Source of the DNA: Basidiobolus meristosporus CBS 931.73
Lineage: Eukaryota > Fungi > Basidiobolomycota
Reading direction: 5' to 3'
Length of the DNA: 64,000 nucleotides
NCBI GenBank assembly: GCA_002104905.1
Contig: MCFE01000156.1
Location: 87,516-151,515, forward strand
Below the pieces are notes generated by a model. That model was given only the letters and a program-made list of their open reading frames with translations, was not told the DNA's origin and made no database searches. The position numbers were made by a program, and so were the translations under genes. This document shows positions 1 through 64,000 of the stretch, piece by piece (the stretch's first letter is position 1; every line of letters starts with the position of its first letter).

Positions 1-910
1 CAAATATGTTGGATATGTTTTTGCTTGATTGATACAAGTGTGGTACTGTATAGCTTTGCAATATTAGTTAGACTGCATCAGCTTCCTCAGGCAGGGTATG
101 ATCCGGATATATCCAGAGTGTGAACAATGTTTTCCCTCATTGATGATGGACTCCTGACAATTTGGACACGGTGCAATGGTAGCATTTTTGGATGTGAATT
201 CCATGCAACTGTTTACACATGCTGGAATCAGGACAGTGTCTGGATCATATGTTGCCAGTTGCATGACAGTTGTCCACTTGTATCCTGCACATGGTAAGTT
301 GCATCCTGGTATGATTTTGGCTAGAAGTAGTAATAAATCCTCAAAGCCCCCATTACTGATATTAGTGGAAACGTGCCACTTCTCTAGCCACAACACTACA
401 TCACTCACCAATAAATGGATAACTGAGCTCACTTGGCTCCATAGAGTATCCTTGGCATTGGTTTCAATAGGTGTTGTCTCATTGCCTATAGGGATTTGAC
501 TAGGCTCATATGTGGTACTGTGGTTGGGGGGACAAGTTCAAAATCTATCAGTGAACCTTCTTTGTCAGAGCTATCACTCTGCATGCCATATTCAGAAGGC
601 TGAGGTGAGCCTAAAGGTGTCACAAACTCACCTGACTCAGTTTGTGCAAGGTGACAAAGACAGCCCGGTGCCAATATAGAAGTATCATCTGCCTGGCAAG
701 TTAATGTTGATACAATAGTGATCAATGAATGGTCAAATATGACTTGGGTGGCAAAACACTGGCTGTAATCCTTGTAATACTTCCTATGATGTCTGTGTGC
801 TTCATGGCTGAGAGGCTTGCCACAATAGCCCCATGGTCTTTTTTCTCTTCTCTTATGGTGTTGAGTCAAAGTAGTCATGTCCATGTGGTAAACAGTTTGA
901 CCTTCCACCA
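1..910 (-). mobile_element. Degenerate CACTA/EnSpm-like DNA transposase remnant, continuing off the left edge
   Basis: ORF 64..432 reads ...LIPACVNSCMEF...CPNCQ...YIRIIPCLRKLM, which matches the HACPNDC..CPxC..PLIPRL segment upstream of the Tnp2 domain. ORF 486..911 has an N-terminal YCGKPLS..H..Y motif. The frame is broken by stops and shifts. Confidence 0.6.
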
Positions 911-1106
911 CATAGCACTATTATATCATTTTTTGGTCAATACTCATGTGAATTGAATACAGTCTGGTATTTGAGACATTACACCTACATGAATGTAGGA
1001 TTCAATGATGACCTGCCATAGTAAGCATTACAAATAAAGTTGTGGCACCACATACAAATATATATGTAACACTGCTTTCCCTTTGGTTTGACTCACTACC
1101 ATATAT

Positions 1107-2507
1107 TTGCCACCAAAAAATAAAGCAAAGCTGTCTGGTTACCAACTAAGCCCCACTGCTGATGGTAACAGAAGAATGGTTGGACAACAGCTTGCTTGGA
1201 CATTCAGTGCAACAAGCAGGGCTACATTCAAAAAAGGCCCTGTGGACAGTGTGCCCATTGAAGGTAAAAATGCAGACTCCTCAGGCTCTCAGTCAAGTGG
1301 GCAATTGAGAACCTCTGCAGAGCCACAAGCTGACTGTTATGCTCAGGCAGAAGAGAATGTAGCAAACACAGTACCCTCAGTTGAAGACCAGCAAGTGGCC
1401 ATGATAACATCACCACCACCCACATTAACAAGTATGTGCTCATACCAAAGCATTAATGAAGCAATTAGGTGCAGTGGCTGATAGGATAGATGTGATGGCC
1501 CAGAAAAATCAGGAAATAGTCCAGAAACAGGATGAGTAGATAATAATTGTAGAGCAATCAATATTCTAGGTAGCAAAAGCAGTATCTTTGCTGCAAAGAA
1601 GGAACTCAAGTAGCTCAATGTCACAGCCAAGGACTGAGCCATTTCCCACTGTAACAGCAGAGGAACACTGTGCAGTCTTTGAAGCACAGCAGCAGTGCCC
1701 AAAGATTAAGCCCATAGAAAAATCTATCAAAGCATGGGAGGGAGATAATGCGGTGTTTATACCAAAGCCTAAAAATCAAAAGACATTGAAGTTCTGTGAT
1801 GCTGCTGAGTGCAATAACAAAGAGTGGGCTAGTATACAAGAGGCCATCAGAAGTTTAGCATGCCATCACCTTAAGGCTGGCATACCATGGGACCATCAGG
1901 AACTCAAGGCCAAGTAGAATCCACTTGACTTGTTCCATGAGCATTATCCTGGATTCAAATGGGCAAACAGATTTTGGGCCAGCATTGGTATGCTAAGAAA
2001 GCATCTTATGAATATCAGAAACTATCAAAGGCAGAAGAACAAGGGTGCCATGGCTAAAAACCAGCGGCTTCCTCAAGAGCCCATTATAAGCAGGGCCAAA
2101 AGCTTCAGACAAGCATCAGAGACATCAGGCAGCTGGAAGTGTACCAATTAGGGACAAGCAGGCAGACACAGATGCACCAGCACAACATTTATCAAGGAAA
2201 AAGTGTAGTACCACTCAAGAAGCATCCAGTCAATGTAGCAGTGAAGGACCTGGCAGCAATAGAAACTAGCCGCTTTTACAGGAGCGTGTTGCAACTACAG
2301 CTGAGAGCTCAAAACAAGCGGAAAAGAAATGTCAGGTTGCCAGAAGAGTGCCAGCAAGGGACAAGCAGGCCAAAACAGATGCGTCAGAGCAGAATTTATC
2401 AAGGAGAAAGCGTAGTTCTTTACAAGAAGCACCCAGACAAATTAGCAGTGAAAGACCCGGCAGTGATAAAGGAAAAGGTAAAGGGAAAAAGGTCTATCCA
2501 AGCCTAA
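1107..2507 (+). pseudogene. Decayed intronless ORF divergent from the transposase; probable second gene of the same element
   Basis: ORFs 1588..1917 and 1930..2151 are in one frame, split by a single TAG. It carries a W..Q....F..YP.......W...L...L.N-type segment. The sequence is CpG-depleted. Confidence 0.45.
2150..2470 (+). repeat. Direct duplication of ~115 bp with a 207-bp offset
   Basis: agggacaagcaggc...atttatcaagga...agaagca.ccag...agcagtgaa.gacc.ggcag starts at both 2150 and 2357. Confidence 0.8.
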
Positions 2508-3205
2508 GACAGGGAGGCATGCAAAGAAACCGCAGTTCTTGCCAATTAGCACCACAAGCCAGGAACAGACTGAATCCCATCATAGCCAAGAAGAATTATC
2601 AACAAGAAAACAGCTGTTTTCACAAGAATTGGAAGTGCTGTGATGGTGTGTAAGTCCAAGGGAGAGATACATCCAACACTTCTCAAGTGTTTTGTGTGTG
2701 GGGTGTTCACTGGGTGCAACAACCTCTAGCAAAAGCTTGCTAGGAATACTTGGGTTCTGTCTCTAATCTAATGTGATGGGGAACAAAGCCATAAGCTTGT
2801 CAAGGGAAAACTATTGAGCTACAATCCCCAACTTAGTTGGCATCATAACAAAAGTATGTGCTGGGTTCAGCATCCTTTGAGATGACATTGTACTAAAGCT
2901 TTCAAGGTCAAAACAGCTGTAAGCTCCACCAGCAGGGACTTGATAAGAATGCAGCTGTGGTCAATAGTTATAATGACAGAAGAGTGTCTTTGCCTGTACA
3001 AGAACAAACTTGGGAAAGAATCAAATATAATAAAAGATACCTACTCTGAGTATTCCTCACAAGTAGTGCCTCCAAGGTCAGTTGGCTGTCAGCATGGTTT
3101 CCTGGGAGTGTCCTGTGGTCTGGGGTTGGAAGTTCAGGTAGCAGCAGGTAGCAGTGATCACACTAATCATCAAGTCAGTATGTTGATGAAAGGGATGATG
3201 ATTTA

Positions 3206-3399
3206 TTGTTGAGGGATAGCCTCCCTTATATACTTTGCTTATTGACTAAGTGATTACTAATCATGGTGTTTTCAAAGGTTCTGGATATGAATAGAAATCT
3301 TAATGACATCAGAATGACCTAAGAATGTTCTAAGTAGGTGCCAGAAGGTTCTAAGAGGCACAGCACATCCAACCAATCAGGAATCAGTACTCTGAAACC
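3206..3399 (+). repeat. Possible LTR fragment of an unrelated gypsy family
   Basis: Begins TGTTGAGGG and has repeated (g)ttctaag / gaaggttct motifs. No partner LTR is visible. Confidence 0.3.
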
Positions 3400-3708
3400 T
3401 GTGTAACATGGGGATACCAGATATGGTATGGAAATGGTAGGGATGGTGATATGGGTTGATTGTGTGTCACAGGTACTGGCGTGGGTACTTGCCTAATATA
3501 GAAGCACTTGCTGCTAGTAATCTTACATAAAGTAGGGGATAACTTATGCCATAAGGTAGCAGGTGTGATAGTCAACTGGCTTATGGGATAGTACTGATCA
3601 GGCAAGACAAATGGGATAAAACTAAAATAAGGGTAGTAGAGAAATAAGGAAGTAGAAAATATAGGAATGAGCACATCTGTCAGTGGGTGTTACTGTGACC
3701 CCACTACA
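3400..3708 (-). repeat. 3' LTR of the gypsy element (~305 bp)
   Basis: On the minus strand the purine tract GAGAGAGGGGTGAA (3709-3722) precedes TGTAGTGGGG at 3708, and the LTR ends ...TTACA(CA) near 3400. Confidence 0.7.
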
Positions 3709-6700
3709 TTCACCCCTCTCTCAGCTTTGAGCTTGGGTCAAAGCAAACTAGTTTTGATATGCAAAACTGTTATGCTTGAATAACTTAAGTTGGTTTCCTG
3801 CAACTGGTGCTCTCAGCTGGGTGTTATCAAGCTCAGATATGTAGTAGCTTCCATTTCCAATCACCTTGAAAATGAGGCAGGGGCCACTCTATTTGTTGTC
3901 AAACTTCCAACTCCATTGTTTGTCCAAGGTGGAGTCATAGAGTGATACCGGGTCTCCTAGTGATAGTGGTTTTGATCTTGTTGTGTGTGATTTGTCAAAG
4001 GGCACTTTGTTTTTTAGTTGTGTATCCTTAAGTTGTTCAGCAGCTCTGTTGAGATTCAAGTCCTGGTGATCAAGTTGCTGTATGCAAGTTGCAAGGAGGT
4101 CTTCAGTCTGCACATTGGATCTCCAATTCAATGAGTTCCAGGTGACTGTATTTAACTCAACTGGTAGTATGCAGTCATGTCCATAGAGTAGCCCAAATGG
4201 TGATAATCCAGTTGTTCTCTTGGTAGTAATTCTATCTTCCCAGAGTGCAAGATGTAATTGCTGTGGCCACAGTATTGCATTATTCTCACAGGTCTTGACA
4301 AGAGAGTTCACAAATGGTCCATGTCCTCTCTCTATCATTCCATTGGCATGAGGGTGGTAAGCTATAGTAAAAGCAATGTGTATCTTGTACTATGAGTGCA
4401 GCTCCTGGATCATTAGGGATGTCATCTCTTCTCTCACAGCAACAAGCTGCCAGATGCAGCCAAATCTACAGATAATGTCCTCATGTAAAAATCTCCATAT
4501 GGTATAACTCTTGTTGTTGGGTAAAGCTCAAGCCTCTGCCCATCCACTAAGGTCATCTCTAGCAACAATCAGGTACTTCTTTGATCCAGATGTTGGCATG
4601 TGGACAAGGTCAATACCTACCTTTTTCCATAAACAGATTGCGTAATTAGGATGCAGTAGTTCTTCATAATGCTTAAAGGATCTCTTCTGGCAGGCTACAC
4701 ATGACTCAACAAAGTGTTGAATATCATAGTACATGTTTTCCCAGTAGTACCTCTGAGCAGTGGTGTTGTAGGTAGCTTCTTGACCTCTATGTCCTTCTGG
4801 TTCTCCTTGGTGGATACTTGTCATGATGCTCAGTTGCTCTTGTGGGGTAGTGACTACTCTTCTTGGAATATGTCCAGGCTTCACTCATTTAAAGAGAAGA
4901 TCATCTTTGAGATAGTAGTAGTGTTCCTTCTTTCTGAGTTTCCTAAACTCTTGAATTTCCATCCAACTAGGCTTCTTGAGTGTCCTTAGATATTCCTTGA
5001 TCAGACCCCAGGTAGTTCTCTGTTGGTCTTTGGTGGCAATCTGTTGGATCTCTGCATCAATGATATCATCAAAGTGAGGGTCCAATTCTTCAAATAATTG
5101 TGGTCCCTTACTGGAGAGTGCATCAGCCACAACATTTGTCTTGCCAGGGACATGTCTGACCTCAAAGTCAAACATTTTCAGCCATGCCATCCATTGGCTT
5201 GTGGCATCATCAGGTATGTCAGGCTTGTTGATCATTCCTTTAAGTGGCTTGGCATCTGTCTCCAGGATGAAATGTGTCATGTAGAGTTGTGACTTCAGCT
5301 TCCTCAGTATCTTCATAACTCCTAGTAGTGCTCTCTTAATCTGTGGGTATCTTTGTTCTCTAGGAGAGAATAGGCAGCTTTCATATCTGCTGGTATAGCA
5401 GTTGCCATCTTCATCATCTTGGCCAAGTAGTGCCCCAGCTCCTATAGGGCTTGCATCCACTGTCAAAATAGGGGGACATTCAGTGCTCTGATAGTCAGGA
5501 GGTCTTAGAACTGGTGGAGACACTAAGGCCACTTTCAGTAATTGCATGGCTTCTTCTTGCTCTTCTCCCCAGATAAATGGGGTATTCTTTCTCTGTAGCT
5601 GGTAGATTGGTCCTGCCATCTCAAAAATCTTGGGATACAGATCCTAAAGAACCCACAAGCTGCCACAAAGCCATGAGCCTGTGTTAGATTTGTGAGGGTA
5701 GGCCAGTTGCATATCTTTTGTGTCTTGGAGTCTCCAGGTGAACAATCAAAGGTGTTGCATTTTTGTCCAACAATGGATATATCTGATACACCAAAGCTGC
5801 TTTTCTCTCCACTGATGGTGAGTTCAGCTTCTTCAACGGCTTGTAATATGGTATCATTGTCTGAAATATGGTCATAGACAAGCTTTCTTACTCCAGGCAT
5901 AACTTCAGTTGTCTCCCAGAGTTTTGGGCCTTTGATGCCTATGTCATCAACAAAGACAGCAAGCTTCTCAGGTATAAAATGGTACAGTACACTCACCATG
6001 CATCTCTGGAACTGAGCTATGGAGCTTGTAGCCCCTTGACTGAGTCTTGTCATCCTTAACAGTCCAAATGGTGTCTGGAGTGCACACATATTTCTTGATA
6101 TCTCATCAAGGAGGATCTGGTCATATCCTGAGTAGATATCATATGTTGAGTAGATGGAGTGGCCACTAAAGCTTTCTGCAAAGTCATCAGTAGATGGAGG
6201 TATAGCAGCATCTTTAATAGTGGCAGCATTTGCAGGTTGCATGTCTTGAATGAATTGGAGCTTTCCATTCTTCTATTTGGTCACAAACCATCTGTTAGCA
6301 TAAGGTCCATAGCAAGGTTCTAGGATACCAGCTTCTATCTTCTTCTTAAGTAGGTCATGCACATCAGCTTGGAGTCCTCTGGGCAGTGAGTAGGGCTTAA
6401 ATGACCAGGGTGTGTGGGTCACTGTATGAATCTTGATAGGTTCTTCAACCAATGTCTTTAAGAGTCTCATCTCCTTGTCATTATATGAGAAGACCTTATC
6501 ATGCCTTTTCAAGGTTTCTTCAAATAATGGTATCTCCTCTGGTGTTTGGTTTCTATCACCAATGGTAAGTTGTTTAAGTCTCTCAGGTGTAAGTTGTATA
6601 TCACCTGGTGTTCCTTCTGGTGGTCTAATGTAATCAGCAGGTTGAGATCCATCAGTCAGAGGTGTAAGTGATGGTCTAATCTTCTGTTCTACCGTCATGT

Positions 6701-6750
6701 ATTTTGTGTGAGCCATACCTGTCAGTGGGTGTCACTGTGACCCCACTACA
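3400..6750 (-). mobile_element. Degenerate Ty3/gypsy LTR retrotransposon with pol only (RT, RNase H, integrase); gag is deleted
   Basis: RT motifs DIYSGYDQI, TPFG, QGAT and VFVDD; RNase H LTVDAS and ETDAKPL; integrase H..GH.G zinc-binding region and core; several frameshifts. The RT-RH-INT order is that of gypsy. Confidence 0.9.
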
Positions 6751-7589
6751 GCGCAGCCAGTTGAGCTACACTGCGGCAAAGTAGATGAGTCTGAAAGAGG
6801 CAACTTGACTACCGCAGCCTCCACTTCCTACATTGTTGAGAGAGTGGAGATTCCACTGACAGATAAGGCTACAACATCAAGAGCTTGAAAGGCTATATCA
6901 GTGCCTTCAGTGGAATTTTGGATTATTAATAGGCACACCACAAGGTTGCAGCACTTCTTCAAGAGCAGTGCTCAAGAAATCCACTTGAATAGTGCAAGGA
7001 TTTATTGCAAAAACTGGCAGGTGAGGTGCTAGACTTTGCAGTGCCAGCTGAAGACCAGGATATGTGGGAACCAGTGAACAAACAGTGACATAAAGCTGTT
7101 GGGTTCCTGCCAAAGTTGTGGAACCATAGCCTTACTGCAGACATACTTATTGAGTGGTGGATTTTAATAAAGTTACTTGTTGAGTGTGGGGTTAGGCTTA
7201 ATGTTAGCATAGGGCATAGGGACTTGCATAGGTCAATACAATCGGCAATTGAGGTACAACTGAAGTTTCTATAAAAATAAATCAATTTGTACACATGAAA
7301 AGTAAGAGAAACAGTTGAGTCAGGAAGTAAGGAGTGTGAAAAAGAAGCAATAGCCAATCAATGCACACAAACATAGGAGGCAATAGAGTCCCAGGATCAG
7401 AAAGTGAGCAAATTGGCAGGGAACCAATTAAAAGTCACTTATATGTTGTTGTGATGAAAAATTTTGACCAAGTTTTTTGTGAAATCTGTGGTGCAGTTAT
7501 TTTCAGTGGTCTCTGTAAGGTGTCCTGACAAAATCAGAACCTCTTAGTCACAGGACTTTAATTTTTTGATGGCCTTTTGACAGGATCAT

Positions 7590-7826
7590 CACAATAATTT
7601 CTCACAGCAAAAGTATAAATACATGAAAATGCTCAAAGTGGTCCAAACAGCCCCAGACTTTGCACACATATTCTGGGACCATCCTTAACCTATTTTCTGT
7701 GTCTGTTATGCCAAGACCATGTAAAAGTATAATTACTACTGTTACATTCAATATAATATTAAGTGAAAACCATAAAATCATCTTGGGCTCCCAATCACTT
7801 CCAATATCTCCAAGACTCTTACAACA
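7590..7826 (+). repeat. 3' part of a copia-family LTR
   Basis: Matches the 57017 LTR and ends ...CCAAGACTCTTACAACA at 7826. Confidence 0.85.
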
Positions 7827-8449
7827 GTATATATTACCACCTATACAAGGTGTATGGCAACTTTGCAAGTTCCACACTAATATGCTGCACAGTTGAGGTG
7901 ATAGAAGTATGTCAATTGTGGCAGGTGTGCATGTTTTTAGAGGCTAGTAAGCTGGAGGCCATAATATTTTTTGATTGGAACTAAATGCAGAATACCCAAG
8001 GTAGTCGTGGGTAAGCAAATAATGTGGGGTGATTCTACCATAAAGTATATCAATTTCACAAGGGCAAGTAGAAAAAGGACATACCAATTGGTAAATTAGT
8101 ATGATAGCATTACACAGAACTAGTTGTAGGTTGCCATACTGCCGTAATAGTGCCATTAAAGGCCTGCAATGAGGCTGTCAAAACACCACCAAGCTTTTGC
8201 CATATAAGGCAATTGGATGTACTGACTGGTTAGATCCACTGAAATTGTTGTAGAGTCCACTAAGACTGCTACAATGCCATGCCTCTCTTGGCAAAATACT
8301 GTACAAACACTGTTATGTTTTTAATTTTATTTGGCTGTAAAGTTTGCCACACACCATTGTGATTGCGTCATGAGACTGTGTAGATGGTCATTAATTCCAA
8401 GTTGCTGGTATTATAGTGGTCTTCTCATGGGATCTTGGTGACTCATCAA

Positions 8450-11306
8450 GACTGGATTTACCTGCTGGACCAAGTTACTTTTCATAGCCATACATCCCTG
8501 ATTATCTTCAGATAAAGTAACAGGCATGTTGACATAAGCCTAAATCTTTAAGAATCTTTGTTAACCATGTTGCCTCTCCTGTAGCTTCACAGTCTGCCAT
8601 ATACTCTGCCTCTGTGGTAGACAGTGCTAAAGTTGGTTGTTTACATAAATTTCATTAAATTGCTCCTTCACAGTAAAGAAAGGTTTATGCTGTGGTATAC
8701 CTTCTGTCTTCTAGATTTTGTCTCCAATGAGCATCAGAGTATCCCATAAGATCTTGTTCTGAATCCTTATAGGTGAGCTTTAAGCAGATATCAGCAGTTC
8801 CTTTTATTTATTTAAAAATCCACTTAACTGCCACTATATGATCAGATCCATAGTTCTGATAATGCTAGCTGATATCCCCCACTTAATATGTTATATCTGG
8901 GCATGTTCCAAGCAAAATATACATCAGACTGCTGGCCATAGGTTGGTAAGGAAAGTTGGGGGTCTCAGATGGCACCAAGCTCTCCTAATTTGGTTGAGTT
9001 TACACAAAGTTAAGGTTTGTCTCCAATGGGGTAGCTGCCAATTTACTGTCTTTCATTTAGTGCCTCTTTAATATATCTTGAATATACTTGGATTGGCTTA
9101 GGGTCATAGTCTGGGTATTTCTGTCTGTGGAGAAATTTACTCTTTAGTAGTAACAAAGTTTCCTAGATCAGACAACTTGAACTCTTTAGATAGGCTAGGC
9201 TTAATCTCTTACAATGCTTCTAGGTTATTGGTGGCAATAATAAGATCATCCACATATAGAGCTGATAGAGTTGGATTTGCTCTATCTGGCTGATGATATA
9301 TAGTATAGTCAGCTATACTCCTTTTGAAACTTAAAGATTCCAAATAAGGATCTATTTTGCAATTCCGGGCTCTTGGTGATTGTTTGAGTCAATAGAGAGA
9401 CTTGTTCAGCTTGCAGACAAAATGGTGGCTATCTTGGTCAGCAAACCCATCAGGCTGGCTTATTTACATGTCCTCTTCAAGTATTCCTTTGAAAAATTCA
9501 GCTTTTAACTCCATTTCATGTATAAGAAGTGTATATTTGGCAGCAATAGCCAATAATAATCTGATGGATTTAAGCTTGGCTACAAGTGCAAAGGTCTTAG
9601 TGTAGTCAAGACCTCTTGTTTGAGGGTATCCTTTGGCCACATGTCTTGCTTTGTAACCTTCAATATTACCATCAGCCTTGTATTTTCTCTTAAAGACCCA
9701 TCAGCATCCAATTAACTTCTGATTGATTGGTAGCTTGATTCAGTCCCAAGTTTGATTTTCTATTAAGGCCTGATATTCTCCAGTCTTTGCAGATCTTCAA
9801 AACTTTGTCTGAGGGCTATTTGGGGCCACTTTTACAGTATGGAGCTCAGCAATATGGACTGAATAGGCATAGGCTAGGTTTGCATCATCATAGATATAGT
9901 AATTTGAGCTATTTGTTATCTGGTTTAATCTCTGGGCATTTGATACTGGAATGATCACCCCTAGGATATTCCTGGGCACTGCCTCAAGCTGAACCATGGT
10001 TGTAGAGTCCTCAGGAGTGAGAAAGTCTCATTATTTTGCTGGGATCAATCCTGATAATTGATGGACTTGAGATCAGATATTTGTCATCAACTGATGCCAT
10101 TTCTGTTAAAGTCTTGACTTTTCATCATACAACACATCCCTAGGCTTGATCAGCTTCTTTACTTTGGTATTGCAGAGTCTGCATGCTTTACTCTCATTGC
10201 AGTAGCCCAAAACATGCATTTCATACTTTTTGGCTCAAATATTAACTGATTTCCAGGCAGTTTCTTGACATATGCTGCGCACCCAAATACTCCTATATGT
10301 TATGCACTTAGTCTGTATCCATACCATGCTTCTACTGGAGCAGAATCACAAAGTATTCTGTTATAGCTCCTATTTTCAAAGTATACAGCTATGGCAACTG
10401 AATCTGTCCAAGAATCATAGGATTTTTTCGATCATGGATCATAGTTCTGGCCATATCAATTATTAATCTGTTTGCATGTTTGACTAATCCACTCTGCTGA
10501 TGGAAATATGGTCCAGTAATCTCTTGCTTCATCCCGTGAATTATGCAGCAGTGAATGAAGAGTTTTGAGATATATTCTCTACCACTGTCTGAGCATATTT
10601 TTCTGATTTTTTCACCAGTTTCTCTCTACTGTAACTCTAAACTCCCTGAGCTTAGACACAGCTTCTTTCTTTTGCTCCATGAAGTAGGCCCATGTGTATC
10701 TTGTATAATCATCAATAAAAGTGGTTAAATGCTTCATCCCACCTAAGGATAAATTTTGCATAGGTCCACACAGAGCAAGTGAATTACATCTAATTTTTTC
10801 TTAGTTTTGATTAGCCCAGAGCTCTTGAATGGTTGTTGGGCTTGTTTCCCATATATGCAGGCTTCACAGTGCTTTAAATTAGCTGGGAGATCAGTTTTTA
10901 CTCTAGAAATTAGCTGATCTCTGATCATTTTGCACAAATAATCAAATTGATGTGTCCAAATCTCCTGTGCCAAAGCATTGGGGTTTTTTCATTCAAGTCA
11001 ATAGTATTGGCTTCCAGATATGATGGAATATATGTCAAATTATACAGATTCAGATTGTTGATACCCAAAGCAATATGAGTACCATTTTGATCAGTGGTCC
11101 TGTATCCAGAGATATCAAAGCTGATATTGAGTCCTTCTGCTGCGGCCTTGCTTATATATGGTAGGTTCTTAGCTATTTCTGGTCCATAGAGTACTTCTTA
11201 ATGGTTGGTGGATAGCTTCCTTTGCTGCTATTAAAGCTTACTTGGATAGTTCCTTCTCCCACTGCATCATGTGTTTTGTTATCACCCATGAAAACCTTCA
11301 TGATTG
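8450..11306 (-). mobile_element. Degenerate Ty1/copia pol remnant (integrase, RT, RNase H), cut at 11306 by another copy's LTR
   Basis: Collinear with the intact copia at 57017-61703 (CEACIYGKQAQQPF and RT/RH segments), with many stops and indels. Confidence 0.9.
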
Positions 11307-14300
11307 TGTTGTAAGAGTCTTGGAGATATTGGAAGTGATTTGGGAGAACAAGTAGATTATGTGGTTTTCACTTAATGATTTATGGAATGTAAAAGTAGTA
11401 TTTATACTTTTACCTGGTCCTGGCATAACAAACAGGTAGAAAACGCTAAGGAATGTCCTAACAACATGTGGGCAAAGTTTGGAGTTGTTTGGACAACTTT
11501 GAGAATTTTCATGTTCTGGGTACCTGGTATTTTGGTGTAAATATTCTAGGTAAATCCCAACAAGGAATTTGGTCAGTATACTCTAGGATTTGAAGGTAAT
11601 GCTCTAATTGACTAAGTAAGGTGAATATTTAGGTGGAATTCCATATTTTTACAACACTCCCACTCAGCTAAATGTTCATACTGACTAGTCCTAATTTTGA
11701 CCTAAGATATTCAAACTTGTCTCTAGCTAATGGTTTGGTAAACATGTCTGCAATTATTTCATCTGTAGGACAGTAAGCTAAGCTAACTAAGTTATTCTCT
11801 ATGGCTTCACATATGAAATGATGTCTAATATCTATGTGCTTGGTTCTAGCATGAAAAGTTGGATTTCTACCTAATAGTATACATCCTTGATTATCTTGAA
11901 ACAAAGTAATAGGTGTTTTTTGACGTAGGCCTAAATCTGTAAAAAGCTTTCATAACCACATTACTTCTTTTGTAGCTTCACAGGCTGCCATGTACTCTGC
12001 CTCTGTGGTAGAAAGTGCTACGGTTGGTTGCTTTCTTGAATTCCATGAAATTGCTCCTTTACAGCAAAGAAAGGTGTATCCTGTGGTGGATCTTCTGTCT
12101 TTCAAATTTTGTCCCTAATCAGCATGAGAGTATCCCACAAGATCCTGTCCTGAGTCCTTATAGGTGTATCTTAAGCAGATATCTGCAGTTCCTTTTAGGT
12201 ATCTAAAAATCTGCTTAACTGCTGCAATATGATTAGATCCATAGTTCTGATTATGTTGGCTGACAACTCCCACTGAATATGAGATATCTGGACATGCTCC
12301 ATGCATGGTATACATGAGACTGCCAACCATGGACTGATAAGGAAGGTCAGGGCTTTCAGATTGCACCAAGCTCTCTTGATTTGGTTGAGTTTTGACCAAG
12401 TTAAGGTTTGTCTCCATTGGGGTTGCTGCTGGTTTACAGTCTTCCATTTGGTATATCTTGAGTATACCTTGAATATACTTGGATTTGCTTAGGGCAATGG
12501 TCTGGGTACTTCTGTCTATGGAGAACTTAATCCCTAAGTAGTAACTGAGTTCTCCTATATCAGACATCTTGAACTCCTTAGATAGACTGGATATAGTCTC
12601 TTCCAATGTTTCTAGTTTAATTGTGGCAATGATAAGATCATCCACATATAGAGCTGATAGAGCTGGATATGCTCATTCTGGCTGATGATATATAGTATAG
12701 TCAGCTATACTCCTTTTGAAACTAAAAGATTGCAAATAAGCATCTATTTTGCAATTCCAGGCTCTTGGTGATTGTTTGAGTCAATAGAGAGACTTGCTCA
12801 GCTTACAGGCAAAATGGGGTTATCTTGGTCAACAAACCCATCAGGCTGGCTCATATGCATGTTCTCTGCAAGTTGTTCATTCAAAAATGCAGCTTTTAAC
12901 TCCATTTGATGTATAAAAAGTGTATATTTGGCAGCAATAGCCAATAATAATTTGATGGTTTTAAGCTTGGCTACAAGTGCAAAGGTCTCAGTGTAGTCAA
13001 GTCCTGTTATTTCAGGGTATCCTTTGGCCATATGTCTTGCTTTGTACCCTTCAATGTTACCATCAGCCTTGTATTTGGTCTTAAGGACCCATCAGCATCC
13101 AATCAATTTTTGGTTGATTGGTAGTTTGGTAAAGTCCCAAGTTTGATTTTCCATTAGGGCTTGATATTCCCTAGTCCTTACAGATCTCCAAAACTTTGTC
13201 TGAGGGCTATTTAGGGCCTCTTTTACAGTCTGGGGCTCATCAATATGGACGGAATAGGCATAGGCTAAGTTTGTATCATCATTGATATAGTAATTTGGGC
13301 TATTTGTTGTCTGGTTGGATCTCTGGGCATTTGATAGTGGAATGATCACCTCTGGGATATTCCTGGGAGCTGCCTCAAGCTTAACTATGGTAATTGAGTC
13401 CTCTGGAGTGAGAAAATTGCATTGTTTTGCTCTGATTCAATCCTGACAACTGATAGACTTGAGATCAGATATTTGTCATCATCAGATGTCTTGTTGAATA
13501 TTCATCAAGCAACATATCCCTGGACTTGATCAGTTCTTTGCTTTGGTATTGTAGAGTCTGTATGCTTTACTATCATTGAAGTAGCTCAAAAATATGCATT
13601 TCTCACTTTCTGGCTCATATTTTAACTGATTTCCAAGCAGTTTCTTGGCATATGCTGTACACCCAAAAAACTCTGAGAGGTTCTGCACTTGGTCTGTATC
13701 CATCACATGCTTCATTTGCAGTAGAATCACCAATTATTCTGTTATAACTCCTATTTTCAAGGTATAAAGCAGTGGCAACTGATTGCACCCAAGCATCATA
13801 GGATTTTTTTTGATCATAGATCATAGATCTAGCCAGGTGCATTATTGATCTATTTACATGCCCTACTACTGCACTTTGCTGTGAGGAATATGGTACAGTA
13901 GTCTCTTGCTTCATCCCATGAATTTTGCTGAAGTGGATGAGGAGTTTTGAGGTATATTCTCCACCACTGTCTGAGCATATTTTTCTGATTTTTTCACCAG
14001 TTTCTCTCCACAGTGACTTTAAACTCCCTATGCTTAGACACAGCTTCTTCCTTTCTCTCCATGAAGTAGGCCCATGTGTATCTTGTATATTCTTCAATAA
14101 AAGTGGTTAAATGCTTCATCCCACCTAAGGATAAATTTGGCATAGGTCCACACAGAGCTGAGTGAATTAGATCTAAGTTTTCTTAGTTTTGATTAGCCCA
14201 GAGCTCTTGAATGGTTGTTGGGCTTGTTTCCCATGTATGCAGGCTTCACAGTGCTCTAAATTAGCTGGGATATCAGTTTTTACTCTAGAAATTAGCTGAT

Positions 14301-17300
14301 CTCTGATCATTTTGCGTAAATAATCAAAATTGATGTGTCCAAACTGTTGTAAAAGTTTTTAATTCCACCTAAATATTCACCTATTGTAGTCACCTAGATC
14401 ATTACCCTCAAATCCTAGAGTATACTGACCAAATTCCTTGTTGGGACTTATTTAGAATATTTACACCAAAATACCAGGTACCCAGAACATGTAAATTCTC
14501 AAAGTTGTCCAAACAGCCCCAAACTTTGCACACATGTTCTTGGAACCTTCTTTAATCTATTCTATTTGTTTGTAATGCCATGACCAGGTAAAAGTATAAA
14601 TACTACTTTTACATTCAATAAATCATTAAGTGAAAACCACATAATCTACTTGTTCTCCAAATCACTTCTAATATCTCCAAGACTCTTACAACAGGTTATG
14701 AGCCCCAAGCTGTCACTCTCTGCAATGTCTACTACTGCTATTACTGGAATTTTTCCCTCTGCTGAAAAGTTGGATGGATCTAACTACCAAGTGTGGAAGG
14801 TGAAGATGAAGATGCTGCTACAAGAAAGAGGCCTTTGGGATATTGTCATGGGAGATGAATGCCCTCCTAAAAACATGGGAGAGGAAGCCTTGAAGTACCA
14901 GAAGAAAGAACAAAGTGCCTTCAACTGCGTTTGGTTTATTGTTAAAGACAAATTGCTAATTCAATGCTCAAGAGCAAAAATGGCAAAGAATGCCTGGAAG
15001 GCATTAGAAGATACCTACCAGTCATGTTCAGCTGCTAAGAAAATGGATCTGAGACAAAAATTCTTTACTACAAAGATGCTGCCAGGAGAAGAAATGAAAA
15101 AACTAGTTAACAGAATTACCTTGCTGGTAGATGAGATGGAATCTGTGGGCGTACCAACTACTGATGAGGATGTGATATTTACCATCTTAAATAGCCTGAC
15201 AGACAAGTTTCAGGGCCTTGTATCAGCCCTAGAGTCTAGGACTGAAGATTTGACCTTAAATTACATATATGGAAGGCTCCTGGATGAAGAATTAAGAAAA
15301 TCAAGCGCCAACAAGAAGGACAAAGAAAATGCTTTAATAAGCAATGATAACCAACAAAGGAGGTACCCAAGACCCTACAAAGGCAACAGCAACCTGTTTT
15401 GCAATTACTGCAGAAGGAAAGGATAGACATCAGAGAGGTGTCTCAAAATGAGAGATTATCAACAAAAGAAGCCTGAATATGGAAATGCTGCTACAACTGA
15501 AGATAGACTATTCATATCTGCACTAAATATGACCACAAACAAGGATTCTCAGATGTGGTATATTAACTCTGGAGCTTCTCAACACTTTACACACCAAAAG
15601 AACTTTACACAATATCAAGAAATTCCAATTAAGAATGCTTTCATGGGTGAAAATAGAACACTTGATGCAGTGGGAGAAGGAACTATCCAAGTAAACCTTA
15701 GAAGCAGTGAAGGAACCTATACACTGACCTTTAAAGAAGTACTCTCTGTACCAGTAATAGCCAAGAACCTACTCTCTGTAAGCAAGGCCACAGCAGAAGG
15801 ACTCAGTTTCTGTTTTGACAATTCTGGATGCAGGATCACCAATCAAAATGGTGCCCATATTGCTTTGGGCATCAGAGATCAGAATCTATACAGGTTGACT
15901 TATATTCCATCATATTTGGAAGCCAATATAAGTAACTTAAATGAAGAAATACCAATGCTTTGGTACAGGAGATTTGGACACCCCAATTTTGATTATTTGC
16001 ATAAAATGATCAAAGATCAGCTAATTTCTGGAGTGAAAATTGATCCCCCAGCTAATTTGGAGCACTGGGAAGCCTGCATATATGGAAAACTAGCCAGACA
16101 ACTGTTCAGGAGTTCTGGGTTAATCAAAACTAAGAAAAAATTAGATCTAATTCACTCAGATCTGTGTGGACCTATGCAAAATCTATCCTTAGGCAGGATG
16201 AAGTATTTCATCACTTTTATTGATGATTATACAAGATACACATGGGTCTACTTCATGGAGAGAAAGGAAGAAGCTTTGTCTAAGTTCAGGGAGCTCAAAG
16301 CTATGGCGGAGAGAGAAACTGGTGAAAAGATCAAGAAAATACGCTTTGACAATGGTGGAGAATATACCTCAAAACTCTTCATCCACTTCTGCAAAATTCA
16401 TGGGATAAAGCAAGAGACTACTGTACCATACTCCCCACAGCAAAATGGAGTAGCAGAATGAGCTAACAGATCAATAATTGATATGGCAATATCTATGATC
16501 CATGATCAAAAATTATCCTATGATTTTTGGGTGGAATACGTTGCCACTGCTGTATACCTCAAAAATAGGAGTTATAACAGAATACTTCATGATTCCACTC
16601 CATCTGAAGCATGGTATGGATACACACCAAGTGCAGAACATCTAAGAATATCTGGGTGTACAGCATTTGCCAAAAAACTGGCCGGAAATCAGTCAAAATT
16701 TGAGCCACAAAGTGTAAAATGCATATTTTTGGGCCACTGCAATGAGAGTAAGGCATACAGACCCTACAATACCAAAGCAAAGAAGCTGATCAAGTCCAGG
16801 GATGTGTTGTTTGATGAAAAATCAAAATTTTCACAAAAAATAACACCAGATGATGATGAGAATTTGATCTCAAGTCCACCAATAGTCAGGATTGAATCAG
16901 AGCAAGACAATGAAAATTTTTTGATTCTGGCTGATCCACAGTTGTAGAGTCCTCTGGAGTGAGTGCACAGGAATATCCCAGAAGTGATCATTCTAGTATC
17001 AAATGCCCGGAGATCCAATTGGACAAGAAATAGCCCAAATAACTATATCAATGAGGGTACAAGCTTAGCCTATGCCTATTCAGTCCATATTGATGAACCC
17101 AGTCAGTAAAAGAGGCCCCAAATAGCCCTCAGACAAAGTTTTGGAGATCTGCAATGACTGAGGAATATCAGGCCCTGATGGAAAATCAAACTTGGGACTT
17201 AGTCAAATTACCAATCAACCAAAAATCAATTGCATGCAGATGGGTCTTCAAGACAAAATACACGGCTGATGGTACAATTGAAAGATACAAAGTAAGACTT

Positions 17301-20300
17301 GTAGCCAAAGGATACTCTCAAACAAAATGACTTGACTATACTGAGACCTTTACACCAGTAGCCAAGTTTAATTCCATCAGATTAATATTGGCTGTTGCAG
17401 CCAAATATAAGTTTTATGTTCATCAAATGGATGTAAAAACTGCATTTTTGAATGGAGAACTTGATGAGGATGTGTATATAAACCAGCCTGATGGGTTTGC
17501 TGACCAAGATAACCCCTCTTTGGTCTGCAAGCTTATAAAGTCACTATATGGTCTCAAACAATCATCCAGAGCCTGCAATTGCAAGATAAATTCTTATTTG
17601 GAATCTTTGAGTTTCAAAAGGAGTAATGCTGACTATAGTATATACTATAAGCCAGATAGAGGAAATCCAGTTCTATTAGCTCTATATGTTTATGATCTTA
17701 TCATAGCCACCATTAGCCTAGAAACATTGGCAGGGACTAAATCCAGCCTATCTAAGGAGTTCAAGATGTTCAATCTAGGAGAACTTAATTACTACTTAGG
17801 GATTAAGTTCTCCATAGACAGAAGTACCCAGACTATTGCCCTAAGCAAATTCAAGTATATTCAAGATATACTCAAGATATACCAAATAGAAGACTGTAAA
17901 CCAGCAGCAACCCCAATGGAGACAAACCTTGACTTGGTCAAAACTCAACCAAATCAAGAGAGCTTGGTGCAATCTGAAAGCCCTGACCATCCTTATCAAT
18001 CTATGGTCAGCAGTCTGATGTATATCATGCTTGGAACACGTCCAGATATCTCATATTCAGTGGGAGTTGTCAGCCAACATAATCAGAACTATGGATATAA
18101 TCATATTGCAGCAGTTAAGCAGATTTTTAGATACCTAAAAGGAACTGCTGATATCTGCTTAAGATACACTTAATAGGATTCAGAACAGGATCTTGTGGGA
18201 TACTCTGATGCTGACTGGGGACAAAATTTAGAAGACAGAAGATCCACCACAGGATACACCTTTCTTTACTGTAAAGGAGCAATTTCATGGAATTCAAGAA
18301 AGCAACCAACTGTAGCACTTTCTACCACAGAGGCAGAGTACATGGCAGCCTGTGAAGCTACAAAAGAAATAATGTGGTTAAGAAAGCTTTTTACAGATTT
18401 AGGCCTATGTCAAAAAACACCTATTACTTGTTTCAAGATAATCAAGGATGTATACAATTAGGTAGAAATCTAACTTTCCATGCTAGAACCAAGCACATAG
18501 ATATTAGACATCACTTCATATGTGAAGCTATAGAGAACAACTTAGTTAGCTTAGCTTACTGTCCTACAGATGAAATGATTGCAGACATATTTACCAAACC
18601 ATTAGCTAGAGACAAGTTTGAATATCTTAGGTCAAAATTAGGACTAGTCAGTATGAACATTTAGCTGAGTGGGAGTGTTGTAAAAATTTTGACTCCACCT
18701 AAATATTCACCTAACTTAGTCACCTAGATCATTACCTTCAAATCCTAGAAAATACTGACCAAATTCCTTGTTGGGATTTACTTGGAATATTTTCACCAAA
18801 GTACCAGGTACCCAGAACATGAAAATTCTCAAAGTTGTCCAAACAGCCCCAAACTTTGCACACATGCTCTTGGGACCTTCCTCAACCAATTCTACGTGTT
18901 TGTAATGCCAGGACCAGGTAAAATTATAGGTACTACTTTTACATTCAATAAATCATTAAGTGAAAACCACATAATCTACTTGTTCTCCCAATTACTTCCA
19001 ATATCTCTAAGACTCTTACAACACAAACCTTCTGTGGCAAAGTATTAGTGTTTCTTCATTCAAGTTACTAGTATTGGCTTCCAGATATGTTGGAATATAT
19101 GTCAACCTATACAGATTCAGATCTCTGATACCCAAAGCAATATGAGAACCACTTTGATCAGTGATCCTGCATCTAGAATTGTCAAAGCTGAAACTGAGTC
19201 CTTCTGCTGAGGCCTTGCTTACATATAGTAGGTTCTTGGCTATTTCTAGTACAAAGAGTACTTCTTTTAAGGTTGGTGGATAGCTTCCTTTGCTGCTTTT
19301 AAAGCTTACTTGGATAGTTCCTTCTCCCACTGTATCATGTATTTTGTTGTAACCCATGAAAACCTACTTGATTGGAATATCTCAGTCTTAGGTAAAGAGT
19401 TCTTTTTGCTGTGTAAGGTATTGAGATGCTCCAGAGTCAGTGCATCATGTCTGAGTATCCTTGTTTGTGGTCATATTTAGTGCAGGTATGAGTAGTCTAT
19501 CTTCCGTTGTTGCTGCATTTCCATATTCAAGCTTTTTCTGCTGACTATCTCTCTTTTTTAAGCACTGGTCTGATGTATGTCCTTTCCTTTTTCAGTATTT
19601 GCAAAACAGGTTGCTATTGCCTTTAAAAGGTCTAGGGTATCTCTTTTGTTTGTTATCATTGCTTATTAAAGCATTTTCTTCTTCTTTTTATTGGCAATTG
19701 ATTTTCTTAATTCTTTGTCCAGGAGCCTTCCATATACATTATTTTAAGTCAAATCTTCAGTTCTGGACTCTAGGGCTGATACAAGGCCCTGCAACATGTG
19801 TGTCAGGCTATTCAAGATGGTTACTATCACTTCCTCATCAGTAGTTGGTATGCCCATAGATTCCATCTCATCCACCAGCAGGGCAATACTGTTAATTAGA
19901 TTTTTCATTTTTTCTCCTGGCTGCATCTTTATAGTAAAGAATTTTTGTCTCAGATACATTTTCTTAGCAGCTGAACATGACTGGCCGATGTCTTCTGATG
20001 CCTTCCAGGAATTCTTTGCCATTTTTGCTCTTGAGCATTGAATTAGCAATTTGTCTTTAACATCAAGGCAAATGCAGTTAAAGGCACTTTGTTCTTTCTT
20101 CTGGTACTTTAAGGATTCTTCTCCCATGCCAATATCCCAAAGGCCTCTTTCTTGTAGCAGCATCTTCATCTTCACCTTCCACACTTGGTAGTTAGATCCA
20201 TCCAACTTTTCAGCAGAGGGAGAAATTCCAGTAATAGCAGTAGTATACATTGCAGAGAATGACAGCTTGGGGCTCACAACCTGTTGTAAGAGTCTTGGAG

Positions 20301-20629
20301 ATATTGGAAGTGATTGGGAGAACAAGTAGATTATGTGGTTTTCACTTAATGATTTATTGAATGTGAAACTAGTACTTATACTTTTACATAATCCTGGTAT
20401 AATGAACATGTAGAATAGGCTTAGCCAAGTCCAAAGAACATGTGTACAGATTTTGGGGTGGCTTGGGCAACTTATCTTACTTTCATCTATTGGGTACCTG
20501 ATATTTTGGGGAAAATATTCTAATCAAATCTGGACATGGAATTTGGTCAGTATTCCCTAGAATTTGAAGGTAATGATCTAAGTGACCAAGTTAGGTGAAT
20601 ATTTAGGTGAAATTACAAATTTTACAACA
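11307..20629 (-). mobile_element. Degenerate full-length copia with 3' LTR 11307-11656 and 5' LTR 20282-20629, interrupted by a nested copy
   Basis: PPT ctcccactc follows 11656. A variant PBS (GGTTGTGAGCCC on minus) lies beside 20282. Gag is at 19744-20270. The flanks do not share a TSD. Confidence 0.85.
14345..19023 (+). mobile_element. Nested copia with LTRs 14345-14693 and 18676-19023, TSD CAAAC, and a pseudogenised gag-pol
   Basis: CAAAC occurs at 14340-14344 and 19024-19028. PBS GGTTATGAGCCC follows 14693 and PPT GAGTGGGAG precedes 18676. Premature stops include CGA>TGA at 16459. Confidence 0.95.
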
Positions 20630-21420
20630 TCTAGAACATGAAATCTCTCAAAGTTGCACAAACAGCCTCAAACTTTGCACACTTGTTCTTGGGATCTGCC
20701 AAAGCATATTCTATGAGCTTTTCTTGCCACAATCACGTAATAGTATCAATACCACTGTTATATTCAATAAATTATTAAGTTAAAAGCACATAATCAGCTT
20801 TTTCTCCCAATAACATCTAATATCCCCAAAACTCTTACAGCAATATTCAGTGCAAACACAAATAGTCCATCTTCAGTGGTGTTAGCATAGTCATACTCTG
20901 GCTGCTTCTGCTATTCATCTCTCTTTGATGCACCAGTCCAATGTGTGTCAGTTCCTTTTGCATCAACTTCAAGAGTGGTTGCTGTTTCCTTTAAACTGAT
21001 TTGCATATCTTTGCTGGTGGTTATTGTTACAGAATAAAGGATTTTCTTTTTCTTGTTATTAGGGCTGGATTTTCTTAGTCCTTTATCTTGGAGCATTCCA
21101 TATGACTAATTTAAAGTCAGATCTTTAGTTCTAGACTCTATAGCTGATACAAGGACCTGAAGCTTGTCTGTCAGGATATTCAGGAGGGTAACTATCACAT
21201 CTTCATCAGTGGTTTGTGTGTCCACTGATTCCATCTCATTAACCACCTGGGTAATTCTGATGAATGGATTTTTCACTTCTGAATTTATCTTGAGTACTTC
21301 CACCAAAACATCAGGAGCTCAGAGTATGAAATATCATAAAGTTGTCCAAACTGCCCTCAACTTGTACGCATGTTCTTGGGACCCCTCTAAATATATTCTA
21401 CATATTTGTGAGTTGCTATA
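20630..21420. mobile_element. Copia LTR and gag fragments
   Basis: A plus-strand LTR piece ends near 20842. A minus-strand gag fragment reads VNEMESVDTQTTDEDVIVTLLN, followed by another LTR piece. Confidence 0.75.
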
Positions 21421-21869
21421 TAGGTTCCAAATACTCCCCTGGGAAGAGCCACATATTTTGGGATAAATCTTCCCCCACGCAGCAAAGCTGTGTTGTTAGT
21501 TGAAATTAAGCACAAGTAATACCAAAATGGTGTGGCGGGTGAACTCAAATGAACGGATCAAGCTCAGGGAAATGCACCCAACTGCCAACCATCACATTGG
21601 CAAGCTTTGGTATAGCTCGATAAGATAATATCAAAGCCAGCTCATCTTTTTAATACGCCAGATAATTCGTATAGTTCCCACAGTTTCATTTAGTACTAGA
21701 TGTCCGCTTGATTCATGTTTCACTAGTCAAAACATTTTGCTCATAACTGCAGGATACTCCGACTGCCACAAAACCCTGGCGATTTGAAATTAAGGCCGTT
21801 TAGCCTTTACATGTATGGCCATGATACAACAATACTGTGTATGCCGAACAGATAGCCCAGCGTCCCTAT

Positions 21870-23500
21870 TAGATCAAGTCATGCCAACGATATCAAGATC
21901 GCACATATCCTACCAAGAAATATCCATCGGTTGAATATGCACGAACTAGTTGCTGGATGACTCCAAAGGCCCACCAGTTCGAACTTGTTCCGACGTACTG
22001 GAAATGGCATCCATGTCTTGACCGCAAGCTGACCACGAAATGGAGAATGTCTGGGATGCGTCTCATCCCCAATGAACCTCCTAGAATATTGGTCATCAAC
22101 CCAGCACCAGGGCATGAATATATCAATCTTTCGCCCGAATATCGCTCCGTCTGATGGATGCGCAGCACGAAATACAGGGAGCAAATCCATTTAATACTTT
22201 TGCATTACCGAAGGGTGACAACCACAGTATTACTGGTTTCGAACTCCATATCAATGCTGAAACTAAGACGCATCGACCCATACGGCTCACATCCGAACTC
22301 ATGGCAAAGTGGCGCACTCGATTCTTCGAGGACCATCCATTCTCAACCGCGGGTAGCTCACATTGACCCTTACCAGTGCAGCAGATTCATCCGGCCAAGT
22401 GGGATCAGCAGAACCCCAGATCTAGCTGGCCATTGGGGTATGGCGCAGTATGTTGATCACCTGGAGACACCAAACAAAGCCAGCCCGGCGTGGCAGAGGG
22501 GTGCGGCTCTGATTGCCGATTCCCCTCTCCCTCGCCTCCCCCATTTCAAACAGCTCCGGCAAACCTGGGATCTGGTGCATGGTGAAACCAGAAATCCAAG
22601 CAAACTGGTAGTGACGGGCGTGGTATGAGATCCGTGAATTCGATGTTGAGTAGAATCTGCTCACCATCCCCCATCCCTCATCCCTCATCCACCAGCCTCC
22701 AACTCCAGATGGCCCCTAATGACTGACATCATGGCGTGAACCAACCGACAGGCTTTTCAGGTCGCAACAAGATTTCCTGGCTAAACGGTTGGCCTTGATT
22801 CAGCGGAGTAGGTCTGGACATCGATATGAACCCCACCCTCTTCCCTAACCCAATATATAATGTCACCTGGTGTTTGTTGGCAGAAACGGCAATCGAACGA
22901 TGCCCTTTCGATTCTCTGCGACAACGGGCTCCTTTCTTCGGCTGTACGATTTCCATTGACAGGTGCGCACAACCTGACCCACACGCACCCTGGATTCCCT
23001 TAAACATCAGATGGATATGGTGCGAAGGGTTATTTCCATATAGGCAGGGCTCGTACCAAATCTCTCTTATCTGCAACCTGTCGACTCACCATGTAAAACT
23101 CCTCTGTTCACGGCCGGCTGATCGGTGTTGACCAGATGATGGCTCAGCAATGCTCGCTTTACTGGATGTCGCGGCACGAGCTGCTCTTAGGGAAGGGGAC
23201 CTACGGCAATCGGCTCGAGCCTCCACCATTCGCACAGGCCCACCATGAGGCTGGAGACCACCGCTGATTACGTAGGCCACTGGCTGGTTGCAACGTTCTG
23301 CTTCAGCTGCCTCGGCGCAGCTCGTGATGGCTCTCAACGGAATCGCACCCACAGCAGTCCTACGGCCTTGCCCCCAGCCCATTCACTGTCACATGGGTAT
23401 CGTCAAGATTCGAAGTGGGAAATGTGGGGCTACTCGGTTCATCTCTACCCCTTTCAGCAACTGCCAAATCAATTCTGGCCAACAGGAATAATTGGCCGAT
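21870..23500. other. Unidentified gene-like region; strand and model unresolved
   Basis: CpG-normal, ~50% GC, with several 65-156 aa ORFs on both strands and no family I recognise. Confidence 0.25.
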
Positions 23501-24585
23501 AGGTTGATTGAGGACCATGGTGACTAGAAGGTAGGGTCTGGCTCCTTATATATTTATTGATGTATATATTCGTGTAGGTTGGTATATATGTACATATACA
23601 TACATATATATGTACGCTGGCATTCTAGTCGAGCGTGATAAGCGATACTTGGCTAAACTGGTAATCGGCTAGCCGCAATGATCATGCCTTTGAGTGGAGA
23701 GTGGTGGACTAGATCCCAGATATTCCGGATTGAACGGTCTATCGATCACAGTATCCAGTTAACCAGGTATCTTTCATTCAGAATGAGGATCAGTGTGCGC
23801 ATTTCATGGAGCGGCGTTGGGGTGATCCCAGATCGACCGAAGACCCTAGTGCGATCCTATTACGTAAAATTACCCATGCCAGGTGCGGCCCCATAACAAT
23901 AGCCACTTCCTAGTCTAACAGAGATCATCATGTGTATTACCATGTTGTGGGCAGCTCAGAACAAGTGCAACCCAAGAGACTACCGAAAGTCCATCATCAC
24001 ACGATTCGAGCCCAAGGTTTCTGCGCTCCAGTACCAGGGTCCAGGTGTAGTTTCCTCGGGGAGTTCATGCCTTCAGTTCCCTTCTACCTTCCGAGGTCGG
24101 GCCACCACGGTGGACATGAATGCTTTCGATTGCATACGTTAGTTCCCAGAACACCTATCCAATAAGCATTCGCGAACAACTGATTTCATGGAGCGCAATG
24201 GATCTTTGATATCGATCCACTAATTTATCCACACATTTATTACTCCATTAAGGTTGGGATGGATCTCCTGGCGTATTCATCGCTTTGGATCTTCGGATCA
24301 GTAGATTTCTTAGAGTGCCATTTCCATAGTTGCCGATGACCAGTGATTCATAGGTTGAGTTACCGGTTTTGACCCAAAGAGTTACACACACATAATTGAG
24401 ACTTGGCTTATTGCCAATCATGGCCAGGGAGATAATATAGCCAATTGGGGTGCAATAGGAAACTCCTGGAGTAGTATAAAAGAAGTATCAAAGTCCGAGC
24501 CCGGTCTTGCCATCCTGCGGGTTTATAGCAGTTCTACAGCGGCAGTCTTGTTTCCACTTCCAATAATTCTCTTTACCTCGTCATC

Positions 24586-25593
24586 ATGCCTGCTCCCATC
24601 GACTACACCGCTCAAACATTCAGTAAGGTTCAGAAGGCCGAGCCTATTGAAAGTGCAAACTTCGAGTAAGTATCCGGTCACAATTGTCGGAAGGCTTTGT
24701 TCCATTGCTAATTAGCTATTTTTAGCTTTGATTTTCAATTTCCGAATGTTTATGAACAGCCCTCTGCCCCTGTTGATGATTTCCTCCAACCAAGGGACTT
24801 GGAAGGATCTTTTTGTCGGGATTTTTCCTGTTGCGGCCTTGTTTTAGAAGATCTTCATGATTTACTTCAACATTTCGAGGAGTGCCATGTTCGTTTCGAG
24901 GCTGATGACTCCCAAGGCTTGTATCAAGAAGAAGAATGGTCTGCTTCCAGCGACTCGGGGGTCAACACCCCCTCTTCGCCCATCTCTGATCATGATTTGT
25001 TGGCACAGTACAGAAACGACGCTCTTGCTCTGAGCGATGTCTATTCTGAGGAAGCCTTGATCCAAAGCGATACCTTGACCTCTGCCTTCGACAACTCTGT
25101 TGTCAGAGCGGCCCAAAACCCAAAGAAGCGTTTTGCAAAGGAGACTTTGAGTGCGCCCGCGAAGAAGATTGCTCCATCATACACTCTGGATGTCAATGCC
25201 CTTCCACGTACCTTCACCGAAGAAGAGCTCTTCACCGGTATCCCATCCATCTATTCACCCGATTTCGTCGCTGGTGTCGATGATGTTCTTCATGCTGCCG
25301 CCGGTGTCATTCCGACCGAAACCGTTGAAATCAAGCCCACTCCGGCTGAGAAGCCATACAAATGCCCAGTTCCAGGATGTGAGAAATCCTACAAAAATGC
25401 CAATGGGTTGAAGTACCACAAACTTCACGGACACTGCTCGAACGGAGACGGTTCCAAACCTACCGTCAAGCCATACAAATGTTCCTACCCTGATTGTGGC
25501 AAGAGCTACAAGAACCTCAATGGGTTGAAGTACCACATTGAACACACCCATGTTTTGACCTTAGACCAAACCGCCACCTCAATCGCCATTTAA
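24586..25593 (+). CDS. SFP1: Sfp1-like C2H2 zinc-finger transcription factor; one intron at 24666-24725
   Basis: N-terminal FCRDFSCCGLVLEDLHDLLQHFEECHV and two C-terminal KPYKC...C.KSYKN.NGLKYH fingers give the Sfp1 split-finger signature. The GTAAGT...TAG intron joins in frame. Confidence 0.85.
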
Positions 25594-26879
25594 GGAAGTG
25601 TATGGAAGGCGAACCACCAATCACAGGGACGGTAGACCCGTGTTCCGATCCGAATCATTTACATATTCCGTAGTTTCCAGCACCCCACCCCGATTATTTT
25701 ATATATAGCATTTTATTGGTTTCTCTTCCTATGAATAACGCATTTTATAGAAATGGATCAATTTTCACTTGGAGATATATAGTTGAGGCGGGAGTTTTCC
25801 TAGGCCCCCAATGCGCAGTCAACAACCCCAGTTCCACACCAGCACCCCCCGCATAATCAAAATGTATATACTTCGACCTATAATACAACTATTATCATCA
25901 TAGAAGCCATTTCATCATTAAAATTTGGGATCTTGGTAGAAGATCATACAAGTGACTGCCTCTATTCCGTCGAAGATGCTTTGGTGGTTTGATTCCTTCC
26001 TTCCTAGAAACTTGGTGAATCACGTAAAATAAGCGGAGTCAGGGGAGGGGTATCCGTTCGGGCTTCGCGAATCCACCTGGGGAAAATTGTTGGAGTTGTA
26101 TTCAATAACCGTACACCCGTGCTGGCTGGCATTCTGCGACGCAGTAACCATGAGACAGGCAATAGAGGGTGTGGCTTTGCGTGTCTTCGTCAAGCTACTT
26201 CACTGCATTTCAGGCCACTGGGAAAGAGTTATTTAACTCACTGCACAACTATAGAATCCGCCATGGCATCTGCCAAGCACAGGACGCACCGAGGATACGG
26301 TGGAGAATATTTGAAGTCTGTCATGGTGGGGTTCCAACACATCCAGCTGCCCACCGTATTGGCACTCGCAGTGGCTGGTTAAGGGAGCGCCCACAGTAGA
26401 AGGTTACCAGAATTAACATGTGGTATCTGCAAACAAGATCAAACCAGGGAAATGAGCAGTTACACCCTGCTGAGTACAAAATCCATTCTGAGGGAAGTCG
26501 TCTGTCGTGCCCCACCTGGATCAGGTATGCTGGTTGGGATTTCTATATGTAGTGGCTGTTCACAGGCTTCCTTCTGGATTTTTGGGTGCTCCTCTCATGC
26601 ATTCATCGTTAGTCAGGTGCAGATGGTGGATCCTGACCCCCAACCCTACCTTCCTCCTGACCCTCGGATCTATCGAATATTGGGAGAAGGGCGACGCTTT
26701 CGGAACGATTGAAGGGCATGAATCTGACAGACACCAACGCTTCATTAGGCAAACCCAGCCTTCATTTAGCGTCCCCCTTTGCCGCTATGCTGACTAGGGG
26801 CCAGCAATGCATATATATGGGACCGCTGTGGGGTGTAGAAGAGATAAGTCAACCAACAGCCGTAAAACCTGGAGTAGGT

Positions 26880-28100
26880 TATTATGTGCATTCGTGTTCC
26901 CACCTCTGAGCAAGCCAAATCAAGCCAATACGTGTATGAGCATTGCCATACCGATGTACAAGACCATTCGAGCCACCAATGGGTCGACGCAACCGTCTTC
27001 AGCGACGATGACAAGGCGAGGCTTCGAAGCGTTGCTCGGGCTGTCCCCTATTCCCTCATAAGAGCATTTGAGGGGGCCCCGATTATCGGGAATGTGGGCG
27101 AATCTAGATGGGCATCATCCCACTGAGCAGTCAGACACACGTCGATGATGTTGCTACGTCAGGCGGTCCCATCGGCCACACCAAACACCCGAAATCCCCC
27201 ACCATTCGATATGTGCCTGATCCAGTACTTGTGGTGACAAGCACCAAGGCCATTCAATTTCAGGTGCAGCGAAACACGCAGCAACTCATTAATGTGGAGC
27301 GGCGTAGTCGTTTTCAGGCGAAATGGGAGATGTCGATGCGGTGGTTCGGCGGCCTTCCCACGATAGAGCTCGATAAGATACTCGACCAACTGGTATAGAT
27401 TGCCATATGGATTTAATGGTCGTGTAACAAACTATCTCGTATATTAGTGGCATCCTCCAAATACATGGCCGATTTGACTTCTGGTCACACATACTCTATT
27501 GAGTAGGAAGCGGCTGGCTATTTAGGTGGGTGAACATAAGGAAACTGGTTAGACCTTCGTTCCGGAATACTGCAGCGGCCCATTGGCAAATCGGTAACCC
27601 GCACACCTGTACCCATCCGGCATGGGTGGTAGGCCTCTCGCGGTCTCCACCAATCGTCATTGGTCGCACCGTGTACCATTCTCGCTTCCACATATTTACG
27701 TGGGTGTGTAGGATCTAAATCTAGTGATTCATGTGTGTTATGTGCCATTGCATGTATACCCACAGGTTGCATGGAGTGCTTATGAGTTGGTAAATTGGGT
27801 GCCGACTTCTACTGGACCGGTTTCCTTGGATTCTTCTGGTGCTGGTAAGGATGCTCCGGGGATCCACACGTCATACACGGACGAATTTAAGATTTTAACT
27901 TTACCCTTCAATAGCAACAGTATTCTGATCCTAGCCAGGTATTGGATGTGATGTCCACTCTGCCACTAATGTGGATCCTATTGAAACGATGGCTAAGACA
28001 TCATGGAAGTCACCCACTTTGGATCTCTGATGTCCACAGAAGTGTTCCATTGGGTGGCCGAGATTAGAAAGTGACGATTATCGGCGTCCAGCATAGATCA
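26880..28100 (+). other. Probable multi-exon gene of unknown function
   Basis: Exon-like blocks are bounded by canonical splice sites, for example cag|VQRNTQQLINVERRSRFQAKWEMSMRWFGGLPTIELDKILDQL|gtatag. I could not resolve a full model. Confidence 0.3.
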
Positions 28101-29139
28101 TCAACCAAATCTGTGGCGGAAGCTCTTCAAGAATAAGGTGGATAGGTAGCCTTCCGGATCAGTCAACCTACGATTCCTCAATAGTCTGTAGAGGGGAAAC
28201 CCGGAATCCTGGATCAGTCCATCGGAGCGTAGTATTCCGATTTGATCTGATCCGAACCGAAAAGAATGGCCTACGTTTCCTGTGGGTGGGCACTTCTGGT
28301 GTACTTCGATAAACTGTTTATTTATGGCATGGGGGCTCGGAGATACTCTCTTAAGGAAATCTATATCTATAGGCTCGATGGATCTAATTTACCACACGAT
28401 GGCTTCCATACCATCACTGCTCAATATATTGATTATTTCCTATTCAGAAACTCCGGAGTACGCATCCCCATGCGGTTGGTCAATTCCGAGGGTTAGGCTT
28501 AAATCAGGTATCCTCGCTACATATCCATATTGCTGAGGGTGCCTGAGATAATCCGGAAGTGGGCTGACATATTAATAGCCTGCCTCGAACCACAACTCTC
28601 TCCGCCCTACTCCAGGGTCTTTCATAAGACTATAGTTAGTGCGCTTCTTGCTTTGTGGGTTGCAGTTCATGTTTTTCCATTCAACCTATTGGGTAAACAT
28701 CTATTTTGCAAGATGACTTGTGTATGTGACATCTCATTTATCTGGGCATTCCTACAATTCTACACCATTGAACAAGTTACAAGCCACTAGGTGAACAGAG
28801 ATGGCGGACAGTTGGGTATTTGATACCCAACTGGCTAGTGCCAATGTGAGCTTATTTGTTGAATATATAATTACCACTCTAGTGTCTGTGATTCTTTAGA
28901 TTTGTGGCTGAAGTAATATGAAGTTGTCAGTGTGACCATGAATGATGCACACCTTTGGTGAGCTCAATGTACAAACACTTCATTGTAGTGGATATTCTCT
29001 GCAAGAAAAGGTCTTAGTCATATTTCAGTAGCCACTTCCTTCCATGTTTACTATGTACATTTGCAGCTCTGCAGTACTAGTGAATCATTTGCTGCCATAG
29101 AGTACTGTTTGTGGTAGAAATTTGTAATTCCACTATTCT

Positions 29140-31075
29140 ACATGTTTGCTATGTCAAGACCATGTAAGAGTATAAATACTACTTTTACATTCAATAAATC
29201 ATTAGGTGAACACCTCATAATCAACTTGTTCTTCTAATCACTTCCAATATCTCCAAGACTCTTACAACACTATTGGGACCTAGAAGCTGCCACCATAAAT
29301 ATGTGAGGCCTAACCTGCCTATACATCTTAGGTTTCAGATGTAAAGGGTTCAATTGCTTGCTGGAGAAGACATCTTTGGTTGTTATGGCTGTATGTAATG
29401 GAACTCAATAAAAAATTGTTCTATCTTAGAGAAACTATAGACAAAATCATGTACTGAAGTGTACTGACCCAAGGTGTATTGAAAGAACAGAGCAACAATG
29501 TTGTGGGTTTTGTAACTACACTAATATGTCCATTAACTTAGTCACATGGCTTGTAGTCTGTAAATCCTGGAGGATTAAGCCCTGTTGTAAAAATTTGGAA
29601 TTCCACCTAAATATTCAACTAACTTAGTCACTTAGATCATTACCTTCATATCCTAGGAAATACTGACTAAATTCCTTGTTGGGATTTACTTAGAATATTT
29701 TCACCAATATATAAGATACCCAGAACATGAAAATTCTCAAGGCTGTTCAAAAAGCCCCAAATTTTGCATAAATGTTCTTGGGACCTTCCTAAACCTATTC
29801 TATGTGTTTGTTATGCCAAGACCATGTAAAAGCATAAATACTACTTTTGCATTCCAGAAATCATTAAGTAAAACCACATAATCTACTTGTTCTCCCAATC
29901 ACTTCCAATATCTCAAGACTCTTAAAACAAGCCCATGATTCTTCTTATGATTTACCAAATATCAGGTGTCCCAAACATGAAAATGTTCAAGGTAGTCCAA
30001 GGGCTCCCAAACTTTGCATATGTGCTCTTATAACCACTCTAAGCAGAGTGAATGTACTTTTTCTCAGATGCCTACAGCATGTAAAAGTTGAAAGTGTTGT
30101 AAGAGTCTTGGAGAAATTGGAAGTGATTAGAAGAACAAGTAGATTATGTGGTTTCACTTAATGATTTCTGGAATGCAAAAGTAGTATTTATGCTTTTACA
30201 TGGTCTTGGCATAACAAACACATAGAATAGGTTTAGGAAGGTCCCAAGAACATTTATGCAAAATTTGGGGCTTTTTAATCAGCCTTGAGAATTTTCATGT
30301 TCTGGGTACCTGATATCTTATATTGTTACATACATATCTTAGAAAATACTGACCAAACTCCTTGTTGGGATTTACTTGGAATATTTTCACTAAGCGACTA
30401 AGTTAGGTGAGTATTTAGGTGGAATTAGAAATTTTTACAACAAATAAATCATCAAGTGAAACCCACAAAATCCACTTGTTTGCCCAATCACTTCCAATAT
30501 CTCCAAAACACTTACAACATTATAAAGATATAATTCATAACTTGCAACTGTACCTTCAATGCCAAGGCCCTTTGCGTTCTAAGAGGTTCAATGATACTGG
30601 AAGTGATTAGGAGAACAAGTGGATTATGTGGTTTCCACTTGATGATTTATTCAATGCAAAGGTAGTATATATACTTTGGAATGATCTTGGTAAAATAAAA
30701 TGTAGAATGTGGTCAGGAAGGCTCCAAGAGCATGCATGCAAAGTTCAGAGCTGTTTGGACAAATCTGAGATTTCTAATATTTGATGGGATTTGTAGACTA
30801 TGATCTGAGAGGCCAAGTTAAGTGAATACCTGGGCGTAATCATGAAATTTACAACATGATGAAGGCATAAATGGCATTAGTACATTTAATAAATCATGAA
30901 GTGAGAGACATATTATCTACCAGCTCTCCCAGTCACTTTCAGTTGCTCCAAGATCCTCCATATAGATTACATACATTTGACAGCCCACTTGCAAGTGAAT
31001 GTTTGCTTGTGGCAAGTAGACTTAGGAATCTGGAGGTGATTTGGAAGATGTTTGTTGACAAGTAATGATGTGTGG
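29140..31075. repeat. Cluster of copia-family LTR fragments in both orientations
   Basis: Multiple matches to the 350-bp LTR: ending 29269, 29583-29929, 30095-30325 inverted, 30330-30519, 30580-30858 inverted, and 30880-31075. Confidence 0.85.
29583..29929 (+). repeat. Solo copia LTR with TSD AGCCC
   Basis: Runs TGTTGTAAAA...AAAACA and is flanked by AGCCC at 29578-29582 and 29930-29934. Confidence 0.9.
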
Positions 31076-31769
31076 TTACTATGCAGTAATGCTCAGCCAA
31101 CGCTTCCAACGGGTGGGTAGGTAGAGATGCCCTTTGGTTCCAGACAGTGATCCATCCCCTCAAAATTGAATTGGGAATAAGTGGTAGGAGGTGTGCTTCT
31201 ACTTTCTGAAACTTTACACGGAGCTTCAGAGAACAAACAACGTGTCGTGGAAGACCATGGAAAGAGAGGTGGAGTTCGTAGGCCATTGGACGACCTTGAA
31301 AGCCTTCTACATATTCAATGCTTCCACCATGAATTCCGAGCCTTAATTGGTGGAAAGGACTCCTTGGCATCTAATGAATATCCACCGTGTATCCATGCAT
31401 ACGTGTTACCAGTAGGCAAGCAGTAAAACCCCTTCCGTAAATGGGGGAATGGCTCGATGTTGTGTTGGTCCCGGTGTAGAAACCGTGAGGTAGAGCATAG
31501 CTGGGCCGCCACTTGATCCATCTCTTGGTCGTTGCCAGCATCGATTAAGCGATCCTGGTGGATCCTCGCCCGAATGGCTCCAGCGATTATTCACCGGGAC
31601 GACAGCCAATGGTAGGGGGTGAGCCATGCCATGGTACTGATGTTGATTTGGGCCAGGGAAAAATTCCAAGATGCAAATTGGTTGGGCTGGGCTGGGCTGG
31701 ACCCATTGCCGTCGTCGACGTTTTTCTTACGCGCTCCCGTCCTCAACTTTCCCCAAGCCCCACCCAACG

Positions 31770-33280
31770 ATGACCCAAAGTGACCTCGATCGGTAGTGAA
31801 CCCCTTGGCTGTACAGGAGCACCTCTCCCCGTAACTAACGACTCCTTTCCTTTTCTCCAACCTGGGGGCATAGTCAGATAGAACAGCTGAGACGATGTGA
31901 GATAATCACCGAGAACGAGGTGAAGCAGCTCTGCAACAAGGCCCGTGAGATATTGATCGAGGAGAGTAATGTCCAGCGAGTAGATGCCCCGGTCACGGTA
32001 ATATCTCCCCACCACCCGACGGACTCCTGAGCGACGGCTAACCCTTTCTCCCCAGATCTGCGGTGATATCCATGGGCAGTTCTACGACCTGAAGGAGCTG
32101 TTCAGGGTCGGGGGGAAATGTCCGGACACGAATTACTTGTTCATGGGTAAAACCTAGGCTCCCCCCTCCGAGTTGCTGCGTCCACCCACGACTGACCCTT
32201 CTTTCCGACACAGGGGATTTTGTTGACCGCGGCTTCTACAGCGTGGAGACGTTCCTGCTGCTCCTGGCCCTCAAAGTAACTTCGCTTCACCGATGCTAAC
32301 CTTAGCCCCCTGTTCGGAACGCACTTTCTGACCCCCTTCCCCTTCCCCACCCCCACCCCCACCTCCAGGTTCGTTACCCGGATCGTATCACCCTGATCCG
32401 AGGAAACCACGAGAGTCGCCAGATCACCCAGGTGTATGGGTTCTACGAGGAATGCCTGCGGAAGTACGGCTCGCCCAACGTTTGGCGCTACTGCTGCGAG
32501 ATCTTCGACTACCTTAGTCTCTCGGCGATCATCGACGACCGGATCTTCTGCGTGCACGGCGGATTGTCGCCCTCCATCACGACGGTGGACCAGGTAACGG
32601 TTTGGCGGGAGGAAGGATGCGATGGAACGCTGAGGTGCTGATCGGTTCGAGATTTCTTTAGATCCGCACGATCGATCGCAAGCAGGAGGTCCCCCACGAC
32701 GGCGGGATGTGCGATCTCCTGTGGTCCGACCCCGACGGTACGTTTCAACCGAGCTAGTGGGCGGGATTGTAGCTGTTGAGTAACGCAGGTTGCTTCACTT
32801 CCCTTAGAGATCGAAGGCTGGGGGCTGAGCCCGCGCGGCGCTGGCTACCTGTTCGGTGGAGATGTGGTCAAGACGGTGGGTGGTTTTCGTTGAGGAACAA
32901 ACTGCATGGAGTGGTGGTACTGACCCGAGCGGCTCGACTCGGCACCTGTTCATTTTTAGTTCCTCCACGCCAACAACCTGGACCTGATCGCCCGGGCGCA
33001 CCAGCTGGTGATGGAAGGGTACAAGCTCATGTTCGATGACACCATCGTGACCGTTTGGTCAGCACCAAACTATTGCTACAGGTAAGCCCGTGGCGCGGAC
33101 ATCCCGCCCCTCGCGTGCCCAATCGCTCACCAACCGAATTGTTCACGCAGATGCGGAAACGTGGCGGCGATCTTGGAGCTGGACGAGCATCTCAACAAGA
33201 ACTACAAGATCTTCGAAGCAGCGCCCCAGGAAGTTCGCAATGCTCCGGCAAAGAAGCCGGCGCCCGACTATTTCTTGTGA
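31770..33280 (+). CDS. PPH3: Ser/Thr protein phosphatase 4 catalytic subunit (PPP4C/Pph3), multi-intron
   Basis: The spliced translation gives [56 protein letters not shown] and C-terminal DYFL. Confidence 0.97.
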
Positions 33281-33834
33281 AGGGCCGGCCATACCCATAC
33301 CCATATCCCCAACCCGGTCTCGGGACGGAAGAGTAAACAGAGGCCAGGCCGAGCCCCGAATTCCCAAAGATACTATTCCCCTTTCACTTTCCTCCCCATC
33401 AACTTTACGCCCAGCTTACCCTTGCCACCCTACCCATCTTCTCTCTAATCCATTCTATTAATATATGCTCTGGGGAAGATGGTCCTGCCTTCCGATGCAT
33501 CATGCTGAGGTTTGAATTCCCTTCACCACTCGATTCTCTAGCTTATTTGAGGGTAGTCCAGCGGGCCAGTAACTGGCCACGCCACGCTTGGCTCACGCAA
33601 AGGTGCGCTGTCTATTAAGGGGGTTTATTTTCATTTGAGTGGCATTGAGAAGAGACTCCTGACGGATCATCAGCAGTAGCCTATCTAGAGGAATCCCACC
33701 ACTCTTCACTTCGCTGATACAAATAAAAATGGGCTGAGGATGAGGTGTGGATGCTTGCGTGATGTAAATGTAGGTAGGGGAGAGGAATGTGTGGTGGAGG
33801 AACCGTGGACGGTGGTGCTGGCAAACGATCGTGA

Positions 33835-34732
33835 TCAGAGGCCATTGTCGAGGCGGTATTTGATCAGGTCGGCGATAGTGATCATTTTGATGCCGTGCTT
33901 CACGGAAAATGCTTTGCAGTCGTCACGACGTGCCATTGTGCCGTCATCATTGACCAGCTCACAAATGACAGCCACCGGGCTTAATCCGGAAAGCTTGCAT
34001 AGATCTACAGTTCAAGGCGAGGGTTAGTGCGAGCTAGAGGGATACTGGGGGCTCGTGAGACCTACCAACTGAAGCCTCAGTATGTCCAGTACGAGTGAGG
34101 ACTCCGCCATCGCGAGCGCGCAATGGAAGGATATGTCCAGGACGGTTGAATTCGGTTGGCTCGGTGATAGACAGATCCGCCAAGCTACGAGCAGTCAGGG
34201 CCCTGTCATGTGCAGAGATTCCGGTGGTAGTGTCTGCGCATACAACTCCGTCAGCCTTAGGAAACGGGAGGTTGAAAGAAAATGGCGCACTCACCATGCC
34301 TGTAGTCCACACTGATTGTGTATGCGGTCTTGTGGGGATCGGTACTGTTCGGTACCATAAGGGGGAGCTGTAGTTGGTCAGCCCTTTCGTTGGTCATAGG
34401 GACACATACATAGCCACTACAGCACGGAACCTGGTTAGCGTGGGGGAGGGAAACCTGACAAACAAGGATTTCTGTACCTCGTGTAACGGATCATGAAGCT
34501 CATGTCTTTAGTGGAGACCTTTTCGGCGGCAATGATCAGGTCCCCTTCGTTTTCACGATCTTCGTTATCAACCACAAGGAGAAACTTGCCTGCGGCTAAA
34601 CAAAGAACTGGGTCAGCGCCACGACATACACACAGCCCAAGCGCACAACATACCGAAATCCTCCAAAGCGGATTGGATGGCGTCGAATTCGCAGGTCGAG
34701 TGGTCTTCTGGCAAAAGAGAGGGGTTGGTCAT
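33835..34732 (-). CDS. RIB3: 3,4-dihydroxy-2-butanone 4-phosphate synthase, multi-intron
   Basis: Motifs [45 protein letters not shown] and [14 protein letters not shown]. Confidence 0.95.
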
Positions 34733-36880
34733 ATTCAACGAGGTAGAAGAGATAGCGACGGTCGCAGTGAAGATGGTGGCAGAAGGGTGGATGAAGGTAG
34801 ATTATAAAAGAATTTTCAATTAACTGGCGATTCGTCAAGATTCACCAACCATTAGTTCACCAACCATTATATATATTGTAGTGAATAGATTCGCATCAGA
34901 CAGGCTCATTAATAACGCATCAGTTCGAGGAAACAGCTCGGAAAAACATCCAGACTAATTTGATCGATTGTTTCATTTGGGATGGCCCAGTGGTATCGGA
35001 TCAAATCCCTGTTCCAATTAGAAATCAACTTCTCGATAATAATGAAGACTAATCATGCAGCTTGTGCTGAAGTGATTCCATCAGGGGATCAGCAACAGTT
35101 GGATAGCATCTTACTAATCAACCCAAGCCCTCCACATATCAGAATCTAGGAAAAAAATCACCGTTGTACTGGACACAGCTCCCCCGTTCACCAATGATGC
35201 TTTATTCTCACATGTCAAGGGTAGACTCAAAGGATGTGAAACGTGGGCTAATTCATCGAATGATTAGCAAGCGATGCGTACCATTCGAGGAGACACCTAG
35301 CCACCACGCATTGAGCGAAGTTTCCGAGGATTTTCGAGCCGCCTCGTCATGTCCACGGCCGCTTCCCTCCCTTTGGTGGTTGAGTGGATCTGGGATAGCC
35401 CCTCATGAGACTGTGCTGGGCTGAGCTCACCAGCATGGAATCGGACGTTCTGTCCGTAACTCCCCACCAAACGCTGGCTTCAACTCCAATCAACGGTAAA
35501 GCGCTGAAATCCTTCTTCAGGAAGGGTCTCTGTGCTAGATAGATCCTTGTGATACAGCTCCTATCAATTTTGCTGGTGCCACCGTGGGCGCTGCGGCAGG
35601 GCGAAGCGCACAACCACCAAGAGCCAACGGGCCATCCCTCCGAGTCGCCCACCACCCTCCCAAGGGTGTGGCTGCGATAAAGACCACAGCACTTGGCAAA
35701 CCTTTTCGAAAATTAGAGTTGTCCGCCTCAGCGGATCCTCCACCAAAAGGGGGATGGTTAAGGGTCGCACTGTCTGATTGCTGGGATTAGATAGTGCCGG
35801 AGCGAGGCAATTGGATTTGTAATTGTTGCTTAAAATATGCATCCGATGCCAGTAACCATGCTCTAAGAAGGCCCATTTCTCCGTTTAGATGGTCTTCCTG
35901 GTGGATCTAAGATTCGTGCTTCCTGCGAGCTTGATTGGTATTATCGGCTGCTGGATGACCAAACGCTTCCTATCTATGGCTGATTAGATATAGATATAAG
36001 CTTGCGAGGAACCAGCCTGGTGATTCCTGCAGCTAAGCCTTGGTCAGCAATTTGGAATCGAATGGAAAGAGATCGTTGGGAACCCTGATTGGTTTCAGGT
36101 GTTCTATGGAAATCAGTGATCATAGGCTCTTAGGCGCACAGCGTAGCTTTTGGGCGTAGGTTGTTTATCGTCGACAATTGATATGGCCCTCTTGTCCTAG
36201 AAAAGATTTCGAAGTAGACAGCAGTTGTCTGGAACGACCTCCCGAGGTTTCTATGGGAATATGGGCTTTACACTCTCCTTCCGCTGTTGGGTTGTTCCGC
36301 AGTTTAGTTACACCTGAATCGCCCCTTGCTCCTAACCCAAAGGGCCCCAATGGAATTCGCTCGGGAGAAATCAAAGAACTCCAGCGTCAGTGGCAAAACT
36401 AGCTCACCTGTGCCTCTTGCGAGTCCACGGGTTTCTCTTACGCATATCTTCAGCTCACGAACCGCTACGGGAAGGTGAAAATCTCTGCAGTCACACCAAA
36501 TAGGCTGCTGCTGGATATATCTGTTATGTGAGCTTACCAATTAATATGCTTTCACGAATAGCCTGGATTTTGTTTGTATCATGGGTGCGGCACCGATATT
36601 GCTACGCTTGACTGAGCATACAATTGTCGTGCGGATGCTGATATATATACCTCATGCCTGTACAGCTATTGGCTAGCAACAATTGTTAACGCAGGATCAT
36701 TAGGAACTTTGAGTTAACCATCATATATTATACGAATAGCACTTTCAGCTGGGTGGCTTACAATATCTTACATGTAGACTACATTATATACGAAGGGATG
36801 TACGGGGATAGAAGACAAGGAGGGGGATCAGGTACATATAAAGGTGATCAATGGGCTACGGTTGCCTGACAACGTGCTCT

Positions 36881-38576
36881 CTAATCTACAATAGCGAACT
36901 CGGGAAATTTGGTTTTCAAGGTATCGATTGACGAAGGATCAACCTCTGGCAAGCAGGGCTCAGAAATATGGATTTGCACCAAGTCGGAGACATCCATTCG
37001 TCCCAGCATATCGAAAAACTCCTGGCCTAAGCCCCAGTTGACGAGGCTAAGCTTTGTCAGAGTTCGCAGGAAACGAGTGGTGGTGATGGGTTCTACATAC
37101 AACCTCGCTTGGTCTCCATTCGAGTAGGCCGGATTCTCATTGGACACCTTGCTGACTTTGTTCAAACTCAGTTCCACCAAACCCGTGCATTTCTTGGCGA
37201 CTACATGCAGCGTCCTCGGTCCAAGACTCCCGCTGTGAATGTGCAGAGTGCTTAGAGAGTTGCCTAGGCTTCTCACTATGTCGTAAACACAGTACTCATC
37301 GATGGTGGCGGAATCCAGTGCAAGGTGTTTGAGGTTGTTGCAATATTTGCCAACTACGTTGCCAAATCCATTAGGCAGATTGCTCGAATTGACGAACAGT
37401 GTTTTCAACGAGCTACCGCAATGTGTAAACAATGCCTGCCAAGAGTCGAGATTCAGCTTGCCTCTTATGGATTGAGTCAAAGTTGTCTCGAAACACGGTA
37501 AGCTGATCTCGATGCTCTGCATGGTTCTGGGTAAACCACTGGCAAGAGCGACCATTTGTTGGTGACCTATCTGGACGCCTGACAGCTTTAGACATCTCAA
37601 ATGAGTCCACGAGCGCTCATACCACGAATTTGGCAACGTCAGCATCAGGCTGGTGAAGTCCGATCTTCTGAGATCCATTTCCAGCTCGACCAACCGAGCC
37701 CCAAAATGGAAGGCTATTTCTTCACTGGTGTCCATGATCCTTCGATCCAAGGTGGAGTTCCCGTACACATGCAAATTCTGAATCCTCAGCCGGGTGATAC
37801 CAGGACACATGCGATTCAGCCTTGCGGCAAGTTTGTTTGGTATACCGTAGGCAGTTAAGGTGAAGTCCTGGACGGATGGCGTAGCTGATAGAACCATCTC
37901 CAAGAAATCTTCCCTTAATTCTCCGCATGGCTTGAGGCGGAATTCCTCCATGATCCTCAATCGATGTAGCTGCCGAGCTTCTGGCATGTATGCGTGTCTG
38001 CTGCGCGAGGATATGCCTGGGTGCGCGCCCTTTTGTACCTGGATGCTCAGATCCTCCAGCAATGGACATTTATCTAGCAACTGATACAGAAAGACGAGGC
38101 CGAGGTCGGTCTGCTCGATGGACAAATGCTCCAACACTCGCAAGTTTCGGAAAGGGAAATGCGAAATTCGTGAACACGTCAGATATCCCGGCGAGAACTT
38201 CAATACGCGCAGATTGGTGAGCTGTAGGACCCAAGGAAGGAGCTGGTCAAGCATCTTGGTCGAGTAGTTGGGCGCTTCGACTCTCTTTACCAGTGAGTTG
38301 ACCGATTCTAATGAGTGAGTTAGCATGGGGGTTTATACTTTGAGTAATATGGATCTCGCGCTTACGTTGAGGTGCTTTGAAGTGAAGAAGTCGAGTGTCG
38401 GGCTCCTTTGTAATAACCATCCGGGATAGCGCGGGTGCTCTCCATAGGCATTTCAGCCCAACATCGCTCCACGTGGAGCAGACCAAACAACAATTGAGCA
38501 GGTCCCCAGGCATCGTAAGATGTTCAAAAATGAGCTGTAAAACCTCCACAGGCAAAGTCCATTGTAATGGAGTCAT
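36881..38576 (-). CDS. F-box / RNI-like leucine-rich-repeat protein; intron at 38308-38365
   Basis: F-box LPVEVLQLIFEHL...LLNCCLVCSTW is joined in frame through a GTAAGC...TAG intron to a 481-codon LRR-like ORF (CPLLEDLSI, CTGLVELSL). Confidence 0.85.
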
Positions 38577-40339
38577 TTAGAAGCGAATGTAACCCGAAGT
38601 TCGGCGCAATGGTGTGGAAGGGCAGTGATTACGGTTACTAGGGATTCAAACTACCAAGACTATTTACAGTTCAATACGCCTCACCAGCGGCGCAGGCAAC
38701 TTTAAATAGCCTTGAAGGTCACCCTGAGAAAAAGTGGAATTATAACGAATGGAATTAATCGGCGGCTACATGTCAAACAGTGTCACATTCCCAAATTTAG
38801 ATTCCACCTTTTCCACAATAGTTTGAGGAATACCAGTAGTCTCCATGAACAGCAATTTCCCAGTACCGCCGGGTTCCACTTTTTCCACCTCGATATACTC
38901 TCATCATGCGTAGGATTACATATTAATATTCCAGGCCTAGCTGCTTCCAGCACAGCAGTTCTCGACGGCACAAACTTGTTGCTGGATTGGTAACGGCCTT
39001 GGATCTGATATCTCTCATTGTGAAACGTCAACAATGTCTCATGAGACTGTGGGGGCCACCAGCTATGTAGGCCTAGTTCCTGTGACCTAGAGGTTGGCTC
39101 GGTCTTTCAGGTCGATACAAGGAAACGCCGTGACAGTCGGGGCAATTCGCAACGAAGAGAAAGTTTGAATTAAGAGCGTTCCAAGAGAATTAGCTGGCCA
39201 CCAATACACACGTCTCTACGTACATATAAGGTGACGGACATCTTCAACCAGGGCTTGGGCCTGACTCCAGCAAGAATGCTCCAAAATAAGGGGATTTACG
39301 GACCCTCAAAGTAATCGCAGCCGGGCCCAAATTTTCGTGCTGACCCTATTTCCATGACGCACCGTGTGAACAGATGAGTGTGGAAAAGGCTCAACTGAAA
39401 CAGTAGTCTCGATCTGCATATTTGTGAACTGATCATTCCTCTTGGTTAGCCTTGGTGGTAGTGCCTCCCGCGCTGGCAAAGCAGCCAAGAGATATCTACG
39501 AAACACCTGGTTTGTTGCATAACAAGCACTTGCTTGCCTGGGCTCTGGGTCCCCCGATGCTGACGATTCAGGATGGTGGCTGGACTTGCGTTTGGTTGTT
39601 AATTCTTGTCGGCTGGTGTCCACCGCGTGATCACACCGGCAAACCACACCCATGTAAAGATCAAAGGCGGATTCCCGTACGCATTGGTAGAATCATCTAA
39701 ACCATCGTCGAACACGCCGTCCAACTCCAAGCCACGCCTGCTTATAACAAGGCGCTACACAATGGATCCACCGGCTTTGTGTAGGTGGCTTAATTGAAAG
39801 GACTGGCGTATGGAAATCGGCCATTTTGTGGGACTTCTTCATTGGAAGGAAACTCATGGTGAGTACTAGGTGCTTATTGGCTCAGCGCACACCATTAGTA
39901 TTCTGGTCCAAGTGATCTAGAATACTAGTGCTGCGGCGCTACCTGAATTTCAGCCAATATAGCCGAGGCTCTGGTAGATATGGCAGGTTTGTCGTGGGAT
40001 GGAGATGCAATATCACCTCAGCTTGTCACAGCAGCTACTTGCAAGTCGATGTGGCGGTTCCTCCCAGGGCTGGAGTCGGTGCCATATTGGCGTTGGGGGA
40101 GCATGCAGTTATCCCAAGCGAAATAATAATAGGTATCTTTATTCTTTGGCATACGCTAGTGTAGAACAATTGCACAAAAAATCCATTTTCATCGACTCGA
40201 AGTAATCTGAACAATGCCGTTGCTTCACTCCGATGGAGACATACTATTACATCGGAAAGGAGTGTGAGAAGTACGAACGTCCACCGGTATCGAGGAACTT
40301 ACTGCTTTGTTCATATCTTGAGCATCGAAGGAAGCAGCC

Positions 40340-41335
40340 TCATGTGAGGTAGTGGACAATGGCCCACATAAGAAGGATGGATATGATTACTCCGGCATAG
40401 AAGATCCATTTATCTTGGGTTGTTCTACGCTCAATATATTGGATCACTGTACGAGATAGGCCTAGAGTGTTGGCAGTATCCAGGATTTTCTTGTGTGCTC
40501 CCTTAGTACAATACCACGTTTTAGTATAAAGATATCAACGGGGAAATCAATCTGGGGCGATTACCTTGAGTGTTCCTCGTTGATGGACCAGGTTTTGCAG
40601 TGCTGCCTGCCCTTGGGCTATGAACTCGTCTATACGCTGCTCGGTGGAGTTGAGGAAGTCATGCTCTCGGTGCGTATGTTGCTCAAGAGATATGCTGGTG
40701 GTACCCGAGGCAGTGTTGTACTGATCGAGTGGTCCATTGGTAAGTGTTGGTAACCTTGGAACTTTGCAACAAATCTTACCGTAGATTGATCAAACCCATT
40801 AAATAGCTCTTGCCGATTAAATTGCTGTTCCGTCTATGTACCAGAGGAGAAACAACACCGTGTTAGCCAAAAGAGCCAAAAGAGCATGTGCTAAGCAATT
40901 AGTTACTTTGTTCTCCTCTTTTCGCTTAGCTATCTCGAAGGAACTTTTGTAATGCTTGAAGTCTTCTCTGAATTTCGCAACACGCCTAGGAAATTCGGGA
41001 TGGTTACTAATGACTCCACAACAATGGAATTTGCCCCAAACACTTTGAGCCACTTACTCTTCTGCCTGTTGGCGCTTGTTTGGGATGAGCTCTTTCTTCG
41101 ACAGAGATTCATAATCATCAATGGACCTGTTCAGCGCACTTAGACTGGCCGAGATTTGACCTATATTGAACACCAACAAAAATTGGACTTCAACAACCGC
41201 AAGGACCTTTTTCTCAGGAATCATCCTTTAGCTACCTTGTAGTGCGTTGGACTTGTCTTCTCCGCTCTCGAATAAAGCCAAATCACGCTTGATCGCATGG
41301 GATTGTTTTAAAGCATTATTATACAAAGAATTCAT
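40340..41335 (-). CDS. BOS1: Golgi Qb-SNARE Bos1/GOSR2, multi-intron
   Basis: The spliced translation gives MNSLYNNALKQS..., RVAKFREDF..., EQRIDEFIAQGQAALQNLVHQRGTLK, DTANTLGLSRTVIQYIERRTTQDKWIF and a C-terminal TM helix. Confidence 0.85.
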
Positions 41336-41812
41336 CTTGGCCTGGAGTCTACTTGGTACTCGGATTTCTTGCTCACGGGGCGGAAAGACACAGGCAACGA
41401 CGGGGTAATCTGTTGAACGTCTTCACGAATAGCTAGGTGGAAGGAGATGCTAGGCAGGTACGATGGGGAGATCAACAAGTGCAGCTATTTGGGCGGGTTT
41501 TGTTGCCAAGAGAGAAGCTTGCGGTGGCCAGAGTCCGATGATGGCGAATGTGGTATTGGGTCGAAATCGATTCCAATTGGACTCATCAACGTATCTATGT
41601 GTTGATTTATTCTTGGTAGGAAATTTCGAGGTTTGATTTGTGTCACTGACTCTAGATCGAGCATATTCACATGGACCACATATATTGGATGAGCTTTATT
41701 CAGGTTGTAATTGTCAAACAATCTTAATGGACGCAAATATATTGAAATCATAAAACCATGCGTGGAAATAGGGGCCTTGGTTATGCCCGGATATTGGCCC
41801 TCATGAGGCGGC

Positions 41813-44340
41813 CTATGGATATTGCAGAGACCAGATCTTCAATGCGGCGTCATGGCCAACGGTGGCAATGGTCTCGTCGTCTACGAAGACGACGCCTGTG
41901 ACAGCTACTTGATGGGCACCTAGTGTACCGATGTCAGGATCAGGGGTTCCGGTGGCTGAACTGCGGGGAGCAGGGAACACACTTACCGTGAATCACGATC
42001 TTCTTCATTGGAGATTCGATGCTCCAGACGTAGACATTGGTATCCAGCGATCCGCTGACTGCGTGAAGGCCATCAGGCGACCAGGCAATGCTGTTGACGC
42101 GAGCGGTGTGGAAGACCCAGCGCGAGGTTTTCACCTACATGAGGATTGTGATGGTTAGCTAGACGGCACCTAAGCGTATTGGTAATCGCAATCGGAGCCG
42201 TACCTGTTTGTCGGCAACGTTGTATACCATAATCTTGCCCCGGGAGTCTCCGGCAGCAAGTAGAGAGCCATCGGGCGAGAAGGCCAGGGAGAAGACGGCG
42301 CCACGGTTGCTGTTCAAGGTACCATCTTCAACCAGCTCATCTCCATTGAGTTTGTACAGGTACACCTTCTCTGTCTAGAGTGCATTACGCAGGAATTAGA
42401 ACCATAGCAGACATCTCATCGCAATGACTGAGAAAATTACATCGTCACCGACTGCCACAATGCTGTTGTCTGGGTTGATAGCGACCGAGTTTGGAAGGTA
42501 GTTGATGGGTAGCTGCTTGCTGATTTTGCCGTCCTTGACAATGGCGATTCCCTCGGTTGTGACGACCACCGATACCTCATCTGTGGTGACTGAGACCCCT
42601 TTTGGCAGGACCCCGGTGGTGACAGCAACGGAGCTAACGTTGGGGTTAGTTGCTGAGTTGCGGTGTTAGGAAACGTAGGGGCATGTACCTGAATTTGTTT
42701 TCAGGAATCGAGGCGACACGCAAATGATCATCCATGCCGACGGAAACCAGCTTGTCGTTGACGGTGGTGATGCCAGTGACTTGGTTAGTATGGGCATCGC
42801 CAGTGAATGGAGTGGCTATTCCATCACTCGACCAGGAGCGTACGAGTGCGAGTTAAGGATGGTAAGCTAGAGGTGTATGCTGAGATTCATCTAAGAGCAA
42901 CAAGGATATAAATTCGCCCGTCGTAGCTACCACTGAGAAGAGTGCCATCTGCGGCACGGGCGAAGGCGGTGATGGCCTTGCTGTGTCCCTATGCATTCAC
43001 ATGTCATTAATACCATTCAGAAGGGGCTTCTTGCAATGGCGAAGCTACCTTAACAATACGAATAGGCTCGGGAGAGCTCAGGTCCAAGTAGTTGATATCG
43101 CCGGAAAGAGAGATGCTGAGAATAGTTTCCCCTTGCCATAAGTTGGCGACTTGCTGATCCTCAACGGTTGGCTTATCTGAGAAGCGGATGGTGCTTGGAG
43201 AAGATCAGCGTGGATGGCTAAAAGAAGCGATTCACGAACTCTACGTACTTGACGATTTTCTTCTCTTTCACATCCCATATCTTGGCAGTCATGTCTGCCG
43301 ATGAGGTAACAATATGTGTGCTGTCCGGGCTCCAAGAAACAGCAAAGATGCCTCCAGTATGGCCATCTGGCGTGTCGCTTAGCTCGGCAAGCTTTTCAGC
43401 AGTCTTGCCGTCATACAGGAAGATCTAGGGTCGTAACAATTGGAGCCGGCTGAATGATGGTTCCACGAAAAGGTGGCATATATCAGGCTTACCTTAAAGT
43501 CAGCACCAACACTGACGAAATACTCTCCATTGGGAGAGAACTTGACGTCTTGCACAAAACGAGAGTGATCACTGATGGAGCTCTGGAATTTGTAGGGAGC
43601 ACCATGATAGAAGTTGACTGTCATATCATCAGAGCATGTGACGGCACGGAAAGGTCTTTGAAGACGGAAGTCGCAAGCATTGATGGTTTTGCTGTGACCA
43701 CTGACTTCACCTACCGAGCTACCGGTATCGATGGCAAAAACATGGCCAAATCTCTCCTTTCCTTCGCCAACAGCCATCAGTCTTGAGCTTTCTGAATCCC
43801 AAGCGATGGCATTGATGCGCCCGTTCAGGATTTTGTATTCTCCCTTCAAAACGTGCTCTTCCTGGGTGGCATCCCAGATTCGTACATTGCCTTGGACATC
43901 TGAAATACCGGGGTTAACTTTATCTTCACTGGCATTCCTGATGGGAAAGCTTACCTCCAGATGCAATATAATATCCGCTTGGGGACCAACTGGCAACAGT
44001 GGTTTGGCAAGCATGCTGAGTATACTCGGAAGCTATCTCCGGATTCTACGGTTATCAGCACAAATCAGGTTAGAATTGGGCAGAGGAGAAACAGAGCAGG
44101 CTCTATAGGCCAGATGAAGAGTCACGTACCTTGATGTTACGAATGAAAATGCTTTTTCCATTGGCGTAAACTATGTTTTCGCCTTTGGGATCAACACCGA
44201 TTTGGAGAGGTGTACCGCGAATCGGAGCGGGATTTGGGGCATAGATGCTCTCTTTACAAGCAAGAGGTTTAGCTGGGTGTTGACGGCGTGGCAAGACGGG
44301 TCAGCAGGTAAGGTAAGAACTTACTCTTGGTGTATGACAT
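41813..44340 (-). CDS. AIP1: Actin-interacting protein 1 (WDR1), WD40 repeats, multi-intron
   Basis: Motifs SIYAPNP...[42 protein letters not shown] and [15 protein letters not shown]. Confidence 0.93.
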
Positions 44341-44717
44341 GGTAGACGTGGATAAAGCTTGGGTAAACAGGAAAACGCCAAGAGGTCGCTTAGATACAAC
44401 TTTCACGATGTGTGACGTACTCGAGTTATCCCCGAGCATCGAGCTAGATTGCATTTTAGTTGGCCAGTGATTATTTGAGCATCGCTAATACCCATGATCA
44501 AAGTTCGACCCAATTTTCGGGCGAAATGGCAAGCATGTCTTGCACATCAGTGAAATGGAACTGCTACGAAAAATGCCGCATGCCTTGGTTTATTTAGTAT
44601 AAGTTGGATGAATGTTCAGGGAACAGGAAGCAGCCGAGTATTCAGCTTGGATGGGATTGGTCCCATGTGTATACAGAGAAGGGAAAAGGCGATTGAATGT
44701 AAGGCGTACATGCCCGT

Positions 44718-45266
44718 TTAGTAATTGGGATTAACAACATTGACGTGCTCGTACTTATATACACACCCGCATTCTGGGCAGCGGTCAATATCGTGGCCCT
44801 TCTCTACTGTGATCCAGATGTTTTCATGGGAGTCAGATGGGAAACCAGTGCATCCAATGTAACGGAAATCATCGCAAGTCTTGACCAAGATGGGGTTCTT
44901 CTTCGTGCCAAGATGGGTCAAAGTCAAAGGTTCCATATCGAAAAACTCCTTGCCTTCCATTTTGGCCAAAATCTCCATACGCTCTAAACCGGTAGCTTGT
45001 TCAAGATCAGTAGGGATGGTACCGGCTTTGGCACCTGGACCCAGGAGAGGCTCGACTTCCTTGTGGGCTGAAAGAGAAAATAGCATTAGTAAGGGCTAGT
45101 TGGATGCCGAGGGGCCAGGCCGTATCACGCTACTGGCAAGTATGGAACTTCAATTACCGCCGAGACGAGCAGGGAGGACAGAGAAAGCCTTGACCTGAGT
45201 TCTAGGTAAGACTCTAGCTCTAAGAGCAGATGACACAGCAGCACGACGAATCACAGCAAAAGACAT
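44718..45266 (-). CDS. COX4: Cytochrome c oxidase subunit IV (mammalian Vb), one intron
   Basis: An Arg/Ser-rich presequence is followed by GTIPTDLEQATGLER, GCTGFP and RCPECGCVYK (zinc site). Confidence 0.93.
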
Positions 45267-45763
45267 AGTTAATTGTACAGAAGAGGTATACAAGACGCTT
45301 GACAGAGCGACGTTCTTGGAGACAAACCAATAGGGCCAGCCGTCTATAGCAGCGCTATAGTAGCTTGGCCATTCTGAAAATTTGGGGCAATCAACAGGGG
45401 TTGCATTTCCTTGGGGAACTGAGTATCTCATTGATCACACATTATCCTTGTTTGTTCCTCAATAGCTGCGAGCCGACTATATCAATAAGGATGCACACAT
45501 CCCCATGGCACCCGTTCCCCAGTGCACCTGCCAGGCACCCAAATGATCTCTTCACAGCAAAAGCCTATCTTCCGCACGTGATTGCATGTTACCAATCTCA
45601 ATTACACCTTACACCTAGACATTTGAATCAATTTGAACGCAGCGTTCTGAGTGGATGCCTTTAATTGTCTACTTCGCAGATGAGTTACAAAATTGTAGGA
45701 TATTTGTTCTGATGAACGAAGAGCACCAACTGGGTATACATATGCGATATGGCAAGGGAACGT

Positions 45764-46341
45764 CTACTGGAGGTTGTACATCCAAATCAATGAGCCAACT
45801 ACAAGGAGAAGATTTAGTGCCGAATATAGCCGACATGAACACAGGCATACTTACTGGATACAATCATGGGGTTAATGGTGCCCTTGTCGAGCTTAGCGCT
45901 GCGGAAAACCAGAACCTCGGTGGAGAAATGGAACAATGCCACAACAAAGGTGAACCAGACCATATTAAAGACACTGGGAGAAAATGCCGTACTTAGTAGA
46001 GATATCGAGGCGAAGGTATTAAACCAACCTACGTGGGGTTATCAAGATGGAAGGCACCATAGAAACGAACCATGGCGACAGTAAGAGTCCAGGTAGCAAA
46101 CATGTGGGAAGTCAGGACTGTCACTATGGACCAAAGAAAAGAAATTGACAAGAGATCAGCATCTGGAAACGTAGTTGGTCTATGATGAAGGCGTACCTTG
46201 TTCTGGCTTGCGTCCATAAAGTTGTCTGGTAAGTCCAAGTGGGGCGAGGTAGCATTGTAGTGAGTTAAACACTGATACTACGGCAATAAAGAGGACCCAT
46301 TTGGCAAAGAGGCCTTCAGGTAAATATTCGGCGTAGCTCAT
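45764..46341 (-). CDS. ERG28: Ergosterol biosynthesis scaffold Erg28, multi-intron
   Basis: The spliced translation gives LPEGLFAKWVLFIAVVSVFNSLQCY, FATWTLTVAMVRFYGAF and ALFHFSTEVLVFRSA. Confidence 0.88.
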
Positions 46342-47410
46342 GTTCAGGAAGAGAGGTTTGTCAAGTTCACTGGTGCGCGGATATTGCAGTTTAAAAAGGC
46401 CAATGCATCCAGGCATAGATTTTGATTTCGACATGAATCCAGATAATTTCTGGACAAATTGGTCCTCTGGATAAGGCAACGACTCCAAAATTGGCCACGT
46501 TCAATGATGTGCTACGTGCTAGAGAATATATGGGATTGATGGTAACACGTCATTTACGCATCCAAAACGGTGAGTCTCTTATCTGAACCTTGTCACGATT
46601 TGGCTAACGTGTGGCAACCAAGGCAGCATCCGAGCTTTCTCGAGCATAATGGGCCTTTAGGGAGCCAAGGTATGGACGAATTCGGCAGAGCATGCAGACG
46701 CGTTGGCTTGAATGGCAATTGGGTGCGATTTGTTGTTGCGAAGAGGAGACAAGCCATCCATGGATGCCCGGCATGCGAGCTGGTGCATATCTCACAAAAG
46801 CCTCACAAAGCAAGCGGGACCTAAGCTGAAGTTCAATGCTCATCTCTAGTTGTAGCATCCAGCCCAGAGCTAGTTCCAAATAAATCAAGGCCGATATGCC
46901 AATCGATGCAAGTGTCTTAAATTGGTCATTGGGGTTTGCAGGTGCTGGCAGTTGGGTGCAGAAGCCGCTATTTCCGATTCCGAATATCCTATAGTGGAGC
47001 GTATCATGGGAAGAACTGGAATTACTGTTGGATATTGATGAATGTAGACCCGAGCTTAGATGCCAAAAATCTAGGTTTCATCCACCGAGCCAACGCCATC
47101 TTACCATCTGATGTAGCCAGTCTTGCTGTTCCCTCGGGACTTGGTCTGTATTCTTGAATTCCGCTGCCAGCATTATCTGAACGATGTCTACTCAGCCCAA
47201 ACCATCGATTTCACATTGGTTCACCCACCCTCACGGGAGCAAGAATAAATGATTGTGTGGTATCATTCAAACTAAACTTCCCCTAGCTACGTTTCTCTGT
47301 ATTGCTTTTCACACGCTCTACGCATATTCGTAATCGCTCTGGAGCATACACTGGTGCAGCGGACTCCAATCTTCCTCTAACCCCTTCTGACTTGCTTCAG
47401 CTTTGCAACC

Positions 47411-48152
47411 ATGATAACTTTGGCCGTTCCTGAGCTGGAGACCATACTGCCCCTTACTGATCCCTCGGATATCCAAGCCCACGGTTTTCGAACTCCTACG
47501 TTGGTCAAGCGTAAGGTAATTTTGGACAAGTATCCAGGCTCCATTGAGTAAGTCTTTTCACCTAGTGTGTTGACTCGGTTGAAGATTCACAAATGTTCTT
47601 TCTCCTGACTAGTTCCAATGTGAATATTGTTGAAACTCTTGGAATGCTGAATAGTAGGTCGCCTTCGTGGCCACCTACTCCAAGAGCCAAACATGCTTAA
47701 CATTTATCTTGTATTTAGAAGCGCACACTCTCACACAAAATGCCCCTAAACATAAAGCCCAGCCCCGGAAATGGGTCAAACGCTCGACAATAATCAAAAC
47801 GCTAACAGGCGAAGTTTCCATTTCTTCCTGGCGTCCAGGTATGCATGGTGTGCTGAGATAGGCTACCTCTTGCTTAACCCCAACTCTTTTGAGTATAGAT
47901 GGTGCTCCCCAGATTGAACGTCCTGCTGCAGTCAGCAAATTCAACACGCCGTTTCCTGTGGATGATGCGTTGCGTCCAGTGCAATGTACTTATCCAGGCT
48001 GCAATCGGAACTTTGCAGACCAAAGCGGACTCACCAAGCACTCAGTTATTCATGGCCCCAAAACGCTTCGATGTGGCTTAAATGGGTGTACTAAGTGCTT
48101 TGCTGACCGTACTCGTTTAAGGAGACACCAGAGAGGAGTGCATGGGCAATAA
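47411..48152 (+). CDS. Compact YY1/Pho-like protein (~185 aa) with a REPO/2W-hairpin-like motif and two C2H2 fingers
   Basis: Three GT-AG introns join in frame, including 47654-47718 and 47839-47898. The protein has KWVKRSTIIKTLTGEVSISSW followed by CTYPGC...KHSVIHGPKTLRCGLNGC...LRRHQRGVH. Confidence 0.8.
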
Positions 48153-48812
48153 ATGTTCCCAGCTGTTTCCAACATACATCCATTACGCATTGCAAATAAA
48201 TACCACAAGCTCTTAATCAACTGATGGCCAAGGTATCGAATGAACACCACCTATTATGCTTTTCTACTCAGACACCCAAAGTCATGGGTTCAACCAACGT
48301 TTCCAAGCCCCAATGGCGTCCTGTGTTTCCTCTCGAGGCAAGTCTAACTAGTCCCAACCAGCGCGAAACTCAACAGCACGTGCTCGTGTTTCTTGAACTT
48401 TTCACAGCAAACCCTTCGGTGATTGCAATGTGGCCCTAGTCTGCTCTTGGCCGGAAGCATTGGGCTTGATGTCAACTATATATATACACAACAGATACTA
48501 ACTGTGGTCTTCAGACATGTGCCATGCATCACTGATAAGCTCTGTGCATGGAGGTGGTTGAAACAGATTGTGCATTTTCTCCAGCTGACGTATTACCCAG
48601 CGGTATTATGAAGTGCCGTTGTAAATATGGACAAACCCGTATCAAATAGGCGGCTGAGGCTACCGCAGTCAACTTTCGACCAGAGTTCTAGAAATCCATG
48701 GAAATATGTTGGCCAATGCACCATTGAGAGTTGGCTATACGACTCATCCCGTATTGCTACTTAGGCTTGCTAACTGAGGGGCTTGCATCGTTGATCTCGT
48801 AAGGTGAGGATA

Positions 48813-50185
48813 TTAGGAGTGACTGGGGTGTCCAGATGCTTGATTGCTTGGTACAGGAATCCGATCTGTGGGACTAAAAGAATGAATTGCAGTGGTGTCT
48901 GCTTTTACAGGTGCCACATTTCCCGTAAAAGCATCTACAGAAAGTAATGTTGCAACATCTGTGCATTTCCTCAGAATCATTATAGTTTGTGTCATTTGGG
49001 GGATTTTCATAAATTTCCTAATCAAACCTGGTATTAGGAATGCACGCCGGAGTTCCTTCAATACGCAACTCAACCATTGCTTTTTTCTGTCTAAAGTGCT
49101 TTTACTCCTTCGGATCGCATATTGCGGACTTCTGATCACAAGAACTAGGTGTAAGGTTGAGGGGCTCTGCAGATTACTCATAGCATCAGAAACCACCTGA
49201 AAAGCCTTGGGAGCATTACTGTCTCAAGACACAGAGCATACAAGCACACTCATCAGAGAAAGATGTTGTTCGCATTCGTGACGGTGCTATGTGAGTATTC
49301 TTCATCCAAATGAACTATTTTATGCAGGCACCATGCGTCAAATGTAAAAATGCATGTCTACAGTTCAGACCAGCATGGTACGAGACTGGAAATGGTGATG
49401 AGTATAGACTGAACCGAGGGTGTGATTGTGTTTGGTGCTTGCTTTCCGTGTATAATCCAGGTGTCTTGGCCTGGTCTGATCTCAATCTAACATAAGGAGA
49501 TGGCTGCCAATGTTTGTTTCGAAATGGTTACACCTAGAAACTAGATCCCGCATCTAGCACACGATTCGCCATGACTTTACATGGGTGTCCACCCGGATTA
49601 TCCACACTGCATAGATTGGATGTCAGAGAAATTTAAAGTTCGCTTATCTCAAGTGCATGGTCGCATGTTGACTCGGGAGCTTCCGTCCCTAGTTTGTGAA
49701 GAAACATGATCCTAATTCTCGTGTAACAGTTCTTTTCCAATTTCCTTGTCAGAGTGCAGTATCAAACCACTGTTGAGGTCATTGGATCATCAATGGGGTA
49801 TTTGCGGATGGCTGGTCCGTATACTGCCTGTAAAGAGCTTATTCATGGATTCTTCCATATGAATAGCGAATATACACTTGAGTACTATAAAAGAAGAATA
49901 AACACCACTCAAAGTTGCCGGGTAGCATCAAGTGGTCTCTGTAACATCCGGCATAGATGCTTACGTGATGACAACATCTGCTTTTGGATGATACCGCCTA
50001 CGGTTACATCTGTTGCAGATACGGTGCAAGTTAATGAGCAGCTTATATTCAAGTTCTTTGGAAACAATGGAGCAAAATAGTGAGTAGAGTAACACGTACA
50101 TTAGGAAGAGTCCCGTACGTGCTTTCAGCACATTCCTGGCATGTGGGAAATTTCTGATGTTCAGCCCAGGATTCAGCCCCATCAT
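48813..50185 (-). other. Possible multi-exon gene of unknown function
   Basis: Minus-strand ORFs of 127 and 74 aa, several GTAAGC/GTACGT donors and normal CpG content. No consistent model was found. Confidence 0.3.
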
Positions 50186-51283
50186 AATCTAGTAATCTGG
50201 TCCCTACATATCGTTCCGATACGTAGCGAGAATCTCGATAGGAACTTTAGTGGGACGAAGTATGCTACGTAGCCAGGCAATGCATATGCATATGCATTTG
50301 TATGAAGCCAACCTAATAGTTCAGCAGTCCATTCAAACAAAGGTCTGTATGTATATTCTGGTTGCCTTGGCCTAATAATGGAAGTTTCCTAGTATTATCA
50401 CCAGCTCCATAACTCATATCTGGTAGGTTTCCAGATATATGGTCTCATATGGATCCCAACCGCATTCCTTTATCGTATGCTTATTTTCTTATGTCCTCCG
50501 CCCGATACCGTACCCACCCTGTCAATGGGCCAAACATCTGAATGCGCATACTCCTCGCTGACTTGAGTTGCTATTTTAGAGCGCCCTAGATTATTTCATG
50601 TATTCGCCTCATGTAGCTGGTGGCTGTGCAATGGCAATAGGATAGATGAGGACGAGCAAGCCGCCTGGAACCCTTCTCACTACAGTCTTTCCAGGATCAC
50701 CAAGGCTACCTTGAAAGCCCCGCATTTATCAATAAGGGGCCCCTGATATCGACTCAATGCTTTAGCCTTGCTGCACACAATATCTATTAACGATCCAGAT
50801 TAAAACACATCACCAAATGCGTGTCAGAAGCGCCTAGATTGAAGTAGACCTGAATGGTAAAAGGACGCTGTTATTTCATGTGCATGCGCCAATTGATGAA
50901 TCGCGCAAACACCCTCCATTATGAGGCTCACATTCATAGCTTTGCTATGCCCTTTCTCACTTAGGAATGGCAAGGGCGTGGCTATCCTACACAAGAACAG
51001 ATGGGCTTATTTCGCGAGATGCATAGACTGGTTTACATCGCGCTACGCTAAAAAATGGGGACGAAGGCGGTGGTTATACCAGCTGATACTCTGCCCAGCC
51101 TGATCGGCTCGCACAGTCAGTCCACTGTAGGGGGTGGCCAAGGACAGCTAGTGTCCGGAAAGTAGGGGTGCATATGCCATAACTCTTCATCCGTTGGTGC
51201 CTTCGCTTAGAATTTCCAACTGGGGCTCCACATATAAAGGGAGGGGCAGCTATTTGCAAGCGTATACATCATTTGGAAATACC

Positions 51284-52288
51284 ATGAGGTCACTCAAATT
51301 TTTCCTACACGCCTTTGGCTTGCTTGTTCTACCCATAGCAACCGTTGGGCTGCCTACCCAGCCGAAGTTACAAGTAATCTACCATAGCCCTTCCCCAGCT
51401 TTGTTGTCGACCGTTTCTACCGCCATTATTGGCGAGCAAGAGGTCGTGGTTATCGATTCTGGATTCACTAGTTCAGCAGCCTTGCAGATGATCTCGCTCA
51501 TTAGACAAACCACCGACCTTCCAGTCACCAGAATCTTTGCAACACATGAGCACCCAGACCATTATTTCGGGGCTACCGAGTTCCTCAAGGCATATCCCAA
51601 GGCCGCGTTACTCGCATCGCCGAGTGTTGCACAAAGGATGGAGGCCCATGCGCAACAAAAAGGTACATGAACCAGCTGCGCTTTCTGTTGCATTTTACTA
51701 AGATACTCTCCTAGTCAATCAGTGGACTCCTGTTTTCGGACCGGCAGAAATTCCCAGATCTCCCATCATAGCCCAGCCTTTCGACGGAAACGAGTTCTTC
51801 CTCACAGGGAATGAAGACGAGCCAATTCAAATATTGCAGCCGCTGCAAGGAGATGTCGAAGACGTCAGCGTCTACTGGATCCCATCGCAAAAAATCCTGA
51901 TAACCGGCGATATAGTATACTCCAGCAAAGCTCATGTATGGTTAGCTGAGGCGACTCCAGCAAAGAACAGGGAGAACTGGATCCGGACCTTGAATTGTAT
52001 GTATACGGAACACCGGTCATTTCTCGGTCTGCTCTAAATATCCTTCTTCTATTAGATCTCCAGAGCCTTGATCCTGCATTAGTGCTTGCTGGCCATGTTC
52101 CCGATACGGAGGAACCCAAAGTGTCGGATATTAGTGCCACGAAGGAGTATATCGAGTATTTCAATGACAATATCTTCGCTAAAGGCTACACTCCCTCTGA
52201 AATACTAGACTTATTGAAGAGCAAATATCCAGATCGAACTGGCATGGTTGCGCTGAATCAAACTGCATTCGCATATGGTGCTAATTAA
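51284..52288 (+). CDS. Secreted metallo-beta-lactamase-fold hydrolase, two introns (first at 51663-51714)
   Basis: Hydrophobic signal-like N-terminus; motifs VVIDSG, THEHPDHYFG, ITGDIVY and VLAGH; the introns restore the frame. Confidence 0.9.
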
Positions 52289-52494
52289 TTCTGATTTACA
52301 AATGTACTTATATGAGACATACGTGCACAAGCGTGCATTGCTAATGTGATGGTTGTATCCCGCAATCTTGTTGGATATCAATAAGTAGAATTGATGTCTT
52401 GTAATCCGCCTCACTAATAGCAGTTGTACTGTAAAGGCCCGAAAAATTGTTTATAATTAAATAGTGTGATATCATTCAAGGATTAGAGCCATTC

Positions 52495-52860
52495 TTAGGG
52501 GGGGGGGGAAACCACCGGTAGGTGTAATCTTTATTGTCAATCATTGTGAAGATAAAGAGGTCAGGGATTGATTCTGTAGTCTTGTGACATATTTGTACAA
52601 ACACTTTGGGTTAATATATAGATAGGTTGGGTGTAGGTGTTATAGTAAGGGCTAGGAAAAGGTTAGAAGAGCAGGGGGTCTGGGGGATGCAGTCCCCTAG
52701 AGAATAAAAAAGCAGGGGGTTTGGGGGATACAATCCCCCATACTGCTCCCATACTCTTTAAATTCCTGTTGGATTACTTTTCTCTCATTCTTGGTTCTGG
52801 TCCCTTAGGGTTAGAATTCCTCCTCCTAACCCTTATCACCCTAACCATAAATATTTTTAC
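52495..52860 (-). mobile_element. Short non-coding element sharing its 3' terminus with the LINE; SINE-like or a truncated related LINE
   Basis: The minus-strand end AATAAAGATTACACC-TACC-GGTG...C11-TAA parallels the LINE end at 62078-62117. The 5' boundary is uncertain and no TSD is visible. Confidence 0.4.
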
Positions 52861-53257
52861 CCTACAATTGGCACATTGTCTGCTCATATAGTGGGCATGT
52901 CTGGGCCAATATTTGTTGCCCTATACTGTCCATATGCTCTGTATAAGTCTTGATGACTATTTAATTAATAAATTGTTACTTTTAACATATATCTAATAAT
53001 TAATGGGATTCATCCCAATCTGGCCACAATCCCATATTTTGATAAGCTTTGGGCACCATAAATTGCATGGCCCTAATATGATAAAAAAATTCATGGCCAA
53101 TACAAATTTTCTGTAACCCAATTGCTTTTACCAAATATAAAGTGTATCCCAAAGTTCAATATATATTATGGCTATAATAGAAACTTTATTTGACACCATT
53201 GCAACTACTACTTATGTTCTATGCGCACATGTATCCCGCGGGAATTGTAAAACTTAG

Positions 53258-54040
53258 CCACGTGGTACAAAAGTGCTTTTATTTTTCATCATGATAGTTT
53301 TACATGAGTTCCTAACGCACTTTGAGAGTATGCAGTAGCCATACCCCAACAGGTTTTAAGGATGTCCACTAGCTACGTCTACTTCTGTCTAGCAGGAGCT
53401 ATCAATCATCAGCCGCGCAATACTGAAATGCTTTTATTTTTCATCATGCTAGTTTTGTATGAATCCCTAACGCACTTTCATAGTGCGCGGTAACCATTCC
53501 CCTACAGGTTTTAAGGATACCCACTTGCTACGTTTACTTGTGTCTAGTGGGAGTCATCAATCATCAGCTGCGCAATACTGAAATGCTTTTATTTTTCATC
53601 ATGATAGTTTTACATGAGTCCCTAACACACTTTTATAGTGCGCGGTAACTATACCCCAACAGGTTTTAAGGATACCCACTTGCTATGTTTACTTGTGTCT
53701 AGCGGGAGTTATCAATCATCAGCCGCGTGGTAATAAAGTGCTTTTATTTTTCATCATGATAGTTTTACATGAGTCCTTGACGCACTTTCATAGTGCGCGG
53801 TAACCATACCCCAACAGGTTTTAAGGATACCCACTTGCTACATTTACTTGTGTCTAGCGGGAGTTATCAATCATCAGCTGCGTGGTAATAAAGTGCTTTT
53901 ATTTTTCATCATGATAGTTTTACATGAGTCCCTAACGCACTTTTATAGTGCGCGGTAACTATACCCCCAGGAAGTAGTGTGGATGCTTACTTTAAATGCT
54001 CACTTGTGTATTGTACGGACTATCAACAAACAGCCGCGTG
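53258..54040. repeat. Tandem array of five 155-bp units, the last one diverged
   Basis: GCTTTTATTTTTCATCATG starts at 53275, 53430, 53585, 53740 and 53895. Confidence 0.95.
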
Positions 54041-54426
54041 GGAATGGAACATCATAGAAAAGCATTGCTTTGTTGTTAGCAAGTATTGATGTGCAAATAG
54101 TGGTACTATGTGAATTATTGAGTAACTATTTACTCTAGTTAGTTCCAACATATTCCTAGACAATATGCTCAAAATCAATATTAGCATCAATAGCTTGCTC
54201 TTTGATCACTAAACCACGGCACCCAATATGTGGTGGCCTTGGTTTTGTCTAGCCATTGAGGAATGAAACCAGAGTACAGTCACAAGAGAGGCAAAAGTGA
54301 AATGTGATGAAGTAAGTGTATATGAAAGTAATATAAGTCTACAGGACAGAAGAGTACAACTAGTAGTTAAACAGCACTCACTGACACTCCACCAAGTAGA
54401 GCACCAATGCAGACAATAAACAAGTC

Positions 54427-54888
54427 ATGAGGGGAAAGCTTAAGGACCGCTACTTGGGGATCAAGACCAAAAGAGGAAGCTGCCTCTACCATAGCAGTCC
54501 TTGCGCTCCAAAGGAAGACCAAGAGTCTACTATAGACAAAGATTGCGGCAAGAAGAGCAGTACAATTACCAGTTCTGGTAGTGGTACCTTTGGAAGTCCC
54601 AAATACCTGGAGAAAACTCGGAAAAAATTGGCAGATGACTCAATTGTCCTGAGGAGAAAACAAACCAATGCAATTGAGCAGTTCCAAAACAAACTTCAGC
54701 TTAGTTCTTCTTTGCCTCACTATAAAGTACTCCAAGTGGCTTATTTTGATTATAAGCGTATGAAGGAGAATCAGGCAGAGACTGATAAATTAAGTGATAG
54801 TCAATTGCATCACTTCTTAGATCAGGTAGAGAAACAGTTGCACAGCCAAGAGATGGAACAAGAATTGACAATTACAGAAACCAAATAA
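54427..54888 (+). other. Intronless 153-aa ORF of unknown function in CpG-depleted DNA
   Basis: Open frame followed by an AATAAA-rich tract; no recognised domain. Confidence 0.35.
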
Positions 54889-55039
54889 TTTTGCCAATGT
54901 AGTTTTGCATTTTAATAAAATAAAAGGGTGTTAATAAGAACAGAATAAAGTTAACTTATGTGTACATCAAATGAATCAAATACTGGCTAGATGGATGTTA
55001 CGTAGGAGCAAGAAGCTCAGTAACCTCAAAGGAAAGATA

Positions 55040-55905
55040 TGATGAATGGGCCACCAACATCATCAGAATGAGTATAAAATGGAGAAAGTAGACATAATCC
55101 TTCATAAAAAACAAGAAGCATGGAAGCAGGCAGTAGCCAGGTAGATGCCAGATGTGAAGGTAGAGTACAAAGAGAGCAAGGAAGGGGACAAGGATGTGGA
55201 AGAGGACGCGGAACCAGGTGCAGAAGAGGAAGAGGGCAAGGAAGTGGCCAAATCCAAGAGGAGCGTGAAGGAGGTGTTGCAGCAAACGTGGATGATGCTG
55301 AGCAAGTTGCTGTAGTCACTACCAGGCAGCCGGTCAACCAAGTTTCCCAAGTATTGTCAGAGGTTTGACAAGAGCTTCCGGAATATAGGACAACATTGCA
55401 CCATGAGATATTGCGACGTATGTGCCAGGAGATTAAACAGAGGAGGAGTGATATTGTAAAGCTAAATTGGAATATTGCTGGACTTCAAGTCCAGATTGAT
55501 TTCAGTTTCCACCATTCTACTGAGGCATTAGTGGCACAAATGGTGGAAAAGTTTGCCCACATCAGGGCAAGCGATGAGCAGGGTGCATCTTCCAACCCAG
55601 GTGTACTTGCAAGCAACAGTATTGGAGGGGATACTACTTCCTCCCTTGTACCTACCACAAGCTAAGAGACAAGAGCAGAATCCTCCACAACAATGAGAAT
55701 GGCCCCCACACAGGTTGATATGGAAGTGTGCAAAGAAGATGTGGAGAAGCAGAGTGGGGATACTATGGGCCAACCAGAAACTGTAATGGAGGCGGAGAGA
55801 CCAAGTCACATTGTCATCTTAAAAATACCACAGGTTGATTCATTGCTATCACTTCCCCCATCATCACTATCTGTGCCCCCATCACCACTGCTATCCTCTG
55901 GCTAA
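55040..55905 (+). pseudogene. Decayed ORF with an RG-rich low-complexity segment
   Basis: ORFs 55120..55368, 55396..55665 and 55693..55905 lie in one frame, separated by single stop codons. It contains GRGQGCGRGRG...RGRGQG. Confidence 0.45.
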
Positions 55906-56096
55906 CTTGAGTAAATAAAGAATTTCCACCATCCCAAATCAATGAATTGACAAGTAATAAGTTGAACTGATAAGATTGACAATTTACAGACTAATATACG
56001 TAAAGTATGTAGTACTTAAGAGCTTTCAAGTTGTGGTGTATTATCAAGTATTCACCGTCACATAAATCACGCAGCAGTTGTTGTATCCCTATCCCA

Positions 56097-57016
56097 ATGG
56101 CATTAGAAGCCAGCAGTTACAAGGAGCATTGGAAAAATTTTGGCGTTTACCTGGCAATGGTGGCTGGTGTAACAAAATGCAGCTATTGCTTGATGACCAT
56201 TACCCCATCTATGAGATACTTGCTATTATATGGAGGGTATTCTGTTGAGCACTTTCAAGACAGCAAAATATCCCTGCCTTATGATGAGCGTAGAGCTGAA
56301 GAAACATCCGGCCGTGGAATACTCTATGAGCCCAGCTCAAAGGTTCAAATGATTCACCTTGCAGATCTACACAGTGATGAAGACATCACAGTGACAGTTC
56401 TCCCAACTCCAGACAACATATCAACTACAGAGGCAGCCAAAGGGGTGATTTTAATTGGCAACAGCTGTGCTAGTGACCACAAGAATCTCTACATATATGG
56501 TGGCTTTGAGCTGAGTTGTAGAGAATACTCAGGGCAACATGAAAGTGCCAAAAAACGGGGGAAAAAGTGATATGAAGCAAGAGTGGGGAGACAATCAATA
56601 GAAGACTGAGCAAGCTGGAGGTAATCACGTACAAAGATGGCAATGGATGCTCCAGAGTATTGGAGACAAGGCCATTCTTGAATAATCCGGCAAATATGCC
56701 TTCAGCAAGAGGTTGGGCAGTTCTTACGTACGCATTTGATTGCTTATTCTTGCTGGGCAGCTATCCTACACCATTGGAACCACCTTATTCCCAACCAAAT
56801 GGGAGTTTTTTAAACAAGTTCTACTGTTTAAAATTGCAAACTGGTGATTGGGAAAGACAATATGTACACTCAGCAATACAGGAGCTTGGAGAAAACTTTA
56901 TTGCTGTGGTAAACAAGTATGGCAACCAAATCCAATACATCAACAATGCTAATGTTACATTCACCTATGATGTCAATAATCAGATCTGGATTTACCCTCC
57001 CAATCCAAGTCAGGAA
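56097..57016 (+). pseudogene. Kelch-like repeat region; 5' part of a Kelch-SNF2 ORF
   Basis: Motifs LLLYGG, LYIYGG, PSARGWA, LFLLGS, FYCLKLQTGDW and FTYDVNNQIW, with a frame break near 56570. Confidence 0.6.
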
Positions 57017-57366
57017 TGTTGTAAAAATTTGTATTTTCCACTTAAATATTCACCTAACTTAGTCACTTAGATCACCACCTTCAAATCCTAGAGAATACTG
57101 ACCAAATTCCTTGTCGGGATTTACTTAGAATATTTTCACCAAAATACCAGGTACCCAGAACATGAAAATTCTCAAAGTTGTCCAAACAGCCCCAAAATTT
57201 GCACACATGTTCTTGGGACCTTCCTTAACCTATTCTATGTGTTTGTAATGCCAAGACCATGTAAAAGTATAAATACTACTTTTACATTCAATAAATCATT
57301 AAGTGAAAACCACATAATCTACTTGTTCTCCAAATCACTTCCAATATCTCCAAGACTCTTACAACA

Positions 57367-57378
57367 GGTTATGAGCCC
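57367..57378 (+). promoter_or_regulatory. Primer-binding site complementary to the anticodon arm of initiator tRNA-Met (half-tRNA priming)
   Basis: GGTTATGAGCCC is the reverse complement of GGGCUCAUAACC. Confidence 0.85.
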
Positions 57379-60300
57379 CGAGCTGTCACTCTCTGCAATG
57401 TCTACTACTGCTATTACTGGAATTTTTCCCTCTGCTGAAAAGTTGGATGGATCTAACTACCAAGTGTGGAAGGTGAAGATGAAGATGCTGCTGCAAGAAA
57501 GAGGCCTTTGGGATATTGTCATGGGAGAAGAATGCCCTCCTAAAAACGTGGGAGAGGAAGCCTTAAAGTACCAGAAGAAAGAACAAAGTGCCTTTAACTG
57601 CATTTGCCTTAATGTCAAGGACAAATTGCTAATTCAATGCTCAAGAGCAAAAACGGCAAAGAATGCCTGGAAGGCATTAGAAGACACCTACCAGTCATGT
57701 TCAGCTGCCAAGAAAATGTATCTGAGAAGAAAATTCTTTACTACAAAGATGCTGCCAGGAGAAGAAATGAAAAATCTAATTAACAGAATTACCCTGCTGG
57801 TAGATGAGATGGAATCTGTGGGCGCACCAACTACTGATGAGGATGTGATAGTTACCATCCTGAATAGCCTGACAGACAAGTTTCAGGGCCTTGTATCAGC
57901 CCTAGAGTCCAGAACTGAAGATTTGACCTTAAATTACGTATATGGAAGGCTCCTGGATGAAGAATTAAGAAAATCAAGCGCCAATAAGAAGGAAGAAGAA
58001 AATGCTTTAATAAGCAATGATAACCAACAAAGGAGGTACCCAAGACCCTACAAAGGCAACAACAACCTATTTTGCAACTACTGCAAAAGGAAAGGACACA
58101 CATCAGACCGGTGTTTCAAAAAGAGAGATTATCAGCAAAAGAAGCCTGAATATGGAAATGCTGCAACAACTGAAGATAGACTATTCATATCTGCACTAAA
58201 TATGACCACAAACAAGGATTCTCAGACGTGGTATATTGACTCTGGAGCTTCTCAACACTTTACACACCAAAAAGAACTTTTTACCCAATATCAAGAAATT
58301 CCAATTAAGAAGGTTTTCATGGGTGACGATAGAACACTTGATGCAGTGGGAGAAGGAACTATCCAAGTAAACCTTAGAAGCAGTGAAGGAAGCCATACAC
58401 TGACCTTTAAAGAAGTACTCTATGTACCAGAAATAGCTAAGAACCTACTCTCTGTAAGCAAGGCCACAGCAGAAGGACTCAGTTTCAGTTTTGACAATTC
58501 TGGATGCAGGATCACTGATCAAAATGGTGCTCATATTGCTTCGGGCATCAGAGATCAGAACCTATACAAGTTGACTTATATTCCATCATATCTGGAAGCC
58601 AATATAAGTAACTTAAATGAAGAAACACCAATGCTTTGGCACAGGAGATTTGGACACATCAATTTTGATTATTTGCGCAAAATGATCAAAGATCAGCTAA
58701 TTTCTGGAGTGAAAATTGATCCCCCAGCTAATTTGGAGCACTGTGAAGCCTGCATATATGGGAAACAAGCCAGACAACCGTTCAAGAGCTCTGGGTTAAT
58801 CAAAACTAAGAAAAAATTAGATCTAATTCACTCAGATCTGTGTGGACCTATGCAAAATTTATCCTTAGGCGGGATGAAGTATTTAATCACTTTTATTGAT
58901 GATTATACAAGATACACATGGGTCTACTTCATGGAGAGAAAGGAAGAAGCTCTGTCTAAGCTCAGGGAGTTTAAAGCCATGGTGGAGAGAGAAACTGGTG
59001 AAAAAATCAAGAAAATACGCTCTGACAATGGTGGAGAATATACCTCAAAACTCTTCATCCACTTCTGCAAAATTCATGGGATAAAGCAAGAGACTACTGT
59101 ACCATACTCCCCACAGCAAAATGGAGTAGCAGAACGAGCTAACAGATCAATAATTGATATGGCAAGATCTATGATCCATGATCAAAAATTATCCTATGAT
59201 TTTTGGGCGGAATCAGTTGCCACTGCTGTATATCTTAAAAATAGGAGTTATAACAGAATACTTCGTGATTCTACTCCATTTGAAGCATGGTATGGATACA
59301 GACCAAGTGCAGAACATCTAAGAATATTTGGGTGTACAGCATATGCCAAAAAATTGGCTGGAAATCAGTCAAAATTTGAGCCAAAAAGTGTAAAATGCAT
59401 TTTTTTGGGCAACTGCAATGAGAGTAAGGCATACAGACTCTACAATACCAAAGCAAAGAAGCTTATCAAGTCCAGGGATGTGTTGTTTGATGAAAATTCA
59501 AAATTTTCACAAAAAATGACATCAGATGATGACGAAAATTTGATCTCAAGTTCACCAATTGTCAGGATTGAATCAGAGCAAAACAATGAAAATTTTTTCA
59601 CTCCAGAGGACTCTACAACCGTGGTTCAGCCAGAATCAGTGCCCAGGAATATCCCAGAAGTGATCATTCCAGTATCAAATGCCCGGAGATCCAATCGGAC
59701 AAGAAATAGCCCAAATTACTATATCAATGAGGGTACAAACTTAGCCTATGCCTATTCAGTCCATGTTGATGAACCCCAGACTGTAAAAGAGGCCCTAAAT
59801 AGCCCTCAGACGAAGTTTTGGAGATCTGCAATGACTGAGGAATATCAGGCACTGATGGAAAATCAAACTTGGGACTTAGTCAAATTACCAATCAACCGAA
59901 AATCAATTGGATGCAGATGGGTCTTCAAGACAAAATACAAGGCTGATGGTACAATTGAAAGATACAAAGCAAGACTTGTAGCCAAAGGATACTCTCAAAC
60001 AAAAGGACTTGACTATACTGAGACCTTTGCACCGGTAGCCAAGTTTAATTCCATCAGATTAATATTGGCTATTGCAGCCAAATATAAGTTTTATATTCAT
60101 CAAATGGATGTAAAAACTGCATTTTTGAATGGAGAACTTGATGAGGACGTGTATATGGACCAGCCTGATGGGTTTGTTGACCAAGATAACCCCCATTTGG
60201 TCTGCAAGCTTAAAAAGTCACTATATGGTCTCAAACAATCACCGAGAGCCTGGAATTGCAAGATAGATTCTTATTTGGAATCTTTGAGTTTCAAAAGGAG

Positions 60301-61342
60301 TAATACTGACTATAGTATATACTATAAGCCAGATAGAGCAAATCTAGTTCTATTAGCTCTATATGTGGATGATCTTATTATAGCCGCCAATAACCTAGAA
60401 ACATTGGAAGAGACTAAATCCAGCCTATCTAAGGAGTTCAAGATGTCCGATCTAGGAGAACTTAGTTACTACTTAGGGATTAAGTTCTCCATAGACAGAA
60501 GTACCCAGACTATTACCCTAAGCCAATCCAAGTATATTCAAGATATACTAAAGAAGTACAAAATGGAAGACTGTAAACCGGCAGCTACCCCAATGGAGAC
60601 AAACCTTAACTTGGTCAAAACTCAACCAAATCAAGAGAGCTTGGTGCCATCTGAAAGCCCTGACTTTCCTTATCAATCTATGGTCGGCAGTCTGATGTAT
60701 ATCATGCTTGGAACACGTCCAGATATCTCATATTCAGTGGGAGTTGTCAGCCAACATAATCAGAATTATGGATCTGATCATATTGCAGCAGTTAAGCGGA
60801 TTTTTAGATACCTAAAAGGAACTGCTGATATCTGCTTAAGATACACTTATAAGGATTCAGAACAGGATCTTGTGGGATACTCTGATGCTGATTGGGGACA
60901 AAATTTAGAAGACAGAAGATCCACCACAGGATACACCTTTCTTTACTGTCAAGGAGCAATTTCATGGAATTCAAGAAAGCAACCAATCATAGCACTTTCT
61001 ACCACAGAGGCAGAGTATATGGCAGCCTGTGAAGCTACAAAAGAAGCAATGTGGTTAAGAAAGCTCTTTACAGATTTAGGCCTATGTCAAAAAACGCCTA
61101 TTACTTTATTTCAAGATAATCAAGGATGTATACAATTAGGTAGAAATCCAACTTTTCATGCTAGAACCAAGCACATAGATATTAGACATCATTTCATACG
61201 TAAAGCTATAGAGAATAACTTAGTTAGCTTAGTTTACTGTCCTACAGATAAAATGATTGCAGACATATTTACCAAACCACTAGCTAGAGACAAGTTTGAA
61301 TATCTTAGGTCAAAATTAGGACTAGTCAGTATGAACATTTAG
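57371..61342 (+). CDS. Copia gag-pol polyprotein in a single uninterrupted ORF
   Basis: UBN2-type gag, CNYCKRKGHTSDRC knuckle, WYIDSGAS protease, WHRRFGH..CEAC, integrase (HSDLCGP, IRSDNGGEY, NGVAER), RT YVDD and RNase H GYSDADW. Confidence 0.97.
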   Translation: MSPELSLSAMSTTAITGIFPSAEKLDGSNYQVWKVKMKMLLQERGLWDIVMGEECPPKNVGEEALKYQKKEQSAFNCICLNVKDKLLIQCSRAKTAKNAWKALEDTYQSCSAAKKMYLRRKFFTTKMLPGEEMKNLINRITLLVDEMESVGAPTTDEDVIVTILNSLTDKFQGLVSALESRTEDLTLNYVYGRLLDEELRKSSANKKEEENALISNDNQQRRYPRPYKGNNNLFCNYCKRKGHTSDRCFKKRDYQQKKPEYGNAATTEDRLFISALNMTTNKDSQTWYIDSGASQHFTHQKELFTQYQEIPIKKVFMGDDRTLDAVGEGTIQVNLRSSEGSHTLTFKEVLYVPEIAKNLLSVSKATAEGLSFSFDNSGCRITDQNGAHIASGIRDQNLYKLTYIPSYLEANISNLNEETPMLWHRRFGHINFDYLRKMIKDQLISGVKIDPPANLEHCEACIYGKQARQPFKSSGLIKTKKKLDLIHSDLCGPMQNLSLGGMKYLITFIDDYTRYTWVYFMERKEEALSKLREFKAMVERETGEKIKKIRSDNGGEYTSKLFIHFCKIHGIKQETTVPYSPQQNGVAERANRSIIDMARSMIHDQKLSYDFWAESVATAVYLKNRSYNRILRDSTPFEAWYGYRPSAEHLRIFGCTAYAKKLAGNQSKFEPKSVKCIFLGNCNESKAYRLYNTKAKKLIKSRDVLFDENSKFSQKMTSDDDENLISSSPIVRIESEQNNENFFTPEDSTTVVQPESVPRNIPEVIIPVSNARRSNRTRNSPNYYINEGTNLAYAYSVHVDEPQTVKEALNSPQTKFWRSAMTEEYQALMENQTWDLVKLPINRKSIGCRWVFKTKYKADGTIERYKARLVAKGYSQTKGLDYTETFAPVAKFNSIRLILAIAAKYKFYIHQMDVKTAFLNGELDEDVYMDQPDGFVDQDNPHLVCKLKKSLYGLKQSPRAWNCKIDSYLESLSFKRSNTDYSIYYKPDRANLVLLALYVDDLIIAANNLETLEETKSSLSKEFKMSDLGELSYYLGIKFSIDRSTQTITLSQSKYIQDILKKYKMEDCKPAATPMETNLNLVKTQPNQESLVPSESPDFPYQSMVGSLMYIMLGTRPDISYSVGVVSQHNQNYGSDHIAAVKRIFRYLKGTADICLRYTYKDSEQDLVGYSDADWGQNLEDRRSTTGYTFLYCQGAISWNSRKQPIIALSTTEAEYMAACEATKEAMWLRKLFTDLGLCQKTPITLFQDNQGCIQLGRNPTFHARTKHIDIRHHFIRKAIENNLVSLVYCPTDKMIADIFTKPLARDKFEYLRSKLGLVSMNI

Positions 61343-61703
61343 CTGAGTGGGAGTGTCGTAAAAATTCGTATTTTCCACCTAAATATTCACCTAACTTAGT
61401 CACTTAGATCACCACCTTCAAATCCTAGAGAATACTGACCAAATTCCTTGTCGGGATTTACTTAGAATATTTTCACCAAAATACCAGGTACCCAGAACAT
61501 GAAAATTCTCAAAGTTGTCCAAACAGCCCCAAAATTTGCACACATGTTCTTGGGACCTTCCTTAACCTATTCTACGTGTTTGTAATGCCAAGACCATGTA
61601 AAAGTATAAATACTACTTTTACATTCAATAAATCATTAAGTGAAAACCACATAATCTACTTGTTCTCCAAATCACTTCCAATATCTCCAAGACTCTTACA
61701 ACA

Positions 61704-62068
61704 AGGAAGAAATGAGTACAAAGCAGCTACTAGGGCACATTCTTAATGAATTGGCAGCAATCTCTCAGCGGCACAAGAGGGAAGGCAAAGGAAGTGCTGA
61801 GACTGAAAATATCTTGCGGCATAGTGCCCATGGTCTTACTGTCCCACTTAAGAACCATCAAGCATTTGGCGTACAATGGCTGATGTATACAGAGGCCATC
61901 CATAAAGGAGCATTGCTTGCCAATTCCATGGGACTTGGAAAGACATTGCAGATATTAAGTTGCATATTGGAGACACCTGAGCAAAGGCCAAATCTTATTG
62001 TTGTCACGCTTGGAATACTTCTTAATTGGGTGATGGAGATAAAGACAAAAACAAGGATATCCAATGAA
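61704..62068 (+). pseudogene. SNF2-family ATPase N-terminal fragment; 3' part of the Kelch-SNF2 ORF, truncated by the LINE
   Basis: LKNHQAFGVQWLM...GALLANSMGLGKTLQIL...LIVV...LLNWVMEI corresponds to the Q motif, Walker A and motif Ia, with degenerate residues. Confidence 0.8.
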
Positions 62069-64000
62069 GGGTTAGAGTTAGGGGGGGAGACAGTCACCAA
62101 CAGGTGAAATCTTTATTTCAGTTGAAACAAAGAAGCCAGCGCTACTGTTGTAGCTTTGATACAAGAGTGTGTAGCTGAGGGGAATTTGTAGGTAAGTTAA
62201 TAAGAAGTGATGATAGCTCTTCAGTGCTCAAGACACTGTTCAGTGGGAAGGGGGGTAGCAAGAGAGGTAAGAATGACTTGTGAACAACATTAATGAGGGG
62301 AATGTGATAAGGATTGATATTCATCATAAATGGAGTGTGCTGCTGCAGATATTGCTGCCAAAGGTCTGTCAAGTATTTCAGGTAGGCCAGCTTGGGTTTT
62401 TCTGACTGCAGAATAAAGTGAGCAAACTTCTTGACTTCAGGATCTCCAAGTATAGTTCTCCAGCAGGAGCCAGGTGTTGTGTGGTGTGTTCTCTTCCAGG
62501 CCTTAATCAGTGGGTTGTTGCAGTTGTGAAGTCTGAGGTATAATCTGGTTCTAAGGTAGAGAAGTCTGATCTTATAGGGCATAAACCCAAAAGCACCAAG
62601 AATAGCATGTCTGTAGGGGCATTCAGGCAAATGAGGCACCAAGGAGGTAATGCACCATACTGCAAACTTGTCAAGCTTAGTGCAGTCTCTAGAAGTAAGA
62701 GAGAGAAGTGGTAAGCCAAATTCCAGGACAGGGAAGACAAACTGCTTGAGTAGAAGGAGGCAGCTGGGAGCTGAAGTTGTAGGAGGAGTAACAGCCAACA
62801 GCTTGTGGAGTGCCTGTCTTGCAAGGATAATTCTCTTCTTCAGGTGTGCTCCAGAGTCTAGTCCAGTAGGAAGGAAAGGAAAGCCAAGATATGTAGCAGA
62901 AACCTGAGCAGGTAGAGTGGAGTTCTCCAAGTTGATGGCAGAGCCCAAAGGTACTGTCTTTGCAATGGAAAGCTGGAGATTATTCTTCTGCAGATACTGC
63001 TGGATGGTCTGGGAGTCTTGTTGCACATTGGAGGAGGATATTCTGATGTCATCAGCAAAGAGAGTAACCAGGCAGTCAGCTGAGAGTCTTGTGAAATCAT
63101 TCAGGAAGATGGCAAACAGTATAGGACCAAGCACAGAGCCTTGAACCACTCCATTAGGAACTGAGAACACAGCTGATTGCTCACTTGGGTGCAGAATTCT
63201 TGCTTGTGGATCCAGAAACAGAGACCTGACAAGGAGGGTGAGAGAGGTACTGGAGAAGCATTGCAACTTGGACCAAAGCAGATTTCTGTCAACTGAATCA
63301 AAGGCCTTAGTAATATCAAACAGAACTGAGGGATACTTGCACTGGAGAGAGTGATCTTGGCTAAGTATGACTGCATATTCCAAGGAGAGGCCAGGAACAA
63401 AGCCAAACTGTGCAGGATGAAACTTGAGGGAGTCAGAGTAGAGCTCCTGAGCAAGCAGAAGCTCAAACACCTTTCTGCAGGTGGGCAGCAGAGATATAGG
63501 CCTGTAGGAGCTAGGATCCAGGTGCTTTCCTTTACCCTTGTACAGTGGCAGAACATTTGCAAAGGACCATTCCTCAGGAGTAGAAAGCTGGGCTGAGCAT
63601 TGCTGAAACAGTGGAAGCAGAAGTGCAGACATGGCCTTAGAACTAGTCTTCAGAAGCTCATAGGAGATTGTGTCCACACTTGGAGCAGTAGAGTTGGGAA
63701 GCCTCTTGAGCACATTATGGATTCTCCTTTGATCAAGTGCAAGTGGGATGGGCAGAGTCTTGAAGTCAGGATGAAAGCCAGGAGTTGAGTACTGCTTTGT
63801 AGAGAAGAAGATGTTAGCCAGCTGTTCTGTTGAAGGTAACTTCCTGGAAGAGGGCCTCATTGCTCTGTAGAGTCTTGATACTGTTCTTGTTATACAGTTG
63901 GAAGATTGCAGAGGCAAAGAACTCATAATATGATCCCAGAGCTGAGTATGCAGAGTGTGGTGAATTGCCTTGGAGAGGTGTATTGCTGTCAGGAGGAGTT
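62069..64000 (-). mobile_element. Non-LTR (LINE) retrotransposon, 3' part; the RT ORF runs from beyond 64000 to 62142
   Basis: Motifs YRPISLL, QFGF, FDITKAFDSV, GVVQGSVLGPILF and LFADD. The frame is open to the window edge. The short 3' UTR has AATAAA. Confidence 0.93.

Follow-up and report, generated by a model that had tools for sequence, protein, structure and literature searches.

A four-exon gene on the forward strand of the window, i.e., the 64,000-nt stretch of DNA from the early-diverging fungus Basidiobolus meristosporus CBS 931.73 analyzed as a whole, encodes a 183-aa protein at positions 47411-48152 that probably represents a chromatin adaptor of the YY1/Pho type in a reduced, member-like form. 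A predicted disordered N-terminus and a predicted REPO or two-tryptophan (2W) beta-hairpin are followed by two C2H2 zinc fingers, which a short conserved linker separates from the hairpin. By analogy with characterized proteins of similar composition, its most likely role would be that of a DNA-binding client of the INO80 Arp4-actin module.

Gene Structure and Splicing

The 183-aa product is identical to the public protein ORX96380.1 (P0001 in the following) from strain CBS 931.73, which bears the label "hypothetical protein K493DRAFT_314558". P0001 was recovered when the hairpin exon served as query against 1.84 billion representative proteins, a search that returned two Basidiobolus proteins and in which YY1's own hairpin would fall far below the threshold. 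For establishing the gene model, splice combinations were enumerated and then compared with P0001, whereas whole-protein analyses made use of the public P0001 sequence, not of self-joined exons. The codons split at the three junctions (D46, K60, and D100) all agree with P0001. Hence, the three canonical introns of the original prediction are borne out by a model equaling the public protein, with a product of 183 aa compared to the approximately 185 aa initially estimated.

All features described in the following are located on the plus strand. Exon 1 (47411-47547) begins with the ATG start and consists of 45 codons plus 2 bases, with its translation corresponding to P0001 residues 1-45. This N-terminal region is predicted to be disordered (pLDDT about 30) and is poorly conserved, having only an M-x-T-L start in common with the relatives described below. 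Intron 1 (47548-47612, 65 nt) reads GTAAGT...CTGACTAG, thus ending with TAG, and is followed by a micro-exon of 41 nt (exon 2, 47613-47653) encoding (D)SNVNIVETLGMLN(K), equivalent to P0001 residues 47-59. A matching micro-exon sharing an IVET motif is present in the relatives. Downstream of intron 2 (47654-47718, 65 nt, GTAGGT...TATTTAG), exon 3 (47719-47838, P0001 residues 61-99) bears the REPO/2W-hairpin. The hairpin core PRKWVKRSTIIKTLTGEVSISSWRP extends from 47763 to 47837 (PRKW...SWRP, residues 75-99, with the tryptophans W78 and W97) and includes KWVKRSTIIKTLTGEVSISSW, encoded at 47769-47831. Intron 3 (47839-47898, 60 nt, GTATGC...TATAG) is of phase 1 and splits the D100 codon. Exon 4 (47899-48152, P0001 residues 101-183) encodes the conserved linker and the two fingers, matching Pfam zf-C2H2, and ends with the stop codon TAA at 48150-48152. 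Finger 1 (C129-H151, 47985-48053) shows the spacing C-x4-C-x12-H-x3-H and continues directly into an HGP linker, while finger 2 (C158-H181, 48072-48143) is built as C-x4-C-x12-H-x4-H and the protein terminates two residues further on. In line with what had been proposed for the locus, the hairpin is found at 47769-47831 and both C2H2 fingers are present together with their HGP linker.

Relatives and Selection

When P0001 and an alignment profile were used as queries in word-based searches, four relatives emerged, all from Basidiobolus, giving a set of five proteins together with P0001. In the second of these searches 3,246 candidates were scored, and among proteins of 100-320 aa no relatives outside of Basidiobolus were found by the word-based approach at E<=0.001. 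Like P0001, P0005 belongs to B. meristosporus, and P0002, P0003, and P0004 come from B. ranarum, with two of the B. ranarum relatives being publicly named "Transcriptional repressor protein yy1". In the five-protein alignment, hardly any variation is seen in the segment PRKWxKRxxxIxTLTGEVxxxSWxPDGxP, in the linker or in the two fingers, while the N-termini diverge. Apart from the fingers, no part of the protein is better conserved than the hairpin segment. In addition, a metagenome scan resulted in three loci (L003, L004, and L005). Among these, L003, the one that was translated, was rejected as a relative, as it encodes a Q-rich protein with three fingers at the N-terminus and is devoid of the hairpin.

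For comparing gene structures, the homologous loci L001 (encoding P0005) and L002 (encoding P0003) were considered, and both possess introns at the same three places as the window. The phase-1 intron splitting the Asp codon after SW(R/C)P shows the pattern G|GT...AG|AT in all three loci, and the ending VHGQ-stop after finger 2 is also conserved in all of them, whereas the intron sequences themselves are unalignable. In the hairpin exon and the finger exon alike, dN values between 0.09 and 0.20 were obtained for the three loci, at dS values of 1.3-1.8 or saturated beyond computing. Such low dN at high or saturated dS is indicative of strong purifying selection acting on the hairpin and finger parts. 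This comparison between loci, considering both intron positions and selection, argues for the exons being spliced as modeled. Judged from sequence, the locus thus is an intact, selectively maintained gene of B. meristosporus. That the gene model is instead an annotation artifact or a decaying duplicate might be suspected from the window copy being the most divergent of the five and having a shortened N-terminus. However, its reading frame is intact, every residue invariant in the other proteins is kept, and the conservation of intron positions and stop as well as a dN far below the saturated dS make this explanation scarcely credible.

Besides, the public model of P0005 (K493DRAFT_303039, 193 aa; L001:6001-7043 on MCFE01000254.1) stops inside finger 2 (...GLDGAF). 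As L001:6593-6841 encodes a complete finger exon up to the conserved HQRGVHGQ-stop, the P0005 model looks mis-spliced and the gene itself intact. In B. ranarum, the 60-nt post-hairpin intron (L002:6506-6568) lacks an in-frame stop, and its retention would add 20 residues in frame, whereas an in-frame stop is present in the corresponding introns of the window and L001.

Genomic Neighborhood

COX5B and Erg28 are located just upstream of the gene, both in the window (44718-45086 and 46180-46488, minus strand) and in B. ranarum (L002:2949-4764). At the second B. meristosporus locus, COX5B is kept (L001:4459-5026) and no Erg28 gene was called. A segmental or whole-genome duplication is suggested by this shared neighborhood. 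In sequence, however, L001 and L002 resemble one another more (84% amino acid identity) than they resemble the window copy (72-77%).

Elsewhere in the window, an unrelated 264-aa ORF (24799-25593, plus strand) shows Pfam matches to C2H2 and 'aberrant zinc-finger' models near its C-terminus. A WD40-repeat ORF (43379-44014, minus strand) and an ORF with a metallo-beta-lactamase fold (51194-51670, plus strand) are probably exons of larger genes. The gene-rich middle of the window (GC 0.45-0.56) is flanked by AT-richer regions at 8000-22000 and 52000-62000 (GC 0.37-0.41), and an ORF of 1,367 aa is found at 57239-61342, a site initially assigned to a copia element.

The Two-Tryptophan Hairpin

Searching all PDB chains with the exon-3 translation gave only three matches below E=10, all of them REPO peptides, namely human YY1 (4c5i) at E=0.12 and Drosophila Pho (4c5e and 4c5g) at about 0.5, and no Pfam family was matched by the same translation. 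The REPO alignment is ungapped from the first through the second tryptophan. In accordance with the original prediction, 10 identities to the YY1 REPO and an identical W-W spacing were established. Moreover, when scored without gaps using BLOSUM62, the hairpin 23-mer reaches a value of 60 against the YY1 REPO, while the next best of the 45,661 stop-free 23-mers derived from all six frames of the whole window reaches 26 (mean -21, SD 9.5). A hairpin profile built from the five Basidiobolus proteins again returned the YY1 REPO as top PDB match (E=6e-4), with Pho at 0.013, and the Ies4, Rtt102, and Swc4 chains available in the PDB were not matched by it. In the same profile search, however, unrelated proteins, including a designed WD40 protein and the LDL receptor, appeared at a chance level of E=0.004-0.03, so that the sequence evidence for the hairpin alone has to be regarded as moderate.

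Structure prediction with AlphaFold2, based on the five-sequence alignment, gave two strands at residues 78-87 and 90-99 with a pLDDT of about 80, thus predicting a beta-hairpin in which W78 and W97 sit at the outer ends of the two strands. Both tryptophans, whose loss from relatives would have spoken against a REPO motif, are found in all five proteins, and 17 other hairpin positions are likewise invariant.

The Zinc Fingers

Exon 4 gives two Pfam zf-C2H2 matches, and AlphaFold2 predicts the beta-beta-alpha fold for both fingers. The linker joining them, H-G-P-K-T-L-R, is invariant in all five proteins. Downstream, no further finger motif was detected up to position 50500. The best PDB match of exon 4 is the YY1 finger domain 1UBD (E=7e-16, whole chain). 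The corresponding alignment covers YY1 fingers 1 and 2 including the HGP linker (hgpk versus hgpr), thereby confirming that this linker also joins fingers 1 and 2 of YY1 as stated in the original prediction. YY1 fingers 3 and 4 fit equally well, and finger 1 taken individually can be aligned with YY1 finger 1 or YY1 finger 3 to the same degree. Within the finger region of about 55 residues, per-domain scores are slightly higher for WT1 (36.9-37.8 bits) than for YY1 (33.2 bits), with GLI and ZNF410 close behind, also when using the profile. The finger pair alone would hence not prove kinship with YY1. Rather, the likeness to YY1 is deduced from the combination of hairpin, colinearity and HGP linker.

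Alternatively, the locus might encode an ordinary two-finger C2H2 transcription factor, with a W...W segment resembling REPO by chance or convergence and having another role. The single-sequence E-values against REPO peptides are indeed weak (0.12-0.5), unrelated proteins come into the range of 0.004-0.03 with the profile, and structure and atlas searches returned generic zinc-finger proteins alone. More precisely, Foldseek matches in the PDB were confined to generic zinc-finger structures and did not reach E<=0.001, and the ESM Atlas gave generic C2H2 clusters, with a "YY1-like" chordate cluster at rank 3 that is to be taken as a lead only. On the other hand, REPO peptides are the sole PDB matches of exon 3 as well as the top match of the profile, YY1-like fingers with the HGP linker follow in colinear order, and the W...W segment is the best conserved one outside the fingers, with a predicted hairpin framed by both tryptophans. 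Consequently, a chance resemblance appears very improbable, and the YY1/Pho-type adaptor is the reading followed below.

Putative Role as INO80 Client

A YY1/Pho-type adaptor of this layout would act by docking its hairpin (residues 75-99) on the Arp4-actin pair held by the INO80 HSA helix, with the two fingers reading a short DNA motif. In this way, the protein could hold INO80 at particular promoters or modulate it at these sites, similar to Iec1 and IEC-1. The model draws on structural work demonstrating that the 2W-hairpin of Ies4 and YY1 grips a Gly-Pro turn of actin, which is paired with Arp4 on the Ino80 HSA helix (PMC9733932, PMC11761322), as well as on YY1 and Pho being INO80 subunits (PMC9733932). 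Like Iec1 and IEC-1, they are finger proteins that co-purify with INO80 and direct it to target genes (PMC5406019, PMC8373062).

Since 2W-hairpins also serve SWR1/NuA4 (Swc4) and SWI/SNF (Rtt102, BCL7) complexes (PMC9733932, PMC11761322), the motif by itself does not define which complex is the partner. Accordingly, the hairpin might dock onto another Arp4-actin machine of the SWR1, NuA4 or SWI/SNF type, and the protein would then be the DNA-binding recruiter of that complex. This would be compatible with the occurrence of 2W-hairpins in Swc4/DMAP1, Rtt102, BCL7, and BDH and with the reuse of the Arp4-actin pair in several fungal complexes (PMC9733932, PMC11761322). Besides, the specificity of Ies4 for INO80 is due to an extra Arp8-contacting region (PMC11761322), and no such region was identified in the Basidiobolus protein. 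However, the hairpin sequence is closest to those of the INO80 subunits YY1 and Pho, not to Rtt102, Swc4 or Ies4, and the combination of a hairpin with YY1-like fingers resembles the INO80 clients YY1, Pho, and Iec1. Recruitment to a different Arp4-actin complex is therefore considered rather unlikely.

The REPO/spacer hairpin is also known as the element of Pho and YY1 that binds Sfmbt/MBTD1 (PMC3828522), and a possible Polycomb link had been raised for the locus. In such a PhoRC-like adaptor, the hairpin would capture a protein with four MBT repeats and thereby anchor repressive complexes on DNA, comparable to Pho-Sfmbt. Among the 11 Sfmbt-contacting residues of Pho, about seven are kept or conservatively replaced (K151R, I155, K156, M158L, F162V, V164I, and W167). 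In contrast, the other four are changed, with T replacing the salt-bridge residue E159, S replacing M166, P replacing S169 and, as stated for the window copy, T replacing V153. Moreover, no fungal PhoRC was found in the literature searched. The Polycomb link is not supported, and a PhoRC-like function is distinctly unlikely. The INO80-directed adaptor remains the preferred reading.

Evolution and Comparison With Known Systems

Conceivably, Basidiobolus keeps an ancestral fused fungal YY1 gene, and the split state of Dikarya and fission yeast would then have arisen by gene fission or domain loss. This scenario is tentative and less than probable. In case of being true, the 183-aa protein would be the smallest natural YY1, needing no more than a hairpin and two fingers to connect a DNA sequence with the INO80 Arp module. 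Kunert et al. consider fungal Ies4, which is without a DNA-binding domain, as the counterpart of YY1 and describe clients with 2W-hairpins as rapidly evolving adaptors (PMC9733932). The fused fungal protein would suggest that the sequence-reading form is old and has been split or lost in Dikarya, and it would bridge the YY1 proteins of plants and animals. In practical terms, hairpin, spacer and two fingers together could provide a very small natural construct with which to study, structurally and biochemically, the coupling between DNA-sequence reading and the INO80 Arp module. These considerations are limited in weight by the proteins being already public, some even under the name yy1, and by fungal YY1-like INO80 subunits being known. 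The evolutionary interest of the fused protein is hence rated as modest to moderate.

The Basidiobolus protein resembles YY1, Pho/Phol and AtYY1/PtYY1 in having a two-tryptophan hairpin N-terminal to C2H2 fingers of the GLI-Krüppel type, with a flexible linker in between. Its hairpin and its fingers both find their best PDB match in YY1, where finger 1 is likewise followed by HGP. At 183 aa, it is considerably shorter than YY1, which has a length of 414 aa or more. In addition, only two fingers are present compared to four or five in YY1-type proteins, the spacer between hairpin and fingers is about 29 residues long, and finger 2 shows C-x4-C instead of the C-x2-C of YY1. The acidic and Gly/Ala-rich tracts of YY1 (PMC3828522) are missing as well. 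With two fingers instead of four and a conserved early stop, the protein does not qualify as a full member of the YY1/Pho family.

The architecture had initially been termed animal-like. Its essential part, the occurrence of a REPO-like hairpin and YY1-like fingers in one fungal chain, is confirmed by the present analysis, but the term itself is too narrow, since plant YY1 also combines REPO and fingers, with REPO being described as INO80-interacting domain (PMC10146089). This layout consequently appears to be pan-eukaryotic, old and retained. A literature search did not reveal any described fungal protein joining a YY1-type hairpin and fingers, nor any study on YY1 in Basidiobolus.

The closest parallels within fungi are distributed over several INO80 subunits. 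Iec1 from Schizosaccharomyces pombe and IEC-1 from Neurospora crassa (NCU03206) are small C2H2 proteins described as homologs of YY1/Pho, and both recruit Ino80, with which they co-purify (PMC5406019, PMC8373062). Unlike the Basidiobolus protein, however, and as far as compared by description, a REPO/2W hairpin is not reported for them in these studies. Iec5 of fission yeast carries a YY1/Pho-like segment with a conserved tryptophan needed for function (PMC7896557), and the 2W-hairpin of Ies4 anchors this INO80 subunit to Arp4-actin (PMC9733932). Both Iec5 and Ies4, the latter from Saccharomyces cerevisiae and Chaetomium thermophilum, are without DNA-binding fingers. The Basidiobolus protein did not match Pfam INO80_Ies4, with solely zinc-finger and FOXP-CC models being matched, and in view of this and of its fingers it is not an Ies4. 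In fission yeast, the corresponding features are thus borne by separate subunits, with the fingers on Iec1 and the hairpin on Iec5 and Ies4, whereas in Basidiobolus they are united in one chain.
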